Shown: positions 1 through 64,000 of the stretch, one piece after another
How positions within the stretch are numbered: the stretch's first letter is position 1
Layout: each line of letters starts with the position of its first letter
Origin: an uncultured Clostridia bacterium
GTDB lineage: Bacteria; Bacillota; Clostridia; Oscillospirales; Ruminococcaceae
Direction: 5' to 3'
NCBI GenBank assembly: GCA_944386455.1
Contig: CALXBC010000003.1
Location: 29,872-93,871, forward strand
Length of the DNA: 64,000 nucleotides
Notes under the pieces: generated by a model
The model's input: only the letters and a program-made list of their open reading frames with translations
Database searches by the model: none
What the model was told of the DNA's origin: nothing
Made by a program: the position numbers and the translations under genes

Positions 1-1
1 C
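1..1. other. placeholder removed
   Basis: Ignore this entry; it describes no feature. Confidence 0.
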
Positions 2-329
2 GGGGACAAAGGAACTGATGGGAGCGGTTGCCGCAAAGCTGGCAGAGCTTCCGCCGGTCAAGCGTTATGAGCCCGAACCGCCGACACCCGAAGAGCTGGA
101 AAAAGAACACCACAAATTTAACATTTCAGTCGAGGACGGCGTATATGTCATTGACGCACCGTGGCTGGAGCAGATTCTGAGTACAGTCAATATCGACGAC
201 TATGAGTCCCTTCAATATTTTCAGCGTGTGATGCGCAGCAGCGGTATCATTGATGAGCTGCTGAACATGGGGATTCAGGAAGGCGACACCGTTGAGCTGA
301 TGGGCTTTGCCTTTGATTTTGTCAACTGA
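1..329 (+). CDS. obg: GTPase Obg, C-terminal domain only (5' end lies outside the window)
   Basis: Reading frame is open from the window edge. The tail NISVEDGVYVIDAPWLEQIL...DYESLQYFQRVMRSSGIIDELLNMGIQEGDTVELMGFAFDF matches the Obg C-terminal (OCT) extension of Firmicutes. Confidence 0.8.
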   Translation, partial: GTKELMGAVAAKLAELPPVKRYEPEPPTPEELEKEHHKFNISVEDGVYVIDAPWLEQILSTVNIDDYESLQYFQRVMRSSGIIDELLNMGIQEGDTVELMGFAFDFVN

Positions 330-352
330 GAAAACGAAAGGACACAAAAGCA

Positions 353-1108
353 ATGAAGCTGATTTCTTGGAATGTCAATGGCCTGCGCGCCTGTATAGGA
401 AAGGGCTTCCCCGATTTTTTGGGGCAGTCGGACGCCGATTTTGTCTGTATTCAGGAAACGAAAATGCAGCCGGAACAGAACGAGTACCATCCGGATGGAT
501 ATTTTCAGTATTGGAACAGCGCAGTGCGAAAGGGCTATTCAGGCACAGCGGTCTTTGCCAAAAAGGGACCGCTTTCTGTCCAATATGATATTGGGATTCC
601 CGAGCATGGAGACGAGGGACGGGTCATCACGCTGGAGTATGATACATTCTTTTTAGTGACGGTTTATACGCCTAATTCCAAACGGGATTTGAGCCGCCTT
701 GCCTACCGTATGCAGTGGGAAGATGATTTTCGTGCCTACTGTAAAGCGCTTGATGCGCAAAAGCCGGTGATCATCTGCGGTGACATGAATGTGGCACATC
801 AGGAGATCGACCTCAAGCATCCGAAAAACAACCGCGGCAACTCCGGTTTTACGGATGAAGAACGGGCAAAGTTTACCGAGCTGCTTCAAAGCGGCTTTAC
901 CGACACCTTTCGCTATCTGTATCCCAACCGGGCGGACGCATACTCCTGGTGGTCCTACCTGTACCATGCACGGGATACTAATGCAGGATGGCGGATCGAC
1001 TATTTTCTGGTTTCCGACCGCATTCGGGAGCAGATCGTGGACGCAAAAATTCTGACAGAGGTATATGGCAGCGATCATTGCCCCGTTTCTCTGGAAATTT
1101 CGTTATGA
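353..1108 (+). CDS. xth: Exodeoxyribonuclease III (AP endonuclease)
   Basis: 251 aa. MKLISWNVNGLRA..., QETK, ...GDMNVAH..., ...WSY..., C-terminal GSDHCPV are classic ExoIII/EEP motifs. Confidence 0.93.
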   Translation: MKLISWNVNGLRACIGKGFPDFLGQSDADFVCIQETKMQPEQNEYHPDGYFQYWNSAVRKGYSGTAVFAKKGPLSVQYDIGIPEHGDEGRVITLEYDTFFLVTVYTPNSKRDLSRLAYRMQWEDDFRAYCKALDAQKPVIICGDMNVAHQEIDLKHPKNNRGNSGFTDEERAKFTELLQSGFTDTFRYLYPNRADAYSWWSYLYHARDTNAGWRIDYFLVSDRIREQIVDAKILTEVYGSDHCPVSLEISL

Positions 1109-1263
1109 AGCATGGTAACGGACTTGACGGTGATGCTTGTTCCGTGCTATACTGAAAAAAGCAATAACCGGCGCAGCTGATTCAGGATCCCCTTGTATCA
1201 AAAGATCTTTGGTTGATTTCATTCCGATTGGAACGAATAAAATGCGGAAAGGTTGATGAAGGA

Positions 1264-1713
1264 ATGCGGACTGCAATTATTGTAATCATCGTGATCCAGT
1301 TAATTGCTGATGTAGTCGCAAGCCTGGCTTTGCTTGGTCAGAATTTTCTGCTGGCGATTCTGGGGCTGGCTCTGGCTTTACTGTCCCTGGTGCCGCTGAT
1401 TGCCTTGCTTCGCTGCATGGATGATGTATCTGATCTCCAGTCAGAAGTGTATTCGCTGCGCAACCGGCTGCACCAGCTGGAAGGACAGCTCGCAGCCCCG
1501 GAGGACAGACCGGTGGCAGGCGCATTTGTTTCAGAAGCGCCGCAAAGTAAGATGACGGCGAGAGAACGCTGGACCTGCTCGAAATGCGGCAGCGTCAATC
1601 GTGCAGGAATCAATGCCTGTGAAAGCTGCGGAGCCCGCTATTCGTTTGAACAGCAAAAAATTACCGATGCCCCGCTGACCAAATGGCGGCTGAAAGAGAA
1701 TAAAAAGAAATGA
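1264..1713 (+). CDS. Small membrane/coiled-coil protein with C-terminal RanBP2-type zinc ribbon
   Basis: Two hydrophobic helices, then a heptad-like segment, then [21 protein letters not shown], which fits W-x-C-x2-C-x3-N-x6-C-x2-C. Start is uncertain (ATG 1264, or TTG 1213 in the same frame). Confidence 0.6.
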
Positions 1714-1750
1714 TAACGGCCGGCGCCGGCTGATGATAAGAAAGGACAAG

Positions 1751-3196
1751 ATGAATACAATGGCAGAACAGAAGAAAATGGTGGAAGCCATTACTTCCAT
1801 GGATGAGGATTTTGCACAATGGTATACCGATGTTGTGAAAAAAGCGGAGCTTTGTGATTATTCCGGTGTACGCGGCTGTATGGTCTTTGAGCCGTACGGT
1901 TATGCGATCTGGGAGAATATCCAAAAGGATCTTGACGCACGGTTTAAGGCGACAGGCCACGAAAATGTCTATATGCCGATGTTTATCCCGGAAAGCCTGC
2001 TGCAAAAGGAAAAGGATCATGTCGAAGGCTTTGCGCCGGAAGTCGCATGGGTCACTCATGGCGGGGACGATAAGCTGACAGAACGGCTTTGCGTTCGCCC
2101 AACCTCAGAAACGCTGTTCTGCGAGCATTATGCGCATGTGATCCATTCCTATCGGGATCTGCCGAAGCTTTATAATCAGTGGTGCTCGGTGGTTCGCTGG
2201 GAAAAAACCACCCGTCCTTTTTTGAGAAATGTTGAATTTCTCTGGCAGGAAGGACATACCATGCATGAGACGGCAGAGGAGGCCAAGGAAGAAACGCTGC
2301 GGATGCTGAATGTGTATGCAGCATTCTGCGAAGAGAGTCTGGCCATTCCTGTTTTAAAGGGACGCAAGACAGAAAAGGAACAGTTTGCCGGAGCACAGGC
2401 AACCTACACCATCGAAGCAATGATGCATGACGGTGTGGCGCTTCAGGCCGGCACCTCTCATTATTTCGGCGATGGCTTTGCCAAAGCATTTGATATTACC
2501 TTTACCGGACGGGACAACAAACTTGCTTATCCGCATCAGACCTCCTGGGGAGTATCCACCCGTCTGATCGGCGGCATCATCATGACCCATGGTGACGACA
2601 ACGGGCTCGTGCTGCCGCCGGCGATCGCCCCGATCCAGGTTGTGATCGTGCCGGTTGCAATGCATAAAGAAGGGGTTCTGGAAAAGGCCGGCGAGCTTTA
2701 TCATCGGCTAAGCAGCTTTTGCCGCGTCAAGCTGGATGACAGTGATAATTCTCCCGGCTGGAAGTTCGCAGAATATGAAATGAAGGGCGTACCGCTTCGG
2801 CTGGAAATCGGGCCAAAGGACATTGCAGCCAATCAGTGTGTTCTGGTCAAGCGTCACAACCGGGAAAAGATGGTCGTTTCGTTGGATGAATTGGAAACTG
2901 CAATTCCTGCGGCTTTGCAGTCCGTTCATGATGGATTATATGAGAAGGCGCTGCAAAACCGGGAAAACCGGACCTATACGGCGACAAGCTATGAGGAATT
3001 CCGGCAGATTTCAGATGCACATAATGGTTTTATCAAAGCGATGTGGTGCGGGGATAAGGCCTGTGAAGAGAAAATCAAGGATGATACTGGGGTGAAATCC
3101 CGCTGTATTCCGTTTGAGGAAGAGCATTTGAGCGACGTCTGCGTCTGCTGCGGCAAGCCTGCCAAGAAAATGGTCTATTGGGGAAAACAATATTAA
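1751..3196 (+). CDS. proS: Proline--tRNA ligase (archaeal/eukaryote-like class II type)
   Basis: About 481 aa. N-terminus [38 protein letters not shown] and C-terminal Zn-binding tail ...[26 protein letters not shown] Shine-Dalgarno precedes ATG 1751. Confidence 0.93.
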
Positions 3197-3197
3197 T

Positions 3198-3225
3198 GAA
3201 AAAACCGGGGCAATGTCCCGGTTTT
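3198..3225 (+). terminator. Intrinsic terminator hairpin after proS (left copy of a duplicated hairpin)
   Basis: aaaaaaCCGGGGcaatgTCCCGGtttt sits immediately after the proS stop codon. A-tract and T-tract make it bidirectional. Confidence 0.75.
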
Positions 3226-3448
3226 AGTCTGTAGAAAAAGGGGTAAAAAATAAAAAATCGTCACGCAGGCGGACATGCGCCGCCGGAGTGACACCTTGAG
3301 AGAAAACCGGCGGTGAGCAGAGACAAAGTCTCCTGCGGAGCCGGTTTTTGACTGAAAAGGGGGGAGTCGGGGGAAAAACGCAGAACAAGGCTTTGCCGCA
3401 GTGATTGTGTTTGTCCCTCGAGAGCGTGTCAAAAAAGTCGACACGCTC
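3226..3448 (-). repeat. 223-nt structured intergenic element, copy A (second copy at 20223-20445)
   Basis: By eye about 93-95% identical to 20223-20445 in the same orientation. Contains 3-4 stable hairpins. Hairpin GTCACGCAGGCGG/CCGCC..GTGAC is followed by a T-run on the minus strand. ORFs across it are in different frames in the two copies. Confidence 0.85.
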
Positions 3449-3475
3449 AAACCGGGGCAATGCCCCGGTTTTTGT
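3449..3475. terminator. Right copy of the duplicated terminator hairpin
   Basis: aaaCCGGGGcaatgCCCCGGttttt is identical to 3201-3225 except for one base. Confidence 0.7.
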
Positions 3476-3518
3476 TTGGCAGGAAATTAATGAGAAAGTC
3501 TGCCTTTTTCCATAAAAA

Positions 3519-3546
3519 TACTGCCCCGGCTGATGCCGGGGCAGTT
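3519..3546 (-). terminator. Intrinsic terminator of the msmX-like gene
   Basis: CTGCCCCGGC-tgat-GCCGGGGCAG stem 10 nt past the stop codon, with a T-rich run on the minus strand. Confidence 0.7.
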
Positions 3547-3554
3547 TATCTTTT

Positions 3555-4697
3555 TTAGTTGCAGATAACCTTTTCTGTTTCTTTGTCAAATACATGGATC
3601 TTGTTGACGTCAAACGCAACCTGGATCTCATCGCCTGCACGGGCGGTAGAACGGGGAGAAACTCTCGCAGTCAGCGGAACTTCCTCACAGGTCAGGTACA
3701 GATAGGTCTCAGCACCCATCATTTCCGTAACGTCTACCTTACAGTTGACAACACCGGTGGTGGCAGCAGACAGATACATTTCCTCGTCCTTAATGTCTTC
3801 CGGACGAATACCGACAACGACTTCTTTGTCAATATAAGCATCCAGAACGCCATCTTTGTTCTTGGATTCCGGCAGCTCGATGAAGTATTTCACACCTCTT
3901 CTGGTCTTGGTGTCCTCGGTGCCAAACTCAATTCCGATTTTGCCGTCTTTTTTCAGCAACATTGCATCGATAAAGTTCATCTGCGGAGAACCAATGAATC
4001 CGGCAACGAAAATGTTGCAAGGTTTGTCATAAAGATTTTTAGGAGTATCGACCTGCTGAATGAAACCGTCTTTCATAACGACGATTCTGGTACCCATTGT
4101 CATAGCTTCGGTCTGGTCATGGGTAACATAAATGAATGTAGTACCCAGTTTCTGATGGAGCAAGGACAACTCGGTTCTCATCTGTGCACGCAGTTTTGCA
4201 TCCAAGTTGGACAGCGGCTCGTCAAGCAGGAAGACCTGCGGCTCACGAACGATTGCACGTCCCAGCGCAACACGCTGACGCTGACCGCCGGACAAAGCCT
4301 TCGGTTTCCGGTCGAGCAGGTGTGCAATATCCAAAATGCGGGCAGCCTCATCAACACGGCGCTTGATTTCGTCCTTTGGCGTTTTTCTCAGCTTCAGACC
4401 GAATGCCATGTTTTCAAACACGGTCATATGCGGATACAGAGCGTAGTTCTGGAACACCATCGCGATATCACGGTCTTTTGGTGCAACGTCGTTTACAAGA
4501 CGGTCGCCGATATAAAGTTCGCCCTCTGTGATCTCTTCCAAACCGGCGATCATACGCAGAGTTGTAGATTTACCGCATCCAGAAGGACCGACGAGAATGA
4601 TGAACTCTTTGTCGGTGATTTCAAGATTAAAATCAGAAACAGCGGTTACGCCGCCCGGATATTTTTTATAAATACCCTTCAAGCTCAAACTTGCCAT
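3555..4697 (-). CDS. msmX: Sugar ABC transporter ATP-binding protein (MsmX/MalK/UgpC type), orphan with no cognate permease genes adjacent
   Basis: 380 aa. Walker [25 protein letters not shown] signature, Walker [12 protein letters not shown]. Near-collinear with B. subtilis MsmX, including the MalK-like C-terminal regulatory domain. Confidence 0.9.
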
Positions 4698-4869
4698 AAA
4701 ATGGACCTCCTAAAAAAATTAAATTCATAGATTATAACTGTCAAAAGCCTTATTAATACTATAACAAAATTGTCTCGTTCTGCCTAGTACCTGAATATCC
4801 AAACTTTTGGAAATCAGATTGGAGATATTGCCTAATAATACACAAAATTTGCGATTTTCGGCAAAATTT

Positions 4870-5586
4870 TCATTTTGGCGATTCCAAAATTTTAAAACGT
4901 TCTTTGTGCAATATTTCTCTGCATTCTCCCGGCGCCAGATTTGGGTCCAAATCCAAACCACCGATTTTTGTCCGCTTCAGGGAAAGCACCTTTTTACCGC
5001 GGGATTCAAACATCCGCTTGATCTGATGATACTTACCCTCCTGCAAAACAATTTCCACAAGCGGCTGCGGTCCTGGGTCAAGCACGTTAAGCTGTGCAGA
5101 CATACAAACGGTGCCGTCCGCCAGCGTTATCCCTTCTTGAAAAAGCGCAATATCTGTCTGATTCACCGGCTGGTCGATCACTGCCTGATAAGTTTTGGGC
5201 ACATGCTTTTTCGGAGATAAAATGCGGTGAGCGAAATCTCCGTCATCCGTTAAAAGCACAAATCCCTCTGTGTCTTTATCAAGACGCCCTGCCGGAAAAA
5301 GGCCGCTGCGGTATAACGGAGGCGGCACAAGGTCAAGCACGGTCGTGTGCTGTCTGTCTTCCGTCGCAGAGACAACGCCCTGCGGCTTGTTGAGCATGAT
5401 GTAAATGTGTTTCTTATAAGAAACATTCTTTCCATCCAGTAGTATGATATCACATTCGGGGTCGATTTGTATATCGGAAATTTTTGCCGGTTCACCGTTG
5501 ACCGTAATGCGTCCCTGCCGAACAAGCGTTTTGACTTCTTTTCGGGACGCAAGAGACTGGGAAGAAAAAAATTTGTCCAGCCGCAT
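4870..5586 (-). CDS. Pseudouridine synthase, RsuA/RluB family (S4 domain plus catalytic domain)
   Basis: MRLDKFFSSQSLASRKEVKTLVRQGRITVNG (S4 domain) and GRLDKDTEGFVLLTDDG (catalytic Asp motif). Confidence 0.88.
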   Translation of the reverse strand: MRLDKFFSSQSLASRKEVKTLVRQGRITVNGEPAKISDIQIDPECDIILLDGKNVSYKKHIYIMLNKPQGVVSATEDRQHTTVLDLVPPPLYRSGLFPAGRLDKDTEGFVLLTDDGDFAHRILSPKKHVPKTYQAVIDQPVNQTDIALFQEGITLADGTVCMSAQLNVLDPGPQPLVEIVLQEGKYHQIKRMFESRGKKVLSLKRTKIGGLDLDPNLAPGECREILHKERFKILESPK

Positions 5587-5696
5587 TTAGAAAATCCTCC
5601 TTTCTTCCGTTGGGGATATCAAAAAGGAGAGCCCATTTGCAGACTCTCCTCAATGGTTGATTTTCATATGTCATTTACAAAAACATACTGTAAAAT

Positions 5697-6335
5697 TTAA
5701 GCTTCCTGCTTTTTCTCTTTTACATTATCCAAAACGAAAAGCGGCTTTGCAAATAAAGCAAGAAGAACAGAGACCACCGTGCCGATTATGATTTCCGGCA
5801 CCATATAAGTTCCGTTATACACAATGGAGTATATAAACTGTACCAGCTTGAATGGGAGATCGGTAGTCAGTGCGCCGTCACCGAAGAAATCCGCAATGCT
5901 TTCCGCGGACGCCCAAAGGGCAAAACCGGAAAGGATATGGCATAAATAACGCAGCGTGCTGCAAACTGCGAATCCAAGTCCAAAAGACAGGACCCTGTTA
6001 GGAATCGCTTTACGGAACATACCGCCCAGTCCCAATACGGTGAAAGCAATAAAATAGTCCAGGAACAAGGAAGCGACCAGGGAAAATCCGCTGATGCCTC
6101 TCAAGGCGCTCAATCCGGTCAGGATCTGGATCAGGCTGTACACAAATCCACTCAGCAGTCCCCATCTTACGCCGTAACGGTAAGAGATGTAGACAATCGG
6201 CACCATGCTGCAAAGAGTAACGGCGCCGCCGAACGGAAGCTCAATAATCTTGATTAACGATAAAATCGTTGCCAACGCGATCATCACCGCGCTGACACAT
6301 AACATTTGTGTTTTTTGTGATATTTTTGTGCTCAT
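5697..6335 (-). CDS. thiT: ECF-type thiamine transporter S component (ThiT/YuaJ-like)
   Basis: 212-aa protein with 6 transmembrane helices, directly downstream of a TPP riboswitch. Confidence 0.78.
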   Translation of the reverse strand: MSTKISQKTQMLCVSAVMIALATILSLIKIIELPFGGAVTLCSMVPIVYISYRYGVRWGLLSGFVYSLIQILTGLSALRGISGFSLVASLFLDYFIAFTVLGLGGMFRKAIPNRVLSFGLGFAVCSTLRYLCHILSGFALWASAESIADFFGDGALTTDLPFKLVQFIYSIVYNGTYMVPEIIIGTVVSVLLALFAKPLFVLDNVKEKKQEA

Positions 6336-6439
6336 TATAAATCTTTCCTTCTCTGATTAAAATTTGGTGAAAGACCTAAAACGAACACCAACTAAGAAGG
6401 AAAGACAGCACAGGAAACCTCCTGTCCTGCGGTTCACAA

Positions 6440-6530
6440 ATCTTCCTACGCTGGTATTATCCATTTCAGGTGTTAGGGTTTTCGTATCAATGGGACTCCT
6501 CTCAGCTTGAGTCATCAAGCACCCCTGATT
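6440..6530 (-). promoter_or_regulatory. TPP (THI-box) riboswitch with downstream terminator-like expression platform
   Basis: Minus strand reads caGGGGTGCttgatgactcaagCTGAGAggagtcccattgatacgaaAACCCtaACACCTGAAATGGATAATACCAGCGTAGGAAG. This carries the conserved GGGGUGC, CUGAGA, ACCC and CCUGA..GGAUAAUaCCAGCG blocks. It is followed by a CAGGACAGG/CCTGTGCTG hairpin and a T-rich run. Confidence 0.9.
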
Positions 6531-6671
6531 TGCTTTCTATTCAGTTTTTGTAAATGAACAACTTCAGTATATCACAGACCAAACATCAATGCAACAGAAA
6601 ACGGCAAGATTCTCGCTTTTACACGGTGAAGCGAAAAATCCAGCCGTTTTTTTACAAATTATGACGAAAAT

Positions 6672-7970
6672 TTATTGATTGCGCAGGTCCAAAATACGCT
6701 GTGCCTTGCCCTGGAACCGTTCAAGTGTTTTTGGCTCCACCAGCGTGATCTTCAGCATCAGTCCCAGTACCGTATGGATTTTATCCTGAATGGTATGCTG
6801 CAGCGTTTCCAGTTCGGCATACTGTTCCAGAAGCGAATTGTCGGTCAGTTCCACCTTGACCTCCAGATTGTCCATTACGCCCTTGCGGGTCACCACCAGC
6901 TGATAGTGCGGTCCGATCTGCGGGATCGTCATCAGTACGCTTTCGATCTGGGACGGGAACACATTGACCCCTTTGATTTTCAGCATGTCGTCGCACCGGC
7001 CTTTGATCTTGTCCATCCGCGCCATGGTACGGCCGCATTTGCAGGGCTCATAATTGATGCGGGAGATATCCTTTGTCCGATAACGCAGCAGAGGAAACGC
7101 CTCCTTGGTCAGCGGTGTGATGACGACCTCTCCGGTCGCTCCCGGCTCCAGCACCTCACCGGTATTGCTGTCGATAATCTCAGCAAGAAAATGATCCTCT
7201 GCAATATGCATTCCTTCGCGGTATGTACATTCGCCTGAAACGCCCGGGCCGATCAGCTCGCTCATTCCGTAGTTATCGGTTGCAAACAGGTCAAAGCCCT
7301 GTTCCACAGCGGTGCGCATCTCTGGTGTGCAGCCCTCGGAGCCAAAGAGCCCCAACCGCAGCTTGAGCTGGTCGTTGGTGATTCCGGCATCATGTGCGAC
7401 CTCCGACATATACAGAGCATAAGAAGGGGTGCTGACAATCGCAGTCGTACCAAAGTCCTTGAGGAGCATCACCTGCTTCTGGGTATTTCCGCTTGAGCTT
7501 GGAATGACGGTGGCACCGATCTTCTCCAAACCGTAATGCAGGCCGAGCGCTCCGGTAAACAGTCCGTAGCCAAAGCAAATCTGGACAATGTCCTCATCGG
7601 TCGCACCGGCAGCAACGCAAAGCCTTGCCACGACATCCGACCACATATCCAGATCGTTTCTGGTGTATCCGACAACGGTTGGCTTCCCGGTCGTACCGCT
7701 GGACGCGTGAAGGCGGACGATATTTTTCATCGGCTGTGCAAACAGGCCGAACGGGTAATTGTCGCGGATATCGTCTTTGGTGGTATAAGGGATATACCGG
7801 ATGTCGGACAGCTGTTTGATTTTTTCCGGCGTAACCTTTGCCTTTGTGAGCCGCTCATGATAAAACGGAACGTTGTCATAGCAATATTTGACCATCCGCC
7901 TGAGCCGCTCCAGCTGCATTTTTTCAATTTCCTGCCGCGGCATCGTCTCGATGTCCTTTTGAAAAAACAT
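6672..7970 (-). CDS. paaK: Phenylacetate--CoA ligase family protein (PaaK / F390 synthetase-like adenylating enzyme)
   Basis: 432 aa. ERLRRMVKYCYDNVPFYHERL, SSGTTGKPTVVGYT (AMP-binding P-loop), and a C-terminal ACT-like LVEPKTLERFQGKAQRILDLR. Confidence 0.85.
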   Translation of the reverse strand: MFFQKDIETMPRQEIEKMQLERLRRMVKYCYDNVPFYHERLTKAKVTPEKIKQLSDIRYIPYTTKDDIRDNYPFGLFAQPMKNIVRLHASSGTTGKPTVVGYTRNDLDMWSDVVARLCVAAGATDEDIVQICFGYGLFTGALGLHYGLEKIGATVIPSSSGNTQKQVMLLKDFGTTAIVSTPSYALYMSEVAHDAGITNDQLKLRLGLFGSEGCTPEMRTAVEQGFDLFATDNYGMSELIGPGVSGECTYREGMHIAEDHFLAEIIDSNTGEVLEPGATGEVVITPLTKEAFPLLRYRTKDISRINYEPCKCGRTMARMDKIKGRCDDMLKIKGVNVFPSQIESVLMTIPQIGPHYQLVVTRKGVMDNLEVKVELTDNSLLEQYAELETLQHTIQDKIHTVLGLMLKITLVEPKTLERFQGKAQRILDLRNQ

Positions 7971-8207
7971 GATAGTCCCCTCTTTGATTTTATCGATTTA
8001 ACGTGGTTAATTATGAAAGTATATATAAACTATTTTAACACAGAACAGAATGGATGTCAACGGCAGAAAAAGCACTTCCTTCCCGGGAATTGTAGGTGTT
8101 ACAATAGATATTGGACAGGTAGAGTAAAAAAAGGATGAAGGATAAGGCCTCATCGGTTATAGTTAAGTTACGACACAACAACTATACGAGAGGAGACCAG
8201 ATCCTTC

Positions 8208-8372
8208 ATGAATAAGAGTATAACACAGGACATGGCATATCGGCAATCCCTGATGAAATATGCAGAGAAATATGGCGTCAGCCGCGCCAGCCGGAAGTAC
8301 AACAAAAGCCGGTCGTATATCTACTTCTGGAAAGCTCGCTGTCCACAACCGCCGCTCCAACAACTTCCCTGA
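8208..8372 (+). pseudogene. N-terminal HTH fragment of an IS-type transposase/integrase (remnant, 54 codons)
   Basis: MNKSITQDMAYRQSLMKYAEKYGVSRASRKYNKSRSYIYFWKAR... is the typical HTH leader of IS481/IS3-like transposases of Clostridia. The frame stops after 54 codons and no catalytic domain follows. Confidence 0.55.
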
Positions 8373-8511
8373 GTTCACTGTCCAATATGTTTGACAATCC
8401 TACATTTATAAATTTTTTCTTTTTCTGCCGGATGTAAAAACAGCACATGCATACTGACGCAGTTCGCTCCTGCAAAAATATATTGTTTTTGGATTTCAGA
8501 CAGTAAAAAAC

Positions 8512-8540
8512 TTGACAAATTGCATTTGAATGCCTAAAAT
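8512..8540 (+). promoter_or_regulatory. Sigma-70-type promoter upstream of the GT4 gene
   Basis: TTGACA, 17 nt spacer, TAAAAT. It leaves a leader of roughly 185-190 nt before ATG 8738. Confidence 0.55.
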
Positions 8541-8737
8541 GATACATAAAGGAAAAAGAGACGTTATCTGACAAAAGCCGCGTCATGCTTGTCCAAACGG
8601 GAATATAAAAACAGATGCAACAGGGCTGGATATCCAACCCTGTTCTTTCAGTTGACGCGGCAGTTTGTGGAGAAAATGAAGATCAGCGGCATATTGCCTT
8701 TGACCTTCGGCAGAAGATTGGAAAGGAATTGTCATTC

Positions 8738-9883
8738 ATGAAAATTTTGCTGGTAACGGACCAGTATTATTCCGCCAATAACGGAGTCACGATCTCTGCA
8801 AGGCGGTTTGCAAAAGTATTGTGTGAGCACGGACATGAGGTGCGCATTCTAAGCTATGGGGAAAAACAGGATGTCTCGGACCCGGACTCCGCTTACCTGC
8901 TGCCGAAGCTGACTGTCCCCATTTTTGACGGCCTGATTTCTGCACAGGGCATGACCTTTGCATGGCCGGATAAAGATATTATTCGGAAGGCTGTGGCGTG
9001 GGCTGACCTTGTTCATGTTCTGCTGCCGTTTGCCTTGTCGCACCGCTGCATCAAAATTGCGCAGGAAATGCACAAGCCATATACGGGCGCCTTTCACGTC
9101 CAGCCGGAAAACATCACTTCTTCCATCCATATGGCGAAGGTGCAGTTTATTAACGCAGGCGTTTACCGCTGGTTTCATCATTATGTATACCGTCACTGCA
9201 GCCATATTCATTGTCCCAGCAACTTTATTGCGGGAGAATTGAAGCGGCGGGGATACACGGAACAGCTTCATGTTATTTCCAACGGGATCGACCCCGATTT
9301 TGTTTACCGCAAACTGCCAAAGACAGACCAGTTCGCCGGAAAATTCGTGATTTTGATGGTGGGGCGTCTCTCTGTTGAAAAGAGGCAGAACATTCTGATT
9401 CAGGCGGTGGCAAAATCAAAGTACGCCGACCGGATTCAGCTGGTCCTTGCGGGAGAGGGGCCGCGGAAAAAACCGCTGAAGCGGCAGGGCAGCAAGCTGC
9501 CGAACCCCGTGTATATTCACTTTTTTCAAAAACAGGAGCTGCTGGATATGATCGCCGTGAGTGACCTATATGTCCATGCAGCCAGTATGGAAGCCGAGGC
9601 AATGTCCTGTATGGAAGCGTTTGCAAGCGGACTGGTTCCAATCATTGCGAACAGCAAAAAATCCGCCACACCCCAGTTTGCGTTGGATGAACGCAGCTTG
9701 TTCAAAGCAGATGACAGTACCGAGCTTGCCCATAAAATTGATTACTGGATCGAGCATGAAGCACAGCGAAAAGAAATGGAGCACGCCTACAGCGAGCTGG
9801 GCAGGCGATATAATCTGGAGTTTTGCGTCAGAGAAATCGAAAAAATGTTTGAAGCGGCTGTTGCAGAAAACACCAAAAAATGA
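8738..9883 (+). CDS. Glycosyltransferase family 4 (GT-B), possible glycolipid synthase
   Basis: MKILLVTDQYYSANNGV start with GGAAAGGAA Shine-Dalgarno. EX7E-like region ...HAASMEAEAMSCMEAFASGLVPI. The in-frame upstream ATG 8615 has no Shine-Dalgarno. Confidence 0.8.
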   Translation: MKILLVTDQYYSANNGVTISARRFAKVLCEHGHEVRILSYGEKQDVSDPDSAYLLPKLTVPIFDGLISAQGMTFAWPDKDIIRKAVAWADLVHVLLPFALSHRCIKIAQEMHKPYTGAFHVQPENITSSIHMAKVQFINAGVYRWFHHYVYRHCSHIHCPSNFIAGELKRRGYTEQLHVISNGIDPDFVYRKLPKTDQFAGKFVILMVGRLSVEKRQNILIQAVAKSKYADRIQLVLAGEGPRKKPLKRQGSKLPNPVYIHFFQKQELLDMIAVSDLYVHAASMEAEAMSCMEAFASGLVPIIANSKKSATPQFALDERSLFKADDSTELAHKIDYWIEHEAQRKEMEHAYSELGRRYNLEFCVREIEKMFEAAVAENTKK

Positions 9884-9934
9884 ATGCGCCTTGTTTGGCG
9901 GCCGCGGCAGCAGAAAGAGAAAGGTGTGAAAATC

Positions 9935-10684
9935 ATGGAGCAGCAGACTCGTCAGACGGCTGAAGCAGAAGAAGCTGAACGCGTTTTTCACATGTGGGAG
10001 CCTTTGCGGTTTGAGACCGTGCAGGGCTATGACTATCAGCGCAAGGGGCTTTTGCCCAGCACCGGCAATGCGCTGCTTCGGATATTTGTTGATCTTATTT
10101 TAAGTGTTTTTGACAAGATCGCGTTTGGTTTTCGGATAGAAGGACAGGAAAATCTGAAATTATTGGGAGAGCGTGGTGCAGTGACCATATGCAACCATCT
10201 TCATCCGCTGGACTGTTCCATGGTGGATTTGGCGGTCAGACGGCGGCGGATTTACTATATTACGCTGGAAGCCAACTTTCGTATCCCCGTAATCCGCCAT
10301 CTGATCCGCATATTGGGGGCTGTTCCGCTGCCGCATAAAAGTCATACCTCACGGGAGCTGTTTGACGCCATGGCACGGGCGGTTCAGGATGGTGCCTGCG
10401 TGCAGATCTACCCGGAAGGTGTGATGGTGCCATATTGCAGAAAGCTGCGCAGTTTTCGCAACGGTGCTTTTCGGCTGGCCGTAAAAAGCGGTGCGCCGAT
10501 CCTTCCGATGGTAATTGTACAGAGAAAGCCGTCTGGCATTTACCGCTTGTACAAAAACAAGCCCTGCCTGACTCTAAAGGTCCTGCCGCCTATTGAAGCG
10601 GATCCGTCACTGGGAAAACGGGAAGCTGCGGATGACCTGAAACAGCGCTGCTTTGACGCCATGGAGCAGGCAATGCGCGGCTGA
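9935..10684 (+). CDS. Lysophospholipid (1-acyl-sn-glycerol-3-phosphate) acyltransferase family protein
   Basis: HX4D motif NHLHPLD and YPEG motif (VQIYPEGVM). GAAAGG Shine-Dalgarno precedes ATG 9935. Confidence 0.8.
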   Translation: MEQQTRQTAEAEEAERVFHMWEPLRFETVQGYDYQRKGLLPSTGNALLRIFVDLILSVFDKIAFGFRIEGQENLKLLGERGAVTICNHLHPLDCSMVDLAVRRRRIYYITLEANFRIPVIRHLIRILGAVPLPHKSHTSRELFDAMARAVQDGACVQIYPEGVMVPYCRKLRSFRNGAFRLAVKSGAPILPMVIVQRKPSGIYRLYKNKPCLTLKVLPPIEADPSLGKREAADDLKQRCFDAMEQAMRG

Positions 10685-10727
10685 TTTCAGGTGAAAAACT
10701 GATTTTTGAAAAAATTATCATTTAGCC

Positions 10728-10756
10728 TTGAAAAAAGCTTTTTGATGTGCTATAAT
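10728..10756 (+). promoter_or_regulatory. Promoter of tRNA-Arg
   Basis: TTGAAA, 17 nt spacer, TATAAT. The -10 box ends 15 nt before the tRNA 5' end. Confidence 0.6.
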
Positions 10757-10771
10757 AAATAAGCTTTATAA

Positions 10772-10848
10772 GCGCCTGTAGCTCAGTTGGATAGAGCAAT
10801 GGCCTCCGACGCCATGTGCCGCTGGTTCGAATCCAGTCAGGCGTACCA
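10772..10848 (+). tRNA. tRNA-Arg (anticodon CCG), CCA encoded
   Basis: A cloverleaf folded by hand: acceptor GCGCCTG/CAGGCGT, D arm GCTC..GAGC, anticodon arm ATGGC-CTCCGAC-GCCAT, T arm GCTGG-TTCGAAT-CCAGT. 77 nt. Confidence 0.92.
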
Positions 10849-10852
10849 CCAG

Positions 10853-10894
10853 GCTGAGCCTGGACGCAATTCGCGTTCTGGGCTCAGTTTTTTA
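10853..10894 (+). terminator. Terminator after tRNA-Arg
   Basis: CTGAGCC...GGCTCAG stem followed by TTTTTT. Confidence 0.7.
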
Positions 10895-11254
10895 TTTTGC
10901 CTTTTTCCTCGTGTTTTCAGTGGGGATTTATTTGCTCCCCATTTCGCCGCAAGCAATATGCAGCTGGCGGCGATTTTTGTTACAAATCACTGCCGCACAC
11001 ATTCTGTTGCGTTTTTCTTTTCACAATAAGTATCCGCTCGGCTGCAAGCGCCTTTGAAACAGCTCATTGCAGCTACCAGCCTTGTACGCATTCAAATCTA
11101 TATTTTACTATTTTTCTTACTGTAAATATGATGATTTGTCTCATTTTTAAGGATTGCTTTATTTATAATTGTTAAATCAGTTGATTTTTAAATCTGTTTT
11201 TGCTATATTTAGATTATATAACAGTCAGGATTCATCCGAGCAGAGGTGTTCGCC

Positions 11255-12655
11255 ATGGAAATTTACCGAAAACGATGCGAAGAACTGAATAAGGCCAGGG
11301 AAATCCTTTACCGTAAAATCAAATCCTCCCTGCCGCAGGAGGAAAAAGACAAACCATACACCGATCTTGAAAAATATCTGGATCTGGTCTATGAAATCAA
11401 GCGGAAAGATGAATCCGTTCCGGTTTACAGCAAGGCGATCCAAACGGCGCTGGACAACGAAGCAGCCGTTTATATCCCTTATTTTGACCATCCGCTGTAT
11501 CTGACAGGGCCTATCGTTTTGAACAGCGGCAACTCTTTAAAAGTCCATCCGGATACCCGCCTGATCCTCATAGGAGACACTTGCATGCTCCATAACCGCA
11601 ATGTTATGGACGGGCACTATAATGTGCTGTCCCCGGGTCCGCACAGCGACCGCGGCATATCCGTTTCGGGCGGGATCTGGGAACTGCCGGACACCGTGCG
11701 TCTCAATGATGACCCATACCGGGACTATCCGGGCTGTGATGCGGGATTTGTGCTGCACAACATCATAAACGTGCGGGTGGAAAACATGCTGATCCGCAAT
11801 ACCAACAGGATGGGGCTGCAGCTGGGTAACTGTGATGGCTTCGTCGTACAGGATATTCGATTTGAAAACGCAGGACGGGACGGGATCCATCTGGAAGGTC
11901 CTGCGGCAAACGGCGTCGTCAGAAAAATTGAAGGCCGCGTCGGTGACGATGCGGTGGCTTTGAATGCATGGGACTGGACAAATGCAAGCCTGACCTTTGG
12001 TGCAATCCACGACGTGATCGTGGAGGATATCGCCTGTGAGCCCGGATATCTCTGGTCGGAAATGCGGCTGCATCCTGGGAACAAAGAGCTCCCGGACGGC
12101 CGAATCATTGAATGCCCGCTTTACAACATCATTTTCAAGAACATCAGCGGCGTGCATACCATTAAGCTGTACAACCAGCCCAATCTGATGCCCGGACAAA
12201 ACAAGGATCACAGCACGGGAATCGGCTGCCTGTATCATATTTTCTTTGAAGACATCACCTTTGACTATCTGGATGAAAAAGACTATTACACACAGAAAGA
12301 CGCGGCATTTGAGCTGCATGCCGATACATATGACATCAGCTTTCATAATATTCATTTCAACTATCCGCTTTGTGATGAAAAATACAGCGGTTATCACGCT
12401 GTTGCCGTGGGACCGATGTCCGTCACATGGAAAATAACAGAGGACCCCAAGGACTGGATCGATTTCTTTGAAGCGAACAGTATATGCAAGGTCAGCCGCC
12501 TGGCGTTAGAGGATATCTCTGTCAACGGAGAGCGCTGTACCGATCTCGACAAGCTGCTGTATATCAGGCGGCTTACCGTGAATCCTGATTATCCCAAAAC
12601 CACCCCCAAGGGCGGAACCGGCTTTGGGGCAGTCGACAGCCTTTATATTGACTGA
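11255..12655 (+). CDS. Right-handed beta-helix protein, GH28/pectate-lyase-superfamily-like, no signal peptide
   Basis: Repetitive beta-helix rungs. GRDGIHLEG and GDDAVALNAW resemble the NTDGI / GDDCIAIK motifs of GH28. GAGG Shine-Dalgarno precedes ATG 11255. Confidence 0.6.
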   Translation: MEIYRKRCEELNKAREILYRKIKSSLPQEEKDKPYTDLEKYLDLVYEIKRKDESVPVYSKAIQTALDNEAAVYIPYFDHPLYLTGPIVLNSGNSLKVHPDTRLILIGDTCMLHNRNVMDGHYNVLSPGPHSDRGISVSGGIWELPDTVRLNDDPYRDYPGCDAGFVLHNIINVRVENMLIRNTNRMGLQLGNCDGFVVQDIRFENAGRDGIHLEGPAANGVVRKIEGRVGDDAVALNAWDWTNASLTFGAIHDVIVEDIACEPGYLWSEMRLHPGNKELPDGRIIECPLYNIIFKNISGVHTIKLYNQPNLMPGQNKDHSTGIGCLYHIFFEDITFDYLDEKDYYTQKDAAFELHADTYDISFHNIHFNYPLCDEKYSGYHAVAVGPMSVTWKITEDPKDWIDFFEANSICKVSRLALEDISVNGERCTDLDKLLYIRRLTVNPDYPKTTPKGGTGFGAVDSLYID

Positions 12656-12726
12656 TCCGGGCCGTTTCCCTACAGAAGCAAAAACAGGGCGGAAATTCAC
12701 ATATTCCACCCTGTTTTTATTTCACC

Positions 12727-13800
12727 TTATTTTACCCGTTTCAGATATCCCCCGCCGCAGTGCAGATTTCCGTCCTGGCCGTATATCCGGTGCTGGACTG
12801 GGTTCTGTATCCTGCTGACAGTATCGAATACATAGCCTTCCTTGCGCAGGGCGGATATGATCTCAGGAAGTGCTTCGCACAAATGGACATTGCGCTGTGC
12901 ATCATGCATCAAAATCACAGGCTCATTATACTTGAGTGCTTCCGGTATGATCCGCGCCAGCAGCTGTTCCTTGGTGGGCACAGTTTTGGAGGCGTCTCCG
13001 GCAGAAACGTTCCAATCGTTATGTATGGCATTTATTTCCTTCATCATAAACAGGATGCTGTTAAGAATGTCTGGATCAGCATACTTTTTGGAAATGCTGC
13101 TGCCGCCGGGGAAACGGTATTGCAGCGTGGGCTCCGGATTCCCGGTCACTCTTTGAATCCATTCCCGGGCGGTCTGAAAATCCGCTAAAAACGCTTCTTT
13201 GGATGCATAAATCTTGTGATAGTCATGGGTCGCGCTGTGCACTGCAATTTCGTGTCCCTCATCGTATGCACGCTTCATGACCGCTTCCGGCGCGGGGTCC
13301 TGCTTACAGACCACAAAAAAAGTGGCTTTTACCCCCTGTTCCTTCAGAATATCGAGTACCTGCGGCGTCAGTGCCGTAGGACCGTCATCAAAGGTCAGAT
13401 AGGCTGTATTCTGCGGATTTGGAACAGGCTTGGCCGATCTCTGTCCTTCTGAAGATGGTTTTGACTCCGGGCGCTGCTCCACTGCCGAAGACGAAGGCGT
13501 TGCCGAAGCTGATGAGGACATGATGGCTGACGGTATACTCACCGCTGCTTCCGGGCTGCTTTGTGTCACTGCTTCGGCCGAACTGATTGCAGCAGCAGAG
13601 GACAAGTGACCGGATGAAGAACCGGCTTTGGATGATGCTTTTGCAGAAACAGTGGATTCTGCCCGGTCTGACGTACTGTCTGAGACCGCTTTATTTGTCA
13701 TGACCGTTTTATATGAAACACATCCTGCAATCGGCAGAAGCCCCAGAACAGACAGAGCGAAAAGCAGAAACAACAGACCGTATTTTTTCACCGCACTCAC
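12727..13800 (-). CDS. Polysaccharide deacetylase (NodB homology, CE4) lipoprotein with Ser-rich linker
   Basis: Lipobox LLPIAGC, about 100 aa of Ser/Ala-rich linker, then TFDDGP, ...HSATH... and LMHD motifs. Confidence 0.85.
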   Translation of the reverse strand: MSAVKKYGLLFLLFALSVLGLLPIAGCVSYKTVMTNKAVSDSTSDRAESTVSAKASSKAGSSSGHLSSAAAISSAEAVTQSSPEAAVSIPSAIMSSSASATPSSSAVEQRPESKPSSEGQRSAKPVPNPQNTAYLTFDDGPTALTPQVLDILKEQGVKATFFVVCKQDPAPEAVMKRAYDEGHEIAVHSATHDYHKIYASKEAFLADFQTAREWIQRVTGNPEPTLQYRFPGGSSISKKYADPDILNSILFMMKEINAIHNDWNVSAGDASKTVPTKEQLLARIIPEALKYNEPVILMHDAQRNVHLCEALPEIISALRKEGYVFDTVSRIQNPVQHRIYGQDGNLHCGGGYLKRVK

Positions 13801-14061
13801 CTCTCTTTCTTTTAATTATAGCAAAGAATGTGCAGGCTGCAAGGGCTATTACGGGATTGTAATAAATGTTGCCACATTGTAATTGCGCAATGACAAAACG
13901 GATTTTATACGATGATTCAGTGTACCTGCTCACAAGTGGATCATCCGTCTTGGTGTCACAGCCGGATTGCCTGAAAAAAGGAAGCCGATTGTTCAAAAGC
14001 AGTCGACTTCCTTTTTCTTCTGTGCTATAATGAGATCAAATAATGAAAAGGGGACAAAATC

Positions 14062-15471
14062 ATGTGGATTCGATATGAAAAGCGTCTCAAACAGAAAAAA
14101 ATTCTGGATGGGATCCGATCGTTGCTGGAACTGTGTGACAAGGAGTTTATTCCGCCGTTGTCCCAAAGAGAATCCACAACGCAGCGGGGGTTGAATGGGA
14201 ACGGAGAACCGGGCGGCGCCTTGGACCGTTATTTTTCGGGGATTCGCTTTCAGGAGGCGCTGATTGCCCTGGAAAACGGAAAGGTGATTGGCTTTATGTC
14301 CTTTCGCAGAAATTATGTAAGCCCGGAAATTCCGCCGTCTTTTTCCCCGAATCTTTATATTACGACAGTGATTGTTCATCCCGATTTTCGCAGGAGAGGG
14401 ATTACCAACCGGTTTTACCACGAACTGATCGAGCGGTTTATCGGTTATCATATCTTTACCCGCACCTGGTCTACCAATCTTTCTCATGCGGGTATTCTGT
14501 CTGATCATAAGTTTTATGAATACTGCCGCATTAAGAATGACCGCGGACCCGGCGTTGATACCGTTTATTACCATCATCTTCCGCTCAAGCGCACCAGATG
14601 GCAGGTCGTCCGTCAGTACCGTCTGACAGGCAGTCTGCTGTTCCTTTCTCTGCTGGTAGGACTGACCGTTTTGTTTTTGCTGATATGGCTGCTAACGGAC
14701 GGCGGGATTTTGCATGAACTGTCGATTGCGTTTTCCACCTCGCTGATTGCTTCAGCCCTTTGCCTGCTTTCAGAAACGCTGCTGAAATATCGGGAATCGA
14801 AAAACGATGAATATATCAATACCCTCAAAAGCTTTGGCATTGAAAATCTGCGGTTTCAAAAGGACGAGCTGCTGGAGTCCGCCATTCCGTCCTGTTCTCA
14901 TGAAATCTGGATTTCAGGCTATCGTCTGATCATGACCTCCAAGGCGTCTTTTCGGGAAGCACTCTGCACCGCATGCAGAAGGTCCCGCGGGTTGAAGGTC
15001 AGAGTCCTGACTGTCGCTCCCTGGAGTGATACGTTCCGCTATGTTTATGGAAAAGAGCCTGTGGCGGACAACTACATCAAGGTGCTGTATGATCTTTGCA
15101 GGTGTGTGCAGGAGTATAATACCGTGCTGGAAGTCCGAATGACCGAAAAGCCGTTGTTTAACGACACCTATAAGGTGGACAGCCGGTTTATCACCAGTCC
15201 CTATCTCCACTGCACCGATCCCGGTCAGCAGAAAATCACAGCAAAGGACTTTTTTTCTCTCGACATCAACGATCCTGAAAAAGAACTGTTCGGCCTCGTG
15301 GAAAAGGATTACACTGCGGTATGGGATACCGCTTCGCTTCAGCTGGATATATCCTCGTTCTGGGAATCTTTTTCTGCCGCGGATGTCGGAATGCTCAGCG
15401 ACGAGGAAAAGCTCGCTCATCTGAAGCGGTACTGCATAAAACGGGAGCAGGAAGAAAACACGGAAGGGTGA
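14062..15471 (+). CDS. Fusion protein: N-terminal GNAT acetyltransferase, 2 TM helices, uncharacterised C-terminal soluble domain
   Basis: GNAT core VIGFMSFRR...ITTVIVHPDFRRRGITNRFYHELI. Transmembrane helices LTGSLLFLSLLVGLTVLFLLIWLL and ELSIAFSTSLIASALCLLSETLL. The C-terminal roughly 230 aa has an alternating beta/alpha pattern with no HKD motif. Confidence 0.6.
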   Translation: MWIRYEKRLKQKKILDGIRSLLELCDKEFIPPLSQRESTTQRGLNGNGEPGGALDRYFSGIRFQEALIALENGKVIGFMSFRRNYVSPEIPPSFSPNLYITTVIVHPDFRRRGITNRFYHELIERFIGYHIFTRTWSTNLSHAGILSDHKFYEYCRIKNDRGPGVDTVYYHHLPLKRTRWQVVRQYRLTGSLLFLSLLVGLTVLFLLIWLLTDGGILHELSIAFSTSLIASALCLLSETLLKYRESKNDEYINTLKSFGIENLRFQKDELLESAIPSCSHEIWISGYRLIMTSKASFREALCTACRRSRGLKVRVLTVAPWSDTFRYVYGKEPVADNYIKVLYDLCRCVQEYNTVLEVRMTEKPLFNDTYKVDSRFITSPYLHCTDPGQQKITAKDFFSLDINDPEKELFGLVEKDYTAVWDTASLQLDISSFWESFSAADVGMLSDEEKLAHLKRYCIKREQEENTEG

Positions 15472-15583
15472 TCCCGTTCCCGGCTTGCGGGAGCAATTCC
15501 CGGTCTGCGGGGTGTCATTCTCTGCAGGGCGGCAGTAAAATAAAAGCAGAAACCGGCTCAACCGCAGGAGAGGATGGATTGTA

Positions 15584-16663
15584 ATGACAGAGCAGAGCAC
15601 GATGGGGCGTTTTCTGGCCGCGCTGCGCAAGGAAAAGGGGCTGACTCAGCAGCAAACGGCTGAAAAACTGGGGGTCTCCAATAAAGCAGTGAGCCGCTGG
15701 GAGCGGGATGAAACGGCACCTGATATTTCCCTGCTGCCTGAAATTGCCGCATTATTCGGCGTTTCCTGCGATGAATTGCTTGGCGGCGGCCGCATTTTCA
15801 AAAGCAGAGATCAGGACAACAACGTACAAAAGGAGCAGAGCCTTCATAAACAGGCAATGTCTCGTTTGACTGTGGCAGTGATGACTGCGGCCGCACTGGA
15901 CACGGCAGGAATCATTCTGCTGTTTCTGGCGGCATACGGACTGGAATCTCCGTTGGTCGGATTGGGACTGTCGCTGCTTATGGCTGTTGCCGGGATCCTG
16001 CTGACCGCATTGGCCTGCAGCCGTCTTTCTGAATCCAGCAAAGAGCAGGGAGAACCGGATGAGCGATTTCGCCGGAAAGAACTGCGGCTGATTCTCACGG
16101 CAGCAGCGTTTACTGTTTCCGCCGCTGTGAGCGGTATTCCGCTGGCTATATTTGGAAAACCGCCCCTTCCTTTTGTGGGTTATCTGTCCCGTCTGCCGCT
16201 GCTGGGGCTGACGGTCCTATGGGTCTGTGTCATCGTTTATTTGTTCTGCCGTCGCAGATTTTTTGGAGATTGGGAATACTGGCAGCAGAATGCTTTACAG
16301 ACGGTTTTTTCGATACTGGTACCTGCGGCCGGGATACTGACTGGCTGGAGATCCGTTGGCGGCAGTGTGCTGTGGCTTATATTGCTTCTGGCGGGGGTTG
16401 TCCTGCCGGTCATCTGGTACGCCTGGAGAAACAGAAGAAACTGCGGGAGGAACATTGCCTGTGGCGTCCGCAACGCCGGCCTGACTGCGGCCGCACTGTC
16501 TGGGCTTTGTTCTTTTTCAGCAGTGTCGCGGTATCATGCGGGCGGCGGCCTGATAGAAACGGAAATTATCTACCGGGCGGAACCGGCTGTGATCGGACTT
16601 TTGCTCCTTGCCGGCACCGTGACGGGGTATGTTCTCTATCATGCACATCGTGAAACGAAATGA
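15584..16663 (+). CDS. XRE-family HTH regulator fused to a polytopic membrane domain
   Basis: FLAALRKEKGLTQQQTAEKLGVSNKAVSRWERDETAPDISLLPEIAALFGVSCDELL, followed by about 7 hydrophobic helices. Confidence 0.8.
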   Translation: MTEQSTMGRFLAALRKEKGLTQQQTAEKLGVSNKAVSRWERDETAPDISLLPEIAALFGVSCDELLGGGRIFKSRDQDNNVQKEQSLHKQAMSRLTVAVMTAAALDTAGIILLFLAAYGLESPLVGLGLSLLMAVAGILLTALACSRLSESSKEQGEPDERFRRKELRLILTAAAFTVSAAVSGIPLAIFGKPPLPFVGYLSRLPLLGLTVLWVCVIVYLFCRRRFFGDWEYWQQNALQTVFSILVPAAGILTGWRSVGGSVLWLILLLAGVVLPVIWYAWRNRRNCGRNIACGVRNAGLTAAALSGLCSFSAVSRYHAGGGLIETEIIYRAEPAVIGLLLLAGTVTGYVLYHAHRETK

Positions 16664-16755
16664 AACCGTATCATATTCTCGATTTCCCTTGACAAGGACA
16701 TTGGGGATTTGGTATGATGACAGCATAATATCATAAAAGCGCCGGAGGAAGTTGG

Positions 16756-17292
16756 ATGAAAAAGAAGGCTTGTCTGCTTTTGGCCTGTGTGACGGCACTG
16801 GGGATTTTGTTTTCGTCTTGTGGAAACAGCAGTGCAGGGGAGGGCGTGATGTCTGACTTTACGACCACAGACCTGGAAGGGAATACCGTGGATGAAAGCG
16901 TATTTGCCGACTATCAGATGACGATGGTGAATGTCTGGGCAACGTTTTGTAAGCCCTGTCTGAGTGAAATGCCCGATCTTGGAGAGCTTGCGGCAGAGTA
17001 TCAGGATAAGGGAGTCCAGATCATGGGTCTTGTTTCCGATACGCTGGATATGGAAGGAAAGCTGGATCAAACACAGGTGGATACGGCAGTCGATATTGTG
17101 GAACAGACCAAAGCGGATTACCGGCATCTGCTGCCGTCAGAGGAATTGTTCGGCTTGCTGAGCCAGATTTCGTCGGTGCCGACCACCTTTTTTGTCAACA
17201 GTAAGGGAGAACAGGTTGGAAGCGCATATCTGGGTGCGCAGAGCAAAGAGGACTGGGAAATCATTATCGAACAGACGCTGGCAGAGCTGTAA
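16756..17292 (+). CDS. TlpA/ResA-like thiol-disulfide oxidoreductase lipoprotein
   Basis: Lipobox ILFSSCG and thioredoxin-fold CXXC WATFCKPCLSEMP. Confidence 0.85.
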   Translation: MKKKACLLLACVTALGILFSSCGNSSAGEGVMSDFTTTDLEGNTVDESVFADYQMTMVNVWATFCKPCLSEMPDLGELAAEYQDKGVQIMGLVSDTLDMEGKLDQTQVDTAVDIVEQTKADYRHLLPSEELFGLLSQISSVPTTFFVNSKGEQVGSAYLGAQSKEDWEIIIEQTLAEL

Positions 17293-17321
17293 AGCGCCTT
17301 TCACGGAAAGGATGGGATCGT

Positions 17322-17468
17322 ATGGCGTTTTGGAAGAGAAATCTGGCGGCACTGCTGTTGCTGCTGCTGGCGATCGTTTTGATTGCGGCCGGTATCCTGA
17401 CCGGGGAGGCTGAGATCGTTTTCCGCAAGGCCGTCAATATTTGTATGGAGTGTATTGGACTTGGGTAA
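17322..17468 (+). CDS. CD1871A-family small CXXC membrane peptide (48 aa)
   Basis: MAFWKRNLAALLLLLLAIVLIAAGILTGEAEIVFRKAVNICMECIGLG. Not in the supplied ORF track because it is under 60 aa. AAGGATGGGA Shine-Dalgarno lies upstream. It overlaps the next gene by 14 nt. Confidence 0.7.
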   Translation: MAFWKRNLAALLLLLLAIVLIAAGILTGEAEIVFRKAVNICMECIGLG

Positions 17469-18384
17469 GCTGTGGTTATCTGTCAGACGGCACCTTCGGA
17501 CATGGGTCCAGCTGTGTTTCACCGCCCTGACAAACGGATATCTGATGGGATTTGTCAAAGGAAAAATCTGGAAGGGACAGACAAAAGCCCTCTGCGTCCC
17601 GGGGCTAAACTGCTATTCCTGTCCGGGGGCGCTTGGTTCCTGTCCCATCGGTTCGCTTCAGGCTGTGCTGGCCAGCCGCGATCATAAGGTTTCGTTTTAT
17701 GTCGTGGGTTTTCTTCTGCTGACCGGCGCAGTGTTTGGCAGATTTGTCTGCGGCTGGCTATGTCCGTTTGGGCTTTTGCAGGACCTTTTGTATAAAATCC
17801 CGTTTGTGAAAAAGCTGCGCAGGCTCCCGGGCGACCGCTGGCTGAAATATTTAAAATATGTGATTTTAACCGGTTTCGTTATCATTCTGCCCCTGACAGT
17901 TCTGGACATTGTGGGCCAGGGACAGCCGTGGTTCTGTAAATATATTTGTCCGTCCGGCACTCTTTTTGCCGGGATTCCGCTGATTGCCTCCAATCCGCTG
18001 CTCCGGTCGGCGCTGGGATGGCTGTTTGCCTGGAAGACAGTGGTGCTGGTGGCGCTGCTGTTTCTCTCGGTTCTGGTTTACCGTCCGTTCTGCCGTTATC
18101 TCTGCCCGCTGGGCGCGGTTTACGGTCTGTTTAACCCGATTGCATTTTACCGCTTCAAAATCGATGAGGGAAAATGCACCAAATGTGGGCTCTGTCAAAA
18201 GGCCTGCAAGCTGGATATCCCTGTGTACCGGAAGCCGAACAGCCCCGAATGCATCCGCTGCGGCGACTGTAAAAAAGCGTGTCCGCATGGTGCAGTATGC
18301 TCCAGCCTGTCGAAAAAACGGCCTTCTGCACCAGTCGATGATCGGACCAAGGAAAAGGGGGAAGAGACGCCCCATGCTGACTGA
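17455..18384 (+). CDS. Membrane polyferredoxin (NapH/NosR-like 4Fe-4S binding protein)
   Basis: CYSCPGALGSCP, CGWLCPFG, CKYICPSG, CRYLCPLG plus two ferredoxin motifs, CTKCGLCQKAC and CIRCGDCKKACP. Confidence 0.82.
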   Translation: MDLGKLWLSVRRHLRTWVQLCFTALTNGYLMGFVKGKIWKGQTKALCVPGLNCYSCPGALGSCPIGSLQAVLASRDHKVSFYVVGFLLLTGAVFGRFVCGWLCPFGLLQDLLYKIPFVKKLRRLPGDRWLKYLKYVILTGFVIILPLTVLDIVGQGQPWFCKYICPSGTLFAGIPLIASNPLLRSALGWLFAWKTVVLVALLFLSVLVYRPFCRYLCPLGAVYGLFNPIAFYRFKIDEGKCTKCGLCQKACKLDIPVYRKPNSPECIRCGDCKKACPHGAVCSSLSKKRPSAPVDDRTKEKGEETPHAD

Positions 18385-18697
18385 TTTTGTTGGAACAAAC
18401 CCCTTGTTGCTGCCGTGGATTCTGGCGTGGACGGGAATTGCGGCCGCTGCGGTATTGGGTGTGTTCGGAGCCGTAATGCTGCGAAAGACAGGCCGCCGCG
18501 CCAAAGGCGGGATCAATCTGGCGGCTGCTGTGTTTGCAGTTTTGTTTTATCTTTGGATGCTGTTTGGAACCGAAGAGGGTGTGATCTGCTGCCGTCCTGT
18601 CTGGCAGACGGTCCTGCTGTACGGCTGGGTGCTGCTGCCGCTGATTGGCTTTCTTTGGGACAGTATCCGGATTCTGCTGATGGATCGGAAGAAATAA
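18374..18697 (+). CDS. Small integral membrane protein (about 107 aa, 3 TM)
   Basis: ATG 18374 overlaps the polyferredoxin stop codon. The sequence is hydrophobic: MLTDFVGTNPLLLPWILAWTGIAAAAVLGVF... Confidence 0.5.
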   Translation: MLTDFVGTNPLLLPWILAWTGIAAAAVLGVFGAVMLRKTGRRAKGGINLAAAVFAVLFYLWMLFGTEEGVICCRPVWQTVLLYGWVLLPLIGFLWDSIRILLMDRKK

Positions 18698-18730
18698 TAC
18701 AAATCGTATCAGAAAGAGAGAAGTATACAA

Positions 18731-20182
18731 ATGGGAAGGATTAATGGACGCGCGGCAGCACTGGCAGCTGCGGCTTTCCTTTTTCTGGCGGGCTGCGACG
18801 GCACTGTTTCGGCAGACCTGCCTCTGTCATCCAGTACAGGAATAGCGGATACCAGCTCCGTGCAGTCTGTGGCGTTCCAGCAGCAATCAGCGCCATCGGA
18901 GTCTTTGAATTCCTCTGTCCCGCAGGAACCGCCGCAGTCCTCTTCAGCTGTCATCAGTCCATCGGTGCAGGCCAAGGACGAGATCCTCGGTTCCCTGCGA
19001 AAAAAGCTGGACGATGCTTCACAAAAGCGGCTGGACAAGTCTTTTCTGGATTGGGTGGAAAAGCAGTATGGGCAGGAGTGCCTGTTTGCGCTGCGGGACA
19101 AGCTGTCCGGCGGAACGTGGGAGAAGGAAGACTGGCACCGTCTGACGGGAAATACATTTATTGTGCTTTGGGACGCCTATTCCGGAGTTGCAAAAAATGA
19201 TACGGTACGGACGGTCCCGGATACAGAGAATGGTTCTCTGGTGATTGAGATCACCGGCGACGTTTCGCTGGCAGACAACTGGAAGATCATGCCGGCCTAT
19301 GACCAGCGGAACAAGGGGCTGGCAGGCATTCTCTCGGAGCCTACGATCGCAGAATTGCGGAGCGCGGACATTCTGCTGGTAAACAGCGAGTTTACCTTCA
19401 GTGAGCGCGGGACGCCGATCCCGAAAAAAATGTATACCTTTCGCGCCCATCCGTCGCGGGTCAGCATCTATCATGAGATGGGGGTTGATCTGGTCTCGCT
19501 GGCCAATAATCACGCCTTTGATTACGGAGAGGACGCGTTTTATGACACGCTTGACACCCTGAAGCAGGCAGATATCCCCTATATGGGCGGCGGCAAAAAT
19601 CTGGATGAAGCCATGCGGCCGGTCTATTTTCTGGCAAACGGCCGGAAGATCGCCTTTGTGGCCGCGACCAGGGCAGAGAAGAATATTCTGACGCCCGAGG
19701 CAGGAAAGGACACGCCCGGCGTACTGCGAACCTATAATACCAAGCGGTTTCTGGAAGTCATCCGACAGGCGCGGGAAAAAAGCGATATCGTGATCGCCTA
19801 TGTGCACTGGGGACGGGAAGGCTCCCATTCTCTGGAGAAGGAACAGATCAAACAGGGACGGGAATTTATCGATGCCGGGGCGGATATCGTGGTGGGCGCG
19901 CATGCTCATGTATTACAGGGAGTAGAATTTTACAAAGGGAAACCGCTCGTATATAATTTGGGCAATTTTATCTTCAATGCAAAGACGATGGACACGGGAA
20001 TCCTGAAAATACATCTGGATCAAAACGGCGGGCTTTCCTATGAATTTGTCCCTGCGGTTCAGAAGGACTGTTATACGCAGATCGTGGACGGGACAGAGCG
20101 GGAGAGAATTTTGAAATTCATGGAAAAAATCTCGATTGATACCACATTTGGCAGTGACGGCTATTTCAAGCCGAAAAAATAG
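18731..20182 (+). CDS. CapA/PgsA-family metallophosphatase-fold lipoprotein
   Basis: Lipobox FLFLAGC. EITGDVSLADNW, LVSLANNHAFDYG and GAHAHVLQG motifs. Confidence 0.85.
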   Translation: MGRINGRAAALAAAAFLFLAGCDGTVSADLPLSSSTGIADTSSVQSVAFQQQSAPSESLNSSVPQEPPQSSSAVISPSVQAKDEILGSLRKKLDDASQKRLDKSFLDWVEKQYGQECLFALRDKLSGGTWEKEDWHRLTGNTFIVLWDAYSGVAKNDTVRTVPDTENGSLVIEITGDVSLADNWKIMPAYDQRNKGLAGILSEPTIAELRSADILLVNSEFTFSERGTPIPKKMYTFRAHPSRVSIYHEMGVDLVSLANNHAFDYGEDAFYDTLDTLKQADIPYMGGGKNLDEAMRPVYFLANGRKIAFVAATRAEKNILTPEAGKDTPGVLRTYNTKRFLEVIRQAREKSDIVIAYVHWGREGSHSLEKEQIKQGREFIDAGADIVVGAHAHVLQGVEFYKGKPLVYNLGNFIFNAKTMDTGILKIHLDQNGGLSYEFVPAVQKDCYTQIVDGTERERILKFMEKISIDTTFGSDGYFKPKK

Positions 20183-20222
20183 AAAGACTGTCCGGCAGCT
20201 GTTATCGGCTGTTGGACAGTCT

Positions 20223-20445
20223 CAGTCTGTAGAAAAAGGGGTAAAAAATAAAAAATCGTCACGCAGGCGGACATGCGCCGCCTGCGTGACACCTTGAGAG
20301 AAAACCGGCGGAGAGCAGAGACAAAGTCTTCTGCGGAGCCGGTTTTCGACTGAAAAAGGGGAGTCGGGAGAAAAACGCAGAACAAGGCTTTGCCGCAGTG
20401 ATTGTGTTTGTCCCTTGAGAGCGTGTCGACTTTTTCGGCACGCTC
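20223..20445 (-). repeat. 223-nt structured intergenic element, copy B
   Basis: Same orientation as copy A. Perfect 13-bp hairpin GTCACGCAGGCGG-acatgcg-CCGCCTGCGTGAC with a T-run on the minus strand. It begins 27 nt after the stop codon of the TPM-domain gene. Confidence 0.85.
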
Positions 20446-20471
20446 AGTCTTTTTGTTTTTCTGATAACGCC

Positions 20472-21284
20472 TCAGAAGCTGCGGCCGCCTCCGCCGTGAC
20501 CGCCGCCCCCGCCGCTGCGACCGCCGCCGGAGGAACTTCCTCCGCTGTGAGAGGATGTGTCGATATGGCGGGTCACCAGCGTGCGGTTGATGAACTGGTC
20601 ATCCGAGCGTGTAAGCTGGAGTCTGCTCTGCTGGCGGAACGGATAGGGCACCGTCTTTTCCTTCCGGTTATAAACAAGATAAACAGCCAGAAAGACGGCA
20701 CCTGCGGCTGCCAGCGGTACAATAACTGCAATCAGGATCTCAACGGGCTGATAGCCGTGGAACACCACCATGGTATCGGTAACAGGATCATACCGTTCCG
20801 TGAAGCCGTCGGCTCCTCTGACACCACCGAGCGCGTATCGCTCTGCGCTGTCCAGGAACGCTGCCGCTGATTCATAGTAATATCCGTCCGGCAGATACTC
20901 AAATATGTCGTCCAGCATGTCTTCGATATGGTCTTCATATAACCCGATCGCATACCCGTCGGTGGAAATATAGGCTTCTCTGTTGTCCATGTCGATCAGC
21001 AAAACCGCGCCGCTGTTTTGCTCACCGGTTCCAAAGCCGTGACTGTCGTAAAACTCATCTGCATAATACTTTGCGGTGTGTCCGCCGGCGTCATTGGTCG
21101 TCACAACTGCAAAATCGAGTCCGGTGCTTTCCCTTACCCGTGCGATCTGCTCCCGCAGCTGCTGCGCTTCTTCAACGGTAAAGAGAGACGCATCGTCATA
21201 CACCCGTTCACCGCTGTCAGCCGCAGCTGTCGGCAGGATCAGCAGAAGCGCCGGCAGCAGAAAAAAGAACAAGCGTTTTCTCAA
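20472..21284 (-). CDS. TPM-domain (YgcG/YdjH-like) membrane protein with Gly-rich tail
   Basis: Signal peptide, RVYDDASLFTVEEAQQL (TPM domain), a transmembrane helix, and C-terminal SSHSGGSSSGGGRSGGGGGHGGGGRSF. The likely TTG start forms a TTGA overlap with the upstream stop codon. Confidence 0.8.
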   Translation of the reverse strand: MRKRLFFFLLPALLLILPTAAADSGERVYDDASLFTVEEAQQLREQIARVRESTGLDFAVVTTNDAGGHTAKYYADEFYDSHGFGTGEQNSGAVLLIDMDNREAYISTDGYAIGLYEDHIEDMLDDIFEYLPDGYYYESAAAFLDSAERYALGGVRGADGFTERYDPVTDTMVVFHGYQPVEILIAVIVPLAAAGAVFLAVYLVYNRKEKTVPYPFRQQSRLQLTRSDDQFINRTLVTRHIDTSSHSGGSSSGGGRSGGGGGHGGGGRSF

Positions 21285-22339
21285 AACAGCCACCCCGCAA
21301 TCAGGAGAATGGCGGATAGAATCACAAAGATCCCGCCGCAAAGTGCAGACAGCTTGCCGAAGCTCACGGGCAGTCTGCCAAAAACCGTTCCGGTCTGTCC
21401 GTTCATAGCATAATAATAGGTTTTTCCGTTACTGCCCTGATAGGTCAGCACCCAAACCGGCAGCAGTGTATAATCCCAGTTTTCATTGAAAAAATGCGCG
21501 CCTGAATTGAGAGGCGTAACAGATGTATAGCCCTGCACCGTATCAAGCAGGAGCTGGCGGCTGTAAATGTTGACGTCGTTTACCACTTCCTGCTGCAGTT
21601 CTTCCCGCTCGATGTCCCGCTTTTCAGCCTGAAAGCCCGAAAGATAGGGCATCGAAAACCCGATCAGATCAGATGACTGAAAGGGCTGAACGCTTTCGAC
21701 CAGTCCCTTGTTGGCTTTTTTCAGTGCAGATTTGATGACGTCCTCAAAGTGAATATTGCCCTCGCGGGTGAGCATATAATGACTTGTTTCAATGTACTCT
21801 GTGTTGCCGGAGCGCCATCTGCGGACCCTTTCAGCCTTAGCGGTCAATGACCCGGCAACGTCGCAGTCTACCAGCCAATAAGGGAAATAAACGCCTGTCA
21901 GCTTTTCGATTTGCTTTTTGGAAAAGAAATGTTTGGGGACAAACCACTTCTTTCTTGTCCAGGCCATAAACCGTTCCATCGCTTCTTCGCGGCTGATTTT
22001 AAATGGAATCAGCTTATGGGGCATAAATTTGCCCTCCAGCCTTCCGGCCAGTACAACGGGATTATGACAGTAAAAACAATAGGTTGCCGCAGTTGTAGCA
22101 TCCACTGTGATCTCTGCGCCGCAGCTTGGGCAGGAATAAACCGCCGCTCCGGTGTCTGCGGAGACGGTCGGTGCCTCCGCGCCCTGTGCAGTATCATCGG
22201 AAGCGGATGCAGGCTGTCCTGCTTCCAGCTCTGTCTGGGTAAAGCTGCCCTGACAATAATTACAGACAAACCGCTGGGTTTCAGGATCAAAAGTCAGCTC
22301 TGCATCACAGTTGGGGCATTTAAAGGTAACAACACTCAT
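21281..22339 (-). CDS. Double zinc-ribbon membrane protein (YdjG-like)
   Basis: FKCPNCDAELTF...FVCNYCQG and YSCPSCGAEI...YCFYCHNPV ribbons, plus a C-terminal transmembrane helix. Confidence 0.75.
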   Translation of the reverse strand: MSVVTFKCPNCDAELTFDPETQRFVCNYCQGSFTQTELEAGQPASASDDTAQGAEAPTVSADTGAAVYSCPSCGAEITVDATTAATYCFYCHNPVVLAGRLEGKFMPHKLIPFKISREEAMERFMAWTRKKWFVPKHFFSKKQIEKLTGVYFPYWLVDCDVAGSLTAKAERVRRWRSGNTEYIETSHYMLTREGNIHFEDVIKSALKKANKGLVESVQPFQSSDLIGFSMPYLSGFQAEKRDIEREELQQEVVNDVNIYSRQLLLDTVQGYTSVTPLNSGAHFFNENWDYTLLPVWVLTYQGSNGKTYYYAMNGQTGTVFGRLPVSFGKLSALCGGIFVILSAILLIAGWLF

Positions 22340-22369
22340 TTGGATTGTCACGCTCCATCAATCAAAATC

Positions 22370-23731
22370 TCATTTCATATCGCTTACATCGATCGGATCT
22401 CCGCAGTTGGGACAAAACTTTGGGGCAGGCTGTCCGGCAGGCGGCTCGAAACCGCATTTCGCACATTTTATCTGCTGCGGCTTTGGTTTGCCGCAGTTGG
22501 TGCAGAATTTGCCGTTGTTCTGCATGCCGCAGGAGCAGGTCCAGCTGTTTTCCTGCGGCTTCGGCTTGCCGCAGTTGGTGCAGAATTTGCCGTTGTTCTG
22601 CGTGCCGCAGGAACAAGTCCAGCCGCCTTCCTGCTGAGGCTTCGGCTTGCCGCAGCTGGTGCAGAATTTGCTGTTGTTCCGTGTCCCGCAGGAACAGGTC
22701 CAGCCATTTGCAGCGGCCTGCTGTGCCTGCTGCTGCATCTGTTGCTGATTGGATGCGGAAGCCGCTGCGACAAAGCCGCCGCCCGCATTCATCCCGATTC
22801 CCATTCCCATAAATCCGGCCATACTGCCGTTGGGGTTGGAACCGGCCGCTTCCATTCCGCGGGCGACCGCACCCTGGACATATCCCTCACGGACAGCCGC
22901 GTCGCCCAGCATAGCGCCCTGATTGCGCATATTGATGAGCTTGGTGGATTCCTCATCATAGGATATACTGGCGATACCGACGGCCTGGATCTGCATTCCG
23001 CGGTTCTTCATCCAATCCTCGTCGAGAATGTCCCGCATGTATTTGCTCAATTCCCGTCCCTTGGACGCGACATAGGAAATGCGGGTGCCGTCAGCAGACA
23101 TCTGATTGATGGCGGACTGCAAAGCCTCTAAAAACTCAGAAAGATACTGCGTGTTGATGTCATTGATATCGACGCGGTCCATATTGCGCGGGATGGCTTC
23201 AGCAAAAAACAGCAGCGGATTCTCAATGGTGATGGAATAGCTGCCGTGTGCCCGGAGAAACAGCTCGGCATTATAAAAGTTATCGAAGTAGTTGATTGGA
23301 TTGCGGGTGCCAAATTTGATCCCCTTGATTTCCTGAAGGTTGATATAGCAGACCTTTTGCGCGGTCGGCGTCACACCGCCGTACCGGATACGGTTGAAAG
23401 CCTCTTTGAGCGAATCCCCGAATTTTCCGTTGAACATTGAGGGAAGGGAAGAATTGTCAACGGTGTAATAGCCTTCCTCAGCGGTATAATCGACGACTTT
23501 GCCCCCGTCTATCAGCATCATAAACTGGTTGGGATAAACGTGGACGACCGATCCGTTGGAAACCGTGTTTTCGGTGCCTTTTCGGTTGGAGCCGCGCTTG
23601 TCGTCCCTGCGGACCTTGACGCCGGTGGTAAAGACCGTGGTGTCACTCATTTCGTCCGGTTCGATCACCTCGAGCCACTGATCCGCCAGGTTGCCGCCAA
23701 TGGCACTGGTCAATGCTTTGATAATTCCCAT
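22370..23731 (-). CDS. SPFH/band-7-like protein (YdjI / COG4260 'virion core protein-like') with four C-terminal zinc ribbons
   Basis: MGIIKALTSAIGGNLADQWLEVIEPDEMSD... N-terminus typical of the family. The tail carries three copies of WTCSCGxxNNxKFCTxCGKPKPQ, then KCAKCGF...FCPNCG. Confidence 0.8.
   Translation of the reverse strand: MGIIKALTSAIGGNLADQWLEVIEPDEMSDTTVFTTGVKVRRDDKRGSNRKGTENTVSNGSVVHVYPNQFMMLIDGGKVVDYTAEEGYYTVDNSSLPSMFNGKFGDSLKEAFNRIRYGGVTPTAQKVCYINLQEIKGIKFGTRNPINYFDNFYNAELFLRAHGSYSITIENPLLFFAEAIPRNMDRVDINDINTQYLSEFLEALQSAINQMSADGTRISYVASKGRELSKYMRDILDEDWMKNRGMQIQAVGIASISYDEESTKLINMRNQGAMLGDAAVREGYVQGAVARGMEAAGSNPNGSMAGFMGMGIGMNAGGGFVAAASASNQQQMQQQAQQAAANGWTCSCGTRNNSKFCTSCGKPKPQQEGGWTCSCGTQNNGKFCTNCGKPKPQENSWTCSCGMQNNGKFCTNCGKPKPQQIKCAKCGFEPPAGQPAPKFCPNCGDPIDVSDMK
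22479..22715 (-). repeat. Three tandem 78-81-nt coding repeats (zinc-ribbon modules) inside the SPFH gene
   Basis: GGCTT(C/T)GG(C/T)TTGCCGCAG(T/C)TGGTGCAGAATTTGC(C/T)GTTGTTC... recurs three times head to tail. Confidence 0.85.
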
Positions 23732-23824
23732 GCTACATTCCTCCTGTTGAAGGTTATTTTTGGCCTGCTTCCATTATAGCCTGTGACCGTGTGAAATGTC
23801 AATAATTGAGCAGCGGTATGATTG

Positions 23825-23905
23825 AAAAAAGCCGGTGTTAAGCATGCGCAAAACACCGGCTTTTTCGACAGAATGAGGCAGGACAGCTGTTAGCTGTCCT
23901 GCCTT
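23825..23905 (-). terminator. Two tandem hairpins downstream of hsp20
   Basis: AGGCAGGACAGCTgttAGCTGTCCTGCCT, then GCCGGTGTT...AACACCGGC flanked by A and T runs. Confidence 0.7.
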
Positions 23906-23916
23906 ATTGCTTTCCA

Positions 23917-24348
23917 TCAATCGATCGAAATGGATTTGGTTTCTTTCTTTTTGCCCTCTTGTTTCGGCAGAGTCAGGGTCAGAATTCCGTTCTTGTAGGA
24001 AGCAGTGATTTTGTCCTCGCAGACGTCGGAAATATCAAAGCTCCTTGCATATGAACCGTAATGGCGCTCCCGCCGTACAAAGTCCTTGCGCTCTTCTTTG
24101 GTTTCGCCGTTGTGCTCGGCGCGGACAGTCAGGTAATCGCCGTCGATATCGATGTGGATATCCTCTTTGTCAAAGCCCGGAAGTTCCGCTTCCAGAATGT
24201 AACGGTCACCTTTATCCAGCACATCGGTGCGAAATCCTGCAAAAGCTTTGCTCATGTCGGGAAAGTCCCCGAAAAAGTTACGGTCAAAATCATCAAACGC
24301 TCTCATAAAATTTCTATCATGACGTCCAAACGGCATTAAATCAAACAT
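23917..24348 (-). CDS. Hsp20/alpha-crystallin small heat-shock protein
   Basis: 143 aa. DVLDKGDRYILEAELPGFDKEDIHIDIDGDYLTV... and GILTLTLPK are alpha-crystallin domain hallmarks. Confidence 0.92.
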   Translation of the reverse strand: MFDLMPFGRHDRNFMRAFDDFDRNFFGDFPDMSKAFAGFRTDVLDKGDRYILEAELPGFDKEDIHIDIDGDYLTVRAEHNGETKEERKDFVRRERHYGSYARSFDISDVCEDKITASYKNGILTLTLPKQEGKKKETKSISID

Positions 24349-24533
24349 ATCAATTCCTCCTCAATTTTTATCAATGTGTTGTTCCGTTATCATTTATTTT
24401 CCCGGCGGTTACAGCCGGAAAGCTTTTTTGACCAGCCCATGCTGACCATCTTCTTTCTTTTTTCTTTTTATGCTTTTATTATAGTCCGATTCTGTTAAAA
24501 ATCAACACATAAAATATGATTTATTTGTAAACG

Positions 24534-24560
24534 TTAGCACTTGCATTGCGTGAGTGCTAA
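24534..24560. promoter_or_regulatory. CIRCE (HrcA operator) inverted repeat upstream of hsp20
   Basis: TTAGCACTT-gcattgcgt-GAGTGCTAA compared with the consensus TTAGCACTC-N9-GAGTGCTAA: 17 of 18 arm positions match and the spacer is exactly 9 nt. Confidence 0.8.
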
Positions 24561-24598
24561 AAGTAAAGCAAATAAAAAAGACAGGCTATCCTGCCTTT

Positions 24599-25060
24599 TT
24601 ATTTTCCTTTGGCTCTGAGCGCAGCAAAAAAGCGGGATAAAACAGTGCCGCATTCTTCCTCAAGGATACCGCTTTTCAGAATCGGCCGGTGATTAAATCC
24701 CATTTCAAACAGATTGACCACCGAGCCGCAGGCACCGGCTTTATCATCTTTGGCGCCGTAGACAACACGGTCAAGCCGGGCGTTGATGATTGCACCCGCG
24801 CACATAGGACAGGGCTCAAGTGTAACATAAAGGGTGCAGCCGTGCAAGCGCCAGCTTCCCGCCGCACGGCAGGCAGCCTCAATGGCAGACAGCTCGGCAT
24901 GTGCGGTCGCACTGTGCCCGGCTTCCCGCTGATTATAGCCGCGGGCAATGATATTGCCGTCTTTTACGATGACAGCACCCACCGGAACATCCCCGGCGGC
25001 GGCAGCCTTTTCGGCGAGCCGCAGTGCTTCCCGCATAAAGGCTTCGTCTTCGTAAATCAT
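24599..25060 (-). CDS. tadA: tRNA-specific adenosine(34) deaminase
   Basis: HAELSAIEAA and TLEPCPMCAGAI zinc-binding motifs. 153 aa. Confidence 0.93.
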   Translation of the reverse strand: MIYEDEAFMREALRLAEKAAAAGDVPVGAVIVKDGNIIARGYNQREAGHSATAHAELSAIEAACRAAGSWRLHGCTLYVTLEPCPMCAGAIINARLDRVVYGAKDDKAGACGSVVNLFEMGFNHRPILKSGILEEECGTVLSRFFAALRAKGK

Positions 25061-25788
25061 GGCAGTATCCTTTCTTCTGCAAATGCTGTTGACGGCAGCT
25101 CATACAAATAGCTGCGGCCCTGTTTCCCGATTCGGACTGTCAGGCCGAGACCAGACAGCAGATTGAGCACCAGCTGAGCGGTAGAAAGCGCACAGCCGGC
25201 AGCCTTGGCATAATCGCGCGAGACAAACTGTTTGGGCAGGCAGGCGGGCAGAAACCTTTGGTAGTCTTTTGGTGAGCAGAACCACCATTCATCCAGCAGC
25301 CTGGTTGGGATTTTATCACAGCGGGCTGCTTTTTTATGCGGGTTTTTCTGTTTTGGGTTCAGATAGCGCAGCTCCTCGATTTCCAGCAAAGGAAAGCAAA
25401 ACCGCAGATTCGGATGCCCGAGCAGCTCCCGAATCCGGATCAGTTCCAGAGAAATATCAGCGCGGGGATCCCTGCATGGCGCTCCGCGGGTGTCGGAAAT
25501 TTCGCCGCTGTCCTTGTCGATCCAGCGCAGCCGCCGTTTTTGTACGACAGGATGAACCACTGTGACAGGACAGACCTCTAAAAATGCCGACAGCTTGTCC
25601 TTCAGCCGGGAAAAGTCCGCGGTTTGGATTTCGATGATGCCGTCTTCTCCCACGATGTCAGCGACATAACGCCCAACCGTTATTTCATGGTTGTCAGAAT
25701 GCGGTTCATAATACCGCTTTAGAACGGCGTGCAGGGTTTTCTCACGCAGCGTTCCGACGCCGGATGATGCACGGCTGCCCTTTTGCAC
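25057..25788 (-). CDS. Hypothetical protein with CoiA-like PD-(D/E)xK nuclease-fold N-domain and wHTH-like C-terminus
   Basis: GRYVADIVGEDGIIEIQT resembles the D...E-I-Q core of CoiA-type nucleases. It overlaps the tadA start codon by 4 nt. Confidence 0.4.
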   Translation of the reverse strand: MQKGSRASSGVGTLREKTLHAVLKRYYEPHSDNHEITVGRYVADIVGEDGIIEIQTADFSRLKDKLSAFLEVCPVTVVHPVVQKRRLRWIDKDSGEISDTRGAPCRDPRADISLELIRIRELLGHPNLRFCFPLLEIEELRYLNPKQKNPHKKAARCDKIPTRLLDEWWFCSPKDYQRFLPACLPKQFVSRDYAKAAGCALSTAQLVLNLLSGLGLTVRIGKQGRSYLYELPSTAFAEERILP

Positions 25789-25895
25789 GGCGCAGCAGGC
25801 GGCTTGAAACCGCTCAGGATCGACAGAACCGTAAATGGCAGCCCACTTCCTTTTTTGAAATCATTCGGTTGAGATAATCCGGATGAGCATGGCTG

Positions 25896-27272
25896 CTATC
25901 CAACCAAAATTTTGCCTTCAGGCATAACTTGGTGCTTGTTTTTGGCGGAACGCATGGCGAGAGACAGAGCAAGTGAAACCGGACCCACACGGCCGAGAAA
26001 CATGGTAAGGACCAGCGCAATTTTAGATATCGTATTTGCCACTCCGCTGACACCCGCTGTCAGTCCGACTGTTGCAAAAGCAGATACGGATTCAAACAGT
26101 GCGTCTATACCACTGACGTGTGTGGCTTCATTCATGGAGAAGAAAATGATACAGGTAGACAGCACGACGGCAAAACCGGCTATTCCGGTGATGGCCATTG
26201 CTTTATAGACGGTGGACTGGGAAATCCGCTTTCCGCGGATACTGGTTTCCTCAGCTCCGCGGGTTACACAGACAATTGTCATCAGCAGGACGACAAAGGT
26301 TGTAACCTTGATGCCGCCGCCGGTGGAGCCGGGCGCAGTACCGATAAACATCAGGACGATCATCAGCAGCTTGGTTGCGCCATGCAGGCTTTCCATGTCC
26401 ACACTGTTATATCCGGCCGTTCGAGCGGTTACGGACTGGAAAAATGAGTTTAACAGTTTGTCGCCGAAGCTCATATCCTTGAGGCTGTTTGGGTTATTCC
26501 ATTCCAGCAAAAGGAAAAGCAGCGTTCCCAAGACAATTAATGATAAAGTGGTGACCAGTACGATTTTGGTGTGAAGCAAAAGCCGTCTGGTTTTGCGGTA
26601 CAAGTACAGATTCTGCCAGACCAAAAAACCAAGACCGCCAAAAATAATCAGAAATGCAATCGGCAGCAGAACCATAGGATCGCTGTTATATTCTGTCAGG
26701 CTGCAAAAAGGCGTCTCGCGGCCTAAAATGTCAAACCCTGCATTACAGTAGGAGGAGATCGCCAAAAATATAGAGATGTAGATTCCCTCAGCGCCAAAAT
26801 CAGGGACAAACGTAATACAGAGAAACGCAGCGCCAATCAGTTCTGAGGAGAATGTTAAGATCATGATCATCTTCACCAGATGCTTGGCATCGACTGCATT
26901 CTCAGAGCTGACGGATTCCTGTGCCAGCTGGAGCCGTTTAAAGCTCAGCTTTTTGCCGATCGCAATGTTAAAAAAGGTGACGAGTGTCACCAGTCCAAGG
27001 CCGCCCAGCTGAATCAATGCTAAGATCACAAGCTGACCGAACAGGGTCCAATGGGTAAAGGTATCAAAAACGACAAGTCCCGTGACGCAGTTGGCCGAGG
27101 TTGCAGTAAACAAAGCATCAAGCGGATTCGTAAAGGTGCCGCTTTTTGAGGAAATAGGCAGTGTTAAAAGAAATGTGCCGACTATGATCATCAGAGCAAA
27201 GCTTCCTACAATAATTCTTGTCGGATTATCCCAGAACACCCCTTTCTTTTTTGCGCCCGCTGTCAATTTCAT
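25896..27272 (-). CDS. trkH: TrkH-family potassium uptake permease
   Basis: About 458 aa, polytopic. Repeated selectivity-filter-like segments TARTAGYNSVD, SAFATVGLTAG and SYCNAGFD. AGGAAG Shine-Dalgarno precedes ATG 27272. Confidence 0.88.
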   Translation of the reverse strand: MKLTAGAKKKGVFWDNPTRIIVGSFALMIIVGTFLLTLPISSKSGTFTNPLDALFTATSANCVTGLVVFDTFTHWTLFGQLVILALIQLGGLGLVTLVTFFNIAIGKKLSFKRLQLAQESVSSENAVDAKHLVKMIMILTFSSELIGAAFLCITFVPDFGAEGIYISIFLAISSYCNAGFDILGRETPFCSLTEYNSDPMVLLPIAFLIIFGGLGFLVWQNLYLYRKTRRLLLHTKIVLVTTLSLIVLGTLLFLLLEWNNPNSLKDMSFGDKLLNSFFQSVTARTAGYNSVDMESLHGATKLLMIVLMFIGTAPGSTGGGIKVTTFVVLLMTIVCVTRGAEETSIRGKRISQSTVYKAMAITGIAGFAVVLSTCIIFFSMNEATHVSGIDALFESVSAFATVGLTAGVSGVANTISKIALVLTMFLGRVGPVSLALSLAMRSAKNKHQVMPEGKILVG

Positions 27273-27402
27273 ACTTCCTTTCTGATTTTCTATAAAATAA
27301 AAATTTTGCATATTACCGATTATAGCAGAACAGATCTGAATTGACAAGTCTTTTCCGTGTTTTTTGCTGATAAAAAGGCATGGTGCAGACCATGCCTTTT
27401 TA

Positions 27403-27723
27403 TCAGCCCAACATCTGAAGAATTTCAGTTTTGCTTTTTACTCCTACAGAGGTTTCAACCACTTTGCCGTCCCGGATTACCATCAGGGTCGGAATGCTTC
27501 TGACTTTAAATTCCATTGCCAGATCGCGTTCCTCATCCACATTGATTTTACAAATTTTTACGTTTGGCCCCACTTCATTTGCGATTTCGTCGATGACAGG
27601 GGAAAGCATTTTGCAGGGACCGCACCAGCTTGCCCAAAAGTCAATCAAAACCGTTTGCGGGGTTTCAAGTACTTCCTGATTAAAATTGGAAGATGTTAAA
27701 TTCACAATAGCCATATCAGACAC
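27403..27723 (-). CDS. trxA: Thioredoxin
   Basis: 106 aa with WASWCGPCK active site. Confidence 0.95.
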   Translation of the reverse strand: MSDMAIVNLTSSNFNQEVLETPQTVLIDFWASWCGPCKMLSPVIDEIANEVGPNVKICKINVDEERDLAMEFKVRSIPTLMVIRDGKVVETSVGVKSKTEILQMLG

Positions 27724-27827
27724 TCCTTTTATCCAGCGGTATATCAGCGACCGTAATCACACTGTCAGTATACACCGTTTTGTTGGTTTTATCAAGCCAA
27801 AAAAATAAAAAAATTTTGAAAAAGGAC

Positions 27828-27855
27828 TTGCTATTTTTTATTTTTGTGATATACT
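27828..27855 (+). promoter_or_regulatory. Promoter of tRNA-Val
   Basis: TTGCTA, 16 nt spacer, extended -10 TGaTATACT. Confidence 0.55.
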
Positions 27856-27874
27856 GTTATAGTAATTTATTTGT

Positions 27875-27951
27875 GAAGGCATAGCTCAGCTGGTTAGAGT
27901 ACCTGCTTGACATGCAGGGGGTCGGTGGTTCAAGTCCACTTGTCTTCACCA
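27875..27951 (+). tRNA. tRNA-Val (anticodon GAC), CCA encoded
   Basis: Hand-folded cloverleaf: acceptor GAAGGCA/TGTCTTC, anticodon arm CCTGC-TTGACAT-GCAGG, T arm GGTGG-TTCAAGT-CCACT. 77 nt. Confidence 0.9.
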
Positions 27952-28156
27952 AAAGGAGTCTGGACGCATTCCGCGTTCAGGCTCATTTCTTTTATCAGGG
28001 CAGTTTCTTGCGGCCGGGGCGCATCTAATTTGTTCAACTATTTTAAATTGAAAGCCCGGGGCTGATTTGATGCCCTGGGCTTTTTGAATACGCCGCTCAT
28101 TTCAGGCACGGAAGTTCATCATGATGCGGCTTGACTTTTGTCTGTAATACTGTCGC

Positions 28157-29263
28157 TCAATACCGGCCGAAATCATGCGCTGCCTGATACATGGCGATAA
28201 TGTTTTCAACAGGTGTATTGTCTTGAATCTGGTGGGTCGGTGCAAAATGATAGCCTCTGTATGGCATCAGGGTTTCCAGTGTCCGGCGGCAGACGTCCGT
28301 GACGTCCTGTGCCGTTCCATAGGCGAGCGGTCCTGCTGTCGAGATGCAGCCGCGGAAACAAAGCCTGCCGCCGAAGTGCTCCGCCAAATACGCGGGGGAC
28401 ATGTTATCTGCTTCCGGCTGTAAGGTGTCCACGCCATTCATCCCCATGGAAAGAAACGTTTCATAAGCCCAACTGGATGAGCCGCAGGTATGAATGATAA
28501 TAGGAAGACCATGGGCTTTTGCAAGATCAATAAATTTTTGGTGTCGGGGTCTGAGTACCCTGTCGTACATCTCCTGACTGATGATCGGACTATGTTGGGT
28601 GCCGAGGTCCTCTCCCATCCAGACGAAGTCAACAAGTCCCTTTGCTTTGTCCAGCAGGCGTTCTGTTACCGCCAGCTGCTGGTTGATCCGCCGGTCAGTC
28701 ATCTCCAGCGTGGCTTCGTCTTCTGTCATAAGATTCACCAGTGCATCTTCCACTCCCATCAGCATTCCGGTGACATTCAGGATGTCGGCAAGGCCGGGAC
28801 CGCCGACATAAGAAGCAAATCCCATATCTGTTATCATTTGCAGATAGTTGATTGCAGTGTCATAATCATACTGGTCAGGATCGGGAAAAGGATAGGAAGC
28901 AATACTTTCGCTGTCCGCGTCCTTAAGCGGAAAATCACAAAAGTCATAATATGCGCCATATTCATTTTCAATATAACGGGTCACGGCCCCGTTTTCGGGA
29001 TTGCGGCAGCGGTTTGGAATGGCCGGATATACTGGCTCTCCTGTATAAGCCGCGCTGATGCCGACATAATCCACCCCCAATGCCTGATACAGCTCTAAAA
29101 AGCTGTCGTTTGCAATGCCAAGATGTTCACACAGGCGGTGGTGTATGGCAGCATTGGTATCATATCCAATCGTCACGCGGTCTGTTTTTTCAAAAGCAAA
29201 CGTCTGCTTGACCCGTTTCTTTGCGGTCATGGTTTCAGGGGATTTTTGAATCACAGATTTCAT
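28157..29263 (-). CDS. Uroporphyrinogen decarboxylase (URO-D) family protein, MtaA/CmuA-like methyltransferase type
   Basis: URO-D-fold length and a C-terminal ...IIIHTCGSS...GMNGVDTLQPE... pattern. GGAAGGAG Shine-Dalgarno precedes ATG 29263. Confidence 0.7.
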   Translation of the reverse strand: MKSVIQKSPETMTAKKRVKQTFAFEKTDRVTIGYDTNAAIHHRLCEHLGIANDSFLELYQALGVDYVGISAAYTGEPVYPAIPNRCRNPENGAVTRYIENEYGAYYDFCDFPLKDADSESIASYPFPDPDQYDYDTAINYLQMITDMGFASYVGGPGLADILNVTGMLMGVEDALVNLMTEDEATLEMTDRRINQQLAVTERLLDKAKGLVDFVWMGEDLGTQHSPIISQEMYDRVLRPRHQKFIDLAKAHGLPIIIHTCGSSSWAYETFLSMGMNGVDTLQPEADNMSPAYLAEHFGGRLCFRGCISTAGPLAYGTAQDVTDVCRRTLETLMPYRGYHFAPTHQIQDNTPVENIIAMYQAAHDFGRY

Positions 29264-29436
29264 AAGACAGCTGCTCCTTCCCAATGCTTTGATACTTCTA
29301 CTATATCAGAATCAAGCGGCCAAGACAAGATGTTCCGGGGAAGAGAACATAAATTCCCCTTAAGCAGCAAAAAATGCCCTACAAAAGAACGGCGGGCTCC
29401 AAAAATGGAAACCCGCCGGACGACTCAAAAATGAAA

Positions 29437-29973
29437 TCAATAATTTTCTGCCTTGACCTGGAAGTAAGCCTGCGGATGTGCACAGACCGGGCATACTGTC
29501 GGAGCAGTGGTCCCCACATGAATATGTCCGCAGTTTGCGCACTGCCAGACTACGATATCGGGCTTGCGGAACACCTCTCCCTTTTCCAAATTGGCCAGCA
29601 GCTTGCGGTAACGTTCCTCATGCTCTTTTTCAATCTTAGCGACGCCCTCAAACAGCTCGGCGATCTTGTCAAAGCCCTCTTCCCGGGCAACCTTCGCAAA
29701 ACCCGCGTACATATCGGTCCATTCGTAGTTTTCGCCTTCTGCGGCATCCTTCAGGTTATCAGCTGTGGAACCGATGCCGTTATGTACCAGCTTGAACCAC
29801 ATCTTTGCATGTTCCTTTTCGTTGTTGGCGGTTTCTTCAAACAGGGCGGCGATCTGGTTATAACCCTCTTTTTTGGCAGCTGAGGCATAATAGGTATATT
29901 TGTTTCTGGCCTGGGATTCTCCCGCAAATGCTGCCATCAGGTTTGCTTCTGTTCTGCTTCCTTTGAGTTCCAT
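29437..29973 (-). CDS. rbr: Rubrerythrin
   Basis: ESQARNKY and ...NEKEHAKMW... / ...EKEHEERY di-iron ExxH motifs, plus the C-terminal rubredoxin CANCGH...CPVCAHP. Confidence 0.93.
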
Positions 29974-29976
29974 GAT

Positions 29977-30381
29977 TCATTCCTCCATATTTTTGTTGTT
30001 TTTATCGCAATCCGGGCAGATGCCCCGAAATACAATATCACATCCGTGCAGCACAAATCCTTGTGGAAACTGTGCCTGTCTTCCGATTGCATCAAGATTT
30101 TCCATTTCAGCGTCGAAGACCTTTCCGCAGCTTTCGCAGCGGATATGGCAGTGCGGCGTCATTCTGAAATCAAAACGGTCAGCGCCGCTTGGCATTGCAA
30201 CGCACCGGATTTCTCCCAGCCGTGCCAGCAGGTGAAGATTACGGTAAACCGTGCCTTTGCTGACAGCAGGATGCTTTGCATGCACCGCCTGATAAACCTC
30301 TTCCGCGGTCGGATGGCATCGCAGTTCTTTTACGGCGGCGAGTACCATGTTCCGCTGCATGGTGTTTCTGGTAGCTTTCAC
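29977..30381 (-). CDS. perR: Fur-family peroxide-responsive repressor
   Basis: 134 aa. wHTH ...GTVYRNLHLLARLGEI..., HCHIRCESCGKVFD and C-terminal CPDC. GTG start with AAGGAAGAAG Shine-Dalgarno. It sits upstream of rbr. Confidence 0.82.
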   Translation of the reverse strand: MKATRNTMQRNMVLAAVKELRCHPTAEEVYQAVHAKHPAVSKGTVYRNLHLLARLGEIRCVAMPSGADRFDFRMTPHCHIRCESCGKVFDAEMENLDAIGRQAQFPQGFVLHGCDIVFRGICPDCDKNNKNMEE

Positions 30382-30397
30382 AGGACTTCTTCCTTAA

Positions 30398-30446
30398 TAA
30401 GAATTATTCTCATTAAGATTATAACGGAATAAGATCAGTTTGTCAA
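30398..30446 (-). promoter_or_regulatory. perR-rbr promoter with overlapping Fur/PerR-type 7-1-7 box
   Basis: Minus strand reads TTGACA, 17 nt spacer, TATAAT, followed immediately by the palindrome TGAGAAT-A-ATTCTTA (30398-30412). Confidence 0.6.
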
Positions 30447-30991
30447 GCATTTTTGTTGCAGGAGCAGCGGCGTTTGATTTCATGAACGGCAGCGGCTGGA
30501 AATCCGGCGGAAAATGCTTCACATATCGCGCAAAATTTGTCTGCCGCGGTGACCAGAACACTTTCGCGGCAGCGTGGCGGAATCGGATTGAGAGGGAACA
30601 TATGCCTGACGATAATGTCCCGTTCCTTGGCGTTAAGTGTGTAATCCCTTTCTGCATTTTGGAGCGCCAGTTTCGCATGATGCAGTCCGTGCAGCCGGCG
30701 GCCGGGATGGGGGATGTGCCAGTCATAGAGAAAATAATCATGGAGCAGCGCACCCCGTATCAAACTTTTTTCATCGACGCGAAGGTGCAGTTTTTTCGCC
30801 AGCAGCAGGCTGAAATATGCCACTGCAACCGAATGATCATAGCATGAGATCCTGCCATGCTGAAAAAACTGCTTTTCCGCCTGCATGCTTCTGGAGCAGA
30901 GGATCGCCTGTCCGTGTGCTGCTACCAGGCAAACGGCGTATTTCCGCAAAAGCCGTTTCTTTTGCTCAGATTCCGTCGTAATCGTCGCCAT
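30443..30991 (-). CDS. HD-domain phosphohydrolase
   Basis: YDHSVAVAY... and GALLHDYFLYDW (HD motif). Start is uncertain, and the gene overlaps the 3' end of the upstream YibE/F gene by about 26 nt. Confidence 0.7.
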   Translation of the reverse strand: MATITTESEQKKRLLRKYAVCLVAAHGQAILCSRSMQAEKQFFQHGRISCYDHSVAVAYFSLLLAKKLHLRVDEKSLIRGALLHDYFLYDWHIPHPGRRLHGLHHAKLALQNAERDYTLNAKERDIIVRHMFPLNPIPPRCRESVLVTAADKFCAICEAFSAGFPAAAVHEIKRRCSCNKNA

Positions 30992-32261
30992 CCTTCCAAT
31001 CATCCATTGAAAAATAAGATTTCGGTTCGGGCATCGGCGGCCGGCCATGCTCCGGCTCGGGCAGTCTGTCTTCATCGTCTTCTTCCCGCCGGGCGGCAGC
31101 AGGCATCTTTTTCCGGGTGTATAAAACCGAGCAGACAAAAGAGGTCAGCGGGATGGTCAGCAGAATGCCGATGCTTCCGGCGAGGGCATTGAGGATTTCG
31201 ACCACAATGGCCTCCCGGTTAAGCAGTCCGGTCAGCGAGCTGGTGTAGGCGATCATCAGCAGCGTCATGGAGAGAGAACTGCCGATGTAGGCCAGCACCA
31301 GTGTATTGGCCATTGTTCCCATCATGTCCCGGCCGATGGTGATGCCCGAACGGTAAAGATCCTTGGCGGACGCATTCGGCAGATTGACCTTCAGCTCGTA
31401 CAAAGCGGATGCAACGGACATGGCAACATCCATGATTGCCCCGATCGCCCCAATGATGATGGAGGCAAAAATGATTGCCTTAAGGTCAATATGACCATGC
31501 GGATTGAGCATATACAGATTGATGGAGTCTTCTTCCAGCCACCCGGTCAGGCGGATGATACTGTCCATAACAACGGTAAGCAAACCGGAAACCGCCATGC
31601 CGCTGAAGCATCCGATTCCTGCCGCAAAGCTTTTGCGGTCAGCACCGTTGATGATCAGAAGGGTCATGACTGTAATAAAAATACAGGTCAGAATAGACCA
31701 GAAATAGATGTTCTGTGCAGACATGACCGCAGGGATAAAGACCAGAAACACGGCTAAAAAGGTAAACGCCAGAGAGACAATGGTATTAATACCTTTCATC
31801 CGTCCGAATATCAAAAGCCCCACTCCAAACAGAACCGCCAGAATCAGCAGCGGATCAAAGCGGACATATTCTCCCATGATCCAGCCGCGGGTTTCGGATT
31901 CGGTGTCCTCATATAGCAAAACCTTGTCTCCGATTTCGACTTCCTTCAGCTCAGCGGGATAGACCGAGTCAATCTGCTGGGTTGCAGTCAGCACCGTGCC
32001 TTTTCTTTCGCCGCTTGTGACCCTGGCCTCAAAGGTCACAGTGGTGATTCCGCTGAAAGAGCCGTCCTCGGCAAGATCGCTGCGGGATATGATCTTTGTG
32101 ACTGCGGCCTTGACGGGAACGCGGGTATCAGCGCCCTCCGCTGTTTCCAGACCGCGGGTGGCAATCCGGTTTCCAATCACAACATAGAGGATGGATAGTA
32201 CAATTGTAATCAGATATACCAGTGTTTTCTTTTGAAAAAGAACAGATTTGATTTTTTGCAT
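30966..32261 (-). CDS. YibE/F-family integral membrane protein
   Basis: 431 aa. N-terminal transmembrane helix plus an extracytoplasmic beta domain, then about 7 transmembrane helices. Acidic C-terminal tail. Confidence 0.7.
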   Translation of the reverse strand: MQKIKSVLFQKKTLVYLITIVLSILYVVIGNRIATRGLETAEGADTRVPVKAAVTKIISRSDLAEDGSFSGITTVTFEARVTSGERKGTVLTATQQIDSVYPAELKEVEIGDKVLLYEDTESETRGWIMGEYVRFDPLLILAVLFGVGLLIFGRMKGINTIVSLAFTFLAVFLVFIPAVMSAQNIYFWSILTCIFITVMTLLIINGADRKSFAAGIGCFSGMAVSGLLTVVMDSIIRLTGWLEEDSINLYMLNPHGHIDLKAIIFASIIIGAIGAIMDVAMSVASALYELKVNLPNASAKDLYRSGITIGRDMMGTMANTLVLAYIGSSLSMTLLMIAYTSSLTGLLNREAIVVEILNALAGSIGILLTIPLTSFVCSVLYTRKKMPAAARREEDDEDRLPEPEHGRPPMPEPKSYFSMDDWKDGDDYDGI

Positions 32262-32308
32262 GGATGCTTGTTTCCTTTCCGGCCGCAGTGGTGCGGTACA
32301 GGGCTTGC

Positions 32309-32974
32309 TTATAGATGGAACCGCTTTTTCAGCTCCTGGATCACGTTGATCTCAGAAAACAGAAAGATTGTGGTCAGACACAGGATACTGACCACCACGC
32401 AAAGCAGGCAGAGCCAGCCGGTGTCGGCCAGTCCCGTCAGAAAGAAAATGAGCGGGACCAGACCGAAAAAGATATCGACCAGCAGATAAAAGACATAGTC
32501 CTCCGCTTTCTGGTGCATGACTTTGCCCACAATGCCAATCCCCAGCATAGCGGCAATGCAGACGGCAGGAATCACATAATTGACAGACCAGCGGTGCCAT
32601 CCGCTGAAATAGTCCCATCCGGTCATAAGCAAGGACAGGATCACAGTCTGCCACAGGATGTTTTTGGAAATATTGCTTTTTTTGCGGATCGCGGTCCAAA
32701 GAGGAATCCACATGCATACCAGTGCCAGCAGCACGATGACTGACCAAAGACCGCTTTGCGGAAGCAGCAGGTTGATCATCACACAGATGGCGCCTGTTGC
32801 GACAGAAACAAGAATCAGGATACGGAAATACAGGCTGTACTGTTTATAGATGGTGGGGATCGACGGATAGGTTTCAGTCTCGGTGCCGTCCCCGCCGGTC
32901 AGCATCCCGCCGCAGAGCGGACAGTGCTTTTTCGGGTCCGGCACGGTGATCCCGCATTTTTCACAGTTCTTCAT
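32309..32974 (-). CDS. Zinc-ribbon-headed polytopic membrane protein (DUF6320-like)
   Basis: MKNCEKCGITVPDPKKHCPLCGG, then about 5 transmembrane helices. Confidence 0.6.
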   Translation of the reverse strand: MKNCEKCGITVPDPKKHCPLCGGMLTGGDGTETETYPSIPTIYKQYSLYFRILILVSVATGAICVMINLLLPQSGLWSVIVLLALVCMWIPLWTAIRKKSNISKNILWQTVILSLLMTGWDYFSGWHRWSVNYVIPAVCIAAMLGIGIVGKVMHQKAEDYVFYLLVDIFFGLVPLIFFLTGLADTGWLCLLCVVVSILCLTTIFLFSEINVIQELKKRFHL

Positions 32975-33014
32975 TGCGGCTGCCGCTCCTTTCTCAGATA
33001 GGGTCTGTATATCA

Positions 33015-34499
33015 TCATTGCTTTTTCTGCTTTTTGGTATTCTTCTTTTCCTGTCTGGCCGCCTTCTTGACGGCTTTTGCCTCTTTTTTTGCCTGCTTTC
33101 GGCAGGCCTTTTCTGCTTTTTTCGCGTCCTTTTTATTTTGCCGGGCCTGCTTTTTCATTCTGCGTGCTTCTTCTTCCGGAGTGGCGCAGGAATCCGCTTT
33201 CTGTGGCTTAAACGGATTAATCTTCGCAATCTCTGCGTCATCCTCGCAGGTGTTCGATACTACTTCAACCGGAACGCCCATGGCGGTAAAAGTACGAAAA
33301 AAATGCTTTTGTACCTCTGTACTCTCAAAGGCGGTGGAAAAACTGACGGTCAGCACATCCGCGCAGGAGCAGAGACAAGCCTGGAGCCGGTCGGTGCTGC
33401 ATATGACGCTGAACAACCGGATATAGGGTCTAAGAACCTCGGGAATGTTGGTTTTTCCGATATTGGAGACTGTAGAGGTGGATTCAGCCAGATTCATTCT
33501 GCCCGCCTGCTTCAGTACAAAATTTTTTAGAGGCAGCGGGACGATCCGCACGGCTGCGTTTTTTTCAATTTTTGTATAGCCGCTGATGATTCGCTCCAGG
33601 TTTTCCCGGGTCAGACCGTCACGAAAGCCCTGATCTACCTGCTCAATGATATCACACAGCTCTCCTGACCGTTCGGCGAACGAATAGCTTACATTGATCA
33701 CGCCAAAGAAATTCCGCGCGGTTTCTGAGTCAAAATAGTTGCGCAGGTTGACCGGCACCGCCAGTACGACCGGGCGCTTGCAGTCGTGGGGTGGGAGCTG
33801 CTTGTGGATCGCATCAATCAAAACCGCCGACACCAGCACGGTAAGAGTGGTATGGTACTGATGGGCAATTTTCAGCAGCTGTCCGACCGGCAGCCGGCCT
33901 TCGATCACGCCAAGCCTGCCCTCAGGCAGTCTGGCGCCGCGGAGCTGGCAGGCACGGATCCGTTTTGGCTTATCGGGATTTTTGGCGTCCCTGGGATTAT
34001 AATATTTCTGAAAGCTGTCCTCGCTCTTTTGCGTGGGTGAGGCGTCATAATCAAGCGCGGGGAGCTCTTTGTCAGGATGCCGGAGGCGCAGGTATTGGGA
34101 TACCAGCATTTTGAGGAACTGCATCGCCCCGGTGCCGTCAGTCAGCGCATGGAAGACGTCAAAGTTGATTCTTTTATGAAAATAGGTCACTTCAAACAGT
34201 AGCGTTCGGACGTTCGGGTCATACAGCGGACTGCATACCGGCCGGTGCTCTTCTGTGACCACAGGCTTCAGGCGGCTTTCCTCAAAATAGTTCCAGAACA
34301 CGCCCTTGCGCAGTACGCATTTGTACAAGGGAAAATATTCAATTGTTTCATCCAGCGCTTCCTGAAGCAAAGCGGGGTCGATTTCTTCAAACAGCTCGCA
34401 GGAAAAGCGAAACACTTTTGTGTCCCGTTTTGTCGTATTGGATGGAAATATTTTCGCGGCGTTGTCCAGCCGGTTCCATGCAATCGGTTTTTTGCTCAT
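33015..34499 (-). CDS. Condensation-domain/alcohol-acetyltransferase-like acyltransferase with Lys-rich tail
   Basis: The HALTDGTG motif sits in the position of HHxxxDG in condensation/WS-DGAT/PapA-type enzymes. The last roughly 55 aa are Lys/Ala/Gln-rich (KKQARQNKKDAKKAEKACRKQAKKEAKAVKKAARQEKKNTKKQKKQ). Confidence 0.65.
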   Translation of the reverse strand: MSKKPIAWNRLDNAAKIFPSNTTKRDTKVFRFSCELFEEIDPALLQEALDETIEYFPLYKCVLRKGVFWNYFEESRLKPVVTEEHRPVCSPLYDPNVRTLLFEVTYFHKRINFDVFHALTDGTGAMQFLKMLVSQYLRLRHPDKELPALDYDASPTQKSEDSFQKYYNPRDAKNPDKPKRIRACQLRGARLPEGRLGVIEGRLPVGQLLKIAHQYHTTLTVLVSAVLIDAIHKQLPPHDCKRPVVLAVPVNLRNYFDSETARNFFGVINVSYSFAERSGELCDIIEQVDQGFRDGLTRENLERIISGYTKIEKNAAVRIVPLPLKNFVLKQAGRMNLAESTSTVSNIGKTNIPEVLRPYIRLFSVICSTDRLQACLCSCADVLTVSFSTAFESTEVQKHFFRTFTAMGVPVEVVSNTCEDDAEIAKINPFKPQKADSCATPEEEARRMKKQARQNKKDAKKAEKACRKQAKKEAKAVKKAARQEKKNTKKQKKQ

Positions 34500-34532
34500 G
34501 CTGCTGGTCCTTTCGATGCTGGCCTGTCGTTG

Positions 34533-35492
34533 TCAGCGTTTATTTTTGCAATTTTCCGATCTGGTATTCTTTTCCCGGTTCAAAAAACGGTTCATCAGAA
34601 AATAGCTCTGTTTGACGTGGGCGTAGCGCGGACTGAGGGAAATAAAACCATGCAGCGCGTCCTTGAGCCGTACAATCTCCACATAATTTCCCGCTTCGCG
34701 CAGGCGTTCGCCGTAAGCCTCGCCCTCATCCCGCAGCGGGTCATATTCCGCCGTGATGACCAGTGTTTCCGGCTGGCCGGACAGATCCTGCGCCAGAAGC
34801 GGGGCAAAATAGGGGCTGAGCAGGTCCTCGTCGGAGCTTTTATACAATTCCATAAAATCAGAGACCCGTTTGCTGGTCAGCAGATATCCTGTTCCGTTGT
34901 CCCGCACGGAGGAAAAAGGAGAGGACTCTGAATGATCATTCCAAGTCGCAGGATAAAGCAAGATCTGACGCTTGGGCATTCGTCCGCCCCGGTCCTTGGC
35001 CAGCAGCGAGACCGCTGCGGCCAGATTGCCGCCAGCACTGTCCCCGATCAGCGTGATGTCCTCCGGGCTGCCGCCAAGCGCAGGGGCAAATTCTGCAATT
35101 TCCTGCGCAGCGAGATAACAGTCCTCCAGCCCTGCGGGAAAACGATGCTCCGGCGCAAGACGGTAATCCACCGAAACAATGGTGCGGCATGTATGTCTGG
35201 CAAGATCGGAGCACACCTTGTCATAGCTGTCAATGTTGCCTGTTACCCAGCCGCCGCCGTGAAAGAACACCAAAATCGGAAATTCGCCCGCAATTTCCGG
35301 GCGAAATATCCGCATGGGAATTTCATGGTCTCCGGCATCCAGCTTGTGATCCCAAATGCGATACAGCGGCTTTAACAGGTGCTTGTGGGTCAGATTGATG
35401 ACCGTCCGCTGGAGCGGATAACTTTGCTGCGTTTTCAGATCGGGGTAAGAAAGCGCCTTAAGCGCCGCTTTCATCGCCTTGTTGATCGCCAT
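34533..35492 (-). CDS. Alpha/beta hydrolase, hormone-sensitive-lipase-like esterase
   Basis: HGGGW oxyanion motif and GDSAGG nucleophile elbow. Start taken at MAINKAMKA. Confidence 0.85.
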   Translation of the reverse strand: MAINKAMKAALKALSYPDLKTQQSYPLQRTVINLTHKHLLKPLYRIWDHKLDAGDHEIPMRIFRPEIAGEFPILVFFHGGGWVTGNIDSYDKVCSDLARHTCRTIVSVDYRLAPEHRFPAGLEDCYLAAQEIAEFAPALGGSPEDITLIGDSAGGNLAAAVSLLAKDRGGRMPKRQILLYPATWNDHSESSPFSSVRDNGTGYLLTSKRVSDFMELYKSSDEDLLSPYFAPLLAQDLSGQPETLVITAEYDPLRDEGEAYGERLREAGNYVEIVRLKDALHGFISLSPRYAHVKQSYFLMNRFLNREKNTRSENCKNKR

Positions 35493-35769
35493 CCGCAAAA
35501 ACCGCCTTTCGGTATAAAATAAACGACAGCCGCCTGGTCTGACGGCTGCTGTGGTGTCAAAATATTTTTGCCTTAGAATCATTTTGCTCTGCTGCCTGAA
35601 AGCAATTGCAGAATGACTGCGATCCGGCGCAAGAAAAAGCAGCAGCACAGCCGCAATATGAAATCCGGCCGCAGGAAGGAAACAACCGTTCAACGCATTC
35701 CTGCAACGGTTTCCAACAAAATCATGATACCATATCAGGGGACGGATTGCAACCGCAGACGCACACTGT

Positions 35770-36549
35770 TCAGAAATTTTTAACCGATCGTGTGGCTACA
35801 TATTGAGGGGCATATTCCCGCAGCAGGCCGCAGCCCGGACGATCACAGTCCTCATAAAGTCCTGTCAGGGTAAATCCGGCCTTGAGCTGGCCGCCGATCT
35901 CTTCCTCCAGAGAGTGACTGAACTGGACGCCTTCGCCTTTTTCCACCATCTGGCGCAACTGCGCCGCAGTCTTGTCCCGCAGCGGATTGTAGGGCAGTTT
36001 GTTTTTGGCGGTCAGGGGCAGCGAGCCATCCTCGTCAAACAAAAAGTTGAGACCATTGTCAAAGCCGGCCAGCAAAATGCCTCCTTTTTTGAGGACGCGG
36101 TAGCATTCCTGCCAGACGGGCTCTACTTTTTCGATATAACAATTGGAAACCGGATGAAAGATCATGTCAAAGCTTTCATCTGCAAACGGCAGCGGCTGTG
36201 TCATGTCGCCTCTGATACAGGTAACGGAATACCCCTCGCGGTCGGCGACAGACTGCTCGTTTTTCAACTGGTGGGCAGAATTGTCAAAGACAGTGCAGTC
36301 CGCCCCCAGCGCGGAAAAAATCGGGATTTGCTGTCCGCCGCCGGATGCCAGTCCAAGGATGACCGCCCCGGAAAAGGGAGAAAACCAATCCCGCGGCACA
36401 GGCCTGCAGGGGGTAAGATAAACCTCCCATTCTCCGGCCTGTGCTTTTAAATATTCCAGATGAGTGATTGGAATAGACCAGGGACAGCCGTTGTCCGCCC
36501 AGTCGTCCCATGTTTTTGCGTTGATTTCTGTATAGTTGATGTGATTCAT
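35770..36549 (-). CDS. Class I SAM-dependent methyltransferase
   Basis: ILGLASGGGQQ (motif I) and ...FDMIFHP.... Confidence 0.8.
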   Translation of the reverse strand: MNHINYTEINAKTWDDWADNGCPWSIPITHLEYLKAQAGEWEVYLTPCRPVPRDWFSPFSGAVILGLASGGGQQIPIFSALGADCTVFDNSAHQLKNEQSVADREGYSVTCIRGDMTQPLPFADESFDMIFHPVSNCYIEKVEPVWQECYRVLKKGGILLAGFDNGLNFLFDEDGSLPLTAKNKLPYNPLRDKTAAQLRQMVEKGEGVQFSHSLEEEIGGQLKAGFTLTGLYEDCDRPGCGLLREYAPQYVATRSVKNF

Positions 36550-36623
36550 TTTGATCGGTCCTTTCCAGGTCTGTTTTCAATAAACAAAGGAACGGCCGTT
36601 TTTTGTCCTTTTACAGCGCCCTG

Positions 36624-36941
36624 TTATTCCATCAAAAAGACCTGTGTCAGTTTGGGCTGAGCGCCGGTTACAGGATCCATTTCCATAATCATGACGTCCT
36701 TCATATACTCGTTCCAGCGGTCGACAACAGGGCTTTCCGCCTGGACTTTTGCAGCGTAATCACAGCCTTTTTCGCATTCATAATATCCAAAAAGTTCATT
36801 GCCGACATTCCAGATCGTGTAGTTACAGATACCGGCTTCCTTCAATACCGCCTTTAGTTCCGGCCAGATATTGTCATGCCGTTTTTTATATTCCTCCAGC
36901 ATGCCGTCTTTCACGACGGCTTTCCATGCGTACCGTTCCAT
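36624..36941 (-). CDS. rhaM: L-rhamnose mutarotase
   Basis: 105 aa. YKKRHDNIWPELKAVLKEAGICNYTIW...LFGYYE is the family signature. Confidence 0.85.
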   Translation of the reverse strand: MERYAWKAVVKDGMLEEYKKRHDNIWPELKAVLKEAGICNYTIWNVGNELFGYYECEKGCDYAAKVQAESPVVDRWNEYMKDVMIMEMDPVTGAQPKLTQVFLME

Positions 36942-36955
36942 AAGCGTATACCTCC

Positions 36956-37426
36956 TTATTTAAAGCTGTCCAGACGGGACTCGATAGTCTTGTTAAAGTT
37001 TAAGATTTTTCGTTCGTATTCCTTATCCATAAATTCAGAGTGAAGCAAAAAGTCCGCCGTCGCCCGGTTGGATGCAAAAGGGATATCATAGAGGACGCAA
37101 ATTCTTTGAAGTGCCTTGACATCGGGATCATGGGGCTGTGCCTGAAGCGGGTCCCAAAAGAAGATAACAAAGTCGATCCGTCCCTCAACGATGCGTGCGC
37201 CGATCTGCTGATCACCGCCCAGCGGGCCGCTGTTGTATGCCCGCACCGGGAGCTTTGCCTCGTCTGCAATCAGCCGCGCGGTGGTTCCGGTCCCCATCAG
37301 AAAGTGCTTTTTGAGCACCTCGGCATTTTCTTTCACCCATTCCACCAGCTCGTGCTTCATATTGTCGTGCGCGATCAGCGCGATATTTTTCTGCTTTCCA
37401 ATGGTAAGCGTTACATATTCTTCCAT
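36956..37426 (-). CDS. mgsA: Methylglyoxal synthase
   Basis: IALIAHDNMK, ...GTGTT..., GPLGGDQQIGA, ...FWDPL...HDPDVKAL. Confidence 0.9.
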   Translation of the reverse strand: MEEYVTLTIGKQKNIALIAHDNMKHELVEWVKENAEVLKKHFLMGTGTTARLIADEAKLPVRAYNSGPLGGDQQIGARIVEGRIDFVIFFWDPLQAQPHDPDVKALQRICVLYDIPFASNRATADFLLHSEFMDKEYERKILNFNKTIESRLDSFK

Positions 37427-37457
37427 GTGCTTTCTGCTTCCTTTCTGGTTCGCTTTT

Positions 37458-38414
37458 TTATTCTGCAAAGCCTAAAAGTGCGGCTCCGATGACGCCCGCA
37501 TCATTGCCCAGCTTTGCGGTCACTATCCGGGGCTGTTTTTTGCAAAATCGGGAATAGCATTCGGTTTTCAGCAGCTTTCGCACCGGATCAAGCAGAATGT
37601 CGCCTTCTTTGCTGATCCCGCCGCCGACACAGACGATCTCAGGCTGAAAAATATTGACAATGCTGATGATCCCCTCAGAAAAATAACCGATATAGCGGTC
37701 GGTCACCTCTTTGGCGGCCTTGTCTCCGGCACGCATCCCGTCAAAGGCGGTTCTGCCGCTGACCTTGCTGATGTCGCCGCCGCAAAGCGCCCACATTTTG
37801 CTGTCGGGATTGGCCTCCATCGCTTCTTTGGTAAAATCAATCAGTGCGGTTGCGGAAGCGTATGCCTCAAAACAGCCGTTTCTGCCGCAGCTGCAGGGAC
37901 GTCCGTTTGCCACAAGGGTCATATGCCCCAGTTCGGCGCCCGCAAAGTTGAAGCCGGTGTAGATTTTGGAATCCAGTACGATGCCGCCGCCGACGCCGGT
38001 GCCGAGGGTAATGGCGATCATGTTATTAGAGCCTTTGGCGGCACCCGCCATAAACTCACCGAATGCTGCCGCGTTGGCGTCATTTCCGATAAACACGGTC
38101 TTGCCGAGCCGCTGTTTCAGCCCGTCACGAAGCGGCACGTCATAAAATCCGAGATTATTTGCAAACAAGATAATGCCTGTTTCGGTATCTGCAACGCCGG
38201 GAGAGCCTGCTCCGACCCATTCAATATCTGCCAGGGGAATATCTGCCTGTACCGCGGCTTTACGCGCCATCTCGGCCATGTCATCCATGATTTCGTCCGC
38301 CGGACGGGGACAGTTGGTTTTGCAGCTTGCCTTTGCCACGATTTCATAGTTTTCGTTGACAACACCTGCCACAATATTGGTTCCGCCAAGGTCAATGCCG
38401 ATATAATACTTCAT
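37458..38414 (-). CDS. glk: ROK-family glucokinase
   Basis: IGIDLGGTNI, GNDANAAAFGE, and ROK Cys motif CSCGRNGCFEAYAS. Confidence 0.9.
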   Translation of the reverse strand: MKYYIGIDLGGTNIVAGVVNENYEIVAKASCKTNCPRPADEIMDDMAEMARKAAVQADIPLADIEWVGAGSPGVADTETGIILFANNLGFYDVPLRDGLKQRLGKTVFIGNDANAAAFGEFMAGAAKGSNNMIAITLGTGVGGGIVLDSKIYTGFNFAGAELGHMTLVANGRPCSCGRNGCFEAYASATALIDFTKEAMEANPDSKMWALCGGDISKVSGRTAFDGMRAGDKAAKEVTDRYIGYFSEGIISIVNIFQPEIVCVGGGISKEGDILLDPVRKLLKTECYSRFCKKQPRIVTAKLGNDAGVIGAALLGFAE

Positions 38415-38670
38415 TCCAGCCAGTCTCCTTTGCTATTTTCAATTCCGTCTCTCTGGAACGGAACACAAATTAAGATTATTATATCACACAAAAATTATTT
38501 TTTCTACCAAAATTTTTGTAAAACTATAGAAAAATAAAAATTTTGCCGCGGTACGAAATTTCTGCTGTCAAATATGGCGTTTTCCATTTGATATAGGGAA
38601 TAATTCAAAGCGGACAGCAGAAACTATTGGAAAAAGACAGCTGCAAGCTGCAACGAACAGGAGGCGGCAG

Positions 38671-39921
38671 ATGAATACAGAAGCTCATGCACTGATTCTG
38701 GCGACAACGCAGGATTTTTTTGGAAAATTTGAGCAGCAAAATGCCGTGCTGCTGCAGAAAATGGGTTTTTGCGTCCACTATGCCGCGAATATGAACGAAC
38801 CGGCATATCTGTCCGAGCGCGGTGCGATTGAGGCGGCAGGCGTCATGGTGCACCATATCGATATCGCGCGTTCCCCGTTCATGGTGCAGTATAATCAAAA
38901 AGCGCTCCGGCAGGTTCTTCGGCTGATTCACAGATATCGGATCCGGCTGATCCACTGCCATACCCCGGTTGGCGGACTTTGCGGCAGGCTGGCCGGGGCA
39001 TGGAGCACACAAGCGCCCCTTGTGATTTATACCGCGCACGGCTTTCACTTTTATAAAGGCGCGCCCGCTGTAAATCAGCTTGCCTATTACCGGGTCGAAC
39101 AGGCTCTGGCCCGTCAAACCGATATCCTGATCGTGATTAACGAAGAGGACTACCGCGCGGCAAAGCATTTCCGGCTGAAAAAAGGCGGTCAGCTCTATAA
39201 AATACCGGGTGCTGGGCTGGATGTCAGCCGCTTTTCTCCGATATCCGAGGAACAAAAAAGGCGAAACCGCCGTCGTCTTGGGATCGGGGAAAACGCCTTT
39301 TTTCTGGTATCGGCGGGAGAACTGAACCAAAATAAAAATCAGCAGGTCGTACTGGAAGCGCTGCTGAAAATGAGGCAGAACGGCATCCGCCTTGATAACA
39401 TCCGTTATGGTATCTGCGGGGACGGTTTTTTTCGGGAGCGGCTGCAGGAGCAGATTCAAAAATATGGTCTGACCGATGTGGCAATGCTTTTCGGCTATCG
39501 GACAGACATTCCGCAGGTGGTGGGCTGCGCGGACGCGGCGGTGTTCCCCTCCAGAAGGGAAGGACTTGGTATGGCAGGACTGGAAGCGCTGGCGATGGGG
39601 ATCCCGGTCATTGCCGCAGACAACCGCGGAACACGGGAGTATATGGAGCACGGGCGAAACGGCTACGTCTGCCGTTATGACGACGCAGAGGGCTTTATGA
39701 AAGGCATACAGACCATTATGGGACTAGATGCAGAAAAAAAGCGCCGGATGCAGGCTTACTGCCGCGCATCGGTCCGTCCTTTTGCCCGGGAGTATTCTGA
39801 GGCGGCAATGCAGCGTATCTATTACGCGGCGAAAGAGAAACTTGCGCAAAAGGAGGAACGAAGCCGTGAAGAGCACGCAGGTCAAAGTCAGTATTATCAT
39901 GGGCACATACAATCCCGATGA
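38671..39921 (+). CDS. Glycosyltransferase family 4 (first gene of the wall-glycopolymer locus)
   Basis: GT-B fold, FPSRREGLGMAGLEALAMGIPVIA (EX7E region). AGGAGG Shine-Dalgarno. Confidence 0.85.
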   Translation: MNTEAHALILATTQDFFGKFEQQNAVLLQKMGFCVHYAANMNEPAYLSERGAIEAAGVMVHHIDIARSPFMVQYNQKALRQVLRLIHRYRIRLIHCHTPVGGLCGRLAGAWSTQAPLVIYTAHGFHFYKGAPAVNQLAYYRVEQALARQTDILIVINEEDYRAAKHFRLKKGGQLYKIPGAGLDVSRFSPISEEQKRRNRRRLGIGENAFFLVSAGELNQNKNQQVVLEALLKMRQNGIRLDNIRYGICGDGFFRERLQEQIQKYGLTDVAMLFGYRTDIPQVVGCADAAVFPSRREGLGMAGLEALAMGIPVIAADNRGTREYMEHGRNGYVCRYDDAEGFMKGIQTIMGLDAEKKRRMQAYCRASVRPFAREYSEAAMQRIYYAAKEKLAQKEERSREEHAGQSQYYHGHIQSR

Positions 39922-40708
39922 AAAAAAGCTGAAGCGGGCGGTGCAGTCGCTCATCCTGCAAACCGTGCCGGAGTGGGAACTGCTCCTTTATGACGACGGC
40001 TCGGACGGCCAGTTTGTGCCGTTGATCCGCGAGACCGCAATGCTGGACGGCAGGATCCGTCTGCTCCGCGGAACAGAAAACCGCGGGCTTGCTGCTGCGC
40101 TTAACCGCTGTCTGCTCCGGGCAAGAGGACAATATATCGCAAGAATGGATGATGATGACGTTTCTCTGCCAAATCGTCTGGAGCGGCAGCTTGTTTTTCT
40201 GGAGTCCCGTCCCCAGTACCAGTGGGTAGGCTCCGGCGCCGAGCTTATAGATGAAAACGGGGTCTGGGGCTTTCAGAGGATGCCTGAGATCCCGCAGCCC
40301 CGGGATTTCCTTTTTCATTCCCCTTACATTCATCCTTCTGTGATGTTTCGAAAGAACGCCCTGATCCGGGGCGGCGGATACTGCACCGCAAAGGCTTTTT
40401 TACAGGTAGAGGATTATGAGCTTTTTTTTCGCCTGCACCGGCTGGGCATGCGGGGATATAATCTTTCCGAGCCGCTGCTGCGTTATTGGGAAGATTACGC
40501 ATCCTATCAAAAGCGGACCTATCGCCGCCGGATACGGGAAGCAAAGCTGCGGTATCATGGTTTCCGCGGGCTGGGGATTTTAAACAGCGGGACCTTCTGC
40601 TATGTATTAAAACCGCTTCTGGTCGGTGTGATCCCGCCGCCGGTTCACCACTATATCCGCCGCCGTGTCAAGGCAGGCCCGGCAGCTTCGCGGGAGAAGC
40701 AGACTTGA
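39866..40708 (+). CDS. Glycosyltransferase family 2
   Basis: GTG start with AAGGAGGA Shine-Dalgarno. VSIIMGTYNPDE, LLYDDGSDG and ARMDDDD (DXD). It overlaps the upstream gene by 56 nt. Confidence 0.85.
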   Translation: MKSTQVKVSIIMGTYNPDEKKLKRAVQSLILQTVPEWELLLYDDGSDGQFVPLIRETAMLDGRIRLLRGTENRGLAAALNRCLLRARGQYIARMDDDDVSLPNRLERQLVFLESRPQYQWVGSGAELIDENGVWGFQRMPEIPQPRDFLFHSPYIHPSVMFRKNALIRGGGYCTAKAFLQVEDYELFFRLHRLGMRGYNLSEPLLRYWEDYASYQKRTYRRRIREAKLRYHGFRGLGILNSGTFCYVLKPLLVGVIPPPVHHYIRRRVKAGPAASREKQT

Positions 40709-40716
40709 GCGCCCGG

Positions 40717-42081
40717 ATGCCGTCCGGCCGTATGGAGCAGTACCGCAGAATCCTGAAGCAGAGCTCGCGTCTGTTTCATGCGGTACAGGCAGTACCTTTG
40801 CCGGAAACAACGGACGAAAACTATACGCCGGCACTGGCAGGCAGTCATGTATTTGGTCCTGCACTCAGCGGATTTATGCTCTGGCTGCTTCGTGAAGCAG
40901 TAAACAGCGGAAAAAAGCGGCTGTATTTTCTGGCACGGGACGGTTATTTCATGTATCAGGCCGCACTGATTTTCTGCGAACGTCTATGCCTGCCGCTGGA
41001 ATGCCGCTATCTGAGCTGCTCGCGCTATTCGCTGCGGGTACCTGTTTATCATCTGGATCACGAGTCTGCACTTGATTATGTCTGCCGGGGCGGAATCGGC
41101 GTTACCCTGCAAAAAATTCTTGCGCGGGCCGGACTGACTGCAGAAGAACAGAAAAAAACGGCAGACTGCCTGCGGCTTTCATGCGGCTTTGACGACGTGC
41201 TCCCTGCCGGGCAGCTGACAGCAATCCGCCGTCTTCTGGCAAATTGCCGTGTATTTCTTGCAGATATGGATCAGCATTCCGGGACCGCGTATCCGTTCCT
41301 CTGCGGTTATCTGCGGCAGGAGGGGCTGCTTGACGGGGTGCCGGATGCATTGGTGGACAGCGGATGGGTCGGTTCGATGCAGAAGACGCTGGACACCGTT
41401 CTGTCCCGGCTGGGACGTACCCAATCGCTGAGCGGGTATTACTGGGGGCTGTACGGTCTGCCGCCGGAAGCTGTTCGCCGCAATTATCACTGGTACGACT
41501 TCGGTCCCGGGAACGGCCTGCTGCGAAAAGCGGCGTTCAATAATTGTTTATTTGAGGCGGTATTTACCGCCCCGCATGGAATGACGGTCGGTTACCGAGA
41601 AGAAAACGGCGTTTATCTTCCCTGCTATGGCGGTATCAGTGAGGAAAGAGTCAAATTTATTGAACTGCTTGGAAGCTATATTTTGGCGTTTATCCGCGTG
41701 TTTGCAGACCAGACGGCTGCCGCCGCACCGTCCCGCAGGGAAATATGGGAAGCGCGGGCGACGGCGGGAAGGCTGCTGGCTATGCTGATGAAGCATCCGT
41801 CCGCACAGGAAGCACAGGTGTTCGGGCAGATCCCTTTTTCGGATGATGTTTTGGAGGGGAAAGAAAATTTTCTGGCGGCGCAGATGACAGAGCAGGAGCT
41901 CATGGAAAATCATCTGTTGTTCCGTCTGTTCCACAGAAAAAGCGTTATCAGGCAAAGCGCGTGGTATGAAGGCAGCGCTGTTCGTGACAGCGCCCGGCCG
42001 CGCCGTCATATCCGTGGATATACGCTGTATCAGTATCTGCTGTATTTGGACAGGCAGCTGCGGTATCGGTTCGGCGGCTGA
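40717..42081 (+). CDS. Uncharacterised protein homologous to the C-terminal two-thirds of the 43723-45732 product (COG5610-associated domain)
   Basis: Shared blocks: LYFLARDGYFMY vs ILFLSRDGCLLL, and VDSGWVGSMQKTLD vs VDIGWAGSGAVMLD. Confidence 0.6.
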   Translation: MPSGRMEQYRRILKQSSRLFHAVQAVPLPETTDENYTPALAGSHVFGPALSGFMLWLLREAVNSGKKRLYFLARDGYFMYQAALIFCERLCLPLECRYLSCSRYSLRVPVYHLDHESALDYVCRGGIGVTLQKILARAGLTAEEQKKTADCLRLSCGFDDVLPAGQLTAIRRLLANCRVFLADMDQHSGTAYPFLCGYLRQEGLLDGVPDALVDSGWVGSMQKTLDTVLSRLGRTQSLSGYYWGLYGLPPEAVRRNYHWYDFGPGNGLLRKAAFNNCLFEAVFTAPHGMTVGYREENGVYLPCYGGISEERVKFIELLGSYILAFIRVFADQTAAAAPSRREIWEARATAGRLLAMLMKHPSAQEAQVFGQIPFSDDVLEGKENFLAAQMTEQELMENHLLFRLFHRKSVIRQSAWYEGSAVRDSARPRRHIRGYTLYQYLLYLDRQLRYRFGG

Positions 42082-42124
42082 TGAAGGCGAAAAAATAAGC
42101 CAAAAGGAAAGGGAGCGGTTTTAT

Positions 42125-42904
42125 TTGGAGCACATTGAAAAACGAAAGCATGGGCACTATGGCTTTGTGATCGCACAGCTGACATCGCGGGAGCTGAAGC
42201 GGAAATACGCGCGGTCCTATCTGGGGGTGGTATGGAGCGTGCTCAACCCTCTGCTTTCCATGGCCGTGCTGTCCCTTATTTTTTCCCGCCTGTTCCGGCG
42301 TTCCATCGACAACTATCCCATTTATTATCTGACGGGGTATATCCTATGGCAGACCTTTACCGGAGCAACGATCGCCGCAATGACCACGCTGGCTGACAAT
42401 AAAATGCTGCTGCTTCGGGTAAAATTTCCCATGGATCTTTTCATTCTGGCAAGAGTCTATACCGCAATGGTGAATCTGGGGTATTCGCTGATCGCCTATG
42501 CGGTGATGCTGGCTGTTTTCCGGGTCCCGCCGCGCTGGACCATGCTGTTTTCCCCGGCAGTGATCCTGTGCCTGTTTTTCTTTGCGCTGGGCGTTTCTTA
42601 TCTGCTGGCGGCCGCCTATGTCTTTTTTGGCGATATCAGGCACCTTTATACGGTATTTCTGACGCTGTGGATGTACTGCTCCGCCGTCTTTTACCCGGTC
42701 GGGCAGCTTCAGGGCTTTATGCGGACTCTGGTTGAGAATAACCCGCTGTTTATTTTTATTGACTGTCTTCGGACAGCCGTCATGCTGGGGCGGCTGCCGG
42801 GAACGGATCGGGTTCTGAAAATGCTTGTCTGGAGTATCGGGATGCTGCTGCTGGGCTTTTGGGTGTTCCGGAAAAACAAAAACAAAATTATGCAGCATAT
42901 ATAA
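42125..42904 (+). CDS. ABC-2 type polysaccharide/teichoic-acid export permease (TagG/Wzm-like)
   Basis: About 259 aa, 6 transmembrane helices. LKRKYARSYLGVVWSVLNPLL is the ABC-2 N-terminal signature. TTG start with AAGGGAG Shine-Dalgarno. Confidence 0.82.
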   Translation: MEHIEKRKHGHYGFVIAQLTSRELKRKYARSYLGVVWSVLNPLLSMAVLSLIFSRLFRRSIDNYPIYYLTGYILWQTFTGATIAAMTTLADNKMLLLRVKFPMDLFILARVYTAMVNLGYSLIAYAVMLAVFRVPPRWTMLFSPAVILCLFFFALGVSYLLAAAYVFFGDIRHLYTVFLTLWMYCSAVFYPVGQLQGFMRTLVENNPLFIFIDCLRTAVMLGRLPGTDRVLKMLVWSIGMLLLGFWVFRKNKNKIMQHI

Positions 42905-42940
42905 ACTGGGATCAGCGGGAAGGGAAGGAACTGCAACGAT

Positions 42941-43699
42941 ATGGAAACACAGGGAAAGACTGCGCAGGCGGAGATCGTGGTTGAAAACGTCACCATGCAG
43001 TTTCGGCGCGCCAAAGACGAGGCGGCGAGTCTGAAGGAAATGCTGATCCGCATGGTGCGGCGGGAGCATGGATATGAAACGTTTCTGGCGCTGGACAACG
43101 TCAGCTTTACCGTGAACCGCGGTGAGGTCGTGGGAATCATCGGGACCAACGGCTCCGGGAAAAGCACGCTTCTGAAGATCATTTCAGGTGCGCTGATACC
43201 TACTGCGGGAAGGGTGCTGGCAGACCGCTCGAAAATTCAGCTGCTGACACTTGGTACAGGCTTCGATCCTGAGCTGACCGGGCGGGAGAATGTTTATCTG
43301 AACGGCGCCATGATCGGGTACGGCAAAAAGGAGATCGACAGCCGCTATGGCGAGATCGTCCGTTTTGCGGAGCTGGATGGCTTTATGGAGGAAAAGGTGC
43401 GCAACTATTCCTCGGGTATGGTATCACGGCTTGGCTTTGCGGTCGCGACTGCGCGTGACGCACCCGAAATTCTGATTCTGGACGAGGTGCTCAGCGTCGG
43501 CGATCTGTTTTTCCGAAAAAAGAGCGAGGCGCGGATCCGGGAGATGATCCACGGCGGATCCACCGTGCTGATCGTTTCCCATACCCCTTCGGTTATCCGT
43601 AGCAACTGCACCAAAGCGGTCTGGATCGAAAAGGGCAGGCTGATCGCCGCAGGAGACCCAAAAACGGTCTGTGACGGCTATGAGAGCATGAGAAAGTAA
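42941..43699 (+). CDS. Polysaccharide/teichoic-acid export ATP-binding protein (TagH/Wzt-like, no C-terminal CBM)
   Basis: GTNGSGKST, YSSGMVSRLGFA, ILILDEVLSVGD. Confidence 0.88.
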   Translation: METQGKTAQAEIVVENVTMQFRRAKDEAASLKEMLIRMVRREHGYETFLALDNVSFTVNRGEVVGIIGTNGSGKSTLLKIISGALIPTAGRVLADRSKIQLLTLGTGFDPELTGRENVYLNGAMIGYGKKEIDSRYGEIVRFAELDGFMEEKVRNYSSGMVSRLGFAVATARDAPEILILDEVLSVGDLFFRKKSEARIREMIHGGSTVLIVSHTPSVIRSNCTKAVWIEKGRLIAAGDPKTVCDGYESMRK

Positions 43700-43722
43700 C
43701 CCGTGAAAAAGGGGAGGATGAT

Positions 43723-45732
43723 ATGAAGGAATGGCTTTACCGTCTGTTGGTCAGCCGCACGCCGCAGATAAAGGAGCGGTATCTGAACCGTCGAAACAGC
43801 GGAACCGGCCGGCTGTCCGGCCTTGCTTATCTTGTCTGGCTGAATTTGCGCTATGGGCTGATACCCGGCCGGCGGCAGGACATGTTTCTGCCGGATACCG
43901 CATTGCGCCTTCCCGGGGAGAGAAGCGAGTCGTCCCGGTCGGCACGGGAAGCCCCGGAGCAGTTTGCCCGCCGGCTGGCCGAGTTTGATATCGTTTCCTT
44001 TGATGTGTTCGATACTCTGCTGTTCCGCCCGTTTTCCGATCCCAGAGATATGTTCGGCCTGATCGGGCTGGAATTGAATTATCCCGGTTTTCAAAAGCTG
44101 CGCATCCAGGCTGAGGAACAGGCAAGACGGAAGAAATGGGAGAGCGGTGAAACGCGGGAGGTCACCCTTGGTGACATCTGGGAAATCATGGAACGGGAAA
44201 CCGGAATCCCGCGGCAAAAAGGAATGGATGCAGAATGGGAATGGGAGCGGCGGTGCTGTTTTGCCAATCCCTATCTGCTGCAGACTGTCAAAGCGCTTTG
44301 CCAAATGGGAAAAACCGTGATTGCGGTCTCCGATATGTACCTTTCCCGAAAACAGATCGAACTGCTTCTGAAAGAGAACGGGTTTCCCCGGCTGACGGAG
44401 CTTTTTGTCTCCTCCGAGTACGGCTGCTCCAAAAGCAGCGGCGGACTGTATGATCTTCTGCGGCAGCGGTATGGAAGAAAAGCACGAATCATCCATATCG
44501 GGGATAACATATATTCAGATGTGAAATCTGCTTCTTCTCACGGCGTCGAAACAGATTGGTATCCCAACGTTAACAGCGTGGGAAAGCCGTTCCGCCCCGG
44601 AGACATGTCCGCCCTGACCGGAAGCATTTACCGCGGGCTGGTCAATGCGCACATTCACTGCGGGTTAATGCAATACTCCCCTGAATATGAATATGGATTC
44701 CTGTACGGCGGCTTGTTTGTGACAGGATACTGCAGATTTATTCACACATATTGTCAATGTTATGGAATCGAAAAAATTTTGTTTTTGTCGCGGGACGGCT
44801 GTCTGCTGCTGCGCGCTTACCGTGCGATGTATCCCGAAGAAGCGCACCGCACCGCATATGCCTGCTGGTCCCGTCTGGCTGCCGTCAAGCTGACGGCGGA
44901 CATTTACAGAAGTGAATATTTTGAGCGTTTTTTATTCCACAGGACAGGCTCGCATATCACTCTGCGGCAGGCGCTGGACGGCATGGAACTGACCGATCTC
45001 CTGCCGAAGCTGTGCCGGGAGCGAAGCCTTGCGCCGGAGACAGTCCTGACGTATAAAACGGCCCGGGTTGTCAAACAATATCTGACAGAGCACTGGCAGG
45101 AGGTACTGTCTCATTACACGGAGCAGCAAAACGCTGCAAAATCCTATTACCAGGAGCTTTTGGACGGCTGCCGGACAGCGGCGGCTGTGGACATCGGCTG
45201 GGCTGGCAGCGGCGCGGTGATGCTTGACTGTGCCGTCAGCCGAATCTGGGGACTGTCCTGCCGCATCACCGGGATTCTGGCAGGCACCTTGTCGGCAAAC
45301 AGTCCTGAGGCAGATGCTGCCTCCCCGCTGCTTTGGGGCGGCAGGCTTGTAAGCTATTTGTTTTCCGAGGCAAATAACCGGGATTTATGGCGGTTTCATG
45401 ACGCAGACAAGAAACATAACCTGTACTGGGAGCTGCTGCTCGGGGCACCGGAGGGAAGTCTCATCGGATTCTATCCGAACCGGAACAACGCACGGGGCTG
45501 GCAGTGCCGCCTGAAAAAAAGCCATGCCGATCCTGCCAAAATCAACCAAATTCATCAGGGCGCCATGGATTTTGTACAACTGTTTCTGGAAACGGAAAAA
45601 AGGCTTGGGTTAACCGTCCCCATCAGCGGACGGGACGCCTATGCGCCGATGGCGGCTCTTTTCGGCAGACATAACCGGACATCCCGCAGAAAACTGGAGG
45701 ATCTTTTAGATGAAGCGCAGATCGTCTGTTAA
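43723..45732 (+). CDS. HAD-superfamily (COG5610-like) protein with large C-terminal uncharacterised domain
   Basis: FDIVSFDVFDTLLFRP (HAD motif I, DxFDT), AVSDMY, HIGDN. The C-terminal half is paralogous to 40717-42081. Confidence 0.7.
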   Translation: MKEWLYRLLVSRTPQIKERYLNRRNSGTGRLSGLAYLVWLNLRYGLIPGRRQDMFLPDTALRLPGERSESSRSAREAPEQFARRLAEFDIVSFDVFDTLLFRPFSDPRDMFGLIGLELNYPGFQKLRIQAEEQARRKKWESGETREVTLGDIWEIMERETGIPRQKGMDAEWEWERRCCFANPYLLQTVKALCQMGKTVIAVSDMYLSRKQIELLLKENGFPRLTELFVSSEYGCSKSSGGLYDLLRQRYGRKARIIHIGDNIYSDVKSASSHGVETDWYPNVNSVGKPFRPGDMSALTGSIYRGLVNAHIHCGLMQYSPEYEYGFLYGGLFVTGYCRFIHTYCQCYGIEKILFLSRDGCLLLRAYRAMYPEEAHRTAYACWSRLAAVKLTADIYRSEYFERFLFHRTGSHITLRQALDGMELTDLLPKLCRERSLAPETVLTYKTARVVKQYLTEHWQEVLSHYTEQQNAAKSYYQELLDGCRTAAAVDIGWAGSGAVMLDCAVSRIWGLSCRITGILAGTLSANSPEADAASPLLWGGRLVSYLFSEANNRDLWRFHDADKKHNLYWELLLGAPEGSLIGFYPNRNNARGWQCRLKKSHADPAKINQIHQGAMDFVQLFLETEKRLGLTVPISGRDAYAPMAALFGRHNRTSRRKLEDLLDEAQIVC

Positions 45733-46690
45733 GCGGCCGATGGTACTGTACCATGCAGTCAGCTCCTATCAGCTGCTGGAAGTCATGCTCCATCGGAAAC
45801 TGGTTCATTCTCAGGAACGGGCGGTTTTGCTTCTGCCCGACTTTATTACGGAAAAGTACCCCTGGTACCGGAAGCTGACTTCCTGTCACTTTTTTGATGA
45901 GGTGTACCTGTTCCCCTATCTGCATATCCCGCATACAAGCGAAGCACAGGTAACGGTTGATACGCTCGATGCCTGCCGTACTGTTCTGCCGTACCCTCTG
46001 ACCGCTTTTCAGGAAGTCTATGTCGCGGGTGCACATTTTTATTTTTCTCTTTGTCTGATTCAGCAGCAGATCCCATTTGTGTTTTTTGAGGACGCCGCCG
46101 GAATGCTGAGCCGTTCAGAAGAGCTTAAAAAAAACCTGTCTGTCAGGTTTCCGCTTCACGCTCAAATCGCGGCAAAATACGGGTTGTTTGACGGAAGCTG
46201 TCCCGCTGTCAGTCAGATCGTTTGTCTGAAAAAAGCGCAAACCAGGGACGTATCAGATCATAAATATCAAAATTTTTCGGTTATGGATGCGCTGGCGGGG
46301 CTTTCCCCAAAAGAGAGGCGGCGTTTCTGCCGGATTTTCCTGAAGCATCCGCTCCATACATCGGCGGATGCAGTGCTGCTGACCCAGCATTTTGCCAATC
46401 TGGGGATTCTGTCAGAGAACGGACAGCGGCAGCTGTATGCATCTCTGCGGGACGGACCGCTGCAGGGCGTCAGGCTGGTTATTAAAAAACATCCCGATGA
46501 CACGCTGGATTATCGTCTGATTTTTCCCGATGCCAGGGTGATCAGACAGGTGTTTCCGTCCGAGCTGCTGCCGTTCGTGTTCCGCAGAAAACCGAAAACG
46601 GTCTACACCTTCAGCTCGACCGGAGCAGAAAGCCTGAGCCCATATTTCTCGGTTGTCCGCCTGGACAGCGGACAGCCGGCAGGAAGGTGA
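45710..46690 (+). CDS. Putative glycosyltransferase with sialyl/Kdo-transferase-style motifs (paralog 1)
   Basis: FVFFEDAAG and VIKKHPDD align with the D/E-D/E-G and HP motifs. The N-terminus VLYHAVSSYQLLEVML parallels that of paralog 2. Confidence 0.45.
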   Translation: MKRRSSVKRPMVLYHAVSSYQLLEVMLHRKLVHSQERAVLLLPDFITEKYPWYRKLTSCHFFDEVYLFPYLHIPHTSEAQVTVDTLDACRTVLPYPLTAFQEVYVAGAHFYFSLCLIQQQIPFVFFEDAAGMLSRSEELKKNLSVRFPLHAQIAAKYGLFDGSCPAVSQIVCLKKAQTRDVSDHKYQNFSVMDALAGLSPKERRRFCRIFLKHPLHTSADAVLLTQHFANLGILSENGQRQLYASLRDGPLQGVRLVIKKHPDDTLDYRLIFPDARVIRQVFPSELLPFVFRRKPKTVYTFSSTGAESLSPYFSVVRLDSGQPAGR

Positions 46691-46694
46691 TTCT

Positions 46695-47804
46695 ATGTCA
46701 GAAAACAGAGCGCTGGTGATCGTCAACTCGGTGTATCAGCTTATCAATGCAGTCCAGATCAAGCGGTCGCTGCTTCATGGCAGACCCGCCGACCTTCTGC
46801 TGACCGACATCCTGCCGGACGCGCGGGATTATCTGCCCCGGCTGGAACAAACCGGCCTGTTTGACCGGGTCATCTTTGCGCTGAGCATGGAGACCAATCA
46901 AAAATATGCGGGCGCCAAAGAGCCGGAGCTCAGCGAATGCTACCACAATACCGCGAATTTTCTCCGCTGGGCGCTGAGCGATGAACTAACGGATTATGCA
47001 GAGATTTATTTTTCCAATTATGACGTGCTGACCAGGATGCTGGCCTGCCGTTTTTATCACCAGCCCTGTGCCTTTATTTGGTATGAGGACGGCTTTTCGA
47101 CCTATGTGATCGACTATCTGCGGGAGGACCGTGCGCCGGTCAACCGCCACCCCGACGGGCGAAAGATCAGGGACAAGGTGCAACGCGTCCTGCTGTACGA
47201 GCCTGCTCTTGCCATGCGGGGGGACAGACTCCCCAATGTAGCCCTGCCGAAGATCGACCGCAGGGACAGCGAACTGCGGGAGCTTTTCAACCATATTTTC
47301 GGCTATCGGGGCAGTGCGCGGCTGCCGCGCTTTATCTTTCTGGAGCAGTCCTTTCGCGCCGAGGGCATTCGTACCAACGATATTGACCTGATGCGGGAGT
47401 GCCGTGAAGCAGCGGGCGGCGATTTCATCGTTAAGCCGCATCCCCGCAACCGGGAGAATCTGCCGCAGGAAATGGGGCTGACCAGAAAGTACCCCGACCA
47501 TATACCGTGGGAATTGTTTCTGCTCAATCTGCCGGAGGATGAAAAACAGCAGCATACCTTGCTGACCGTCTGCTCCAATGCGGCGCTGACCGGCCGTCTG
47601 GTCTTCGGACTGGATATGAACACCGTGATGCTCTACCGTCTGTTTGAAGGAAAGGTGCTCTGGAAGGAGGACGCCACCTTATGGCGGTATCTGGAGCGGT
47701 TTCGGCGGGAGTTTGCAGGACGGAATTATTATGTGCCTCAGACACGGTATGCGTTGAGAAACACACTGATGTTTTTGGGAGGACAAAATGGAAAATCAGA
47801 TTAA
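46695..47804 (+). CDS. Putative glycosyltransferase with sialyl/Kdo-transferase-style motifs (paralog 2)
   Basis: FIWYEDGFSTY (EDG) and FIVKPHPRN (HP). N-terminus LVIVNSVYQLINAVQI. AGGAAGGTG Shine-Dalgarno. Confidence 0.5.
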   Translation: MSENRALVIVNSVYQLINAVQIKRSLLHGRPADLLLTDILPDARDYLPRLEQTGLFDRVIFALSMETNQKYAGAKEPELSECYHNTANFLRWALSDELTDYAEIYFSNYDVLTRMLACRFYHQPCAFIWYEDGFSTYVIDYLREDRAPVNRHPDGRKIRDKVQRVLLYEPALAMRGDRLPNVALPKIDRRDSELRELFNHIFGYRGSARLPRFIFLEQSFRAEGIRTNDIDLMRECREAAGGDFIVKPHPRNRENLPQEMGLTRKYPDHIPWELFLLNLPEDEKQQHTLLTVCSNAALTGRLVFGLDMNTVMLYRLFEGKVLWKEDATLWRYLERFRREFAGRNYYVPQTRYALRNTLMFLGGQNGKSD

Positions 47805-49533
47805 GGTGTCGGTGATTATTCCCGTATATCAGGTGGAAAGCTATCTGGAACGGGCAGTTGATTCCGTTTTGGCGCAGACGCTGGAGGAAAAGGAGATCAT
47901 CCTGGTGGATGACGGAAGCACAGACGCCTCTCCGCAGATCTGCGACTGCTATGCGCAGTCGTATCCCGAGCTCATCCGGGTCATACACAAACCAAACGCA
48001 GGCCTCGGCATGGCGCGCAACAGCGGTGTGGAAGCTGCAAAAGGGAAGTATGTTGCATTCCTGGATTCGGATGATACGGTGGAGACGGAGATGTATGAGC
48101 AGCTGTATCAAAAAGCGGAAGCAGGAAATTATGACATAGTGATGTGCGATGTGAACATTATCTATGTGGAAGAAAACAGACAGTCGCTGTCCAGGTCCTA
48201 TCCATCGGAAGAGATTGACCTGCCCGACTATATCGCGAACGGAAACAATATCACATACAGCGTCAACAAGCTGTTTCGGCGGGAAATCTGGGAAGAAAAC
48301 CGCTATGAAAAAATGCTGTTTGAGGATATCGCACTGATTCCTGCGCTGATGACGCGGTACCGACGGGTGGGATACGTCCAGAAAGCGTTTTACAACTATT
48401 ACCGGCGGCCGAACACCATCTCCACATCATTTACGGGGAGTATGGCGGATATCATCCGCGCGTTCCAGATGTTTCTGGATAACAGCAGCCCGGCATACCG
48501 GGAAGAGGCGGTTTACTGCATCGCCAAACAGCTGTACTGGAACATGACAAAGTCGCGGGTGCTGTTCCAGGCGGATTTTATCACGTTTCTGCAAAAAAAT
48601 GAAAAGGACTTCCGGCTCAATCGCTTTCTGCCAAAGGACCCGCAGACCAAAAAGCTGTTGGACTTTCTGGAGCAGAGAGTCCTGCCGGAACGGTTCATCT
48701 GCCCGCATATCGGACGGGAAATCCCCGCGGCATATTTCGAGCAGCTGCGGGAGCATTTTCCTCACGCAGAGCTTGTCCTTGCGGATGAAAATTTTTTTGC
48801 AGCAGAGCAGCCGCCCGCATCGGTTCGTGCGGCCATGACGGCCGGAAACACCGCCTTTGCCGAGGAATATCTCGCCCTGCGGATCCTCTGCGACCAGGGC
48901 GGGATCGTGCTGATGCCCTGGATGCGGGCGAATTTGAATCTCAAGCGGCTCCGGCTGAATCGTATTTTCTTCGGGTTCCGAGGCGGCGAGGAGCTGGAAA
49001 CCGGATGCTTTGGTGCAGAGAAAAGCCATTACGTTATTCAGGCACTGCTTATGACCTATCAAACGGAAAATCTCTACAATCAGGCGTTCCTGCCTCTCAG
49101 GGAAAGACTGCGGGACTTTTTGATTTTACGGTTCGGGCTGAAGCCGAACGGGAAAAGCCAGCTGCTCAAAAAGGAGATACAGGTCTGTTTGCCGAGTGTC
49201 CTTTCTTATGACATGCAGAATGGGGAAAACTGCTGCAAACGGGCGGATATCCCGGTCCCGGAGGGCTATCAGGCGGTAGAGGACGATGTGCTGAGGCTCT
49301 GGTCCGGCCGGATTCTGGAGAACTGGAATCTCTATAAAAAAGCGTTGGGCAGCGGCAAACCGCTTTCGCCGGATGCGTCCCCGCCTGCTGCACTCGGCGG
49401 AATTACCGAAGGGGAACTGGAAAGACAGCTTCATGAATTGGCAAAGCTTTACGAAAATTCGACCAGCTGGCGGATCACACGCCCGGTTCGGGCGCTGTCC
49501 GATCTCGTCAAAAAAATAGCAAGGAAAGGGTGA
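47788..49533 (+). CDS. Two-domain glycosyltransferase: N-terminal GT2, C-terminal GT32/Caps_synth-like region
   Basis: VSVIIPVYQVESYL, ILVDDGSTD, FLDSDD. The C-terminal AEEYLALRILCDQGGIVLMPW resembles the SDxxRxxxLxxxGG block of GT32-type enzymes but has no following DxD. Confidence 0.75.
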   Translation: MENQIKVSVIIPVYQVESYLERAVDSVLAQTLEEKEIILVDDGSTDASPQICDCYAQSYPELIRVIHKPNAGLGMARNSGVEAAKGKYVAFLDSDDTVETEMYEQLYQKAEAGNYDIVMCDVNIIYVEENRQSLSRSYPSEEIDLPDYIANGNNITYSVNKLFRREIWEENRYEKMLFEDIALIPALMTRYRRVGYVQKAFYNYYRRPNTISTSFTGSMADIIRAFQMFLDNSSPAYREEAVYCIAKQLYWNMTKSRVLFQADFITFLQKNEKDFRLNRFLPKDPQTKKLLDFLEQRVLPERFICPHIGREIPAAYFEQLREHFPHAELVLADENFFAAEQPPASVRAAMTAGNTAFAEEYLALRILCDQGGIVLMPWMRANLNLKRLRLNRIFFGFRGGEELETGCFGAEKSHYVIQALLMTYQTENLYNQAFLPLRERLRDFLILRFGLKPNGKSQLLKKEIQVCLPSVLSYDMQNGENCCKRADIPVPEGYQAVEDDVLRLWSGRILENWNLYKKALGSGKPLSPDASPPAALGGITEGELERQLHELAKLYENSTSWRITRPVRALSDLVKKIARKG

Positions 49534-49538
49534 AAATC

Positions 49539-50282
49539 ATGCGGACAATCGCAGTCATTCCGGCACGGTACGGCTCCAGCAGACTCCGGGGAAAACCCCT
49601 GATGGACATCTGCGGACGGCCGATGCTATGGTGGGTCTATCATCGGGTCAGACAGTCCAGAAGCATTGACGGCGTTTATATCGCGACCGACCATGATGAA
49701 ATCATGCAGACCTGCCGTCAGTACAGCATTCCCTGTATGATGACGGACAAGGAGCACAAAACCAGCACCGAGCGGGTGTATGAGGTGGCAAAATTTTTGC
49801 CTGCGGACATCTATGTCTGTGTCAACGGCGATGAGCCGCTGATTGAGCCGTCTATTGTGGAAAAGGTCGTACCGGAGCGTGTGGAGGGATTTTTTGCCGC
49901 CAATCTGATGACGAAAATATCCAGTCCGGTGGAAACGGTGGATGACACCAACATCAAGGTCGTGACCGACGAAGCGGGAGACGCACTGTATTTTTCCCGC
50001 AGTCCCATCCCGCATCCCAAAGCCAGCATCCGGTTTGATTATTACAAGCATCTGGGCGTGCTGGCCTATTCACCGGAGGCGCTGCGCTTTTTTGCCCGGA
50101 CGCCCAGAGGCAGACTGGAGCAGGTGGAGGACATCAACGAGCTTCGGTTTGTGGAACACGGCAAAAAGCTGCGGATGATTCCGGTGGATGCGGACACCCT
50201 TTCGGTGGATACCCTCAAGGATCTGGATTATGTGCGTCATGTGGTTGCGGAAAAGATAAAGAAAGGGGAGCTGAGATTATGA
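49539..50282 (+). CDS. kdsB: KdsB-type cytidylyltransferase (3-deoxy-manno-octulosonate cytidylyltransferase family)
   Basis: Collinear with E. coli KdsB: AVIPARYGSSRLRGKPL, IATDHDEI, TSTERV, VNGDEPLIEP, ALYFSRSPIP, HLGVLAY, E..ELRF. Confidence 0.85.
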   Translation: MRTIAVIPARYGSSRLRGKPLMDICGRPMLWWVYHRVRQSRSIDGVYIATDHDEIMQTCRQYSIPCMMTDKEHKTSTERVYEVAKFLPADIYVCVNGDEPLIEPSIVEKVVPERVEGFFAANLMTKISSPVETVDDTNIKVVTDEAGDALYFSRSPIPHPKASIRFDYYKHLGVLAYSPEALRFFARTPRGRLEQVEDINELRFVEHGKKLRMIPVDADTLSVDTLKDLDYVRHVVAEKIKKGELRL

Positions 50283-51892
50283 GCCAGCCGCGGATTCAGG
50301 TTCTGGACTGCACGCTGCGGGACGGCGGCTACATCAACGACTGGCGGTTCGGCAGACGGACCATTGCAGCCGTTCTTGACAAGCTGGAGCAGGCGGGCAT
50401 CGACATTATCGAATGCGGGTTTCTGACCCGTATGGTAAAAGAGGACGGCTGCTCCCTGTTTGGCGGACCCGACGAAATCAAGGGATTGCTTCCGAAACGG
50501 GAAAGAACATCAATGATCGTCGCTATGATTGCAATCGGGGAAAAGGAGCTGCATCCCATAGAACTGCCGCCCTGTGACGGCAAAAGCATCAGCGGGATCC
50601 GGCTGACCTTTCACAGGCAGGAGATCAATCAGGCCGTCGAATGGGCAGGCATCATCATGGATAAGGGCTACAAGGTATTTATGCAGCCGGTCGGGACAGC
50701 GTTCTACAGCGACATCGAGCTGCTGGAACTGGTGAAAAAAATGAACGCACTGCGGCCCTATGCCTTTTATATTGTGGACACCCTGGGCAGTATGTACCGC
50801 GGAGATGTTTCCCACCGTTTTTATCTGATTGACAAAAATATGGCACCGGAAATCCGTCTGGGCTTCCACGGGCACAACAACCTTCAGCTTGCCTTTTCCA
50901 ACGCGCAGGTACTGGGGAAAATCCAGACGCCGCGGACGCTGATTCTCGACTCCTCGGTTTATGGCATGGGACGCGGCGCGGGCAATCTGCCGACCGAACT
51001 GATCACCCAGTATATCAACCGCAGCATTGCACCGCGGTATGACGTGACAACGGTCATGGACATCTATGACGGATATATCGCGGCAATCCGCAGAGAATAC
51101 GACTGGGGCTATGCAGTACCTTATCATATTGCAGCCAGCAGCGTCTGCCATCCGAACTATGCTTCCTATCTGCTGAACAAACAGACCCTCACCATGAAGG
51201 ATATCAAAAAAATCATTGAGTCGATCCCGGCGGAGTATCGGGTGTTATATGACCAGAAGCTGATTGAAGAGCTGTATGTCCGGTTCCAGAGCAGAAAAAT
51301 CGACGACAGTGAATCTGTGTTCACACTGTCTCAGATGATGGCGGGGAAAAAGCTGCTGCTTCTGGCTCCGGGGAAAAGTCTCTTGCAGCATCGCGGCACA
51401 GTCCTGTCCCGGATCGAAAAAGAAAATCCGTTTGTTATCACCATTAATTTTGCAGACCCGCTCTACCGTCCAAATGCCTGCTTTATCAGCAACCATAAAC
51501 GGCTGGACACCATCGGTCAGGAACTTGCCGCGTGGAAAGAACTTCCGGTCATCCTGACATCCAACCTGCCGGCCGGGATCAGGGATTGTCTGTATGTTGA
51601 CTATGACAGCTACACCAACGGTGATGAAATGATTTCCGACAATGCGGGACTGATGCTGCTGAGCCTGCTGAAGAAATGCGGTGTGCAGCATGTCATGCTG
51701 GCCGGATTTGACGGCTTCCGCCACAGCTATGGGGAAAATTACTACAGCGAGGATCTGGACTTTGGTGCAGACCAGCGGGAAGCAGAGGAAAAACAGCACA
51801 GAATGAGAAAAAAACTTCAGGAATTTGCGCACACCACTCAGCTGGAGTTTCTGACTCCTTCTGCATATGAGTGGAAAAACACAGCAGAATAA
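50279..51892 (+). CDS. Fusion: N-terminal DRE-TIM (HMGL-like) aldolase domain, C-terminal CstII/DUF115 (MptE/Maf)-like domain
   Basis: IQVLDCTLRDGGYINDW and ...GFHGHNNLQLA... are DRE-TIM metal-binding motifs. In the C-terminal half, LLLLAPGKSL...VITINFA...ACFISNHKR and SDNAGLMLLSLLKKCGVQHVMLAGFDGF resemble the GNGPSL / TsG...GiDfY pattern. Confidence 0.6.
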   Translation: MSQPRIQVLDCTLRDGGYINDWRFGRRTIAAVLDKLEQAGIDIIECGFLTRMVKEDGCSLFGGPDEIKGLLPKRERTSMIVAMIAIGEKELHPIELPPCDGKSISGIRLTFHRQEINQAVEWAGIIMDKGYKVFMQPVGTAFYSDIELLELVKKMNALRPYAFYIVDTLGSMYRGDVSHRFYLIDKNMAPEIRLGFHGHNNLQLAFSNAQVLGKIQTPRTLILDSSVYGMGRGAGNLPTELITQYINRSIAPRYDVTTVMDIYDGYIAAIRREYDWGYAVPYHIAASSVCHPNYASYLLNKQTLTMKDIKKIIESIPAEYRVLYDQKLIEELYVRFQSRKIDDSESVFTLSQMMAGKKLLLLAPGKSLLQHRGTVLSRIEKENPFVITINFADPLYRPNACFISNHKRLDTIGQELAAWKELPVILTSNLPAGIRDCLYVDYDSYTNGDEMISDNAGLMLLSLLKKCGVQHVMLAGFDGFRHSYGENYYSEDLDFGADQREAEEKQHRMRKKLQEFAHTTQLEFLTPSAYEWKNTAE

Positions 51893-51967
51893 TCAGAGAG
51901 AAAGGAACGAACCGATGAACAATGCCATCCCGCCGGCGTGTTTTTCGGATTTCGGAAGGCGAACGAA

Positions 51968-52630
51968 ATGAAGCGGTGCGTTGTATTTGATATGGACGGT
52001 ACGCTGGTCAACTCCTATCCGGGAATATTTGATTCCTATGCATGGACATTTCAGCGTCTGGGAATTCCCTTTTCAGGGGATGCATTTGTCAAAAAAGCCA
52101 TCGGGGCACCTTTGCCATGGGTGTTTGAACACCTGTGCGGGCTGAACGCCTTACAGACTGCGGCAGCGATCAGGTACTACCGCAGTTATTATGCCGAAAA
52201 AGGGAAATGCGGCGTCACCGTTTATGACGGGATCGGCGGCATGCTGAAACGGCTGAAGCACGCGGGCTGTCTGATAGGAACCGCTACCTTGAAAAAAGAA
52301 GTCTTTGCCCGGGAAATACTGGAGCAGTTTCAGCTGTCGTCTCTATTCGATTTGATCTGCGGAACCGACGGGCGTGACAGCTTTACGAAAGCAGGCCTGC
52401 TGCGGCGGTGCATGAATGCCCTGAGCGTCTTGCCGGAGGAAACGGTTCTGGTGGGAGACAGTCTGTTTGACAAAGAAGGCGCAGAGGAAGCAGGCGTGGA
52501 TTTTCTGGCAGTCACCTATGGCTTTGGTTTTCAAACGCCGGAAGAGCAGAAACAGCTGCCTGTGGGAATGACAGCCGCCTCTGCGGAAGAGATTGCCGAT
52601 ATTCTGCTGAAAGGAGAGAAACAGGGATGA
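51968..52630 (+). CDS. HAD-IA phosphatase (phosphoglycolate-phosphatase-like)
   Basis: VVFDMDGTLVNS, GTAT.K and VGDSLFDKEGAEEAG motifs. Confidence 0.8.
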   Translation: MKRCVVFDMDGTLVNSYPGIFDSYAWTFQRLGIPFSGDAFVKKAIGAPLPWVFEHLCGLNALQTAAAIRYYRSYYAEKGKCGVTVYDGIGGMLKRLKHAGCLIGTATLKKEVFAREILEQFQLSSLFDLICGTDGRDSFTKAGLLRRCMNALSVLPEETVLVGDSLFDKEGAEEAGVDFLAVTYGFGFQTPEEQKQLPVGMTAASAEEIADILLKGEKQG

Positions 52631-53925
52631 CAGCACGCAAAAAAGTGATTTTAGGTATTATAGCGGGCGTATTGGTGTTTTTGCTGCTGGCCGCAGCCGC
52701 CGTGGGCGCTTATTATTCCGTCATCCTAAAACGGACGCTGGAACAGGTTGCCGCTCCGCAAAAGCAAAACGTTGTTTTTTCCGTCTATGTCCTGGCTGAT
52801 GACGCCGCAAAGGGGCTGGAGGACACCGCAGCGCTTTCTTACGGCATCAATCGCTCGGAACCGGATCAGGACAGCATGACGCGTGCGCTGGGCGAGCTTG
52901 GCGAAATGCTGGGCAAAGAACTGCATACGGTCGGCTATGATAGTCTGTTTTCCCTCGCGGACGGGCTTCAGCAACAGGAAATTCGTGTCATCCTGCTGAA
53001 TGAGGCGCTTCTGGACAGCCTTGCGGAAACAGAAGGATATGAGTGGACGGCGGAGGGACTTCGAAAGCTGGAATCCGTATCGATCGGGCAGGAAGAACTG
53101 ACAGCAGAGCATACAGAAGGCCAGAGCGGTACGGCTGAGGAATCTGTTCGGCCCCCGTCCGAACTGCCGCAGGGCTTTGTGGTCTATATCAGCGGAATCG
53201 ACCGCTACGGCGGACTGACAGCGCGCTCCCGCAGCGATGTGAATATTCTTGCGGCTGTCAATACGAAAACCAAAAATATGCAGCTTGTTGCAACCCCGCG
53301 GGATTATTATGTGACTTTTTCCCGGGCGAAGGGGCAAAAGGACAAGCTGACCCACGCGGGTATCTATGGGGTAGAAATGTCGGTTGACGCACTGGAACGG
53401 TTATACGGCGTCGAGATCGACTACTGGCTCCGGCTGAATTTTACGGGGTTCGTGGAGATTATTGACGCGCTCGGCGGGGTCGAGATCTATTCAGAGCATA
53501 CTTTTACCGTAAAGAACATCAAAACATATCAGACAGGGATGAATCAGGTCAACGGACTGGAAGCATTGGCCTTTGCCCGGGAGCGGTACAGCTTTGCCAA
53601 CGGAGATTACCAGCGTGCCAAAAACCAGATGGAGGTCATCCGCGCCGTGATCGACAAATGCACCTCACCTGCACTGCTGAAAAATTACCGTTCCGTCATG
53701 GACGGGATTGCCGGCAGCTTTTCCACCAATATGCCCGAAGATCAGATTCTTTCTCTCGTTAGGATGCAGCTGGCATTCGGCGGAGAATGGAAGGTATCCT
53801 CCTATACGGTAAGCGGTACCGGTGCTTCCCGGGAGACCTATTCGATGCCGGGACGGAAGCTTTATGTCATTCTGCCGGACCAGAAATCTGTCAGTCAGGC
53901 AAAGGCGTTGCTGGCCGGCGTATAG
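52627..53925 (+). CDS. LytR-CpsA-Psr (LCP) family glycopolymer-peptidoglycan ligase
   Basis: N-terminal transmembrane helix. RSDVNILAAVNTKTKNMQLVATPRDYYV and HAGIYGVEMSVDALERLYGVEIDYWLRLNFTGFVEIIDALGGVEI. Confidence 0.9.
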   Translation: MTARKKVILGIIAGVLVFLLLAAAAVGAYYSVILKRTLEQVAAPQKQNVVFSVYVLADDAAKGLEDTAALSYGINRSEPDQDSMTRALGELGEMLGKELHTVGYDSLFSLADGLQQQEIRVILLNEALLDSLAETEGYEWTAEGLRKLESVSIGQEELTAEHTEGQSGTAEESVRPPSELPQGFVVYISGIDRYGGLTARSRSDVNILAAVNTKTKNMQLVATPRDYYVTFSRAKGQKDKLTHAGIYGVEMSVDALERLYGVEIDYWLRLNFTGFVEIIDALGGVEIYSEHTFTVKNIKTYQTGMNQVNGLEALAFARERYSFANGDYQRAKNQMEVIRAVIDKCTSPALLKNYRSVMDGIAGSFSTNMPEDQILSLVRMQLAFGGEWKVSSYTVSGTGASRETYSMPGRKLYVILPDQKSVSQAKALLAGV

Positions 53926-54097
53926 AACGGCAGCAGCCCGGTCGGCTATTCGGAAACCAGTTATATAAGAAGAGCATTTTTAGGCGGGAAATATGCGGCT
54001 GCCTGCTCTGCCATTGTGAATCTTGCGTAACGGCTATGAGCTGCAAGGAGCTCACCGGTGACATGAGGCAAGCTGTCGGTTTCATCTGCTTTGTCAA

Positions 54098-54146
54098 TAA
54101 AAAAACAGGGGGTAACGGCGTATCACTGCCGTTACCCCCTGTTTTT
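54098..54146. terminator. Strong bidirectional intrinsic terminator at the left edge of the phage-like module
   Basis: aaaaaaACAGGGGGTAACGGC-gtatcact-GCCGTTACCCCCTGTttttt. Confidence 0.85.
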
Positions 54147-54306
54147 AAATTTCCTGTTCTGCCATATTTTCGCTGTCCAGATTGCTCAGAATGTATTCCA
54201 GGTCCTGCTGGAGCAGCTCGAGCCGTTCGTTCAGCAGCATGATTTTTTCCTCTGTGCTGCGGGCGGAGGAAATCTCACGCGACGGTGTAAAATAGACTCT
54301 TGCCAT
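54145..54306 (-). CDS. 53-aa coiled-coil protein (not in the ORF track)
   Basis: MARVYFTPSREISSARSTEEKIMLLNERLELLQQDLEYILSNLDSENMAEQEI. GAGGGGGAAAAA Shine-Dalgarno region. It ends at the strong terminator. Confidence 0.45.
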   Translation of the reverse strand: MARVYFTPSREISSARSTEEKIMLLNERLELLQQDLEYILSNLDSENMAEQEI

Positions 54307-54333
54307 ATTTTTCCCCCTCATCCATTGTAGCTT

Positions 54334-55746
54334 TTATAAAAACGGATGGATTTTCCCATCCGGAATGATACGGTAGATCCGCCTGATATATGGGATTGTC
54401 AGTTTCCCCGTGCCCTCAAACCGCAGGCGGTAATGCTCGCAGGGCGGAATCCTGACGCGCAGCTCCCGCGCGTCTGCATGCGTTATAGTCCCTTCAAAAA
54501 GCGTCTGCCATTCTCCGCTGTCAGCGGAAACAGACACACTGAGCGATACATTCTGTTCCGGCTGAACACGAAATGCAATGGCAGACAGCTTTTTCTTTCC
54601 CGGCTCTGTCTCGTACAGCTCCTGTGTCGTGAAATGCCAGGACACGGGAGCTGCGGCATGATCAAACCGCACAGGATCATAACGGTATATTGCCGCGCTG
54701 TTATCTGCTTTATCCAGAAAATAAATCTTTCCGCCATAGCTGCAGGCTGCGGCGACCGCACCGTTCTCCAAGGGCTCCCATAGTTTCGTCCACTCTCCGG
54801 ATGTGGAGTCATAGGAAAATTCGCCGATATAATAGGTATTGTCGAAGCCACAGGCGCCGCTTTGCGCGAGTCTGTCCGACAGCAGCGGGAGTTTTTGGGA
54901 AACAAGGACAGGGATCCCGCTGCCTGCATATGCCATAACGCCGCCTTCGGAAAGAAAATATAACACACCGTTGCAGACTGCGGCAGTACGCGGATTGATA
55001 CAGCCGATGTCAGCCGCTTTCACCAGTTCAAACGGTTTTTTCTCCTGATAAAGCAAATACATGGCATCCTTTTGAAAGAAAACCGGACGCGATTTGTACA
55101 GGATCCCGCAGGTAAAGCTGCGGCCCGGCATCAGGAGCTTCTGAGCGGCCAGCGGCTTCAGCGCGTCGCTGTCCTCTGTATATTTTTCCCAGTCCTCCAG
55201 GGAACCATAGTATCCGATGTGAAGCGCATCGTTTTGATAGATCATCAGCCGGTTGCGGTATGTCAGCATCCCGATTGAACCGAACGGCGGACTGCCAAGC
55301 AGGGCCGTCATATCAACACTTTGGGTTTGTGCACCGGCAGAATTAAAGCGGACCAGCCGGATGCTGCCCGATTTTTGCGCCAGAATCACCAGATCACCCA
55401 AAAAACAGGCGGCCGCCAGAATGCTTTCCCCGTTTTCCAGCGTAATACCGGCCTGAGCGGGGGAACCGTCCGCCGCAAAAAAACGGCGGACAACCGGCTG
55501 ACCGCCGCCCGGTATTTCCAGCATTTCGTGACCGTCCGGGGAGAGCAGGTCACAGCCGTCTCCAGGTGTTCCTGTCTGCTTTACCCGCGGATTACAGGCT
55601 GTTAGAACGGGAAAACCGGACGCCGAAATGCCGCAGCAGTCGGAAAGCGAGTCGTCAGATGCTCCCGGTCTGTTGTCCAGCCCGGAAAAGGCGGTTTCTG
55701 TTTTGATCGTCCGCTGGATTTGTTCCAGCTTTGGCAAAAAGAACAT
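54334..55746 (-). CDS. Beta-rich phage structural protein, P22 gp10-like (DNA-stabilisation/tail hub) by size, position and composition
   Basis: 470 aa, compared with 472 aa for P22 gp10. It occupies the same position after the capsid and adaptor genes. Propeller-like GVLYFLSEGG and GKIYFLDKA repeats. AAAGGAGAA Shine-Dalgarno. Confidence 0.45.
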   Translation of the reverse strand: MFFLPKLEQIQRTIKTETAFSGLDNRPGASDDSLSDCCGISASGFPVLTACNPRVKQTGTPGDGCDLLSPDGHEMLEIPGGGQPVVRRFFAADGSPAQAGITLENGESILAAACFLGDLVILAQKSGSIRLVRFNSAGAQTQSVDMTALLGSPPFGSIGMLTYRNRLMIYQNDALHIGYYGSLEDWEKYTEDSDALKPLAAQKLLMPGRSFTCGILYKSRPVFFQKDAMYLLYQEKKPFELVKAADIGCINPRTAAVCNGVLYFLSEGGVMAYAGSGIPVLVSQKLPLLSDRLAQSGACGFDNTYYIGEFSYDSTSGEWTKLWEPLENGAVAAACSYGGKIYFLDKADNSAAIYRYDPVRFDHAAAPVSWHFTTQELYETEPGKKKLSAIAFRVQPEQNVSLSVSVSADSGEWQTLFEGTITHADARELRVRIPPCEHYRLRFEGTGKLTIPYIRRIYRIIPDGKIHPFL

Positions 55747-55767
55747 GCCGTTCTCCTTTCTCCGGTG

Positions 55768-56073
55768 TTACCACAGGTTGACGTTTGAGTCGAACCGGAC
55801 CGGCGACTGTTCAAAGGAAATCCTTCGGAAAGCGGCTGCCGCGTTGTTGTACAGGATACAGTAATTGCTGTATTCCGCAAGATCGCCGCTGTAAAGAGCC
55901 AGCTGGCCTAAAACATAATACAGCAGCAGGTCTTCCTTATAGGCATTGCTGTTTTTATCATAGCTGTCTTCACAGGTTCTGGCGACCGCATCGTTGATAA
56001 AGCCAAGGAGCTCCTCATCCGTCAGCTCGGTCGGTCGGATCTTTTTGATTTTTTCGATCAGTTCGTCGTACAT
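55768..56073 (-). CDS. Phage head-tail adaptor/connector-like protein (101 aa)
   Basis: The helical N-terminus ...LTDEELLGFINDAVA... is typical of gp6-like connectors. The call rests on position and pattern only. Confidence 0.45.
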   Translation of the reverse strand: MYDELIEKIKKIRPTELTDEELLGFINDAVARTCEDSYDKNSNAYKEDLLLYYVLGQLALYSGDLAEYSNYCILYNNAAAAFRRISFEQSPVRFDSNVNLW

Positions 56074-56127
56074 TTTATCTTTGTGCCATACCGGTTATTG
56101 CGCCCGGTATTTTCCTTTCTTTTGATG

Positions 56128-56358
56128 TTAGTTTCGCCTGCCGATGGAATCGCTGACTTCGATCGCCAGCTGGGACTGTGCCTGTGCATGTTCAAGCACT
56201 TCGGCTACAGAGACGGGGACCTTCACATCCACACCGCGCTGGATCAGATAGACTCTGCCGTTGATGATGACCTGGACGTCTCTTTTGTAGCGGTCGCTGT
56301 CCTTATACAGCCGGATTGTTTTGGTTGCGGGTGCTTTTTCTTTGGTGTTTGCTGCCAT
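56128..56358 (-). CDS. Small phage protein (76 aa), possible head decoration or accessory protein
   Basis: Sits immediately downstream of the capsid gene after a leaky hairpin and has its own Shine-Dalgarno (GAAAGGAAGAA). Confidence 0.45.
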   Translation of the reverse strand: MAANTKEKAPATKTIRLYKDSDRYKRDVQVIINGRVYLIQRGVDVKVPVSVAEVLEHAQAQSQLAIEVSDSIGRRN

Positions 56359-56468
56359 ATGACATTCTTCCTTTCTGAATCAATGAAATAGTATCCCGCG
56401 GCCGGGTGGGACCGCGGGATGACAGATAAGATAAGCGGGCAGTCAGAATTTGTCTGTCTGCCTGATGC

Positions 56469-57638
56469 TTAGATTTCGTACTGCGACGCGGTCTCGACCC
56501 TTACCATGAAGGCATCGGTCAGGATGCAGGCCGTTTTGGTTGCCTTCCAGCCCACAGAGGAGCGCTGGTTGAGCGGATCGGCCGTACCTGCGGAGCCCTT
56601 TGGCTTGATGATCATTTCCAGACCGCCCCCTTCGATGCTGGTTGTGCCATAAGCGTCTGCGCCAAGGAACAGGGTGGAATAAATGTCGATTCCGTTGCTG
56701 CCGCCTTCACCCGGATAAATTATGGCGTTATCCTGTGCACTTACAGCGGTATCCAGCGTCAGCGCAGAAGCAGTGTTGGCAGTGACCTTCGCCCGGGTAT
56801 CGCCGATCAGGACATATCTGCCGGTCAGCGCATTTTCGGCGACCGTACCTCCGTCAAAGGAGACCGTAGCCGATGCGTTTACCTGTCCGTTGACGGTCAG
56901 CGTCCGGCTGTCGGAGGCGAGGTCATCTCCGTGGAAGATTTTTGCTTCTGATGTTTCAACGAACCGTACGCCGTAGAGCCTGCCGATCTCCCCGGCATAG
57001 ACGTTTTTGGGCTGATAGGTGTTGAGCGATTCCCACTTGGGATCGTTCATCAGGTCATAAGCCACATCCGGATGAATGATCGCAACATAATCGCCGTCGA
57101 TCCGCTTCGCGTTCATTCGCTTGAGGGTGGTAACTGCGCGTTTGACTGCCTTGACGGTCAGGACATCCTCTGCGGTCAGGGCTGACCGGGAGACTTTGCT
57201 GCCTTCTCCATACTGGACATTGGTGCCCCCGTTTAGAATTTCGCGGACAACACTGTCAAGCGACAGACCTGCCTGATCGCCCAGAACACGTCCCGCTTCT
57301 GCGATATTATAATCGACTGCGGTCATGTCCAGCAGATCGGAGGTGGTCACATAATCGCCGTATTGTTCTACTGTGGCAGAAACCTTTTCCCAGTCCAGAT
57401 TTTTTCCGTCAGGCGTCACACCCTCCGTCAGCGGCGTTGTAGTCTTGGGAAACGGGTTCAGCCGGCGGAATTCGATCGTTTTGCCGCTGTTTGGCGGAAT
57501 TGGCTTTTTCTGGCCGAACTGGTCATGTACCAGATTGGGCACAGCATTTTTGATGACAATTTTATCGTAAAAGGTTTTCATCTGCGGGGACATTTCCTTG
57601 CCGTCCCCGGTTTGAACGGTTGTGTTGACATTACTCAT
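56469..57638 (-). CDS. Major capsid protein, N4-gp56 family (HK97 fold)
   Basis: The N-terminus ...MKTFYDKIVIKNAVPNLVHDQFGQKKPIPPNSGKTIEFRRLNPF...PLTEGVTP... and overall length match this family. Confidence 0.8.
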   Translation of the reverse strand: MSNVNTTVQTGDGKEMSPQMKTFYDKIVIKNAVPNLVHDQFGQKKPIPPNSGKTIEFRRLNPFPKTTTPLTEGVTPDGKNLDWEKVSATVEQYGDYVTTSDLLDMTAVDYNIAEAGRVLGDQAGLSLDSVVREILNGGTNVQYGEGSKVSRSALTAEDVLTVKAVKRAVTTLKRMNAKRIDGDYVAIIHPDVAYDLMNDPKWESLNTYQPKNVYAGEIGRLYGVRFVETSEAKIFHGDDLASDSRTLTVNGQVNASATVSFDGGTVAENALTGRYVLIGDTRAKVTANTASALTLDTAVSAQDNAIIYPGEGGSNGIDIYSTLFLGADAYGTTSIEGGGLEMIIKPKGSAGTADPLNQRSSVGWKATKTACILTDAFMVRVETASQYEI

Positions 57639-57746
57639 GCTTATGTTTCCTTTCTTCGGTTCATGAAGCCGGAGAGAAAATTTTTCTCTCCGGCTTGCGG
57701 CTGCCAGGCTGAGAAGCCAGACACTTTCAGCAGGATGCGCACCTCT

Positions 57747-58379
57747 CTAAAAGGAAATGCTTTCCCCTCTTTGGACGCGCTCCAGAACGGCGTCGATCTC
57801 GTCATTGTTCATTGCGGCAACGTCCGGATGAAATGTCCCGGCAGTGCTTCCGGCCGCTGCATTCTCCGGCGGCCGGCTGCCTCTGGCCATAATATTGCAG
57901 ATGACGCGATGCTCTGCCTGTTCGGCGAGCCTGCGCGTAACATCTTTGAGGTGAAGCGCGTCATAGGCCTCCTTGACTGTAAAGCCCTGGGAAAGCAGAG
58001 CCAAAAATTTTGGATCTGCTGCCGTTTCAGCGGGATCGACCGTGTCATAGACGGAATCCTGCTGGGCCAGATCGGCCAGCTCTTTTGTCAATGTTTCCAT
58101 GCCTTGTCCATGCCGTGCGGCCGATGCCTTATCCGATTCACCAGACTGCGGCCATATTCCTTTCAGCAAGGATTCCAGCTGCTCCAGCTTTTCTGCGGTT
58201 TTTCTGGCGTTTTTGAGACGCTGTCCTAAAATTCTGTCAAAATGCTGTTGGTACTCCTCTTGCGTGGCAAATATTTTGAATGGTTTGCTTGGTTCGGGTA
58301 CACCGTCTGTCCCGGTAATGCTGCTTGCGGTGTCATTGGCGGCAGACTCTGTCTGCCGGTTTTGAAATTCTTCTGTCAT
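57747..58379 (-). CDS. Phage scaffolding protein
   Basis: Acidic, helical, about 210 aa, directly upstream of the capsid gene: ...FATQEEYQQHFDRILGQRLKNARKTAEKLEQLESLL... AAAGGAA Shine-Dalgarno precedes ATG 58379. Confidence 0.6.
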   Translation of the reverse strand: MTEEFQNRQTESAANDTASSITGTDGVPEPSKPFKIFATQEEYQQHFDRILGQRLKNARKTAEKLEQLESLLKGIWPQSGESDKASAARHGQGMETLTKELADLAQQDSVYDTVDPAETAADPKFLALLSQGFTVKEAYDALHLKDVTRRLAEQAEHRVICNIMARGSRPPENAAAGSTAGTFHPDVAAMNNDEIDAVLERVQRGESISF

Positions 58380-58649
58380 GACAAAATTCCTTTCTGCGTA
58401 TTGTTTGATACGGTGCTGAAGGGGGAGAGTCGTTTGGAGCTGCAACGGAAGTCTGCCGCCTGTCGGGAATGTTTGCCTAAACGGCGTGTTTGTCGGCTGT
58501 ATTCCGTTATATAAGGTGCTGTGCGCGGCGGTCTGCCCTTCCGCCGGCGATGCGTCCGGTTCCATAACGGTTCTCTCACTTTCTGCACCTTAACGATATC
58601 ATGAGGAGAAACGGACATGCAAGGACATCCTGAGTTTTGCATTTTAACG

Positions 58650-58690
58650 AAAAAATCAGCGTGCAAGATTTTCACTTGCACGCTGATTTT
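58650..58690. terminator. Bidirectional terminator; its stem is identical to that of the terminator at 61019-61055
   Basis: aaaaaatCAGCGTGCAAgattttcacTTGCACGCTGatttt. Confidence 0.8.
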
Positions 58691-58715
58691 CCATTCGGTT
58701 ATCTATAACGGCTGG

Positions 58716-60497
58716 TTATATTTTTCTTTTTCTGCGAACTGCCGGGAAGACGCCAATCGCCGTTATTGCAGCCAGAAGACCGGCCGCAGCACAGACCGGT
58801 GCTTCTGCACCTGTGTCAGGCTGCCCTTCTGTCGGTTTGCTTTCGGTATCTGCAGAGTCCGGACCTAATGCTGCAATCTGCTCTGTTTTTTGATACCCAC
58901 ATTCTGTGCAGGTCTGTACCTTTGTGCCTTCCTTTGTTTCGGTCGGTTCATCGGTCACAATCCAATCGCCGAACTTATGCGTTTCTTTTTCGGTTGTTTC
59001 GCCGCAGAATGTACATTCTTTCCAATGCTGGTTTTCATTTTGCTTCCATGGGGACCATTCATGCACATGCGTCCATTGAGCGGTGTAAACAGCATCGGCT
59101 GATACTGTTTCGGATACTGCCGGCGTCCAGCCGTCAAACCGGTAGCCGTCACGGGCAGGAGCGCCGTCAAATTCGGGAGTTTGCGCACCCTGCACCAGTC
59201 CGCTGTAAACCTGATCTTCAAAAATGTCCTCGTCTGCAACGCCGTCCGTATAAGTAACAGAAAAAGCCCTGACCAGCTCCCATTCCTTTTTGTCCTGACT
59301 GTCTTTTGGCATGATTACCGCGCCGATCTTGTTTTTTAAAGTAAACGTGCCGCTGCCGGATGCCCCGGCGGTAATGTATGTTCCCGGCTTTACGCCGTCG
59401 ATCACGTCTTCTCCCGTATCTTTTCCCGGTATGATTTCGATCATTGTTTCACCATGAACTGCACCTGGAACGGCAAATTTTGCTCCGGAGTCCATTATGA
59501 TGGTGCCGCCGCCGTAAAAATCTCCTGTAACTCCCTCGGAAAGAGAGTTCATCAGGCAAAGAGTTCCGCCCTTTGCGACGGACAGGTCGATGATGGATGC
59601 CGGATAGATGCCGCCGTCTTCCCAGCCGTCCCAAAAGTCTCCGTCCCCGCTTAGTGTGAGATATCCGCCGTCCCGGACTTCGAGTTTTCCCATGACGATC
59701 CCATAATTATAGCTGTCGATCCCCTTGATTTGTGTTGGATTGTCCGCAGAACCGTCAATAATATAGTATTCTGCATCTTTTCCACATTCACTGACGCCAA
59801 GACATTCCACAACTACGCCGCCGGATAGAAAAATTTCTGCATCCAGCCCGGTATTATCTGCAAATCCGTTGGGGATAATTTCTGTATACCGGCCGCTTTG
59901 GATTTGTATGGTGTTTCCGGCTTCTGGCTCCGTTGGAAGCGGGGGATAAATGGTGGCGCTGCCTGCCGCAACACATGGATAAGGCGTGTAAGAACTGTTT
60001 GGATAGGGCAGCATCGTCATGTTTGCGCCGATCGTCAGATCATGCCCGTTGGCGTATAGACTGAACATTCCGATACTGCTGGTGTTTTTGCTGCAGTCAA
60101 TGATCAGATTCTCCATAACCGTGTCTGCGCCAAAGGAAAGTGCTGTCATACTTGCTTCGCCGGGAATCAGTGTTCCGCGCTCATCCGTTTCGTCATAGTC
60201 TCCGGAAATGGTAACGGCCTTTTCTGACAGCGGAACAAAGGAATCCGGAACCGTGCTGGTCCCCGCGACAATAATTTTGCTTTCGTCCGGAACCAGCTCA
60301 TAAGCCTTTTCCCAAGTTTTTACTGCGGTCTGAACACTGCTGCCGTCATTGCTGTCGTTCCCGCTGTCGCTGATATAAACCACAGCAGCTTCATTAGACT
60401 GAGCATAGGCAATGCCTCCTGCCGCTGTAATCATAAGTGCAAGACAGAGACATGCCGCCCAAAAGCGCCTGAGAGGAATTTCCTTTTTCATAATCAT
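58716..60497 (-). CDS. Cell-surface protein with signal peptide, beta-helix-like region, Listeria/Bacteroides-type repeat and C-terminal sorting-signal-like anchor
   Basis: Signal peptide ...LCLALMITAAGGIAYAQS. Repeat RDGYRFDGWTPAVSETVSADAVYTAQW. The C-terminus is QPDTG, then 24 hydrophobic residues, then RRKRKI. Confidence 0.75.
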   Translation of the reverse strand: MIMKKEIPLRRFWAACLCLALMITAAGGIAYAQSNEAAVVYISDSGNDSNDGSSVQTAVKTWEKAYELVPDESKIIVAGTSTVPDSFVPLSEKAVTISGDYDETDERGTLIPGEASMTALSFGADTVMENLIIDCSKNTSSIGMFSLYANGHDLTIGANMTMLPYPNSSYTPYPCVAAGSATIYPPLPTEPEAGNTIQIQSGRYTEIIPNGFADNTGLDAEIFLSGGVVVECLGVSECGKDAEYYIIDGSADNPTQIKGIDSYNYGIVMGKLEVRDGGYLTLSGDGDFWDGWEDGGIYPASIIDLSVAKGGTLCLMNSLSEGVTGDFYGGGTIIMDSGAKFAVPGAVHGETMIEIIPGKDTGEDVIDGVKPGTYITAGASGSGTFTLKNKIGAVIMPKDSQDKKEWELVRAFSVTYTDGVADEDIFEDQVYSGLVQGAQTPEFDGAPARDGYRFDGWTPAVSETVSADAVYTAQWTHVHEWSPWKQNENQHWKECTFCGETTEKETHKFGDWIVTDEPTETKEGTKVQTCTECGYQKTEQIAALGPDSADTESKPTEGQPDTGAEAPVCAAAGLLAAITAIGVFPAVRRKRKI

Positions 60498-60611
60498 TGT
60501 TCTTTCATTGATATTTTTACTGCACATCATCAGAGGCAGTAGAAAAGCGAAAAAGAAACAATTTAAAATTATTACTATAAGTGTATTTTAAAACAAAAAC
60601 ACAATTATGTC

Positions 60612-60627
60612 AAGTGTAAATACACTT
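60612..60627. promoter_or_regulatory. Candidate operator palindrome between the divergent surface-protein and XRE genes
   Basis: AAGTGTA-aa-TACACTT, with a related half-site AAGTGTATTT at 60579-60588, in a very AT-rich spacer. Confidence 0.4.
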
Positions 60628-60687
60628 GTAATAGCTTAATTACTATTGGCATTTCCGATAATCTATTAATAAGGAAGTGATGCTCTG

Positions 60688-61020
60688 ATGGTAAATGATT
60701 ACTCTCTCATCGGCAGACGTCTGGCAGCTTTTCGCAAGGGAAAGAAGCTGACACAGGAAAAGCTGGCCGAACGCACGGACCTTGCTAATAACTATATATC
60801 CAATATCGAAAACAACCGGTCTATTCCAAGCTTGGAGACTCTCGTCAAGCTCTGTACTGCTTTGGATATTACGCCGAATGATTTGCTGATTGGAACGTCT
60901 AATATTTCCAAAGACTATTTGACGGATGAATTATATGATAAGATCAAAAACTGTACCCCAAAGGAAAAAAGACTGATTGACGGATTCATTCAATTGCTGA
61001 TGACGGAACGGGATAAATAA
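60688..61020 (+). CDS. XRE-family HTH transcriptional regulator (110 aa), low GC
   Basis: IGRRLAAFRKGKKLTQEKLAERTDLANNYISNIENNRSIPSLETLVKLCTALDITPNDLL. Confidence 0.88.
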   Translation: MVNDYSLIGRRLAAFRKGKKLTQEKLAERTDLANNYISNIENNRSIPSLETLVKLCTALDITPNDLLIGTSNISKDYLTDELYDKIKNCTPKEKRLIDGFIQLLMTERDK

Positions 61021-61055
61021 AAACAGCGTGCAATTCAAAATTGCACGCTGTTTTT
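61019..61055. terminator. Bidirectional terminator shared by the XRE gene and the convergent radical SAM gene
   Basis: aaaaaCAGCGTGCAAttcaaaaTTGCACGCTGttttt. Confidence 0.8.
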
Positions 61056-61971
61056 AACATCCCTGTCCGTCAAACAGCGGGATGAAGCTTTCCTCCGCCG
61101 TCCCTTCCTCCTGAATGAAGCCGTTTTCCACGCCAAGCTCCACCGCGTAGTCCACCAATGCATCGTAGTCCCGCTGCGGGACTTTACAGTTGATTTCAGG
61201 ATAAGCCTTTGCCCGCGCAAACGGGGTATATTGGTTCATCAGACTGATATAAATCCGGTTCCCATACCGTTTGTGCAGATAACGCAGAATCTCCCGCGTT
61301 TCCTCATAGTGCCCCGGCAGGATCAGATGGCGGACGATTACCCCTCTTTTCATCATGCCGTCCTCATCAAAGGACGGGAGCCCCGCCTGTTCTGTCATGA
61401 TGTCCAGCGCGGCTTTCACCACGTCTGCATAATCGCCTGCCGCAGAATAACGGGAGGCAGAGCCGGCAGACGCATATTTGAAATCGGGCAGATAGATATC
61501 CACATGGGAGTCAAGCAGACGGAGCGTTTCCGCCCGCTCATAACCGCTTGTGTTGTATACTACCGGCAGGGACAGCCCGTCTGCTTTAGCGGCGTCCAGT
61601 GCGGTGATGATTTGGGGAACATAGTGGGTCGGGGTGACAAGGTTGAGATTGTGCGCACCTTTTTTCTGCAGCTCCAGAAAAATTTCGGCAAGGCGGGAGA
61701 GCGTGATCTCCTTTCCGAGGTGATCATGGCTGATCTGACTGTTTTGACAATAAACGCATTGTAGGGTACAATAAGAGAAGAACACCGTTCCGGAGCCGCG
61801 TTCTCCCGACAGACACGGTTCTTCCCAGTAGTGGAGCGACGCCCGGCCGACTCTGACCGTGCTGTCTGCACCGCAGAAGCCGCGTTCTCCTTTGTTTCGG
61901 TTGACGCCGCAGCAGCGGGGGCAAAGACGGCAATGATTGAGCAGTTCCAGCATGGATATCATCCTTTGCAA
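61054..61971 (-). CDS. Radical SAM protein, PflX-like (putative glycyl-radical-enzyme activase family)
   Basis: CRLCPRCCGVNR N-terminal Cys cluster and CTLQCVYCQN (CX3CX2C). Confidence 0.82.
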   Translation of the reverse strand: MQRMISMLELLNHCRLCPRCCGVNRNKGERGFCGADSTVRVGRASLHYWEEPCLSGERGSGTVFFSYCTLQCVYCQNSQISHDHLGKEITLSRLAEIFLELQKKGAHNLNLVTPTHYVPQIITALDAAKADGLSLPVVYNTSGYERAETLRLLDSHVDIYLPDFKYASAGSASRYSAAGDYADVVKAALDIMTEQAGLPSFDEDGMMKRGVIVRHLILPGHYEETREILRYLHKRYGNRIYISLMNQYTPFARAKAYPEINCKVPQRDYDALVDYAVELGVENGFIQEEGTAEESFIPLFDGQGC

Positions 61972-61990
61972 AAAAGTGGGGGAAGTATAT

Positions 61991-62545
61991 ATGAAGCTGT
62001 ATCATGGCAGTTCGATCAGGGGACTGACGCAGCTGTGTCCTTTTCTGTCTGAACATGGCAGGCCATATTTGTATCTTTCATCCAGTATCGTGGTCGCGGG
62101 TTTTTACACGGTTTGGCGTGTGGAACGTCCTTACAGCTGGTTCCCATATGGATTCTCCGATGGCGTTCCCATATATACAGAGTATTATAAAAATGCCCTG
62201 GCGGATGTTTACCGCGGCAGGCAGGGATATATTTATCATTGCAGTCCTGCCGGGGCGCTGGAAAACCCGACCGGGATTGAGCAGGTACTGGTATCAGAAC
62301 AGCCGGTCGATGTGGCCGGCGTATTGGAGATTGCGGATATGTACCGCTGGCTTTTGGAGCAGGAACAGGCGGGAGCGCTTCTCGTCCGGCGGTATGAAGC
62401 ATTAACAGAGCGGGAGCTGCTTGGCATCGAACAGCTGATAGCAAAGGAAATCCGTGTTCACAGGCTGATAGAGAACCCGCAAAACAGCTATGCGCGGTTT
62501 CTTGCTGAAAGATTCCCCCAAATTTGGACACAGGAAACTGTTTAG
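61991..62545 (+). CDS. Hypothetical protein (184 aa)
   Basis: MKLYHGSSIRGL... start with GGGGGAAG Shine-Dalgarno. No confident family assignment is possible by eye. Confidence 0.5.
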   Translation: MKLYHGSSIRGLTQLCPFLSEHGRPYLYLSSSIVVAGFYTVWRVERPYSWFPYGFSDGVPIYTEYYKNALADVYRGRQGYIYHCSPAGALENPTGIEQVLVSEQPVDVAGVLEIADMYRWLLEQEQAGALLVRRYEALTERELLGIEQLIAKEIRVHRLIENPQNSYARFLAERFPQIWTQETV

Positions 62546-62573
62546 GTCTCTTTTCAGGAAAGGAAGAACGAAC

Positions 62574-63173
62574 ATGAAGAAAGTAAAATGGCGCGGCGGC
62601 GCCCTTCTGGCGCCTTTGCCGCCGGTGCTGGTCTCCTGCGGGACGGCGGAAAAACCAAATGTGTTCACGGTCGCCTGGACAGGGATCATCAGCACCATTC
62701 CGCCGAAAACCTATATTTCCGTTCGCCCTTCCCGCTTTTCGTATGGGCTGATTCGGGAATCGGGAGAGTTTGTCATCAACCTTGCGACGGCGGAGTTGAT
62801 CCGTGCCGTTGACTACTGCGGCGTCCGTTCCGGCCGGGACGTCGATAAATTTGAACAGATGCATCTGACGCCCATGCCGGCAGGAGAAGTGTCCGCGCCG
62901 CTGATCGGCGAGTGTCCCTTATCATTGGAATGCCGCGTCACACAGGTGATTCCGCTCGGTTCCCATGAGATGTTTCTGGCGGATATTCTGGCTGTACAGG
63001 TAGACGAGCGGCTGCTTGACGCAAACGGTAAGCTGCATCTAGACCGCTGTGGGCTGGCAGCATTTGCACACGGCGAGTATTTTGAACTGGGACGGAAAAT
63101 CGGGTCATTCGGCTTTTCTGTCCGCAAAAAGCCCCGCAAAACAGGAAAAAAACGAAAGGGTGCGCTAAAATAG
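62574..63173 (+). CDS. Flavin reductase-like (FMN-binding split barrel) protein
   Basis: ...PPVLVSCGTAEKPNVFTVAWTGIISTIPPKTYISVRPSRFSYGLIRESGEFVINL..., typical of flavin reductase domain proteins. AAAGGAAG Shine-Dalgarno. Confidence 0.8.
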   Translation: MKKVKWRGGALLAPLPPVLVSCGTAEKPNVFTVAWTGIISTIPPKTYISVRPSRFSYGLIRESGEFVINLATAELIRAVDYCGVRSGRDVDKFEQMHLTPMPAGEVSAPLIGECPLSLECRVTQVIPLGSHEMFLADILAVQVDERLLDANGKLHLDRCGLAAFAHGEYFELGRKIGSFGFSVRKKPRKTGKKRKGALK

Positions 63174-63214
63174 CAGGAGCATCGTCCCGTCTGCCGGCAG
63201 ACGGGACGATTTTT

Positions 63215-64000
63215 CTACCATCCCAGCAACAGGGCAAGCATCAGTAAAACGGCAAGCCCAATCAGGTTGGCTGCGGTAAACCAAGCCAGATAGCGCCCTG
63301 TCCTGTGCTTTTTTGACTGGAAATACAGCTTTAGGGAAATCAGGCTGGCAAGGGATGCGACCGGGGTCCCCAGGCCGCCGATATTCACGCCTGCCAGAAG
63401 CCCGCGCCAGTCGCCGGTGAAGCCGGAAAGCAGTACGGCAGCCGGGACGTTGCTGATGACCTGACTGGCCAGAGCGGAGCTCAAAAGCGTGCTTTGTTCC
63501 AGCACCCCGCTCAAAAAGCTGCTGACAGCAGGGATCCGTCCCAGATTGCCGGAAAAGATGAAAAAGCAGCAAAAGGTGAGCAGCAGACTGAAATCTACCC
63601 GCAGAAGGAGCCTGGGGCGGACAAACAAAAAGCAGACAATCACCACAGCGGTCAGCACCCAATAGGGCAGAATACGGAACACCGACAAGAGGCAGAGCAG
63701 AAACAAAACTGTATAAACGGCCAGCCTGCCGGGGCTTGAAATTTTTGCAGCCTGGGGAAAAGAAACCGATATCCGGCTGTTTTTGGTACACAGCGCGGCG
63801 GAGGTAAGTCCCAGAAGGCTGACCAGCGTCAGCGGCAGCATAACGCCGAAAAATTGGCTGCCTGTCAGCTGATAATACGAGTAAAGATAAAGATTCTGCG
63901 GGTTTCCCACCGGTGTTGCCATGCTGCCGAGATTTGCGGCAACCGTTTGCAAGACTACGGTTTTAATCATCAGATGTTCTGCCCCTGCCGCCTCCAGCAC
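63215..64000 (-). CDS. ArsB/NhaD-superfamily (CitMHS/SLC13-like) anion permease, C-terminal part (5' end outside the window)
   Basis: Polytopic. GSMATPVGNPQNLYLY and NIGGLGTPVASLASLI hairpin-loop motifs. The frame is open to the window edge. Confidence 0.7.
   Translation of the reverse strand: MLEAAGAEHLMIKTVVLQTVAANLGSMATPVGNPQNLYLYSYYQLTGSQFFGVMLPLTLVSLLGLTSAALCTKNSRISVSFPQAAKISSPGRLAVYTVLFLLCLLSVFRILPYWVLTAVVIVCFLFVRPRLLLRVDFSLLLTFCCFFIFSGNLGRIPAVSSFLSGVLEQSTLLSSALASQVISNVPAAVLLSGFTGDWRGLLAGVNIGGLGTPVASLASLISLKLYFQSKKHRTGRYLAWFTAANLIGLAVLLMLALLLGW

Follow-up and report, generated by a model that had tools for sequence, protein, structure and literature searches.

Two copies of a 223-nt element lie in the 64,000-nt stretch of DNA analyzed here (the window), in the same orientation and each between a pair of convergent genes, as was confirmed from the neighboring genes: copy A is flanked by the genes for ProRS and an ABC ATPase, and copy B by a PGA_cap gene and a TPM-phosphatase gene (Table 1). 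The copies align from end to end, with 93% BLAST identity over 223 nt, in agreement with the original prediction, made from the letters alone, that a highly structured, non-coding element recurs at these two sites. All three hairpins that it had named were found again, namely AAAACCGGC...GCCGGTTTT, GAGCGTGTC...GACACGCTC, and a GTCAC..GTGAC hairpin, perfect in copy B but interrupted by an internal loop of 3 nt (GCA/GGA) in copy A and the majority of the others. The folding energy was -88.3 kcal/mol for the plus strand (z = -5.0 relative to shuffled sequence) and -75.4 kcal/mol for the minus strand (z = -5.4). The proposed minus-strand intrinsic terminator, i.e., a hairpin followed by GATTTTTTATTTTTT, was also flagged by a consensus scan. 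A 1-nt indel separates copies A and B, and many more indels are found among the other copies; thus, no reading frame is maintained, and the element is indeed non-coding. It also proved, as supposed, to belong to no known Rfam family, since a search of 3226-3448 with the Rfam covariance models at E<=10 returned zero matches inside the element and only a chance-level match overlapping its right end.

Table 1. Features of the two element copies and their surroundings (window positions)
Feature	Position	Strand	Description
ProRS gene	1733-3196	+	neighbor of copy A
Left TSD of copy A	3202..3225	.	ProRS/ABC-ATPase terminator hairpin AAACCGGGGCAATGTCCCGGTTTT, 1 mismatch to right TSD
Element copy A (putative MITE)	3226..3448	+	subfamily A, 223 nt; left TIR to right TIR
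Copy A, left TIR	3226-3239		first C lost, or C->T at 3225
Copy A, hairpin 1	3260-3292		invariant core GGCGGACATGCGCCGCC
Copy A, hairpin 2	3303-3349		terminator-like in both directions
Copy A, G-runs	3359-3364 and 3369-3373
Copy A, hairpin 3	3368-3420
Copy A, hairpin 4	3422-3448		terminal palindrome, right TIR inside
Right TSD of copy A	3449..3472	.	AAACCGGGGCAATGCCCCGGTTTT, then original T-tract
ABC ATPase gene	3555-4697	-	neighbor of copy A
PGA_cap gene	18731-20182	+	neighbor of copy B
PGA_cap gene terminator hairpin	20185..20222	.	AGACTGTCC...GGACAGTCT; directly left of copy B
Element copy B (putative MITE)	20223..20445	+	223 nt, 93% identity to copy A; without whole-hairpin duplication
TPM-phosphatase gene	20472-21284	-	neighbor of copy B
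Solo IS-type end	23831..23875	-	hairpin GCCGGTGTT...AACACCGGC, then TTTTTCGACAGAATG = TIR on minus strand

The statement that the element is present twice holds for the window only. In the source assembly (2.14 Mb in 59 contigs, 97.8% complete), BLAST retrieved about 38 full-length copies with 84-100% identity, which supplied the copy number that the original prediction had left to a genome-wide search, together with partial matches that have in common only the first ~60 and the last ~110 nt. A search with the terminal motifs recovered further subfamilies with the same ends and other interiors, measuring ~305, ~176, 327, 99 and 85 nt; when the subfamilies with common ends are counted, the genome holds about 50-60 elements, ranging from 85 to 327 nt. 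The GGACATGYGC motif is largely confined to them, as 61 of its 68 genomic occurrences sit inside these elements. The element was also found, at 80-88% identity, in each of the other four species of the genus, and a diverged copy was found in one other genus among the 56 sampled. The latter, a single copy at L035:1475-1690 (genome G013), lies in the gyrB-gyrA spacer, is oriented with transcription, and shows no evident hairpin duplication; it could be old, or possibly domesticated. When 185,579 species genomes were scanned for the terminal palindrome, it was found mainly in gut MAGs of the Oscillospiraceae/Ruminococcaceae type, and also in the cultured Acetanaerobacterium elongatum and Angelakisella massiliensis, in both of which related elements are flanked by perfect hairpin duplications (25 bp at the A. 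elongatum MITE).

Alignment of all copies with 50 nt of flank placed the borders of the element. The consensus of the left terminal inverted repeat (TIR) is 15 bp long and reads CAGTCTGT(C/A)GAAAAA, while the right end reads ...TTTTTCGACACGCTC, i.e., GAGCGTGTCGAAAAA in the inward direction. The TIRs are imperfect, left CAGTCTGTCGAAAAA and the inward right end being identical at 12 of 15 positions, and they are conserved in all copies. Immediately outside them, the flanking repeats consist of a complete terminator hairpin, which is a different, locus-specific one at every duplicated site. When 19 bp or more and no more than three mismatches were required, a target-site duplication (TSD) was detected in 28 of the 49 elements with paired ends; the TSD length ranges over 21-33 bp with a median of 28.5, and 14 TSDs have no mismatch. 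All 28 fold as hairpins with -11 kcal/mol or better, and in 15 the TSD is the exact stem-loop without unpaired ends. A-tracts precede the left TSD copy and T-tracts follow the right one, matching what is expected of intrinsic terminators. At copy A, the TSD is 24 bp long with one mismatch. A long TSD is missing in copy B (only 5 bp) and in about a fifth of the copies: the terminator hairpin of the PGA_cap gene has no repeat on the right side of copy B, where only the AGTCT of 20218-20222 recurs, at 20446-20450. Such copies need secondary deletion, recombination or a second mode of insertion to account for them.

Regarding gene context, a long-ORF heuristic placed 16 elements between convergent, 15 between tandem, and 4 between divergent genes. 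In the tandem settings, the element runs with the genes six times and against them nine times, as read from the context table; this mixed orientation relative to the neighboring genes gives no support to a 3'-UTR module, which had been one of the options offered for the element. A separate observation concerns the loops. The loop of the terminal palindrome (3430-3438 as compared to 20430-20438) is flipped in 5 of 38 copies, reading AAAAAGTC versus GACTTTTT, and at some duplicated target hairpins the loops of the two copies are mutually inverted. The flipped loops suggest hairpin-mediated template switching. One additional TIR-like motif, at window position 18303, lies within coding sequence and was taken as a chance occurrence.

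The site of copy A was then compared among same-species contigs, obtained from other samples, in which the encoded ABC ATPase is identical, and empty, filled and differently filled alleles were found, documenting the insertion polymorphism that the original prediction had proposed to look for. Five contigs (L188-L192) have the empty site, with a 111-bp ProRS spacer and one hairpin, ...GGAAAAACCGGGGCA(A/T)TGCCCCGGTTTTTGTTTGG...; in these alleles, the hairpin that makes up the left TSD of copy A is present in a single copy. Contig L187 carries the window allele, i.e., hairpin, 223-nt element, and hairpin again, in a spacer of 358 bp. In L186, a member of another subfamily (~305 nt) occupies the very hairpin used by copy A, in the opposite orientation and with a duplication of ~27 bp. 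These alleles show that the element has moved recently, that the hairpin is its target and is duplicated as a whole, and that insertion is independent of orientation. It is unlikely that the empty alleles arose by precise deletion, because two different inserts share one hairpin. The corresponding region in the four sister species was uninformative, as both the synteny and the terminators differ there.

For copy B, the contigs found represented the same strain or were broken at the MITE, apart from L199. In this contig, which belongs to another strain, the left junction of copy B is the same, and on the right the copy lies directly against the terminator of an HSP20 gene; in the window, the HSP20 terminator lies 3.4 kb beyond copy B, past the genes for a TPM-phosphatase, a zinc-ribbon protein and an SPFH/Band-7 protein. 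The intervening 3.4-kb segment (20446-23875, or G000:C3:50317-53746) is bordered on one side by copy B and on the other by a solo IS-type end, and is absent in L199. Copy B is, therefore, a border of strain-level structural variation. The solo end adjoins the HSP20 terminator hairpin, and its layout is that of the right ends of intact IS1182 copies. Elsewhere in the window, two terminators 2.4 kb apart (58657-58685 and 61024-61050) have near-identical stems (CAGCGTGCAA), and delimit a 2.3-kb islet (58657-61050); its borders have no TIRs of the family, and no link to the element was found.

A potential source of transposase was sought with the Pfam DDE_Tnp_1_6 profile in 60 genera of the same bacterial family. 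Genes of the IS1182 type were found in seven of the genera, and two of them reside in complete insertion sequences (ISs) with matching or closely similar ends. The ends of the first, L054 (in G027), are CAGTCTGTCGAAAAAGG and CAGTCTGTAGAAAAACC and fit the MITE consensus at 15 of 15 positions; those of the second, L055 (in G034), are CAGCTTGTAGAAAAACC and CAGCCTGTCGAAAAAGG, close variants that differ at two and one of 15 positions, respectively. Both ISs are flanked by hairpin duplications, of 25 bp in L054 and 39 bp in L055. Their proteins contain the Pfam domains DUF772 and DDE_Tnp_1_6, and score 397 bits (L054) and 389 bits (L055) against the NCBIfam model of the IS1182 family, NF033551, for which the cut-off is 270. 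The genome that contains the window has itself retained a decayed IS1182 remnant at G000:C4:23949-24139, comprising the last ~45 codons of the transposase (ADAREKHAMRYTPCRGLSQVTN); this C-terminus is followed by a hairpin and then by a right end, TTTTTCTACAGACTG, that is identical to the left terminus seen in copies A and B and matches the MITE end at 15 of 15 positions. Neither the 97.8% complete assembly nor any of the genus's four other species yielded an intact IS1182 transposase. It is to be noted that multi-copy ISs are often lost from MAGs, and hence this absence is weak counter-evidence.

Several other candidates for an autonomous relative were rejected. Places at which TIR-like motifs are paired 0.7-6 kb apart, on contigs C9, C34 and C27, turned out to be ordinary genes beside MITEs; the DDE_Tnp_1 matches in the genus were IS5-like and had no matching ends; and a search of the genus for ISL3 transposases gave zero matches. 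A multi-copy IS1182-like IS was also noticed in A. elongatum CGMCC 1.5012 (G089), with ends CAGACCGCTGACAAA and CAGATTACTGACAAA, which are related to those of the MITE without being identical, and with hairpin flanks; the draft assembly of this strain is broken by the IS, as seen at the ends of contigs C14, C17, C31, C32, C36, C42 and C49.

Overall, the element is best explained as a non-autonomous DNA transposon (MITE) that is moved in trans by a DDE transposase of the IS1182 family, a reading to which we assign a probability of roughly 0.9 on the strength of sequence comparison. The terminator-seeking miniature mobile element listed among the original options is thereby borne out: the family has TIRs, its TSDs have the length of hairpins, filled and empty alleles coexist, and two independent insertions have used one hairpin. 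The ends are identical to those of IS1182 elements with the same footprint, and the genome has a decayed IS1182 remnant of its own, which together point to mobilization by an IS1182-type transposase. In the mechanism that we propose, a dimer of this transposase would bind both 15-bp TIRs and would select its target by DNA shape and not by sequence, namely, an inverted repeat that can be extruded as a hairpin or cruciform; in practice, such targets would be the intrinsic terminators behind genes. Extrusion of the hairpin would bring the two feet of the target together for attack, two strand transfers would probably take place at the 5' feet of the stem, and repair synthesis would copy the whole stem-loop to both sides, leaving a TSD as long as the hairpin, 21-33 bp in this genome. 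That the TSD length follows the hairpin size suggests recognition of shape rather than of a fixed spacing on B-DNA. Since both sides retain a terminator, and terminator-like hairpins are also part of the element itself, the insertions should be nearly harmless to the host. Nearly neutral insertions of this kind would be expected to accumulate downstream of genes, especially between convergent ones. The duplicated hairpins would be available as targets again.

Could a different enzyme, or a different kind of repeat, account for these findings? A transposase of another family with a hairpin-duplicating habit might move the element, the match to the IS1182 ends being convergent. The model for such a mover would be IS1630 of Mycoplasma fermentans, an IS30-family element for which duplication of variable inverted repeats, 16-26 bp long, is described (Calcutt, Lavrrar and Wise 1999, J Bacteriol 181:7597, as cited in PMC3317919), and the zero count of intact IS1182 genes in the genus would also favor it. 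However, it would have to be by coincidence that the MITE ends match two intact IS1182 elements with the same footprint, L054 perfectly and L055 with its two and one differences, and again the genome's own remnant at all 15 positions, which makes this account very improbable. Equally, the hairpin-rich makeup, the palindromic terminal segment and the intergenic location would suit either a repeat of the REP/PATE type, moved as single-stranded DNA by a Y1 transposase (IS200/IS605 or RAYT), or an immobile structural repeat of the host. Y1 elements, i.e., the IS200/IS605 PATE and REP/RAYT elements, have no TIRs and no TSD, and insert 3' of a short specific motif, whereas the present element has TIRs as well as long TSDs, and its ends match those of a DDE IS; an immobile repeat, for its part, is contradicted by the empty and filled alleles, which demonstrate mobility. 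In practice, the REP/PATE reading is refuted by the TSDs and the end match, and we regard the chance of either kind of repeat as negligible.

Beyond the ends, nothing is common to the MITE and the IS copies, and this unrelated interior argues against a simple deletion derivative of the IS. The interiors of 43 copies from at least six genera were aligned. The alignment supported four hairpins, with 96% of the cells paired, and the covariation test that the original prediction had suggested was positive: 33 of the 61 pairs had changed on both sides, in comparison to 12-18 when the structure was slid as a control and 10.6 +/- 2.3 in shuffled alignments (0 of 500 reached the observed value). In hairpin 1, a covarying outer stem encloses the invariant core GGCGGACATGYGCCGCC, and two G-runs are conserved. 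The ~176-nt subfamily shows the same architecture, with the GGACATGYGC motif on a different stem. None of the three intact IS copies that were inspected contains this hairpin-1 motif, which thus does not serve simply as a site for the transposase; L054 and L055 have no hairpin 3 either. As modeled by alifold, the conserved fold fits the plus strand better (-89.5 kcal/mol) than the minus strand (-49.5 kcal/mol); the ratio of G.U to A.C on the plus strand is 146:14, due mostly to a few fixed G.U columns, and the prediction method favors G.U. Among the copies of this genome, private substitutions are only slightly less frequent in paired columns (0.32 per column) than in unpaired ones (0.475 per column), and those in stems (15 G.T, 10 A.C and 8 others) break pairs without strand bias. 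With such near-neutral decay of the stems, single copies look like decaying selfish DNA, and the constraint on the interior acts at the level of the lineages that are still transposing.

The MITE may also carry a working RNA, which would be compatible with its being a transposon and would retain the small RNA gene of the original options; in view of the evidence on both sides, we consider it unlikely. In one form, the RNA would be a minus-strand sRNA of ~150 nt, transcribed from a vestigial IS-type promoter in the right end to hairpin 1 and its U-run, and would expose a C-rich stretch resembling an anti-Shine-Dalgarno sequence; in the other, it would be a structured RNA of the plus strand. The consensus scan did reveal one weak promoter-like site on the minus strand, TTGACA-17-CACAAT in copy A, where most other copies read TCGACA in place of TTGACA, in addition to the terminator, and the features of the minus strand follow each other in the same order as in the IS (end, hairpin, promoter-like site ... 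terminator hairpin, other end). These features make a short, vestigial minus-strand transcript plausible, with a poorly conserved -10 element. On the other hand, the key A2 of the -10 hexamer is not preserved in other species according to the cross-genus alignment, and the better fit of the fold to the plus strand also weighs against the minus-strand sRNA. For a working RNA of either strand, the cross-genus covariation, the invariant core with the two G-runs, and the lack of the hairpin-1 motif in the IS copies are favorable; the almost neutral gain of stem-breaking changes and the mixed orientation relative to genes are not. A more specific proposal, and in our estimate quite a doubtful one, is that the four-hairpin interior, including the two G-runs and the invariant core GGCGGACAUGYGCCGCC, functions in single-stranded form and is carried to terminators by the MITE as a module; it may then be an RNA that serves the cell or regulates the element, or a cis-acting signal that is read as single-stranded DNA. 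If the latter were true, this IS1182 clade would transpose via hairpin or single-stranded DNA intermediates. Alternatively, the interior may merely render the insertions harmless by stopping transcription in both directions.

Returning to the transposon reading, the principle is not new, as the targeting of hairpins by IS1182-family elements and the duplication of hairpins by IS1630 are already published. The closest relatives in behavior are IS1272/TnSha1, members of the IS1182 family in staphylococci, which repeatedly insert into terminator hairpins, in either orientation and with no consensus in the target sequence (PMC4923244). They resemble the partners of the MITE in transposase family, in the use of mostly terminator hairpins, and in independent repeat insertions (PMC4923244, PMC5678879). 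However, IS1272/TnSha1 deletes the hairpin rather than duplicating it (PMC4923244), part or all of it being removed, whereas the MITE, which is gene-less and only 223 nt long, is flanked by duplicates of the whole hairpin. The route proposed here, by which a whole stem-loop is duplicated, has been drawn as pathway b in Fig. 13 of PMC5678879. IS1630 is alike in its hairpin-type duplication, but differs in being autonomous and in its transposase family. L054 and L055 share with the MITE the same (L054) or variant (L055) 15-bp ends, the whole-hairpin duplications, and a hairpin plus T5 at the end, and differ from it in their size of ~1.5 kb and in encoding a transposase of 466-487 amino acids. 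The SPRITE, BOX and RUP repeats of pneumococci and other bacterial MITEs are likewise small, multi-copy, intergenic, structured and terminator-like (PMC10969869, PMC3049150); the ends of these repeats are different, and no whole-hairpin duplications are described for them in the review consulted.

Structured intergenic repeats and duplicated terminators form a large class in gut genomes of the Oscillospiraceae type, which the element explains; their proper annotation is as mobile DNA rather than as sRNA genes. The elements also break MAG assemblies and flag structural variation at the strain level. The approximately 28 natural hairpin-length duplications, along with the empty and filled alleles, inform the little-studied shape-directed targeting by IS1182-type transposases, in which the duplicating mode complements the hairpin-deleting mode of IS1272. 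Of possible interest, too, is the interior, which is deeply conserved without having come from the IS.

Some unusual arrangements of the elements were also noted. Palindromes of 27 nt that consist of two abutted ends only, e.g., GAGCGTGTCGACTTTTTCGACAGACTG, are terminator-like and lie behind genes; they occur at G000:C22:12644-12670, at about C9:61983-62009 and about C37:2254-2280, and in G003:C139 (L178), and may have arisen by extreme deletion or as junctions between two ends. Clusters of elements are found at G000:C1:128528-128843, C13:51704-52785 and C18:30239-31605. The C1 cluster consists of successive insertions into a duplicated hairpin, and in C18 two inverted copies surround an ORF of 237 amino acids, in an arrangement like that of a composite transposon. 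Lastly, in a sister species (L041, G004:C103:5700-8900), a MITE is located on either side of dnaA, and the downstream one is flanked by a duplicated, weak 18-bp hairpin that overlaps the dnaA stop codon.

Follow-up and report, generated by a model that had tools for sequence, protein, structure and literature searches.

A conserved clostridial gene cassette predicted to build a ribofuranose–ulosonic acid wall polysaccharide with an aldolase-made acid

The 64,000-nucleotide stretch of DNA analysed here (the window, from an uncultured Clostridia bacterium) carries a KdsB-type cytidylyltransferase gene among genes for the export and anchoring of a wall polymer, and raises the questions of which acid is activated, how that acid is made, and what kind of polymer receives it. 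Enzymes of the CTP_transf_3 family activate 2-ulosonic acids, and the original prediction proposed that an aldolase, a phosphatase and the KdsB-like enzyme provide a Kdo-like acid without KdsA. With modest confidence, we lean towards reading these genes as a cassette for an ABC-exported, LCP-anchored acidic wall polysaccharide of ribofuranose and a CMP-activated 3-deoxy-2-ulosonic acid, the acid being supplied by an aldolase route. If so, gut Clostridia would use an uncharacterised aldolase route to a Kdo-like acid instead of the textbook KdsA pathway. Literature searches found no published description of the cassette and no polysaccharide structure from any species that bears it.

The genes form an operon of ~15 kb on the + strand (39.7–53.9 kb) that is one conserved cassette. 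All lie on the strand and at the positions originally given, as judged from the ORF list and from genes called in public assemblies, where products identical to those of the window's cassette are present (including the 369-aa transferase described below). The cassette was found in at least 161 species-level genomes, almost all of them Clostridia of the Ruminococcaceae, Oscillospiraceae or Acutalibacter type, and ~75 of 84 loci from other species share its gene order, so that the arrangement is not due to chance. Its bearers include the isolates Bianquea renquensis NSJ-32, Solibaculum intestinale and Merdimmobilis hominis An559 and the complete genome AP031437.1. The KdsB-type and aldolase genes are adjacent in 80/84 loci; four loci lack a KdsB-type match, and in three of these a PseF-like CTP_transf_3 gene lies directly upstream of the aldolase gene, while in the other the sequence breaks off immediately 5' of the aldolase gene. 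The aldolase fusion always lies beside a CTP_transf_3 enzyme: in divergent variants (46–49% identical) this enzyme is PseF-like and not KdsB-like (64–73 bits to PseF in the variant loci, with a cut-off of 206), and a CTP_transf_3 neighbour is also kept in a locus (L085) whose other surroundings are quite different. In the aldolase–kdsB–HAD triad put forward originally, the first two genes are the constant pair and the HAD phosphatase gene is an optional third member, lying downstream of the aldolase gene in 56/84 loci and absent from roughly one cassette in three.

The 247-aa product of 49539–50282 is a CTP:3-deoxy-2-ulosonate cytidylyltransferase of the KdsB type whose sugar pocket is altered (Pfam CTP_transf_3, E = 6e-49). 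Among solved structures it is closest to E. coli KpsU (1GQ9; 170 bits, E = 7e-49), and it scores 36 bits against PseF. Of the NCBIfam KdsB models, it clears the subfamily cut-offs of NF009905 (256 vs 255 bits) and NF003952 (245 vs 193 bits) and falls short of the equivalog cut-offs of TIGR00466 (152.5 vs 155.2) and NF003948 (164 vs 281). The canonical motif columns R13, K22, D101, E102, R157, H174, R206 and D227 vary little or not at all among 81 cassette enzymes, and in comparison with a canonical reference of just four gammaproteobacterial sequences the motif QGDEP has become NGDEP (81/81), GIYAY has become GVLAY (80/81) and LEQLR has become INELR (80–81/81). In E. coli KdsB, Q98 and Y185 hold the C5-OH of Kdo (PMC12199768), whereas Asn and Leu occupy these positions in 80–81 of the 81 cassette enzymes. 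Because these ligands are replaced throughout the family, the activated sugar is predicted to be Kdo-like, as first proposed, but is probably not Kdo itself.

The aldolase gene (50279–51892) overlaps the stop codon of the cytidylyltransferase gene by 4 nt (ATGA). The DRE-TIM domain noted originally is present, but the 537-aa product is a two-domain fusion, composed of the DRE-TIM (HMGL-like) domain (50279–51190; Pfam HMGL-like, E = 7e-18), a helical linker (51191–51292), and an MptE/DUF115-like Rossmann-type C-terminal domain (51293–51892). In the PDB it matches 3DXI best, followed by DmpG-type 4-hydroxy-2-oxovalerate aldolases, and Foldseek similarly returns 3DXI followed by DmpG, HsaF and AmnG; scores against the curated NCBIfam 4-hydroxy-2-oxovalerate aldolase models are 80 (cut-off 286) and 91 (cut-off 229). 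Alignment with DmpG (1NVM) equates R17/D18 with R14/D15 and the metal ligands H200/H202 with H197/H199 of the window protein, whereas the catalytic H21 is replaced by Tyr18, 3DXI likewise having Tyr. DmpG/BphI-type enzymes catalyse reversible aldol reactions of pyruvate with aldehydes, and the domain is predicted to be a metal-dependent pyruvate aldolase of the DmpG type, although we know of no enzyme with a known substrate in its subfamily. The full-length model is mediocre (pLDDT 69). The C-terminal domain modelled alone (pLDDT 83, pTM 0.82) matches SteA (9HMZ; E = 1e-3, probability 1.0) and the M. jannaschii HPPK/MptE (8SBU; E = 2.4e-3, probability 0.99) in Foldseek searches, and PF01973 is the sole recurrent second Pfam family in aldolase relatives (2/18 and 8/53 members, best E = 0.0035). 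This domain is present in every cassette aldolase, with the polar residues N390, R408, S428, N429, D454, N455 and D478 invariant or at least 90% conserved among homologues 33–60% identical. It is a putative nucleotide binder that could phosphorylate the aldose or the product, or might alternatively be a regulatory or CMP-sugar-binding module.

The next gene encodes an HAD-IA (phosphoglycolate-phosphatase-like) phosphatase (51968–52630; Pfam HAD_2, E = 4e-28) that carries a DMDGT motif and scores far below the cut-offs of the NCBIfam PGP-type models. In at least one genome (P0120, locus L004) it is fused to the aldolase within a minimal four-gene cassette, where no ribosyltransferase-like gene is found among the called genes and tblastn gives no match to either ribosyltransferase of the window; a second locus (L037), with an identical minimal set of genes, retains the HAD gene directly downstream of the aldolase gene. 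Because of the fusion, the phosphatase is judged to be linked in function to the aldolase. Pfam scans of the remaining sizeable ORFs in the window found no DAHP_synth_1 (KdsA), SIS (KdsD), KdsC-type or NeuB match, which agrees with the absence of KdsA and KdsD reported originally, and a KdsA query validated against PDB 1D9E found no homologue in 1.6 Mb of related loci around 87 cassettes. These results and the conserved gene pair favour a KdsA-independent route; that about one third of the cassettes lack the HAD gene counts against the proposal.

Two putative transferases encoded at 45710–46690 and 46695–47804 (the latter 369 aa) are, as first described, paralogues (hhalign probability 95%, E = 2e-8, 275 columns) with conserved acidic and H-P motifs. 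Both are classed as polysialyltransferase-like (GT38-type) on near-threshold scores to Pfam A-2_8-polyST (gathering score 23.3), which are 22.3 bits (E = 1e-4) for paralogue 1, also matching GT52 (E = 9e-4), and 25.4 bits for paralogue 2. Across 75 sequences of paralogue 1, conservation of E127-D128-A-A-G131 and H261-P262 is 95% or higher; in paralogue 2, E131-D132-G133 and H249-P250 do not vary among 30 aligned orthologues, and their conservation over 76 sequences is likewise at least 95%. Many paralogue 2 orthologues carry PF07388 and the NCBI name 'polysialyltransferase family glycosyltransferase', and a search of solved structures with the paralogue 2 profile gave no match. Both proteins look like CMP-ulosonic-acid transferases, the role first suggested for them. 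They are followed by a GT2 glycosyltransferase (47788–49533; Pfam Glycos_transf_2, E = 5e-42, residues 8–169) with a C-terminal half of ~290 aa for which a separate search found no Pfam match; it is kept in 77/84 loci, in each directly upstream of the cytidylyltransferase gene.

Two large proteins left unassigned in the original prediction can now be described as homologues of PRPP-dependent ribofuranosyltransferases. In the 669-aa protein (43723–45732), residues 170–496 match the 'ribofuranosyl transferase' of PDB 7SHG (phmmer, E = 1.3e-7) and residues 90–365 match Bcs3 383–690 (E = 3.4e-5); the protein also matches NCBIfam HAD-IA TIGR01549 (30 bits, cut-off 23), carries an 'SRDG' motif and is kept in 74/84 loci (tblastn). 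It is predicted to be a two-module enzyme with an N-terminal CrpP-like HAD phosphoribosyl phosphatase (~residues 90–285) and a C-terminal CriT-like PRPP-dependent transferase. The 454-aa protein (40717–42081, in an ORF that opens at 40486) has no Pfam match and resembles the C-terminal half of the 669-aa family (hhalign probability 97%, E = 4e-11, 272 columns); phmmer matches it to Bcs3 residues 653–719 (E = 1.3e-3), a segment containing the PRPP-binding loop S678-R679-D680, and the 454-aa protein has 'ARDG'. It is a putative CriT-like PRPP-dependent ribofuranosyl-5-phosphate transferase module without a phosphatase domain. PRPP-dependent Ribf transfer with subsequent HAD dephosphorylation is a known reaction sequence (PMC10299916, PMC12887879). 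The teichoic-acid-like context first proposed stands as regards the exporter and ligase, but the search revealed no enzyme of the TagB/TagF type, and two ribofuranosyltransferase homologues are present, which point to a Ribf–ulosonic-acid polysaccharide and not a teichoic acid. The proposed glycan would resemble the E. coli K13 capsule.

The exporter consists of a TagG/Wzm-like ABC-2 type permease (ORF limits 41966–42904; Pfam ABC2_membrane, E = 1e-15), the start of which is probably later than that of the ORF, orthologues being ~258 aa, and a TagH/Wzt-like ATPase without an extra C-terminal domain (42941–43699; Pfam ABC_tran, E = 1e-23); they are kept in 65/84 and 69/84 loci respectively (tblastn). 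The last gene of the operon encodes an LCP (LytR-CpsA-Psr) glycopolymer-to-peptidoglycan ligase (52627–53925; Pfam LytR_cpsA_psr, E = 3e-38; NCBIfam TIGR00350, 100 bits, cut-off 62), which adjoins the cassette in 28/84 loci. In the pathway that we propose, the DRE-TIM domain would condense pyruvate with an aldose, which is probably phosphorylated, to give a 3-deoxy-2-ulosonic acid (phosphate), as the chemistry of its family suggests. Synteny and the gene fusion suggest that the HAD enzyme, or a housekeeping phosphatase where its gene is absent, would strip the phosphate, after which the KdsB-type enzyme, on the strength of its homology, would form the CMP-sugar. The two GT38-like paralogues would transfer the acid and probably invert its configuration, the 669-aa and 454-aa proteins would add ribofuranose from PRPP, and the GT2 enzymes could prime the chain or contribute additional sugars, before export by the TagGH-like transporter and coupling to peptidoglycan by the LCP enzyme.

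We know of no Kdo pathway in monoderm Oscillospirales, and it seems improbable that the product is ordinary Kdo from a canonical KdsD–KdsA–KdsC set encoded elsewhere, with the aldolase fusion engaged in acid salvage or degradation or in making another polymer component. All or almost all of the 81 cassette enzymes lack both C5-OH ligands, both KdsB equivalog cut-offs are missed, the aldolase gene adjoins and in the window overlaps the cytidylyltransferase gene, and no KdsA homologue was found in the 1.6 Mb around 87 cassettes; nevertheless, the enzyme is close to KpsU and passes two KdsB subfamily cut-offs, and some Firmicutes, such as Bacillus coahuilensis, do carry Kdo islands that contain kdsA, kdsC and kdsD (PMC4744853). 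A nonulosonic (sialic-acid-like) product, for which we see a small but real chance, would be formed from pyruvate and an N-acetylhexosamine (possibly a 6-phosphate from the MptE-like domain), dephosphorylated by a NANP-like HAD enzyme, and assembled by the GT38-like transferases into a polysialic-acid-like chain. This would mirror the kinase, synthase, HAD phosphatase and CMP-synthetase logic of the vertebrate sialic acid pathway and suits the polysialyltransferase matches; PseF, to which the cytidylyltransferase of divergent cassettes is nearest, is a nonulosonic-acid enzyme, and the smaller or hydrophobic residues in place of Q98 and Y185 could leave space for an acetamido group at C5. However, the cytidylyltransferase of most cassettes is clearly of the KdsB and not the NeuA/PseF type, the PseF matches of the variant loci are well under the cut-off, and a NeuC-type epimerase, an aminotransferase and an acetyltransferase are all missing from the conserved cassette.

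Since PRPP-dependent ribosylation requires a 5-phosphatase (PMC10299916) and the 454-aa protein is a transferase module only, the stand-alone HAD enzyme might be its CrpP-equivalent phosphoribosyl phosphatase, with the aldolase using an unphosphorylated aldose, and the dispensability of the HAD gene in many cassettes would fit. We doubt this strongly, as the presence of the HAD gene does not follow that of the 454-aa protein across loci, the aldolase–HAD fusion and the HAD gene just 3' of the aldolase gene occur in minimal cassettes, the former without any CriT-like gene, and both transferases could rely on the HAD domain that the 669-aa protein contains. There is only a slight chance that a CMP-activated non-sugar or phosphonate-type acid is made, the DRE-TIM domain then being a Claisen-type synthase (citramalate, homocitrate or phosphonomethylmalate synthase-like). 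Such synthases belong to the DRE-TIM superfamily and give weak NCBIfam matches (E = 1e-7 to 1e-9), and phosphonate tailoring commonly uses nucleotidyl activation (PMC6697681), but the nearest relatives in sequence and fold are DmpG-type aldolases, the window yielded neither a PEP mutase gene nor any other phosphonate gene, and the similarity to KpsU together with the conserved Arg157 and His174 would lead us to expect a cyclic 2-ulosonic acid.

At its left end, the densely packed run of + strand genes opens with a GT4 glycosyltransferase gene (38671–39921; Pfam Glycos_transf_1, E = 2e-33), which is outside the conserved cassette; it has a tblastn match in 1/84 related loci, most of which end too early upstream. 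The GT2 glycosyltransferase ORF that follows (ORF limits 39728–40708) has a counterpart at the 5' edge of 30/84 loci (tblastn), most loci being cut there. Its Pfam Glycos_transf_2 match (E = 3.5e-27) begins at residue 55, and the true start of the gene is probably near 39881–39899.

Thirteen + strand genes, overlapping or tightly spaced, occupy positions 38671-53925, and the wall-polysaccharide cassette lies within this run. Pfam and NCBIfam searches identify, in order, a GT4 glycosyltransferase (38671-39921), a GT2 glycosyltransferase (39728-40708), a 454-aa protein with no family match (40717-42081), an ABC-2 permease (41966-42904; ABC2_membrane), an ABC ATPase (42941-43699; ABC_tran), a 669-aa protein with a weak HAD-IA signal alone (43723-45732), two putative transferases (paralogue 1, 45710-46690, and paralogue 2, 46695-47804) with near-threshold matches to the alpha-2,8-polysialyltransferase family, a 581-residue GT2 protein (GT2-581; 47788-49533; Glycos_transf_2), a KdsB-type cytidylyltransferase (49539-50282; CTP_transf_3), an aldolase fusion (50279-51892; HMGL-like), a HAD phosphatase (51968-52630; HAD_2) and an LCP ligase (52627-53925; LytR_cpsA_psr). 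By exact-sequence look-up, NCBI, ENA and Logan assemblies contain gene calls for the 669-, 326-, 369-, 581-, 247- (cytidylyltransferase), 537- (aldolase), 220- (HAD) and 432-aa (LCP protein) products. The cytidylyltransferase stop and the aldolase start overlap by 4 nt, and this overlap, the ORF positions and the family assignments are all as stated in the original prediction. A promoter and terminator scan of 38-56 kb does not resolve the operon boundaries, the counts being near shuffled expectation.

The 537-aa aldolase fusion has thousands of homologues, the best 120 of which are full-length, 65-72% identical, and derived from Clostridia MAGs and isolates. In a scan of one genome per species, relatives are present in at least 161 genomes, and the best 80 of these are nearly all from Ruminococcaceae, Oscillospiraceae or Acutalibacter-type Clostridia, including the isolates Bianquea renquensis, Solibaculum intestinale and Merdimmobilis hominis. 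Searching with the window proteins (tblastn) reveals one fixed order in 84 loci: GT2, 454-aa protein, permease, ATPase, 669-aa protein, paralogue 1, paralogue 2, GT2-581, cytidylyltransferase and aldolase. The cytidylyltransferase adjoins the aldolase in 80 of the 84; the ATPase, the 669-aa protein, both paralogues and GT2-581 are each found in 69-77, the permease in 65, the 454-aa protein in 58, the HAD in 56 and the LCP gene in 28, all of these being lower bounds as contig ends cut many loci. The C-terminal half of GT2-581 (residues ~290-581) has no Pfam match, yet the protein is conserved in 77 of the 84. An aldolase-kdsB-HAD triad had been proposed, and the aldolase-cytidylyltransferase pair bears this out, but the HAD does not: it is absent from about one third of otherwise complete cassettes (L007, L023, L032, L034, L039, L045, L051-L054, L057-L063, L065, L068-L071, L074-L077 and L081), in which the aldolase is directly followed by the LCP gene or an unrelated gene. 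The MAG CAJFTS01 ('Coassembly_mag_118') contains two full cassettes on separate contigs (L020 and L033), with aldolases 70% and 67% identical to that in the window; either this genome encodes two paralogous polymers or the bin is mixed.

Several loci depart from this arrangement. The minimal cassette, L004, is reduced to four genes, which encode paralogue 2, GT2-581, the cytidylyltransferase and a protein that joins aldolase and HAD (the 751-aa P0120), and L037 has the same set by tblastn. In three Lachnospiraceae-type loci (L079, L082 and L083) with 46-49% identity, the aldolase is still flanked by a CTP_transf_3 enzyme, a HAD and polysialyltransferase-like proteins; the CTP_transf_3 enzyme, at ~9.3-10.0 kb within the locus, is a short PseF-like protein (215-222 aa) in place of the KdsB type, and some of the polysialyltransferase-like proteins are longer or carry a GT8 fusion. 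In two of the three (L079 and L082), the aldolase also has homologues of the 669-aa protein nearby. In L085 (469-5050), from another lineage, the KdsB-like and aldolase-fusion pair sits beside an O-acylation pair (MBOAT and a DHHW/AlgX-type protein), and the transporter cassette is absent. Because the cytidylyltransferase and aldolase are kept together in the minimal, divergent and MBOAT-linked variants, this pair is the invariant core.

The cytidylyltransferase is closely related to CMP-Kdo synthetases: it is a strong match to CTP_transf_3 (E 6e-49), and its best PDB match is to E. coli KpsU/K-CKS (1GQ9; 170 bits). It passes the NCBIfam KdsB subfamily models NF009905 (256 vs a cut-off of 255) and NF003952 (245 vs 193), but does not reach the KdsB equivalog cut-offs (TIGR00466, 152.5 vs 155.2; NF003948, 164 vs 281). 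When the window enzyme and 80 cassette orthologues are aligned with four solved KdsB/KpsU sequences, the KdsB motif columns R13, K22, D101, E102, R157, H174, R206 and D227, which take in the P-loop Arg and Lys, the GDEP Asp and a C-terminal Asp, are invariant or nearly so (n=81), and there are four family-specific swaps: QGDEP to NGDEP (81/81), GIYAY to GVLAY (80/81), LEQLR to INELR (80-81/81) and SGTER to TSTER (78/81). The KdsB ligands of the Kdo C5 hydroxyl, Gln98 and Tyr185, are Asn in 81/81 and Leu in 80/81 of the cassette enzymes, respectively. Modelling on the structure of E. coli KdsB with CTP and 2-deoxy-Kdo has the C5 hydroxyl of Kdo held by Q98 and Y185, and the enzyme used 5-epi-Kdo less well and 5-deoxy-Kdo not at all in that study (PMC12199768). 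Published work that we examined documents roles only for Q98 and Y185, and we found no Kdo contacts described for residues of the LEQLR motif. Since the C5-OH ligands are the residues replaced, we infer a cyclic 2-ulosonic acid substrate unlike Kdo at least at C5, as judged against four comparators that are all gammaproteobacterial, and the activated sugar is probably not Kdo.

The predicted synthase is the aldolase fusion, whose source annotation is the generic "aldolase catalytic domain-containing protein". Residues 1 to ~300 align with DmpG-type 4-hydroxy-2-oxovalerate aldolases (Pfam HMGL-like, E 7e-18), and alignment to 1NVM shows that the DRE-TIM Arg-Asp pair and the His-x-His metal site are kept. 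These features, the DRE-TIM fold and the expected pyruvate-enolate chemistry are shared with the class II aldolases DmpG, BphI and HsaF. Unlike these, however, the window protein has no acylating aldehyde dehydrogenase neighbour and no communication domain (no DmpG_comm match), carries a C-terminal MptE/DUF115-like domain, and lies in a biosynthetic rather than a catabolic context; it also falls far below the level of the curated 4-hydroxy-2-oxovalerate aldolases (TIGR03217, 80 vs 286). The DmpG catalytic His21 is replaced by Tyr18, and Tyr is also present in the nearest structure, 3DXI, described as the "N-terminal domain of a putative aldolase" of Bacteroides vulgatus (BVU_2661); only that domain was solved, and a literature search on BVU_2661/3DXI returned only unrelated papers. 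It had been considered that the aldolase might instead cluster with enzymes of phosphonate or citramalate chemistry. We rule this out as the main reading, because its nearest sequence and fold relatives are DmpG-type aldolases and not synthases; Pfam also identifies no PEP mutase or other phosphonate gene among the scanned sizeable ORFs of the 64-kb window.

The C-terminal 200 residues of the window aldolase have no Pfam match (DUF115/MptE included), and a fold search with the full-length model gives TIM-barrel matches alone, with none to this domain. A domain-only AlphaFold model (pLDDT 83, pTM 0.82) has as its best Foldseek matches SteA and the archaeal pyrophosphokinase MptE (8SBU), with probabilities of 0.99-1.0 and TM-scores of 0.44-0.50 (for 8SBU, E 2.4e-3, probability 0.99 and TM-score 0.44). 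Among diverse homologues, PF01973 (MptE-like, formerly DUF115/Maf) is the sole recurrent second family (8/53, best E 0.0035). The domain, which the aldolase always carries, resembles MptE (an archaeal 6-hydroxymethyl-dihydropterin pyrophosphokinase) in fold and PF01973, the family of MptE and the Maf flagellin nonulosonic-acid transferases, weakly in sequence. These matches are remote (TM-score 0.44-0.50, E ~0.004), and here the domain is fused to an aldolase, an architecture of which we know no characterised example. An exhaustive profile search finds it in 1,129 clusters, and in full-length proteins among the 150 matches listed it is located at ~335-530 of ~530-aa aldolase fusions. Residues N390, R408, S428, N429, D454, N455 and D478 are invariant or at least 90% conserved; conservation of these polar residues at 33-60% identity suggests a ligand site and not a mere scaffold, and the domain could serve as a kinase, bind a CMP-sugar or have a regulatory role. 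One variant aldolase fusion, the 672-aa P0340 (L086 10001-19157, and L087), has no cytidylyltransferase neighbour, and lies beside a TPP-enzyme/NDP-hexose modification cluster, a branched-sugar, yersiniose-like gene set.

Paralogues 1 and 2 are distantly homologous to each other (BLASTP E 1e-4; hhalign probability 95% over 275 columns). Against the PF07388 gathering score of 23.3, paralogue 2 scores 25.4 bits and paralogue 1 falls just below it at 22.3 bits; many orthologues carry PF07388, the source annotation is the generic "polysialyltransferase family glycosyltransferase", and a paralogue 2 profile matches no solved structure among PDB sequences. The D/E-D/E-G and H-P motifs are those described for bacterial sialyltransferases. 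The original prediction recognised them in these proteins and noted the H-P motif also in beta-Kdo transferases; the motif assignment is upheld, with E-D-G and H-P invariant in paralogue 2, and E-D-A-A-G and H-P at least 95% conserved in paralogue 1, but the beta-Kdo transferase resemblance does not extend to QxxxD, as neither QSFRAE (paralogue 2) nor QHFAN (paralogue 1), where the aligned Gln lies, provides an Asp at +4. A QxxxD nucleophile together with H-P unites the retaining Kdo transferases of GT99, GT107 and GT140 (PMC12887879), and membership of these families is ruled out, H-P being present and QxxxD missing. Because QxxxD is absent, an inverting, GT38-like mechanism is the better guess.

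The 669-aa and 454-aa proteins, which had initially been left as uninterpreted, can now be related to ribofuranosyltransferases. The 669-aa protein matches the ribofuranosyltransferase 7SHG (E 1.3e-7) and the Hib capsule polymerase Bcs3 (E 3.4e-5), the latter across the CrpP HAD phosphoribosyl phosphatase module and the start of the CriT ribofuranosyl-5-phosphate transferase module, and its 'SRDG' motif corresponds to the S-R-D PRPP loop. The 454-aa protein aligns by hhalign with the C-terminal half of the 669-aa family (probability 97%), indicating homology, and matches Bcs3 (E 1.3e-3) over the PRPP-binding loop S678-R679-D680, which reads 'ARDG' here. As homologues of these enzymes, both are predicted to be PRPP-dependent ribofuranosyltransferases, which would widen the range of this only lately described class of enzymes to include a conserved wall-polymer cassette of Gram-positive bacteria. 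CriT/CrpP-type enzymes move ribofuranose-5-phosphate from PRPP to a glycan, and the HAD module then strips the phosphate (PMC10299916; PMC12887879). The presence of CriT/CrpP homologues in the cassette leads us to predict that the polymer contains ribofuranose besides the ulosonic acid. A Ribf-Kdo composition is best known from the E. coli K13, K20 and K23 capsules, which are also ABC-transporter dependent (PMC12887879).

The proposed absence of KdsA and KdsD from the window is confirmed: Pfam scans of its sizeable ORFs reveal no KdsA (DAHP_synth_1), KdsD (SIS/CBS), KdsC (HAD-IIIA) or NeuB, and tblastn with E. coli KdsA (a query validated against PDB 1D9E) gives no match at E up to 1 in the window and 87 loci (1.6 Mb). 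The setting had also been called teichoic-acid-like. A TagGH-type exporter and LCP ligase are indeed present (ABC2_membrane, ABC_tran and LytR_cpsA_psr), but no scanned window ORF has a Pfam match to TagB/TagF (Glyphos_transf) or to CDP-glycerol or CDP-ribitol synthesis, and with no polyol-phosphate enzymes the description therefore holds for export and anchoring only.

We propose that the aldolase would join pyruvate and an aldose, or aldose phosphate, to form a 3-deoxy-2-ulosonate (or its phosphate), that the HAD, or presumably a housekeeping phosphatase where its gene is absent, would remove the phosphate, and that activation with CMP, transfer by the GT38-like enzymes, ribosylation from PRPP, export by the ABC transporter and ligation by the LCP enzyme would follow, these steps being taken from family chemistry. 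A phosphatase gene is likewise dispensable in E. coli, in the form of kdsC. The overall scheme, in which an ulosonic acid made by an aldolase route is built into a ribofuranose-containing wall polymer, draws on the genes present and their conservation, on their domain homologies, on the changed pocket residues and on the nearby absence of a KdsA-type enzyme, and its chemistry is predicted; we regard it as somewhat the likelier account. A more specific version is unlikely to be right in full: a route, needing neither KdsA nor KdsD, to an octulosonic acid not previously known in nature, in which the aldolase joins pyruvate and ribose-5-phosphate to give the C5 epimer of Kdo-8-phosphate, followed by the HAD, a re-tooled KdsB (Q98N, Y185L) and inverting GT38-like polymerisation with ribofuranose. 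The choice of ribose-5-phosphate as the aldehyde is speculative; the same pentose-phosphate pool would feed the adjoining PRPP-dependent ribosyltransferases, and this choice would explain the missing isomerase, the phosphatase, and the replacement of exactly the C5-OH ligands.

Comparison with characterised systems places the broader aldolase scheme among several partial parallels. With the canonical Gram-negative CMP-Kdo pathway (KdsD, KdsA, KdsC and KdsB) it shares a homologous CTP_transf_3 last step, an implied phosphatase step and a CMP-activated 3-deoxy-2-ulosonic acid as end product, but the cassette has no arabinose-5-P isomerase, its phosphatase is HAD-IA (PGP-like) where KdsC is HAD-IIIA, the C5-OH ligands of KdsB are replaced, and the C-C bond would come from a metal-dependent DRE-TIM pyruvate aldolase rather than the PEP-dependent, DAHP-synthase-fold KdsA. 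The sole Firmicute Kdo island that we found in the literature has canonical kdsA, kdsC and kdsD. The sialic acid pathways of vertebrates and bacteria, with GT38 polysialyltransferases, follow the same logic of synthase, HAD-IA phosphatase (cf. NANP), CMP-synthetase and GT38-type transferase with D/E-D/E-G and H-P motifs, whereas the cassette has a KdsB-type cytidylyltransferase and neither a NeuB/NANS-type PEP-dependent synthase nor amino-sugar tailoring genes. Teichulosonic acids are wall polymers of Actinobacteria that contain Kdn or other ulosonic acids; these and wall teichoic acid resemble the predicted product as anionic monoderm wall glycopolymers, charged by ulosonic acid, with TagGH-like export and LCP ligation, but the phylum, the predicted acid and the biosynthetic route differ, and polyol-phosphate enzymes (TagB/TagF, TarIJ) are lacking here. 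KrkA of the E. coli K13/K20/K23 capsules combines a GT140 Kdo transferase and a PRPP-dependent ribosyltransferase in one protein (PMC12887879). KrkA together with Hib Bcs3 (PMC10299916) shares with the proposed system an ABC-transporter-dependent acidic polymer, CMP-ulosonic-acid transfer with H-P in the transferases, PRPP-dependent ribofuranosyl-5-P transfer, and HAD dephosphorylation. The cassette differs from these in its Gram-positive host and LCP anchoring (in place of a lipid-linked poly-Kdo primer and Kps export), in having GT38-like transferases with E-D-G and without QxxxD, in encoding the modules as separate proteins, and in having dedicated non-canonical synthesis genes for its acid.

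Synthesis of a nucleotide-activated ulosonic acid that feeds an ABC-exported glycopolymer is known in kind; what appears to be new is the kind of synthase, the domain fused to it, the changes in the cytidylyltransferase pocket and the occurrence in Gram-positive hosts. Literature searches on the aldolase-cytidylyltransferase pair, Kdo in Clostridia and Gram-positive Ribf-Kdo polymers gave no description of the cassette or of a function for the aldolase subfamily. Known routes to ulosonic acids depend either on a KdsA/NeuB-type synthase that uses PEP or on a class I lyase, and if the scheme is correct a metal-dependent DRE-TIM pyruvate aldolase would provide a third route, and over 1,100 protein clusters that carry no annotation beyond "aldolase catalytic domain-containing protein" would gain a function. 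Kdo-like acids are normally characteristic of Gram-negative envelopes; one would then be a regular part of a wall polymer conserved across at least 160 species of gut Clostridia, an abundant group here including Ruminococcaceae, Oscillospiraceae and Acutalibacter relatives, and the polymer could plausibly serve as an immune ligand, as a phage receptor and as a marker of the taxon. PRPP-dependent ribofuranosylation machinery would likewise reach Gram-positive wall polymers, and the authors of the Hib study point out that polymerases of complex Gram-positive wall polymers have yet to be identified (PMC10299916).

Divergent from the operon start, on the - strand at 36956-38414, are a ROK-family sugar kinase and an MGS-like domain protein, a position to which the related loci do not extend. 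Further upstream (8615-20182) are other envelope-related genes, including a GT4 and an acyltransferase (8615-10684), a polysaccharide deacetylase (12727-13800, - strand) and a PGA_cap/CapA-like protein (18731-20182). Directly past the operon, on the - strand at 56469-60530, are a phage-capsid-like protein (Pfam Phage_capsid_3/4), a coiled-coil ORF and a 604-aa LPXTG-anchored protein.

Follow-up and report, generated by a model that had tools for sequence, protein, structure and literature searches.

A conserved fusion of a DmpG-like aldolase barrel with a remote MptE-like domain as a candidate synthase for CMP-activated Kdo-like sugars in Clostridia

The window, i.e. the whole 64,000-nucleotide stretch of DNA from an uncultured Clostridia bacterium that was analyzed, carries an uninterrupted open reading frame of 537 amino acids which starts with ATG behind the ribosome-binding site AAAGGGGAG. 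As outlined in Table 1, the frame lies in a row of genes on the forward strand with relatives in the synthesis, export and attachment of polysaccharides. The start codon overlaps the end of the preceding cytidylyltransferase gene by 4 bp (ATGA), and judging from this overlap both genes are translationally coupled. The frame and all motifs quoted for it in the initial annotation were found in the translation, with LDCTLRDGG (residues 9–17) and HGHNN (197–201) in the N-terminal half and LLLLAPGKSL (359–368), VITINFA (386–392) and ACFISNHKR (400–408) in the C-terminal half, where residues 453–480 read SDNAGLMLLSLLKKCGVQHVMLAGFDGF. The genome from which the window stems contains a single copy of the fusion. 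Relatives are named "aldolase catalytic domain-containing protein" at NCBI.

Table 1. Features of the locus, with positions counted from the first nucleotide of the window.
Feature	Position	Strand	Evidence
TagG/TagH-like ABC exporter pair, putative; start of TagG uncertain	41966..43699	+	ABC ATPase motifs in sequence
HAD + glycan phosphoribosyltransferase-like (ribofuranosyltransferase-like) protein, 669 aa	43723..45732	+	PDB 7shg, Bcs3 and HAD matches
Two tandem sialyltransferase-like (polyST/GT52-like) transferases	45710..47804	+	Weak PF07388 and PF07922 matches
KdsB-like CMP-ulosonate cytidylyltransferase	49530..50282	+	PF02348, E 6e-49; NCBIfam
Whole open reading frame, aldolase + MptE-like fusion, 537 aa	50279..51892	+	ORF and translation, homologues
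Residues 1–290: DRE-TIM metallolyase/HMGL-like barrel, DmpG-like	50279..51148	+	PF00682, NCBIfam, PDB, Foldseek
Residues 291–337: conserved helical linker after the barrel	51149..51289	+	Family alignment
Residues 338–537: remote MptE-like/DUF115 (PF01973-type) Rossmann-like domain, putatively nucleotide-binding	51290..51889	+	Profiles, model, invariance
HAD-IA phosphatase, phosphoglycolate-phosphatase-like	51938..52630	+	PF13419, E 4e-28; NCBIfam
LCP (LytR-CpsA-Psr) wall-polymer ligase	52627..53925	+	PF03816, E 3e-38

The initial annotation had described both halves as parts of one chain and had proposed to check the conservation of the fusion in homologous loci. This check unveiled more than 7,500 homologues (clustered proteins) of 527–541 aa covering 98% of the query. 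Of 80 independent genome loci, which stem from Clostridia, Bacilli and Bacteroidota, 78 carry the fusion as a single open frame. The fusion is intact in the complete genomes AP031437.1 and NZ_AP024169.1 as well as in isolates of Solibaculum, Gottfriedia, Bacillus, Paenibacillus and Anaerosporobacter. Among 300 sampled Clostridia all close homologues span residues 5–530, except for one 332-aa frame near a contig start. The residues between both domains follow the pattern CHPNYA.YL..QTLT..DI...IP...YD..IE.LY..FQS..DD in the family alignment and are predicted to be helical by AlphaFold with low confidence; with an identity of 0.72 among close loci and 0.49 among distant ones, they match the barrel. 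Furthermore, PDB entry 3dxi bears the title "N-terminal domain of a putative aldolase", which points to a native protein longer than the crystallised part. An artefact in which a frameshift or faulty assembly joined two adjacent genes is contradicted by the same frame in these independent assemblies, by the linker being conserved as strongly as the barrel and by this entry title, and was ruled out, its probability being practically nil.

In the homologues examined, the C-terminal domain was seen solely attached to the barrel. Candidates for stand-alone C-domain genes, i.e. the examined matches of 200–400 aa, either start within the linker or are chimeric, with the domain joined to unrelated enzymes in truncated form (rhamnosidase, aminotransferase or SOR/SNZ), and were rejected as fragments. 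Triple fusions of 751 aa, which additionally carry a HAD domain, also exist among the homologues.

For the N-terminal half, the initial assignment to the DRE-TIM metallolyases was corroborated by a Pfam scan of the whole protein, in which PF00682 (HMGL-like) passed its cut-off with 65.5 versus 29 bits (E 6.7e-18) and was the sole match, without PF00793 (DAHP_synth_1) or PF03102 (NeuB). With the full protein as query, phmmer gave PDB matches confined to the barrel, 3dxi being the best (E 2e-27), and Foldseek with the full-length AlphaFold model (pLDDT 65.6, poor at residues 224–339) returned barrel matches only. By alignment to 1nvm, the residues R14, D15, H197 and H199 correspond to R17, D18, H200 and H202 of DmpG, and they are kept in 79–80 of the 80 loci. 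The alignment thus identifies the barrel as a DmpG-like DRE-TIM fold with the enolate-stabilising Arg and the Asp/His/His metal site intact. The catalytic His21 of DmpG is replaced by Tyr18, which is present in 80/80 loci, and the NCBIfam DmpG models match the barrel at E 7e-26, yet far under their equivalog cut-offs (80 versus 286 bits for TIGR03217 and 91 versus 229 bits for NF006049). Because of this His-to-Tyr exchange and these scores, the chemistry of the barrel may depart from a simple pyruvate aldol reaction. No gene for DmpF, the acylating acetaldehyde dehydrogenase partner of DmpG, was found next to the fusion, whose neighbours are the cytidylyltransferase and the phosphatase.

With respect to the replaced His and the low equivalog scores, it was considered whether the barrel forms no ulosonic acid and performs other DRE-TIM chemistry (a Claisen-type condensation or the cleavage of a different 2-oxo acid), the cytidylyltransferase then activating a non-sugar acid or a phospho-compound. 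CTP_transf_3 enzymes reportedly activate phosphonates too (PMC8942020). The nearest relatives of the barrel in sequence and fold are, however, pyruvate aldolases and not acetyl-CoA-dependent synthases, and the cytidylyltransferase passes the NCBIfam KdsB subfamily cut-offs (256 versus 255 bits and 245 versus 193 bits). In addition, the neighbouring transferases carry motifs of the sialyltransferase type, and no phosphonate gene is present among the neighbours recurring across the loci. Such a chemistry is regarded as improbable.

The C-terminal domain matched no Pfam family at E values up to 10, neither within the whole protein nor as residues 338–537. PF01973, whose gathering threshold is 34.6 bits, gave sub-threshold matches in 23 of 57 relatives (best E 8.4e-4). 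Aligned by hhalign with genuine PF01973 domains, the domain reached a probability of 91% (E ~1e-6) over 134–137 columns; for the controls, comprising six unrelated alignments and the reversed query, the probability was ≤1.6% throughout, and the reference PF01973 profile was validated by its recovery of Maf (5mu5, 1e-21) and MptE (8sd5, 3e-13). This alignment covers exactly both motif blocks named in the initial annotation. Thereby, A-P-G-K-S of the fusion is placed on A-G-P-S of PF01973 with G and S conserved, and L-A-G-F-D-G on I-G-Q-D. A profile search against the PDB returned MptE (8sd5) as the leading match followed by SteA (9hmz). As the full-length model had returned barrel matches only, the C-terminal domain was modelled alone with AlphaFold (pLDDT 88.5), for which SteA led the Foldseek matches weakly (E 9e-3, TM-score 0.44); no PDB match reached E 1e-3, and MptE, Maf and CstII were absent from the best 50 matches. 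On these profile comparisons we regard the domain as a remote relative of the MptE-like/DUF115 proteins.

The initial annotation had likened this domain to both DUF115 proteins and GT42 sialyltransferases. The hhalign probability and its controls support the former likeness; a specific kinship with GT42 or CstII found no support, since the GT42 model PF06002 was missing from the Pfam matches of the C-terminal domain and its relatives at E values up to 1, and CstII was missing from the leading Foldseek matches. Likewise, a sequence search with the genuine DUF115 profile did not recover CstII. The pocket of SteA has been likened to the nucleotide sites of thiamine pyrophosphokinase (ATP) and CstII (CMP) (PMC12977500). 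The link of the domain to GT42 is therefore indirect, as it runs only via this resemblance of the SteA pocket to CstII.

Residues of the putative pocket are strongly conserved, namely G365, N390, R408, T427-S428-N429, Y442, D454 and A475-G476-x-D478-G479. Of the 80 loci, 77 keep G365, 79 keep G476 and 78 keep D478. At least 12 polar pocket residues are invariant despite a domain identity of 33% between distant loci. Only two of the invariant pocket residues are acidic, whereas more would be expected in a Mg-ATP pyrophosphokinase. Enzymes known with the MptE-like fold are pyrophosphokinases or CMP-sugar transferases; sugar kinases are not among them.

Among 79 loci, the gene immediately upstream of the fusion encodes a cytidylyltransferase of the CMP-ulosonate type in 68 cases, with 46 enzymes of the KdsB type and 27 PseF-like ones being observed. 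The TIGR00466 kdsB model (E 1e-25) finds partners in 3 of 300 Clostridia, the partners elsewhere being PseF-like, and since it detects those of the KdsB type only, a count of KdsB/KdsA complementarity across genomes is uninformative. On the other side of the fusion, the next gene encodes a phosphatase in 39 of 75 loci. These phosphatases come from three unrelated families (HAD-IA, Cof-type or IMPase-like), which replace one another, and about one third of the loci lack a phosphatase. For the HAD-IA phosphatase of the window, translation probably begins at the ATG at 51968. The 669-aa protein matches PDB 7shg, "Ribofuranosyl transferase" (E 1.3e-7), and Bcs3 (E 3e-5), and its gene recurs in 55–59 of the 80 loci; the TagG/TagH-like pair is conserved upstream in close loci. 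The polyST-like genes occur in 58–61 of the 80 loci. Their family alignment exhibits an invariant E in FFEDAAG and an invariant K-x-H-P, and from these features the two tandem transferases are the probable users of the CMP-sugar. The search of the polyST-like profile against the PDB gave no match, so that any kinship with the Kdo-transferases GT140, GT99 and GT107 is not seen by sequence. The transferases differ between loci, being polyST-like, stand-alone PF01973 proteins (285 aa, in 7 loci, all without polyST-like genes) or TagB-like within a Wzx/Wzy locus.

These observations bear on whether the C-terminal domain itself is a Maf/CstII-like transferase handing the CMP-sugar to an acceptor, so that synthesis and transfer would be combined in one chain. 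Its nearest profile relatives are indeed the Maf-type PF01973 domains, with the xGxS loop and the G-x-D block aligned, and since CMP-Kdo-like sugars are labile, such a coupling would be useful. Nearly all loci, however, possess separate candidate transferases beside the cytidylyltransferase which vary with the polymer type, while the pocket of the fused domain stays invariant. The domain has about 190 aa and neither an acceptor-binding lid nor extra domains, as compared to 400–900 aa for Maf, it shows no GT42 match by sequence or fold, and the aldolase and transfer steps would be non-consecutive. In CstII, catalysis depends on a His base, and Tyr residues that follow the G-x-D block bind phosphate; judged by sequence alone, the C-domain family has no invariant His that would match this base, and in the present protein the second position after D478 is occupied by Phe in place of Tyr. 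A transferase is accordingly an improbable reading. Of the role in acidic-sugar synthesis or transfer suggested initially, the genomic context of a CMP-ulosonic sugar is upheld by the upstream cytidylyltransferase, but the part assigning transfer to the C-terminal domain is not, given the separate, varying transferases and the small size of the domain.

Because the transferases vary and the fused domain is constant, we suggest that the domain serves the constant part of the pathway, in which small molecules are handled, and a nucleotide-dependent catalytic step in precursor synthesis is favoured. The fusion as a whole fairly probably acts as synthase in a CMP-Kdo-like cassette which is based on an aldolase and works without a PEP-dependent KdsA/NeuB synthase. 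In the order of the genes, cytidylyltransferase, aldolase-MptE fusion and usually a phosphatase, the cassette would deliver a CMP-activated 3-deoxy-2-ulosonic (Kdo-like) acid. Here, the barrel would join pyruvate to an aldose or aldose phosphate giving the ulosonate or its phosphate, the neighbouring phosphatase would take off the phosphate, and the KdsB-like enzyme would form the CMP-sugar. The sialyltransferase-like enzymes together with the PRPP-type ribofuranosyltransferase might then build a ribose/ulosonate polymer, which would be exported by TagGH and attached by the LCP enzyme; such a polymer would be analogous to the Rib-Kdo capsule of E. coli K13. In the genome of the window, which is 97.8% complete, KdsA and KdsD were not found above their cut-offs (110 versus 314 bits and 49 versus 204 bits), and the NeuB gene lies elsewhere, in a cluster that has another cytidylyltransferase for itself.

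As to the step carried out by the C-terminal domain, an ATP-dependent phosphotransfer to the aldose or the aldol product is put forward tentatively as the likeliest form. Pyruvate plus ATP would then equal PEP energetically, and the phosphatase would be explained. Taken one step further, the fusion would be a self-contained, ATP-driven ulosonate synthase, in which the MptE-like phosphotransferase traps the substrate or product of the aldolase and pyruvate plus ATP replaces PEP; this extended proposal is speculative and somewhat unlikely.

A regulatory sensor is a rather unlikely alternative to such a catalytic step, with the C-terminal domain binding the CMP-ulosonate or another nucleotide and thus exerting feedback control on the aldolase. 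C-terminal domains regulate other DRE-TIM enzymes, namely LeuA and the citramalate and homocitrate synthases, and a sensor would parallel these domains as well as the CMP-sugar feedback in the sialic and pseudaminic acid pathways. It would also be in line with the invariable fusion of the domain, with its size, the smallest in the fold group, and with its faster evolution compared to the barrel (33% versus 51% identity in distant loci). The fold group (MptE, Maf, SteA) binds nucleotides and CMP-sugars, and SteA is stabilised by GDP/UDP (PMC12977500). Against a sensor, the invariant polar residues stand at strand ends and resemble an active site more than an allosteric one, and Pfam scans gave no sequence similarity to the known DRE-TIM regulatory domains.

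To our knowledge, PEP-dependent KdsA/NeuB synthases are regarded as the sole source of Kdo-type and sialic-type sugars. If true, an aldolase-based replacement, encoded by gut-associated Firmicutes and Bacteroidota in thousands of genomes, would be a new enzyme solution for a textbook pathway, would give a function to a large family with a generic name, and would imply that the walls of Gram-positive commensals carry Kdo-like "teichulosonic" polymers, with a bearing on immune recognition and phage receptors. The MptE-like/DUF115 fold would gain a third role beside pterin pyrophosphokinase and flagellin glycosyltransferases. Should the synthase indeed be ATP-driven, it would constitute a third way, reached by convergence, of making Kdo/sialic-type sugars, possibly an undescribed Kdo analogue which Clostridia, Bacilli and Bacteroidota of the gut would build into ribose/ulosonate wall polymers. 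With three genes the cassette is small and amenable to a direct in vitro test. The initial annotation could not name a characterised example, and our literature search on the fusion family likewise returned neither a paper nor a characterised member.

Among known systems, the DmpG/BphI aldolases (1nvm, 4lrs, 4jn6, 8ih7) share the PF00682 barrel with aligned Arg, Asp and H-x-H ligands, a helical region after the barrel and a Rossmann-type partner C-terminal to it. The identity is only 20–25%, though, Tyr stands in place of His21, and instead of DmpF the MptE-like domain is present and covalently attached; the aldolases belong to aromatic catabolism, whereas the context of the fusion is polysaccharide synthesis. 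The structural-genomics entry 3dxi, the N-terminal domain of BVU_2661 from Bacteroides vulgatus, has the RDGGY..W.F and HGH.NLQL motifs in common with the fusion, and its title together with a Bacteroides locus of our set (L049) suggests that it belongs to the same family. The barrel was crystallised alone, no function is assigned, and no citing paper was found.

For the C-terminal domain, MptE (8sd5), the archaeal 6-hydroxymethyl-dihydropterin pyrophosphokinase, and Maf (5mu5), the flagellin nonulosonic-acid transferase, have the phosphate-loop G and S, the G-x-D strand end and the beta-alpha-beta order in common over about 135 aligned columns. In contrast to these PF01973 members, the domain carries A-P-G-K-S rather than A-G-P-S in the loop, is shorter, stays below the Pfam threshold, exhibits invariant T-S-N, (H)K-R and D-N-A-G motifs of its own and is always fused to the aldolase. 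SteA (9hmz, 9hmy) is the best structural match, with a Foldseek probability of 0.91–1.00, and the second-best profile hit, but the match is weak (E ~1e-2, 13–18% identity), and SteA is a membrane-associated cell-division regulator with no known catalysis.

The canonical CMP-Kdo route (KdsD, KdsA, KdsC, KdsB) and the Kdn/Neu5Ac-9-phosphate routes follow the same logic as the proposed cassette, with C–C bond formation from a three-carbon 2-oxo donor, a phosphatase and then a cytidylyltransferase of the KdsB/NeuA family. The synthase differs, being a DRE-TIM aldolase fusion and not of the KdsA/NeuB fold, and the phosphatase is not KdsC. KrkA from the E. coli K13/K20/K23 capsule unites a GT140 Kdo-transferase, a glycan phosphoribosyltransferase and a phosphoribosyl phosphatase (PMC12887879). 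At the present locus this module set recurs as separate proteins (CMP-ulosonate transferase-like and HAD/phosphoribosyltransferase-like), together with an ABC exporter, but the polyST-like transferases of the window match no solved structure by sequence. K13 takes CMP-Kdo from the canonical pathway, whereas the locus described here has the setting of a Gram-positive wall polymer with TagGH and LCP.

As outlined in the table below, the aldolase fusion is encoded by a single 537-aa open reading frame with an ATG start, which is preceded by the ribosome-binding site AAAGGGGAG and whose start codon shares the tetranucleotide ATGA with the upstream gene's stop. All six motifs quoted in the initial annotation were found, at residues 9–17, 197–201, 359–368, 386–392, 400–408 and 453–480. 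A protein search returned more than 7,500 clustered homologues of the fusion; the best 120 are nearly all 522–555 aa long with query coverages of 97–100%. For comparison, 80 loci with identities to the fusion from 71% down to 41% were drawn from one-genome-per-species contigs of Clostridia, Bacillus, Gottfriedia, Paenibacillus, Bacteroides, Alistipes and Muribaculaceae, complete genomes among them. The frame runs unbroken from the barrel (residues 1–290) through the C-terminal domain (C-domain, residues 338–537) in 78 of these 80 loci, and the 47-residue linker between them is conserved as strongly as the barrel. Among 300 sampled Clostridia genomes, 12 besides the window's own hold homologues covering residues 5–530, 13 others only distant (25–30% identity) unfused aldolases of ~340 aa, and one more an intermediate match (35% identity) to residues 5–332, from a 332-aa frame near a contig start. 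The C-domain alone yielded 733 relatives among 1.84 billion representatives, and all long ones carry it at ~332–530. Short or odd matches were rejected as stand-alone C-domain genes, as those examined either begin within the linker or are chimeras in which the other part is a truncated, unrelated enzyme. Since the same layout is conserved across the homologues, the single chain proposed in the initial annotation is real and no assembly artefact.

Features of the window and the matches obtained for them
Feature	Position	Strand	Matches
454-aa protein	40717-42081	+	weak match to the Bcs3 region matched by the 669-aa protein, E 1.3e-3
669-aa protein, HAD and further domain	43723-45732	+	'ribofuranosyl transferase' 7shg, E 1.3e-7; Hib capsule polymerase Bcs3
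First tandem transferase	45710-46690	+	weak Pfam matches: polysialyltransferase, GT52
Second tandem transferase	46653-47804	+	weak Pfam matches: polysialyltransferase, GT52
CTP_transf_3 cytidylyltransferase, upstream of fusion	49530-50282		passes NCBIfam KdsB subfamily cut-offs (256 bits vs 255, 245 vs 193)
Aldolase fusion	50279-51892	+	
HAD-IA phosphatase, downstream of fusion	51938-52630	+	

The N-terminal half had been read as a DRE-TIM metallolyase, and this was borne out by the Pfam HMGL-like model, which residues 1–290 passed with 65.5 bits against a cut-off of 29. The nearest solved relative is 3dxi (E 2e-27), titled 'N-terminal domain of a putative aldolase (BVU_2661) from Bacteroides vulgatus' in the PDB, followed by the DmpG-type aldolases 4lrs, 8ih7, 1nvm and 4jn6. 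HMMER alignment to 1nvm equates R14, D15, H197 and H199 of the fusion with R17, D18, H200 and H202 of DmpG, whose functional roles are established; the catalytic His21 of DmpG, however, is matched by Tyr18. All five fusion residues are invariant in 79–80 of the 80 loci from other genomes and, judged by this conservation of the four DmpG-type positions together with Tyr18, the barrel forms a subfamily of its own among class II pyruvate-aldolase-type barrels and looks functional. A DmpG orthologue was rejected on account of the His21 exchange and of the top NCBIfam matches, DmpG-type 4-hydroxy-2-oxovalerate aldolase models, which were scored far under their cut-offs (91 vs 229 and 80 vs 286).

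Residues 338–537 matched no Pfam family, even at E 10. Four independent lines nevertheless place the C-domain in the MptE-like/DUF115 group. When 57 C-domains of the family were scanned singly, 23 matched PF01973 below threshold (best E 8.4e-4), and no other Pfam family was matched by more than two members. A profile of the 57-domain alignment retrieved archaeal MptE (8sd5) first among PDB sequences at E 0.016, with both motif blocks aligned, and SteA (9hmz) second. Profile-profile comparison with a PF01973 reference alignment of genuine domains from 19 Clostridia genomes gave a probability of 91% (E ~1e-6, 134–137 columns), pairing L-A-P-G-K-S with S-A-G-P-S and D-N-A-G...L-A-G-F-D-G with G-G-S-V-A...I-G-Q-D; neither a reversed query nor any of six unrelated alignments built from the fusion loci exceeded 1.6%. 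The reference profile was validated by its recovery of Maf 5mu5 (1e-21) and MptE 8sd5 (3e-13); CstII was not recovered by it. Finally, the AlphaFold model of the C-domain alone is confident (pLDDT 88.5, pTM 0.85), with alternating strands and helices, and in the PDB its fold is matched best by SteA chains (probability 0.91–1.00, TM-score 0.44–0.45, E ~1e-2). No match in this search reached E 1e-3, and MptE, Maf and CstII were all absent from the top 50. In SteA the pocket is reported to be similar to the ATP site of thiamine pyrophosphokinase and, to a lesser degree, to that of CstII for CMP, and the Corynebacterium protein to be stabilised by GDP/UDP (PMC12977500). Thus the DUF115 part of the initial C-domain reading stands, while its GT42 part is reduced to an indirect fold-level resemblance at most. 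As far as these comparisons go, the C-domain is a remote, divergent MptE-like domain with predicted nucleotide binding.

The gene immediately 5' of the fusion is a CTP_transf_3 cytidylyltransferase in 68 of 79 loci; KdsB-type enzymes were found in 46 loci and shorter PseF-like ones in 27. A phosphatase follows the fusion directly in 39 of the 75 loci with downstream sequence, and these phosphatases fall into three mutually unrelated families (HAD-IA 32, Cof-type HAD 4, inositol-monophosphatase-like 3); in about one third of the loci none was seen. Outside the window, natural triple fusions of 751 aa that join the barrel and the MptE-like domain to a HAD_2 phosphatase occur in at least two sequence clusters (P0121, P0186), one of them on a 494-kb contig of an Acutalibacteraceae genome. 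For the HAD gene of the window the mechanical frame starts at GTG 51938; ATG 51968, which is preceded by GGAAGG and gives MKRCVVFDMDGTL, is the more likely start. In the window's own genome (97.8% complete) the top matches to KdsA (110 bits vs a cut-off of 314) and KdsD/KpsF (49 vs 204) fell short, and no PF01973/Maf gene was detected. Its sole NeuB gene (345 bits) lies on another contig with its own cytidylyltransferase, a second, weaker CTP_transf_3 gene ~4 kb away; the two, within ~26415–31062 of that contig, probably form an independent nonulosonic-acid (Pse/Leg-type) cluster.

The barrel has an intact site of the pyruvate-aldolase type, the fusion is almost obligatorily coupled to a CMP-ulosonate synthetase and often accompanied by a phosphatase, and no canonical synthase was detected for this cytidylyltransferase, all of which makes the barrel the best candidate for the C–C bond-forming step giving a 3-deoxy-2-ulosonate. 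Its product would probably be a phosphate ester, from which the phosphatase would then free the sugar. Since no conserved sugar-modifying genes were found in the cassette, the aldehyde partner is probably an aldose phosphate of central metabolism or a free aldose.

Most loci carry polyST-like transferase genes and a ribofuranosyltransferase-like gene. Seven loci, exactly those that lack these genes, hold a genuine stand-alone PF01973 protein of 270–304 aa, encoded ~0.1–2 kb upstream of the cytidylyltransferase, namely L041, L044, L049, L056, L058, L078 and L080 from Bacillus, Gottfriedia, Bacteroides, Alistipes and Ruminococcus, which suggests a non-orthologous replacement of the CMP-sugar transferase. 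In L042 (Eubacterium sp. MAG, 2445–14897) the three-gene cassette is located inside a Wzx/Wzy-type locus with Wzz, a tyrosine-kinase-like ATPase, Wzy and a MurJ-like flippase, and a TagB/TagF-like enzyme is encoded immediately 5' of the cytidylyltransferase gene. The cassette is thus not tied to one assembly pathway. The fused C-domain is present throughout, while the putative transferases vary by locus. At a domain identity of 33%, G365, N390, R408, T427-S428-N429, Y442, D454 and A475-G476-x-D478-G479 are essentially invariant, and the domain is too compact to accommodate an acceptor-binding part. This combination argues that the C-domain acts on invariant small molecules of the pathway and not on the variable glycan acceptor, and it also makes a Maf/CstII-like transferase, ranked third, improbable. 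We tentatively rank first a catalytic step on a small molecule, with phosphotransfer as its most plausible form and MptE and thiamine pyrophosphokinase as precedents. A regulatory domain sensing a nucleotide or the CMP-sugar ranks second and appears rather unlikely. Phosphotransfer could, by inference only, provide an ATP-driven trap on a reversible pyruvate aldolase, whereby pyruvate plus ATP would be equivalent to the PEP that KdsA and NeuB consume; such a trap would also account for the phosphatase.

Relatives of the fusion are named 'aldolase catalytic domain-containing protein' by NCBI, literature searches found no studies of the family, and its structural coverage consists of the barrel of one member (3dxi) without an assigned function. 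We read the fusion, which represents a large, cross-phylum, uncharacterised family, as a probable non-orthologous synthase within a CMP-ulosonate biosynthesis module.

In the tandem transferase family alignment the E of FFEDAAG and K-x-H-P are invariant, presumably recalling the D/E-D/E-G and HP motifs of bacterial sialyltransferases; the family profile matched nothing in the PDB. The 669-aa protein, which matches a solved PRPP-type ribofuranosyl transferase (7shg), shares with the 454-aa protein a single short BLASTP segment (E 0.002), and both are, by these similarities, probably glycan phosphoribosyltransferases adding ribofuranose to the polymer. The rest of the locus comprises TagGH-like exporter genes and an LCP ligase, and the locus probably makes a ribose/ulosonate wall polymer. 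In E. coli K13, the Kdo-transferase, glycan phosphoribosyltransferase and phosphoribosyl phosphatase of KrkA build a Rib-Kdo capsule (PMC12887879). By its transferases, ribose-addition genes and exporter, the window's gene set, which encodes separate proteins, resembles these KrkA modules.
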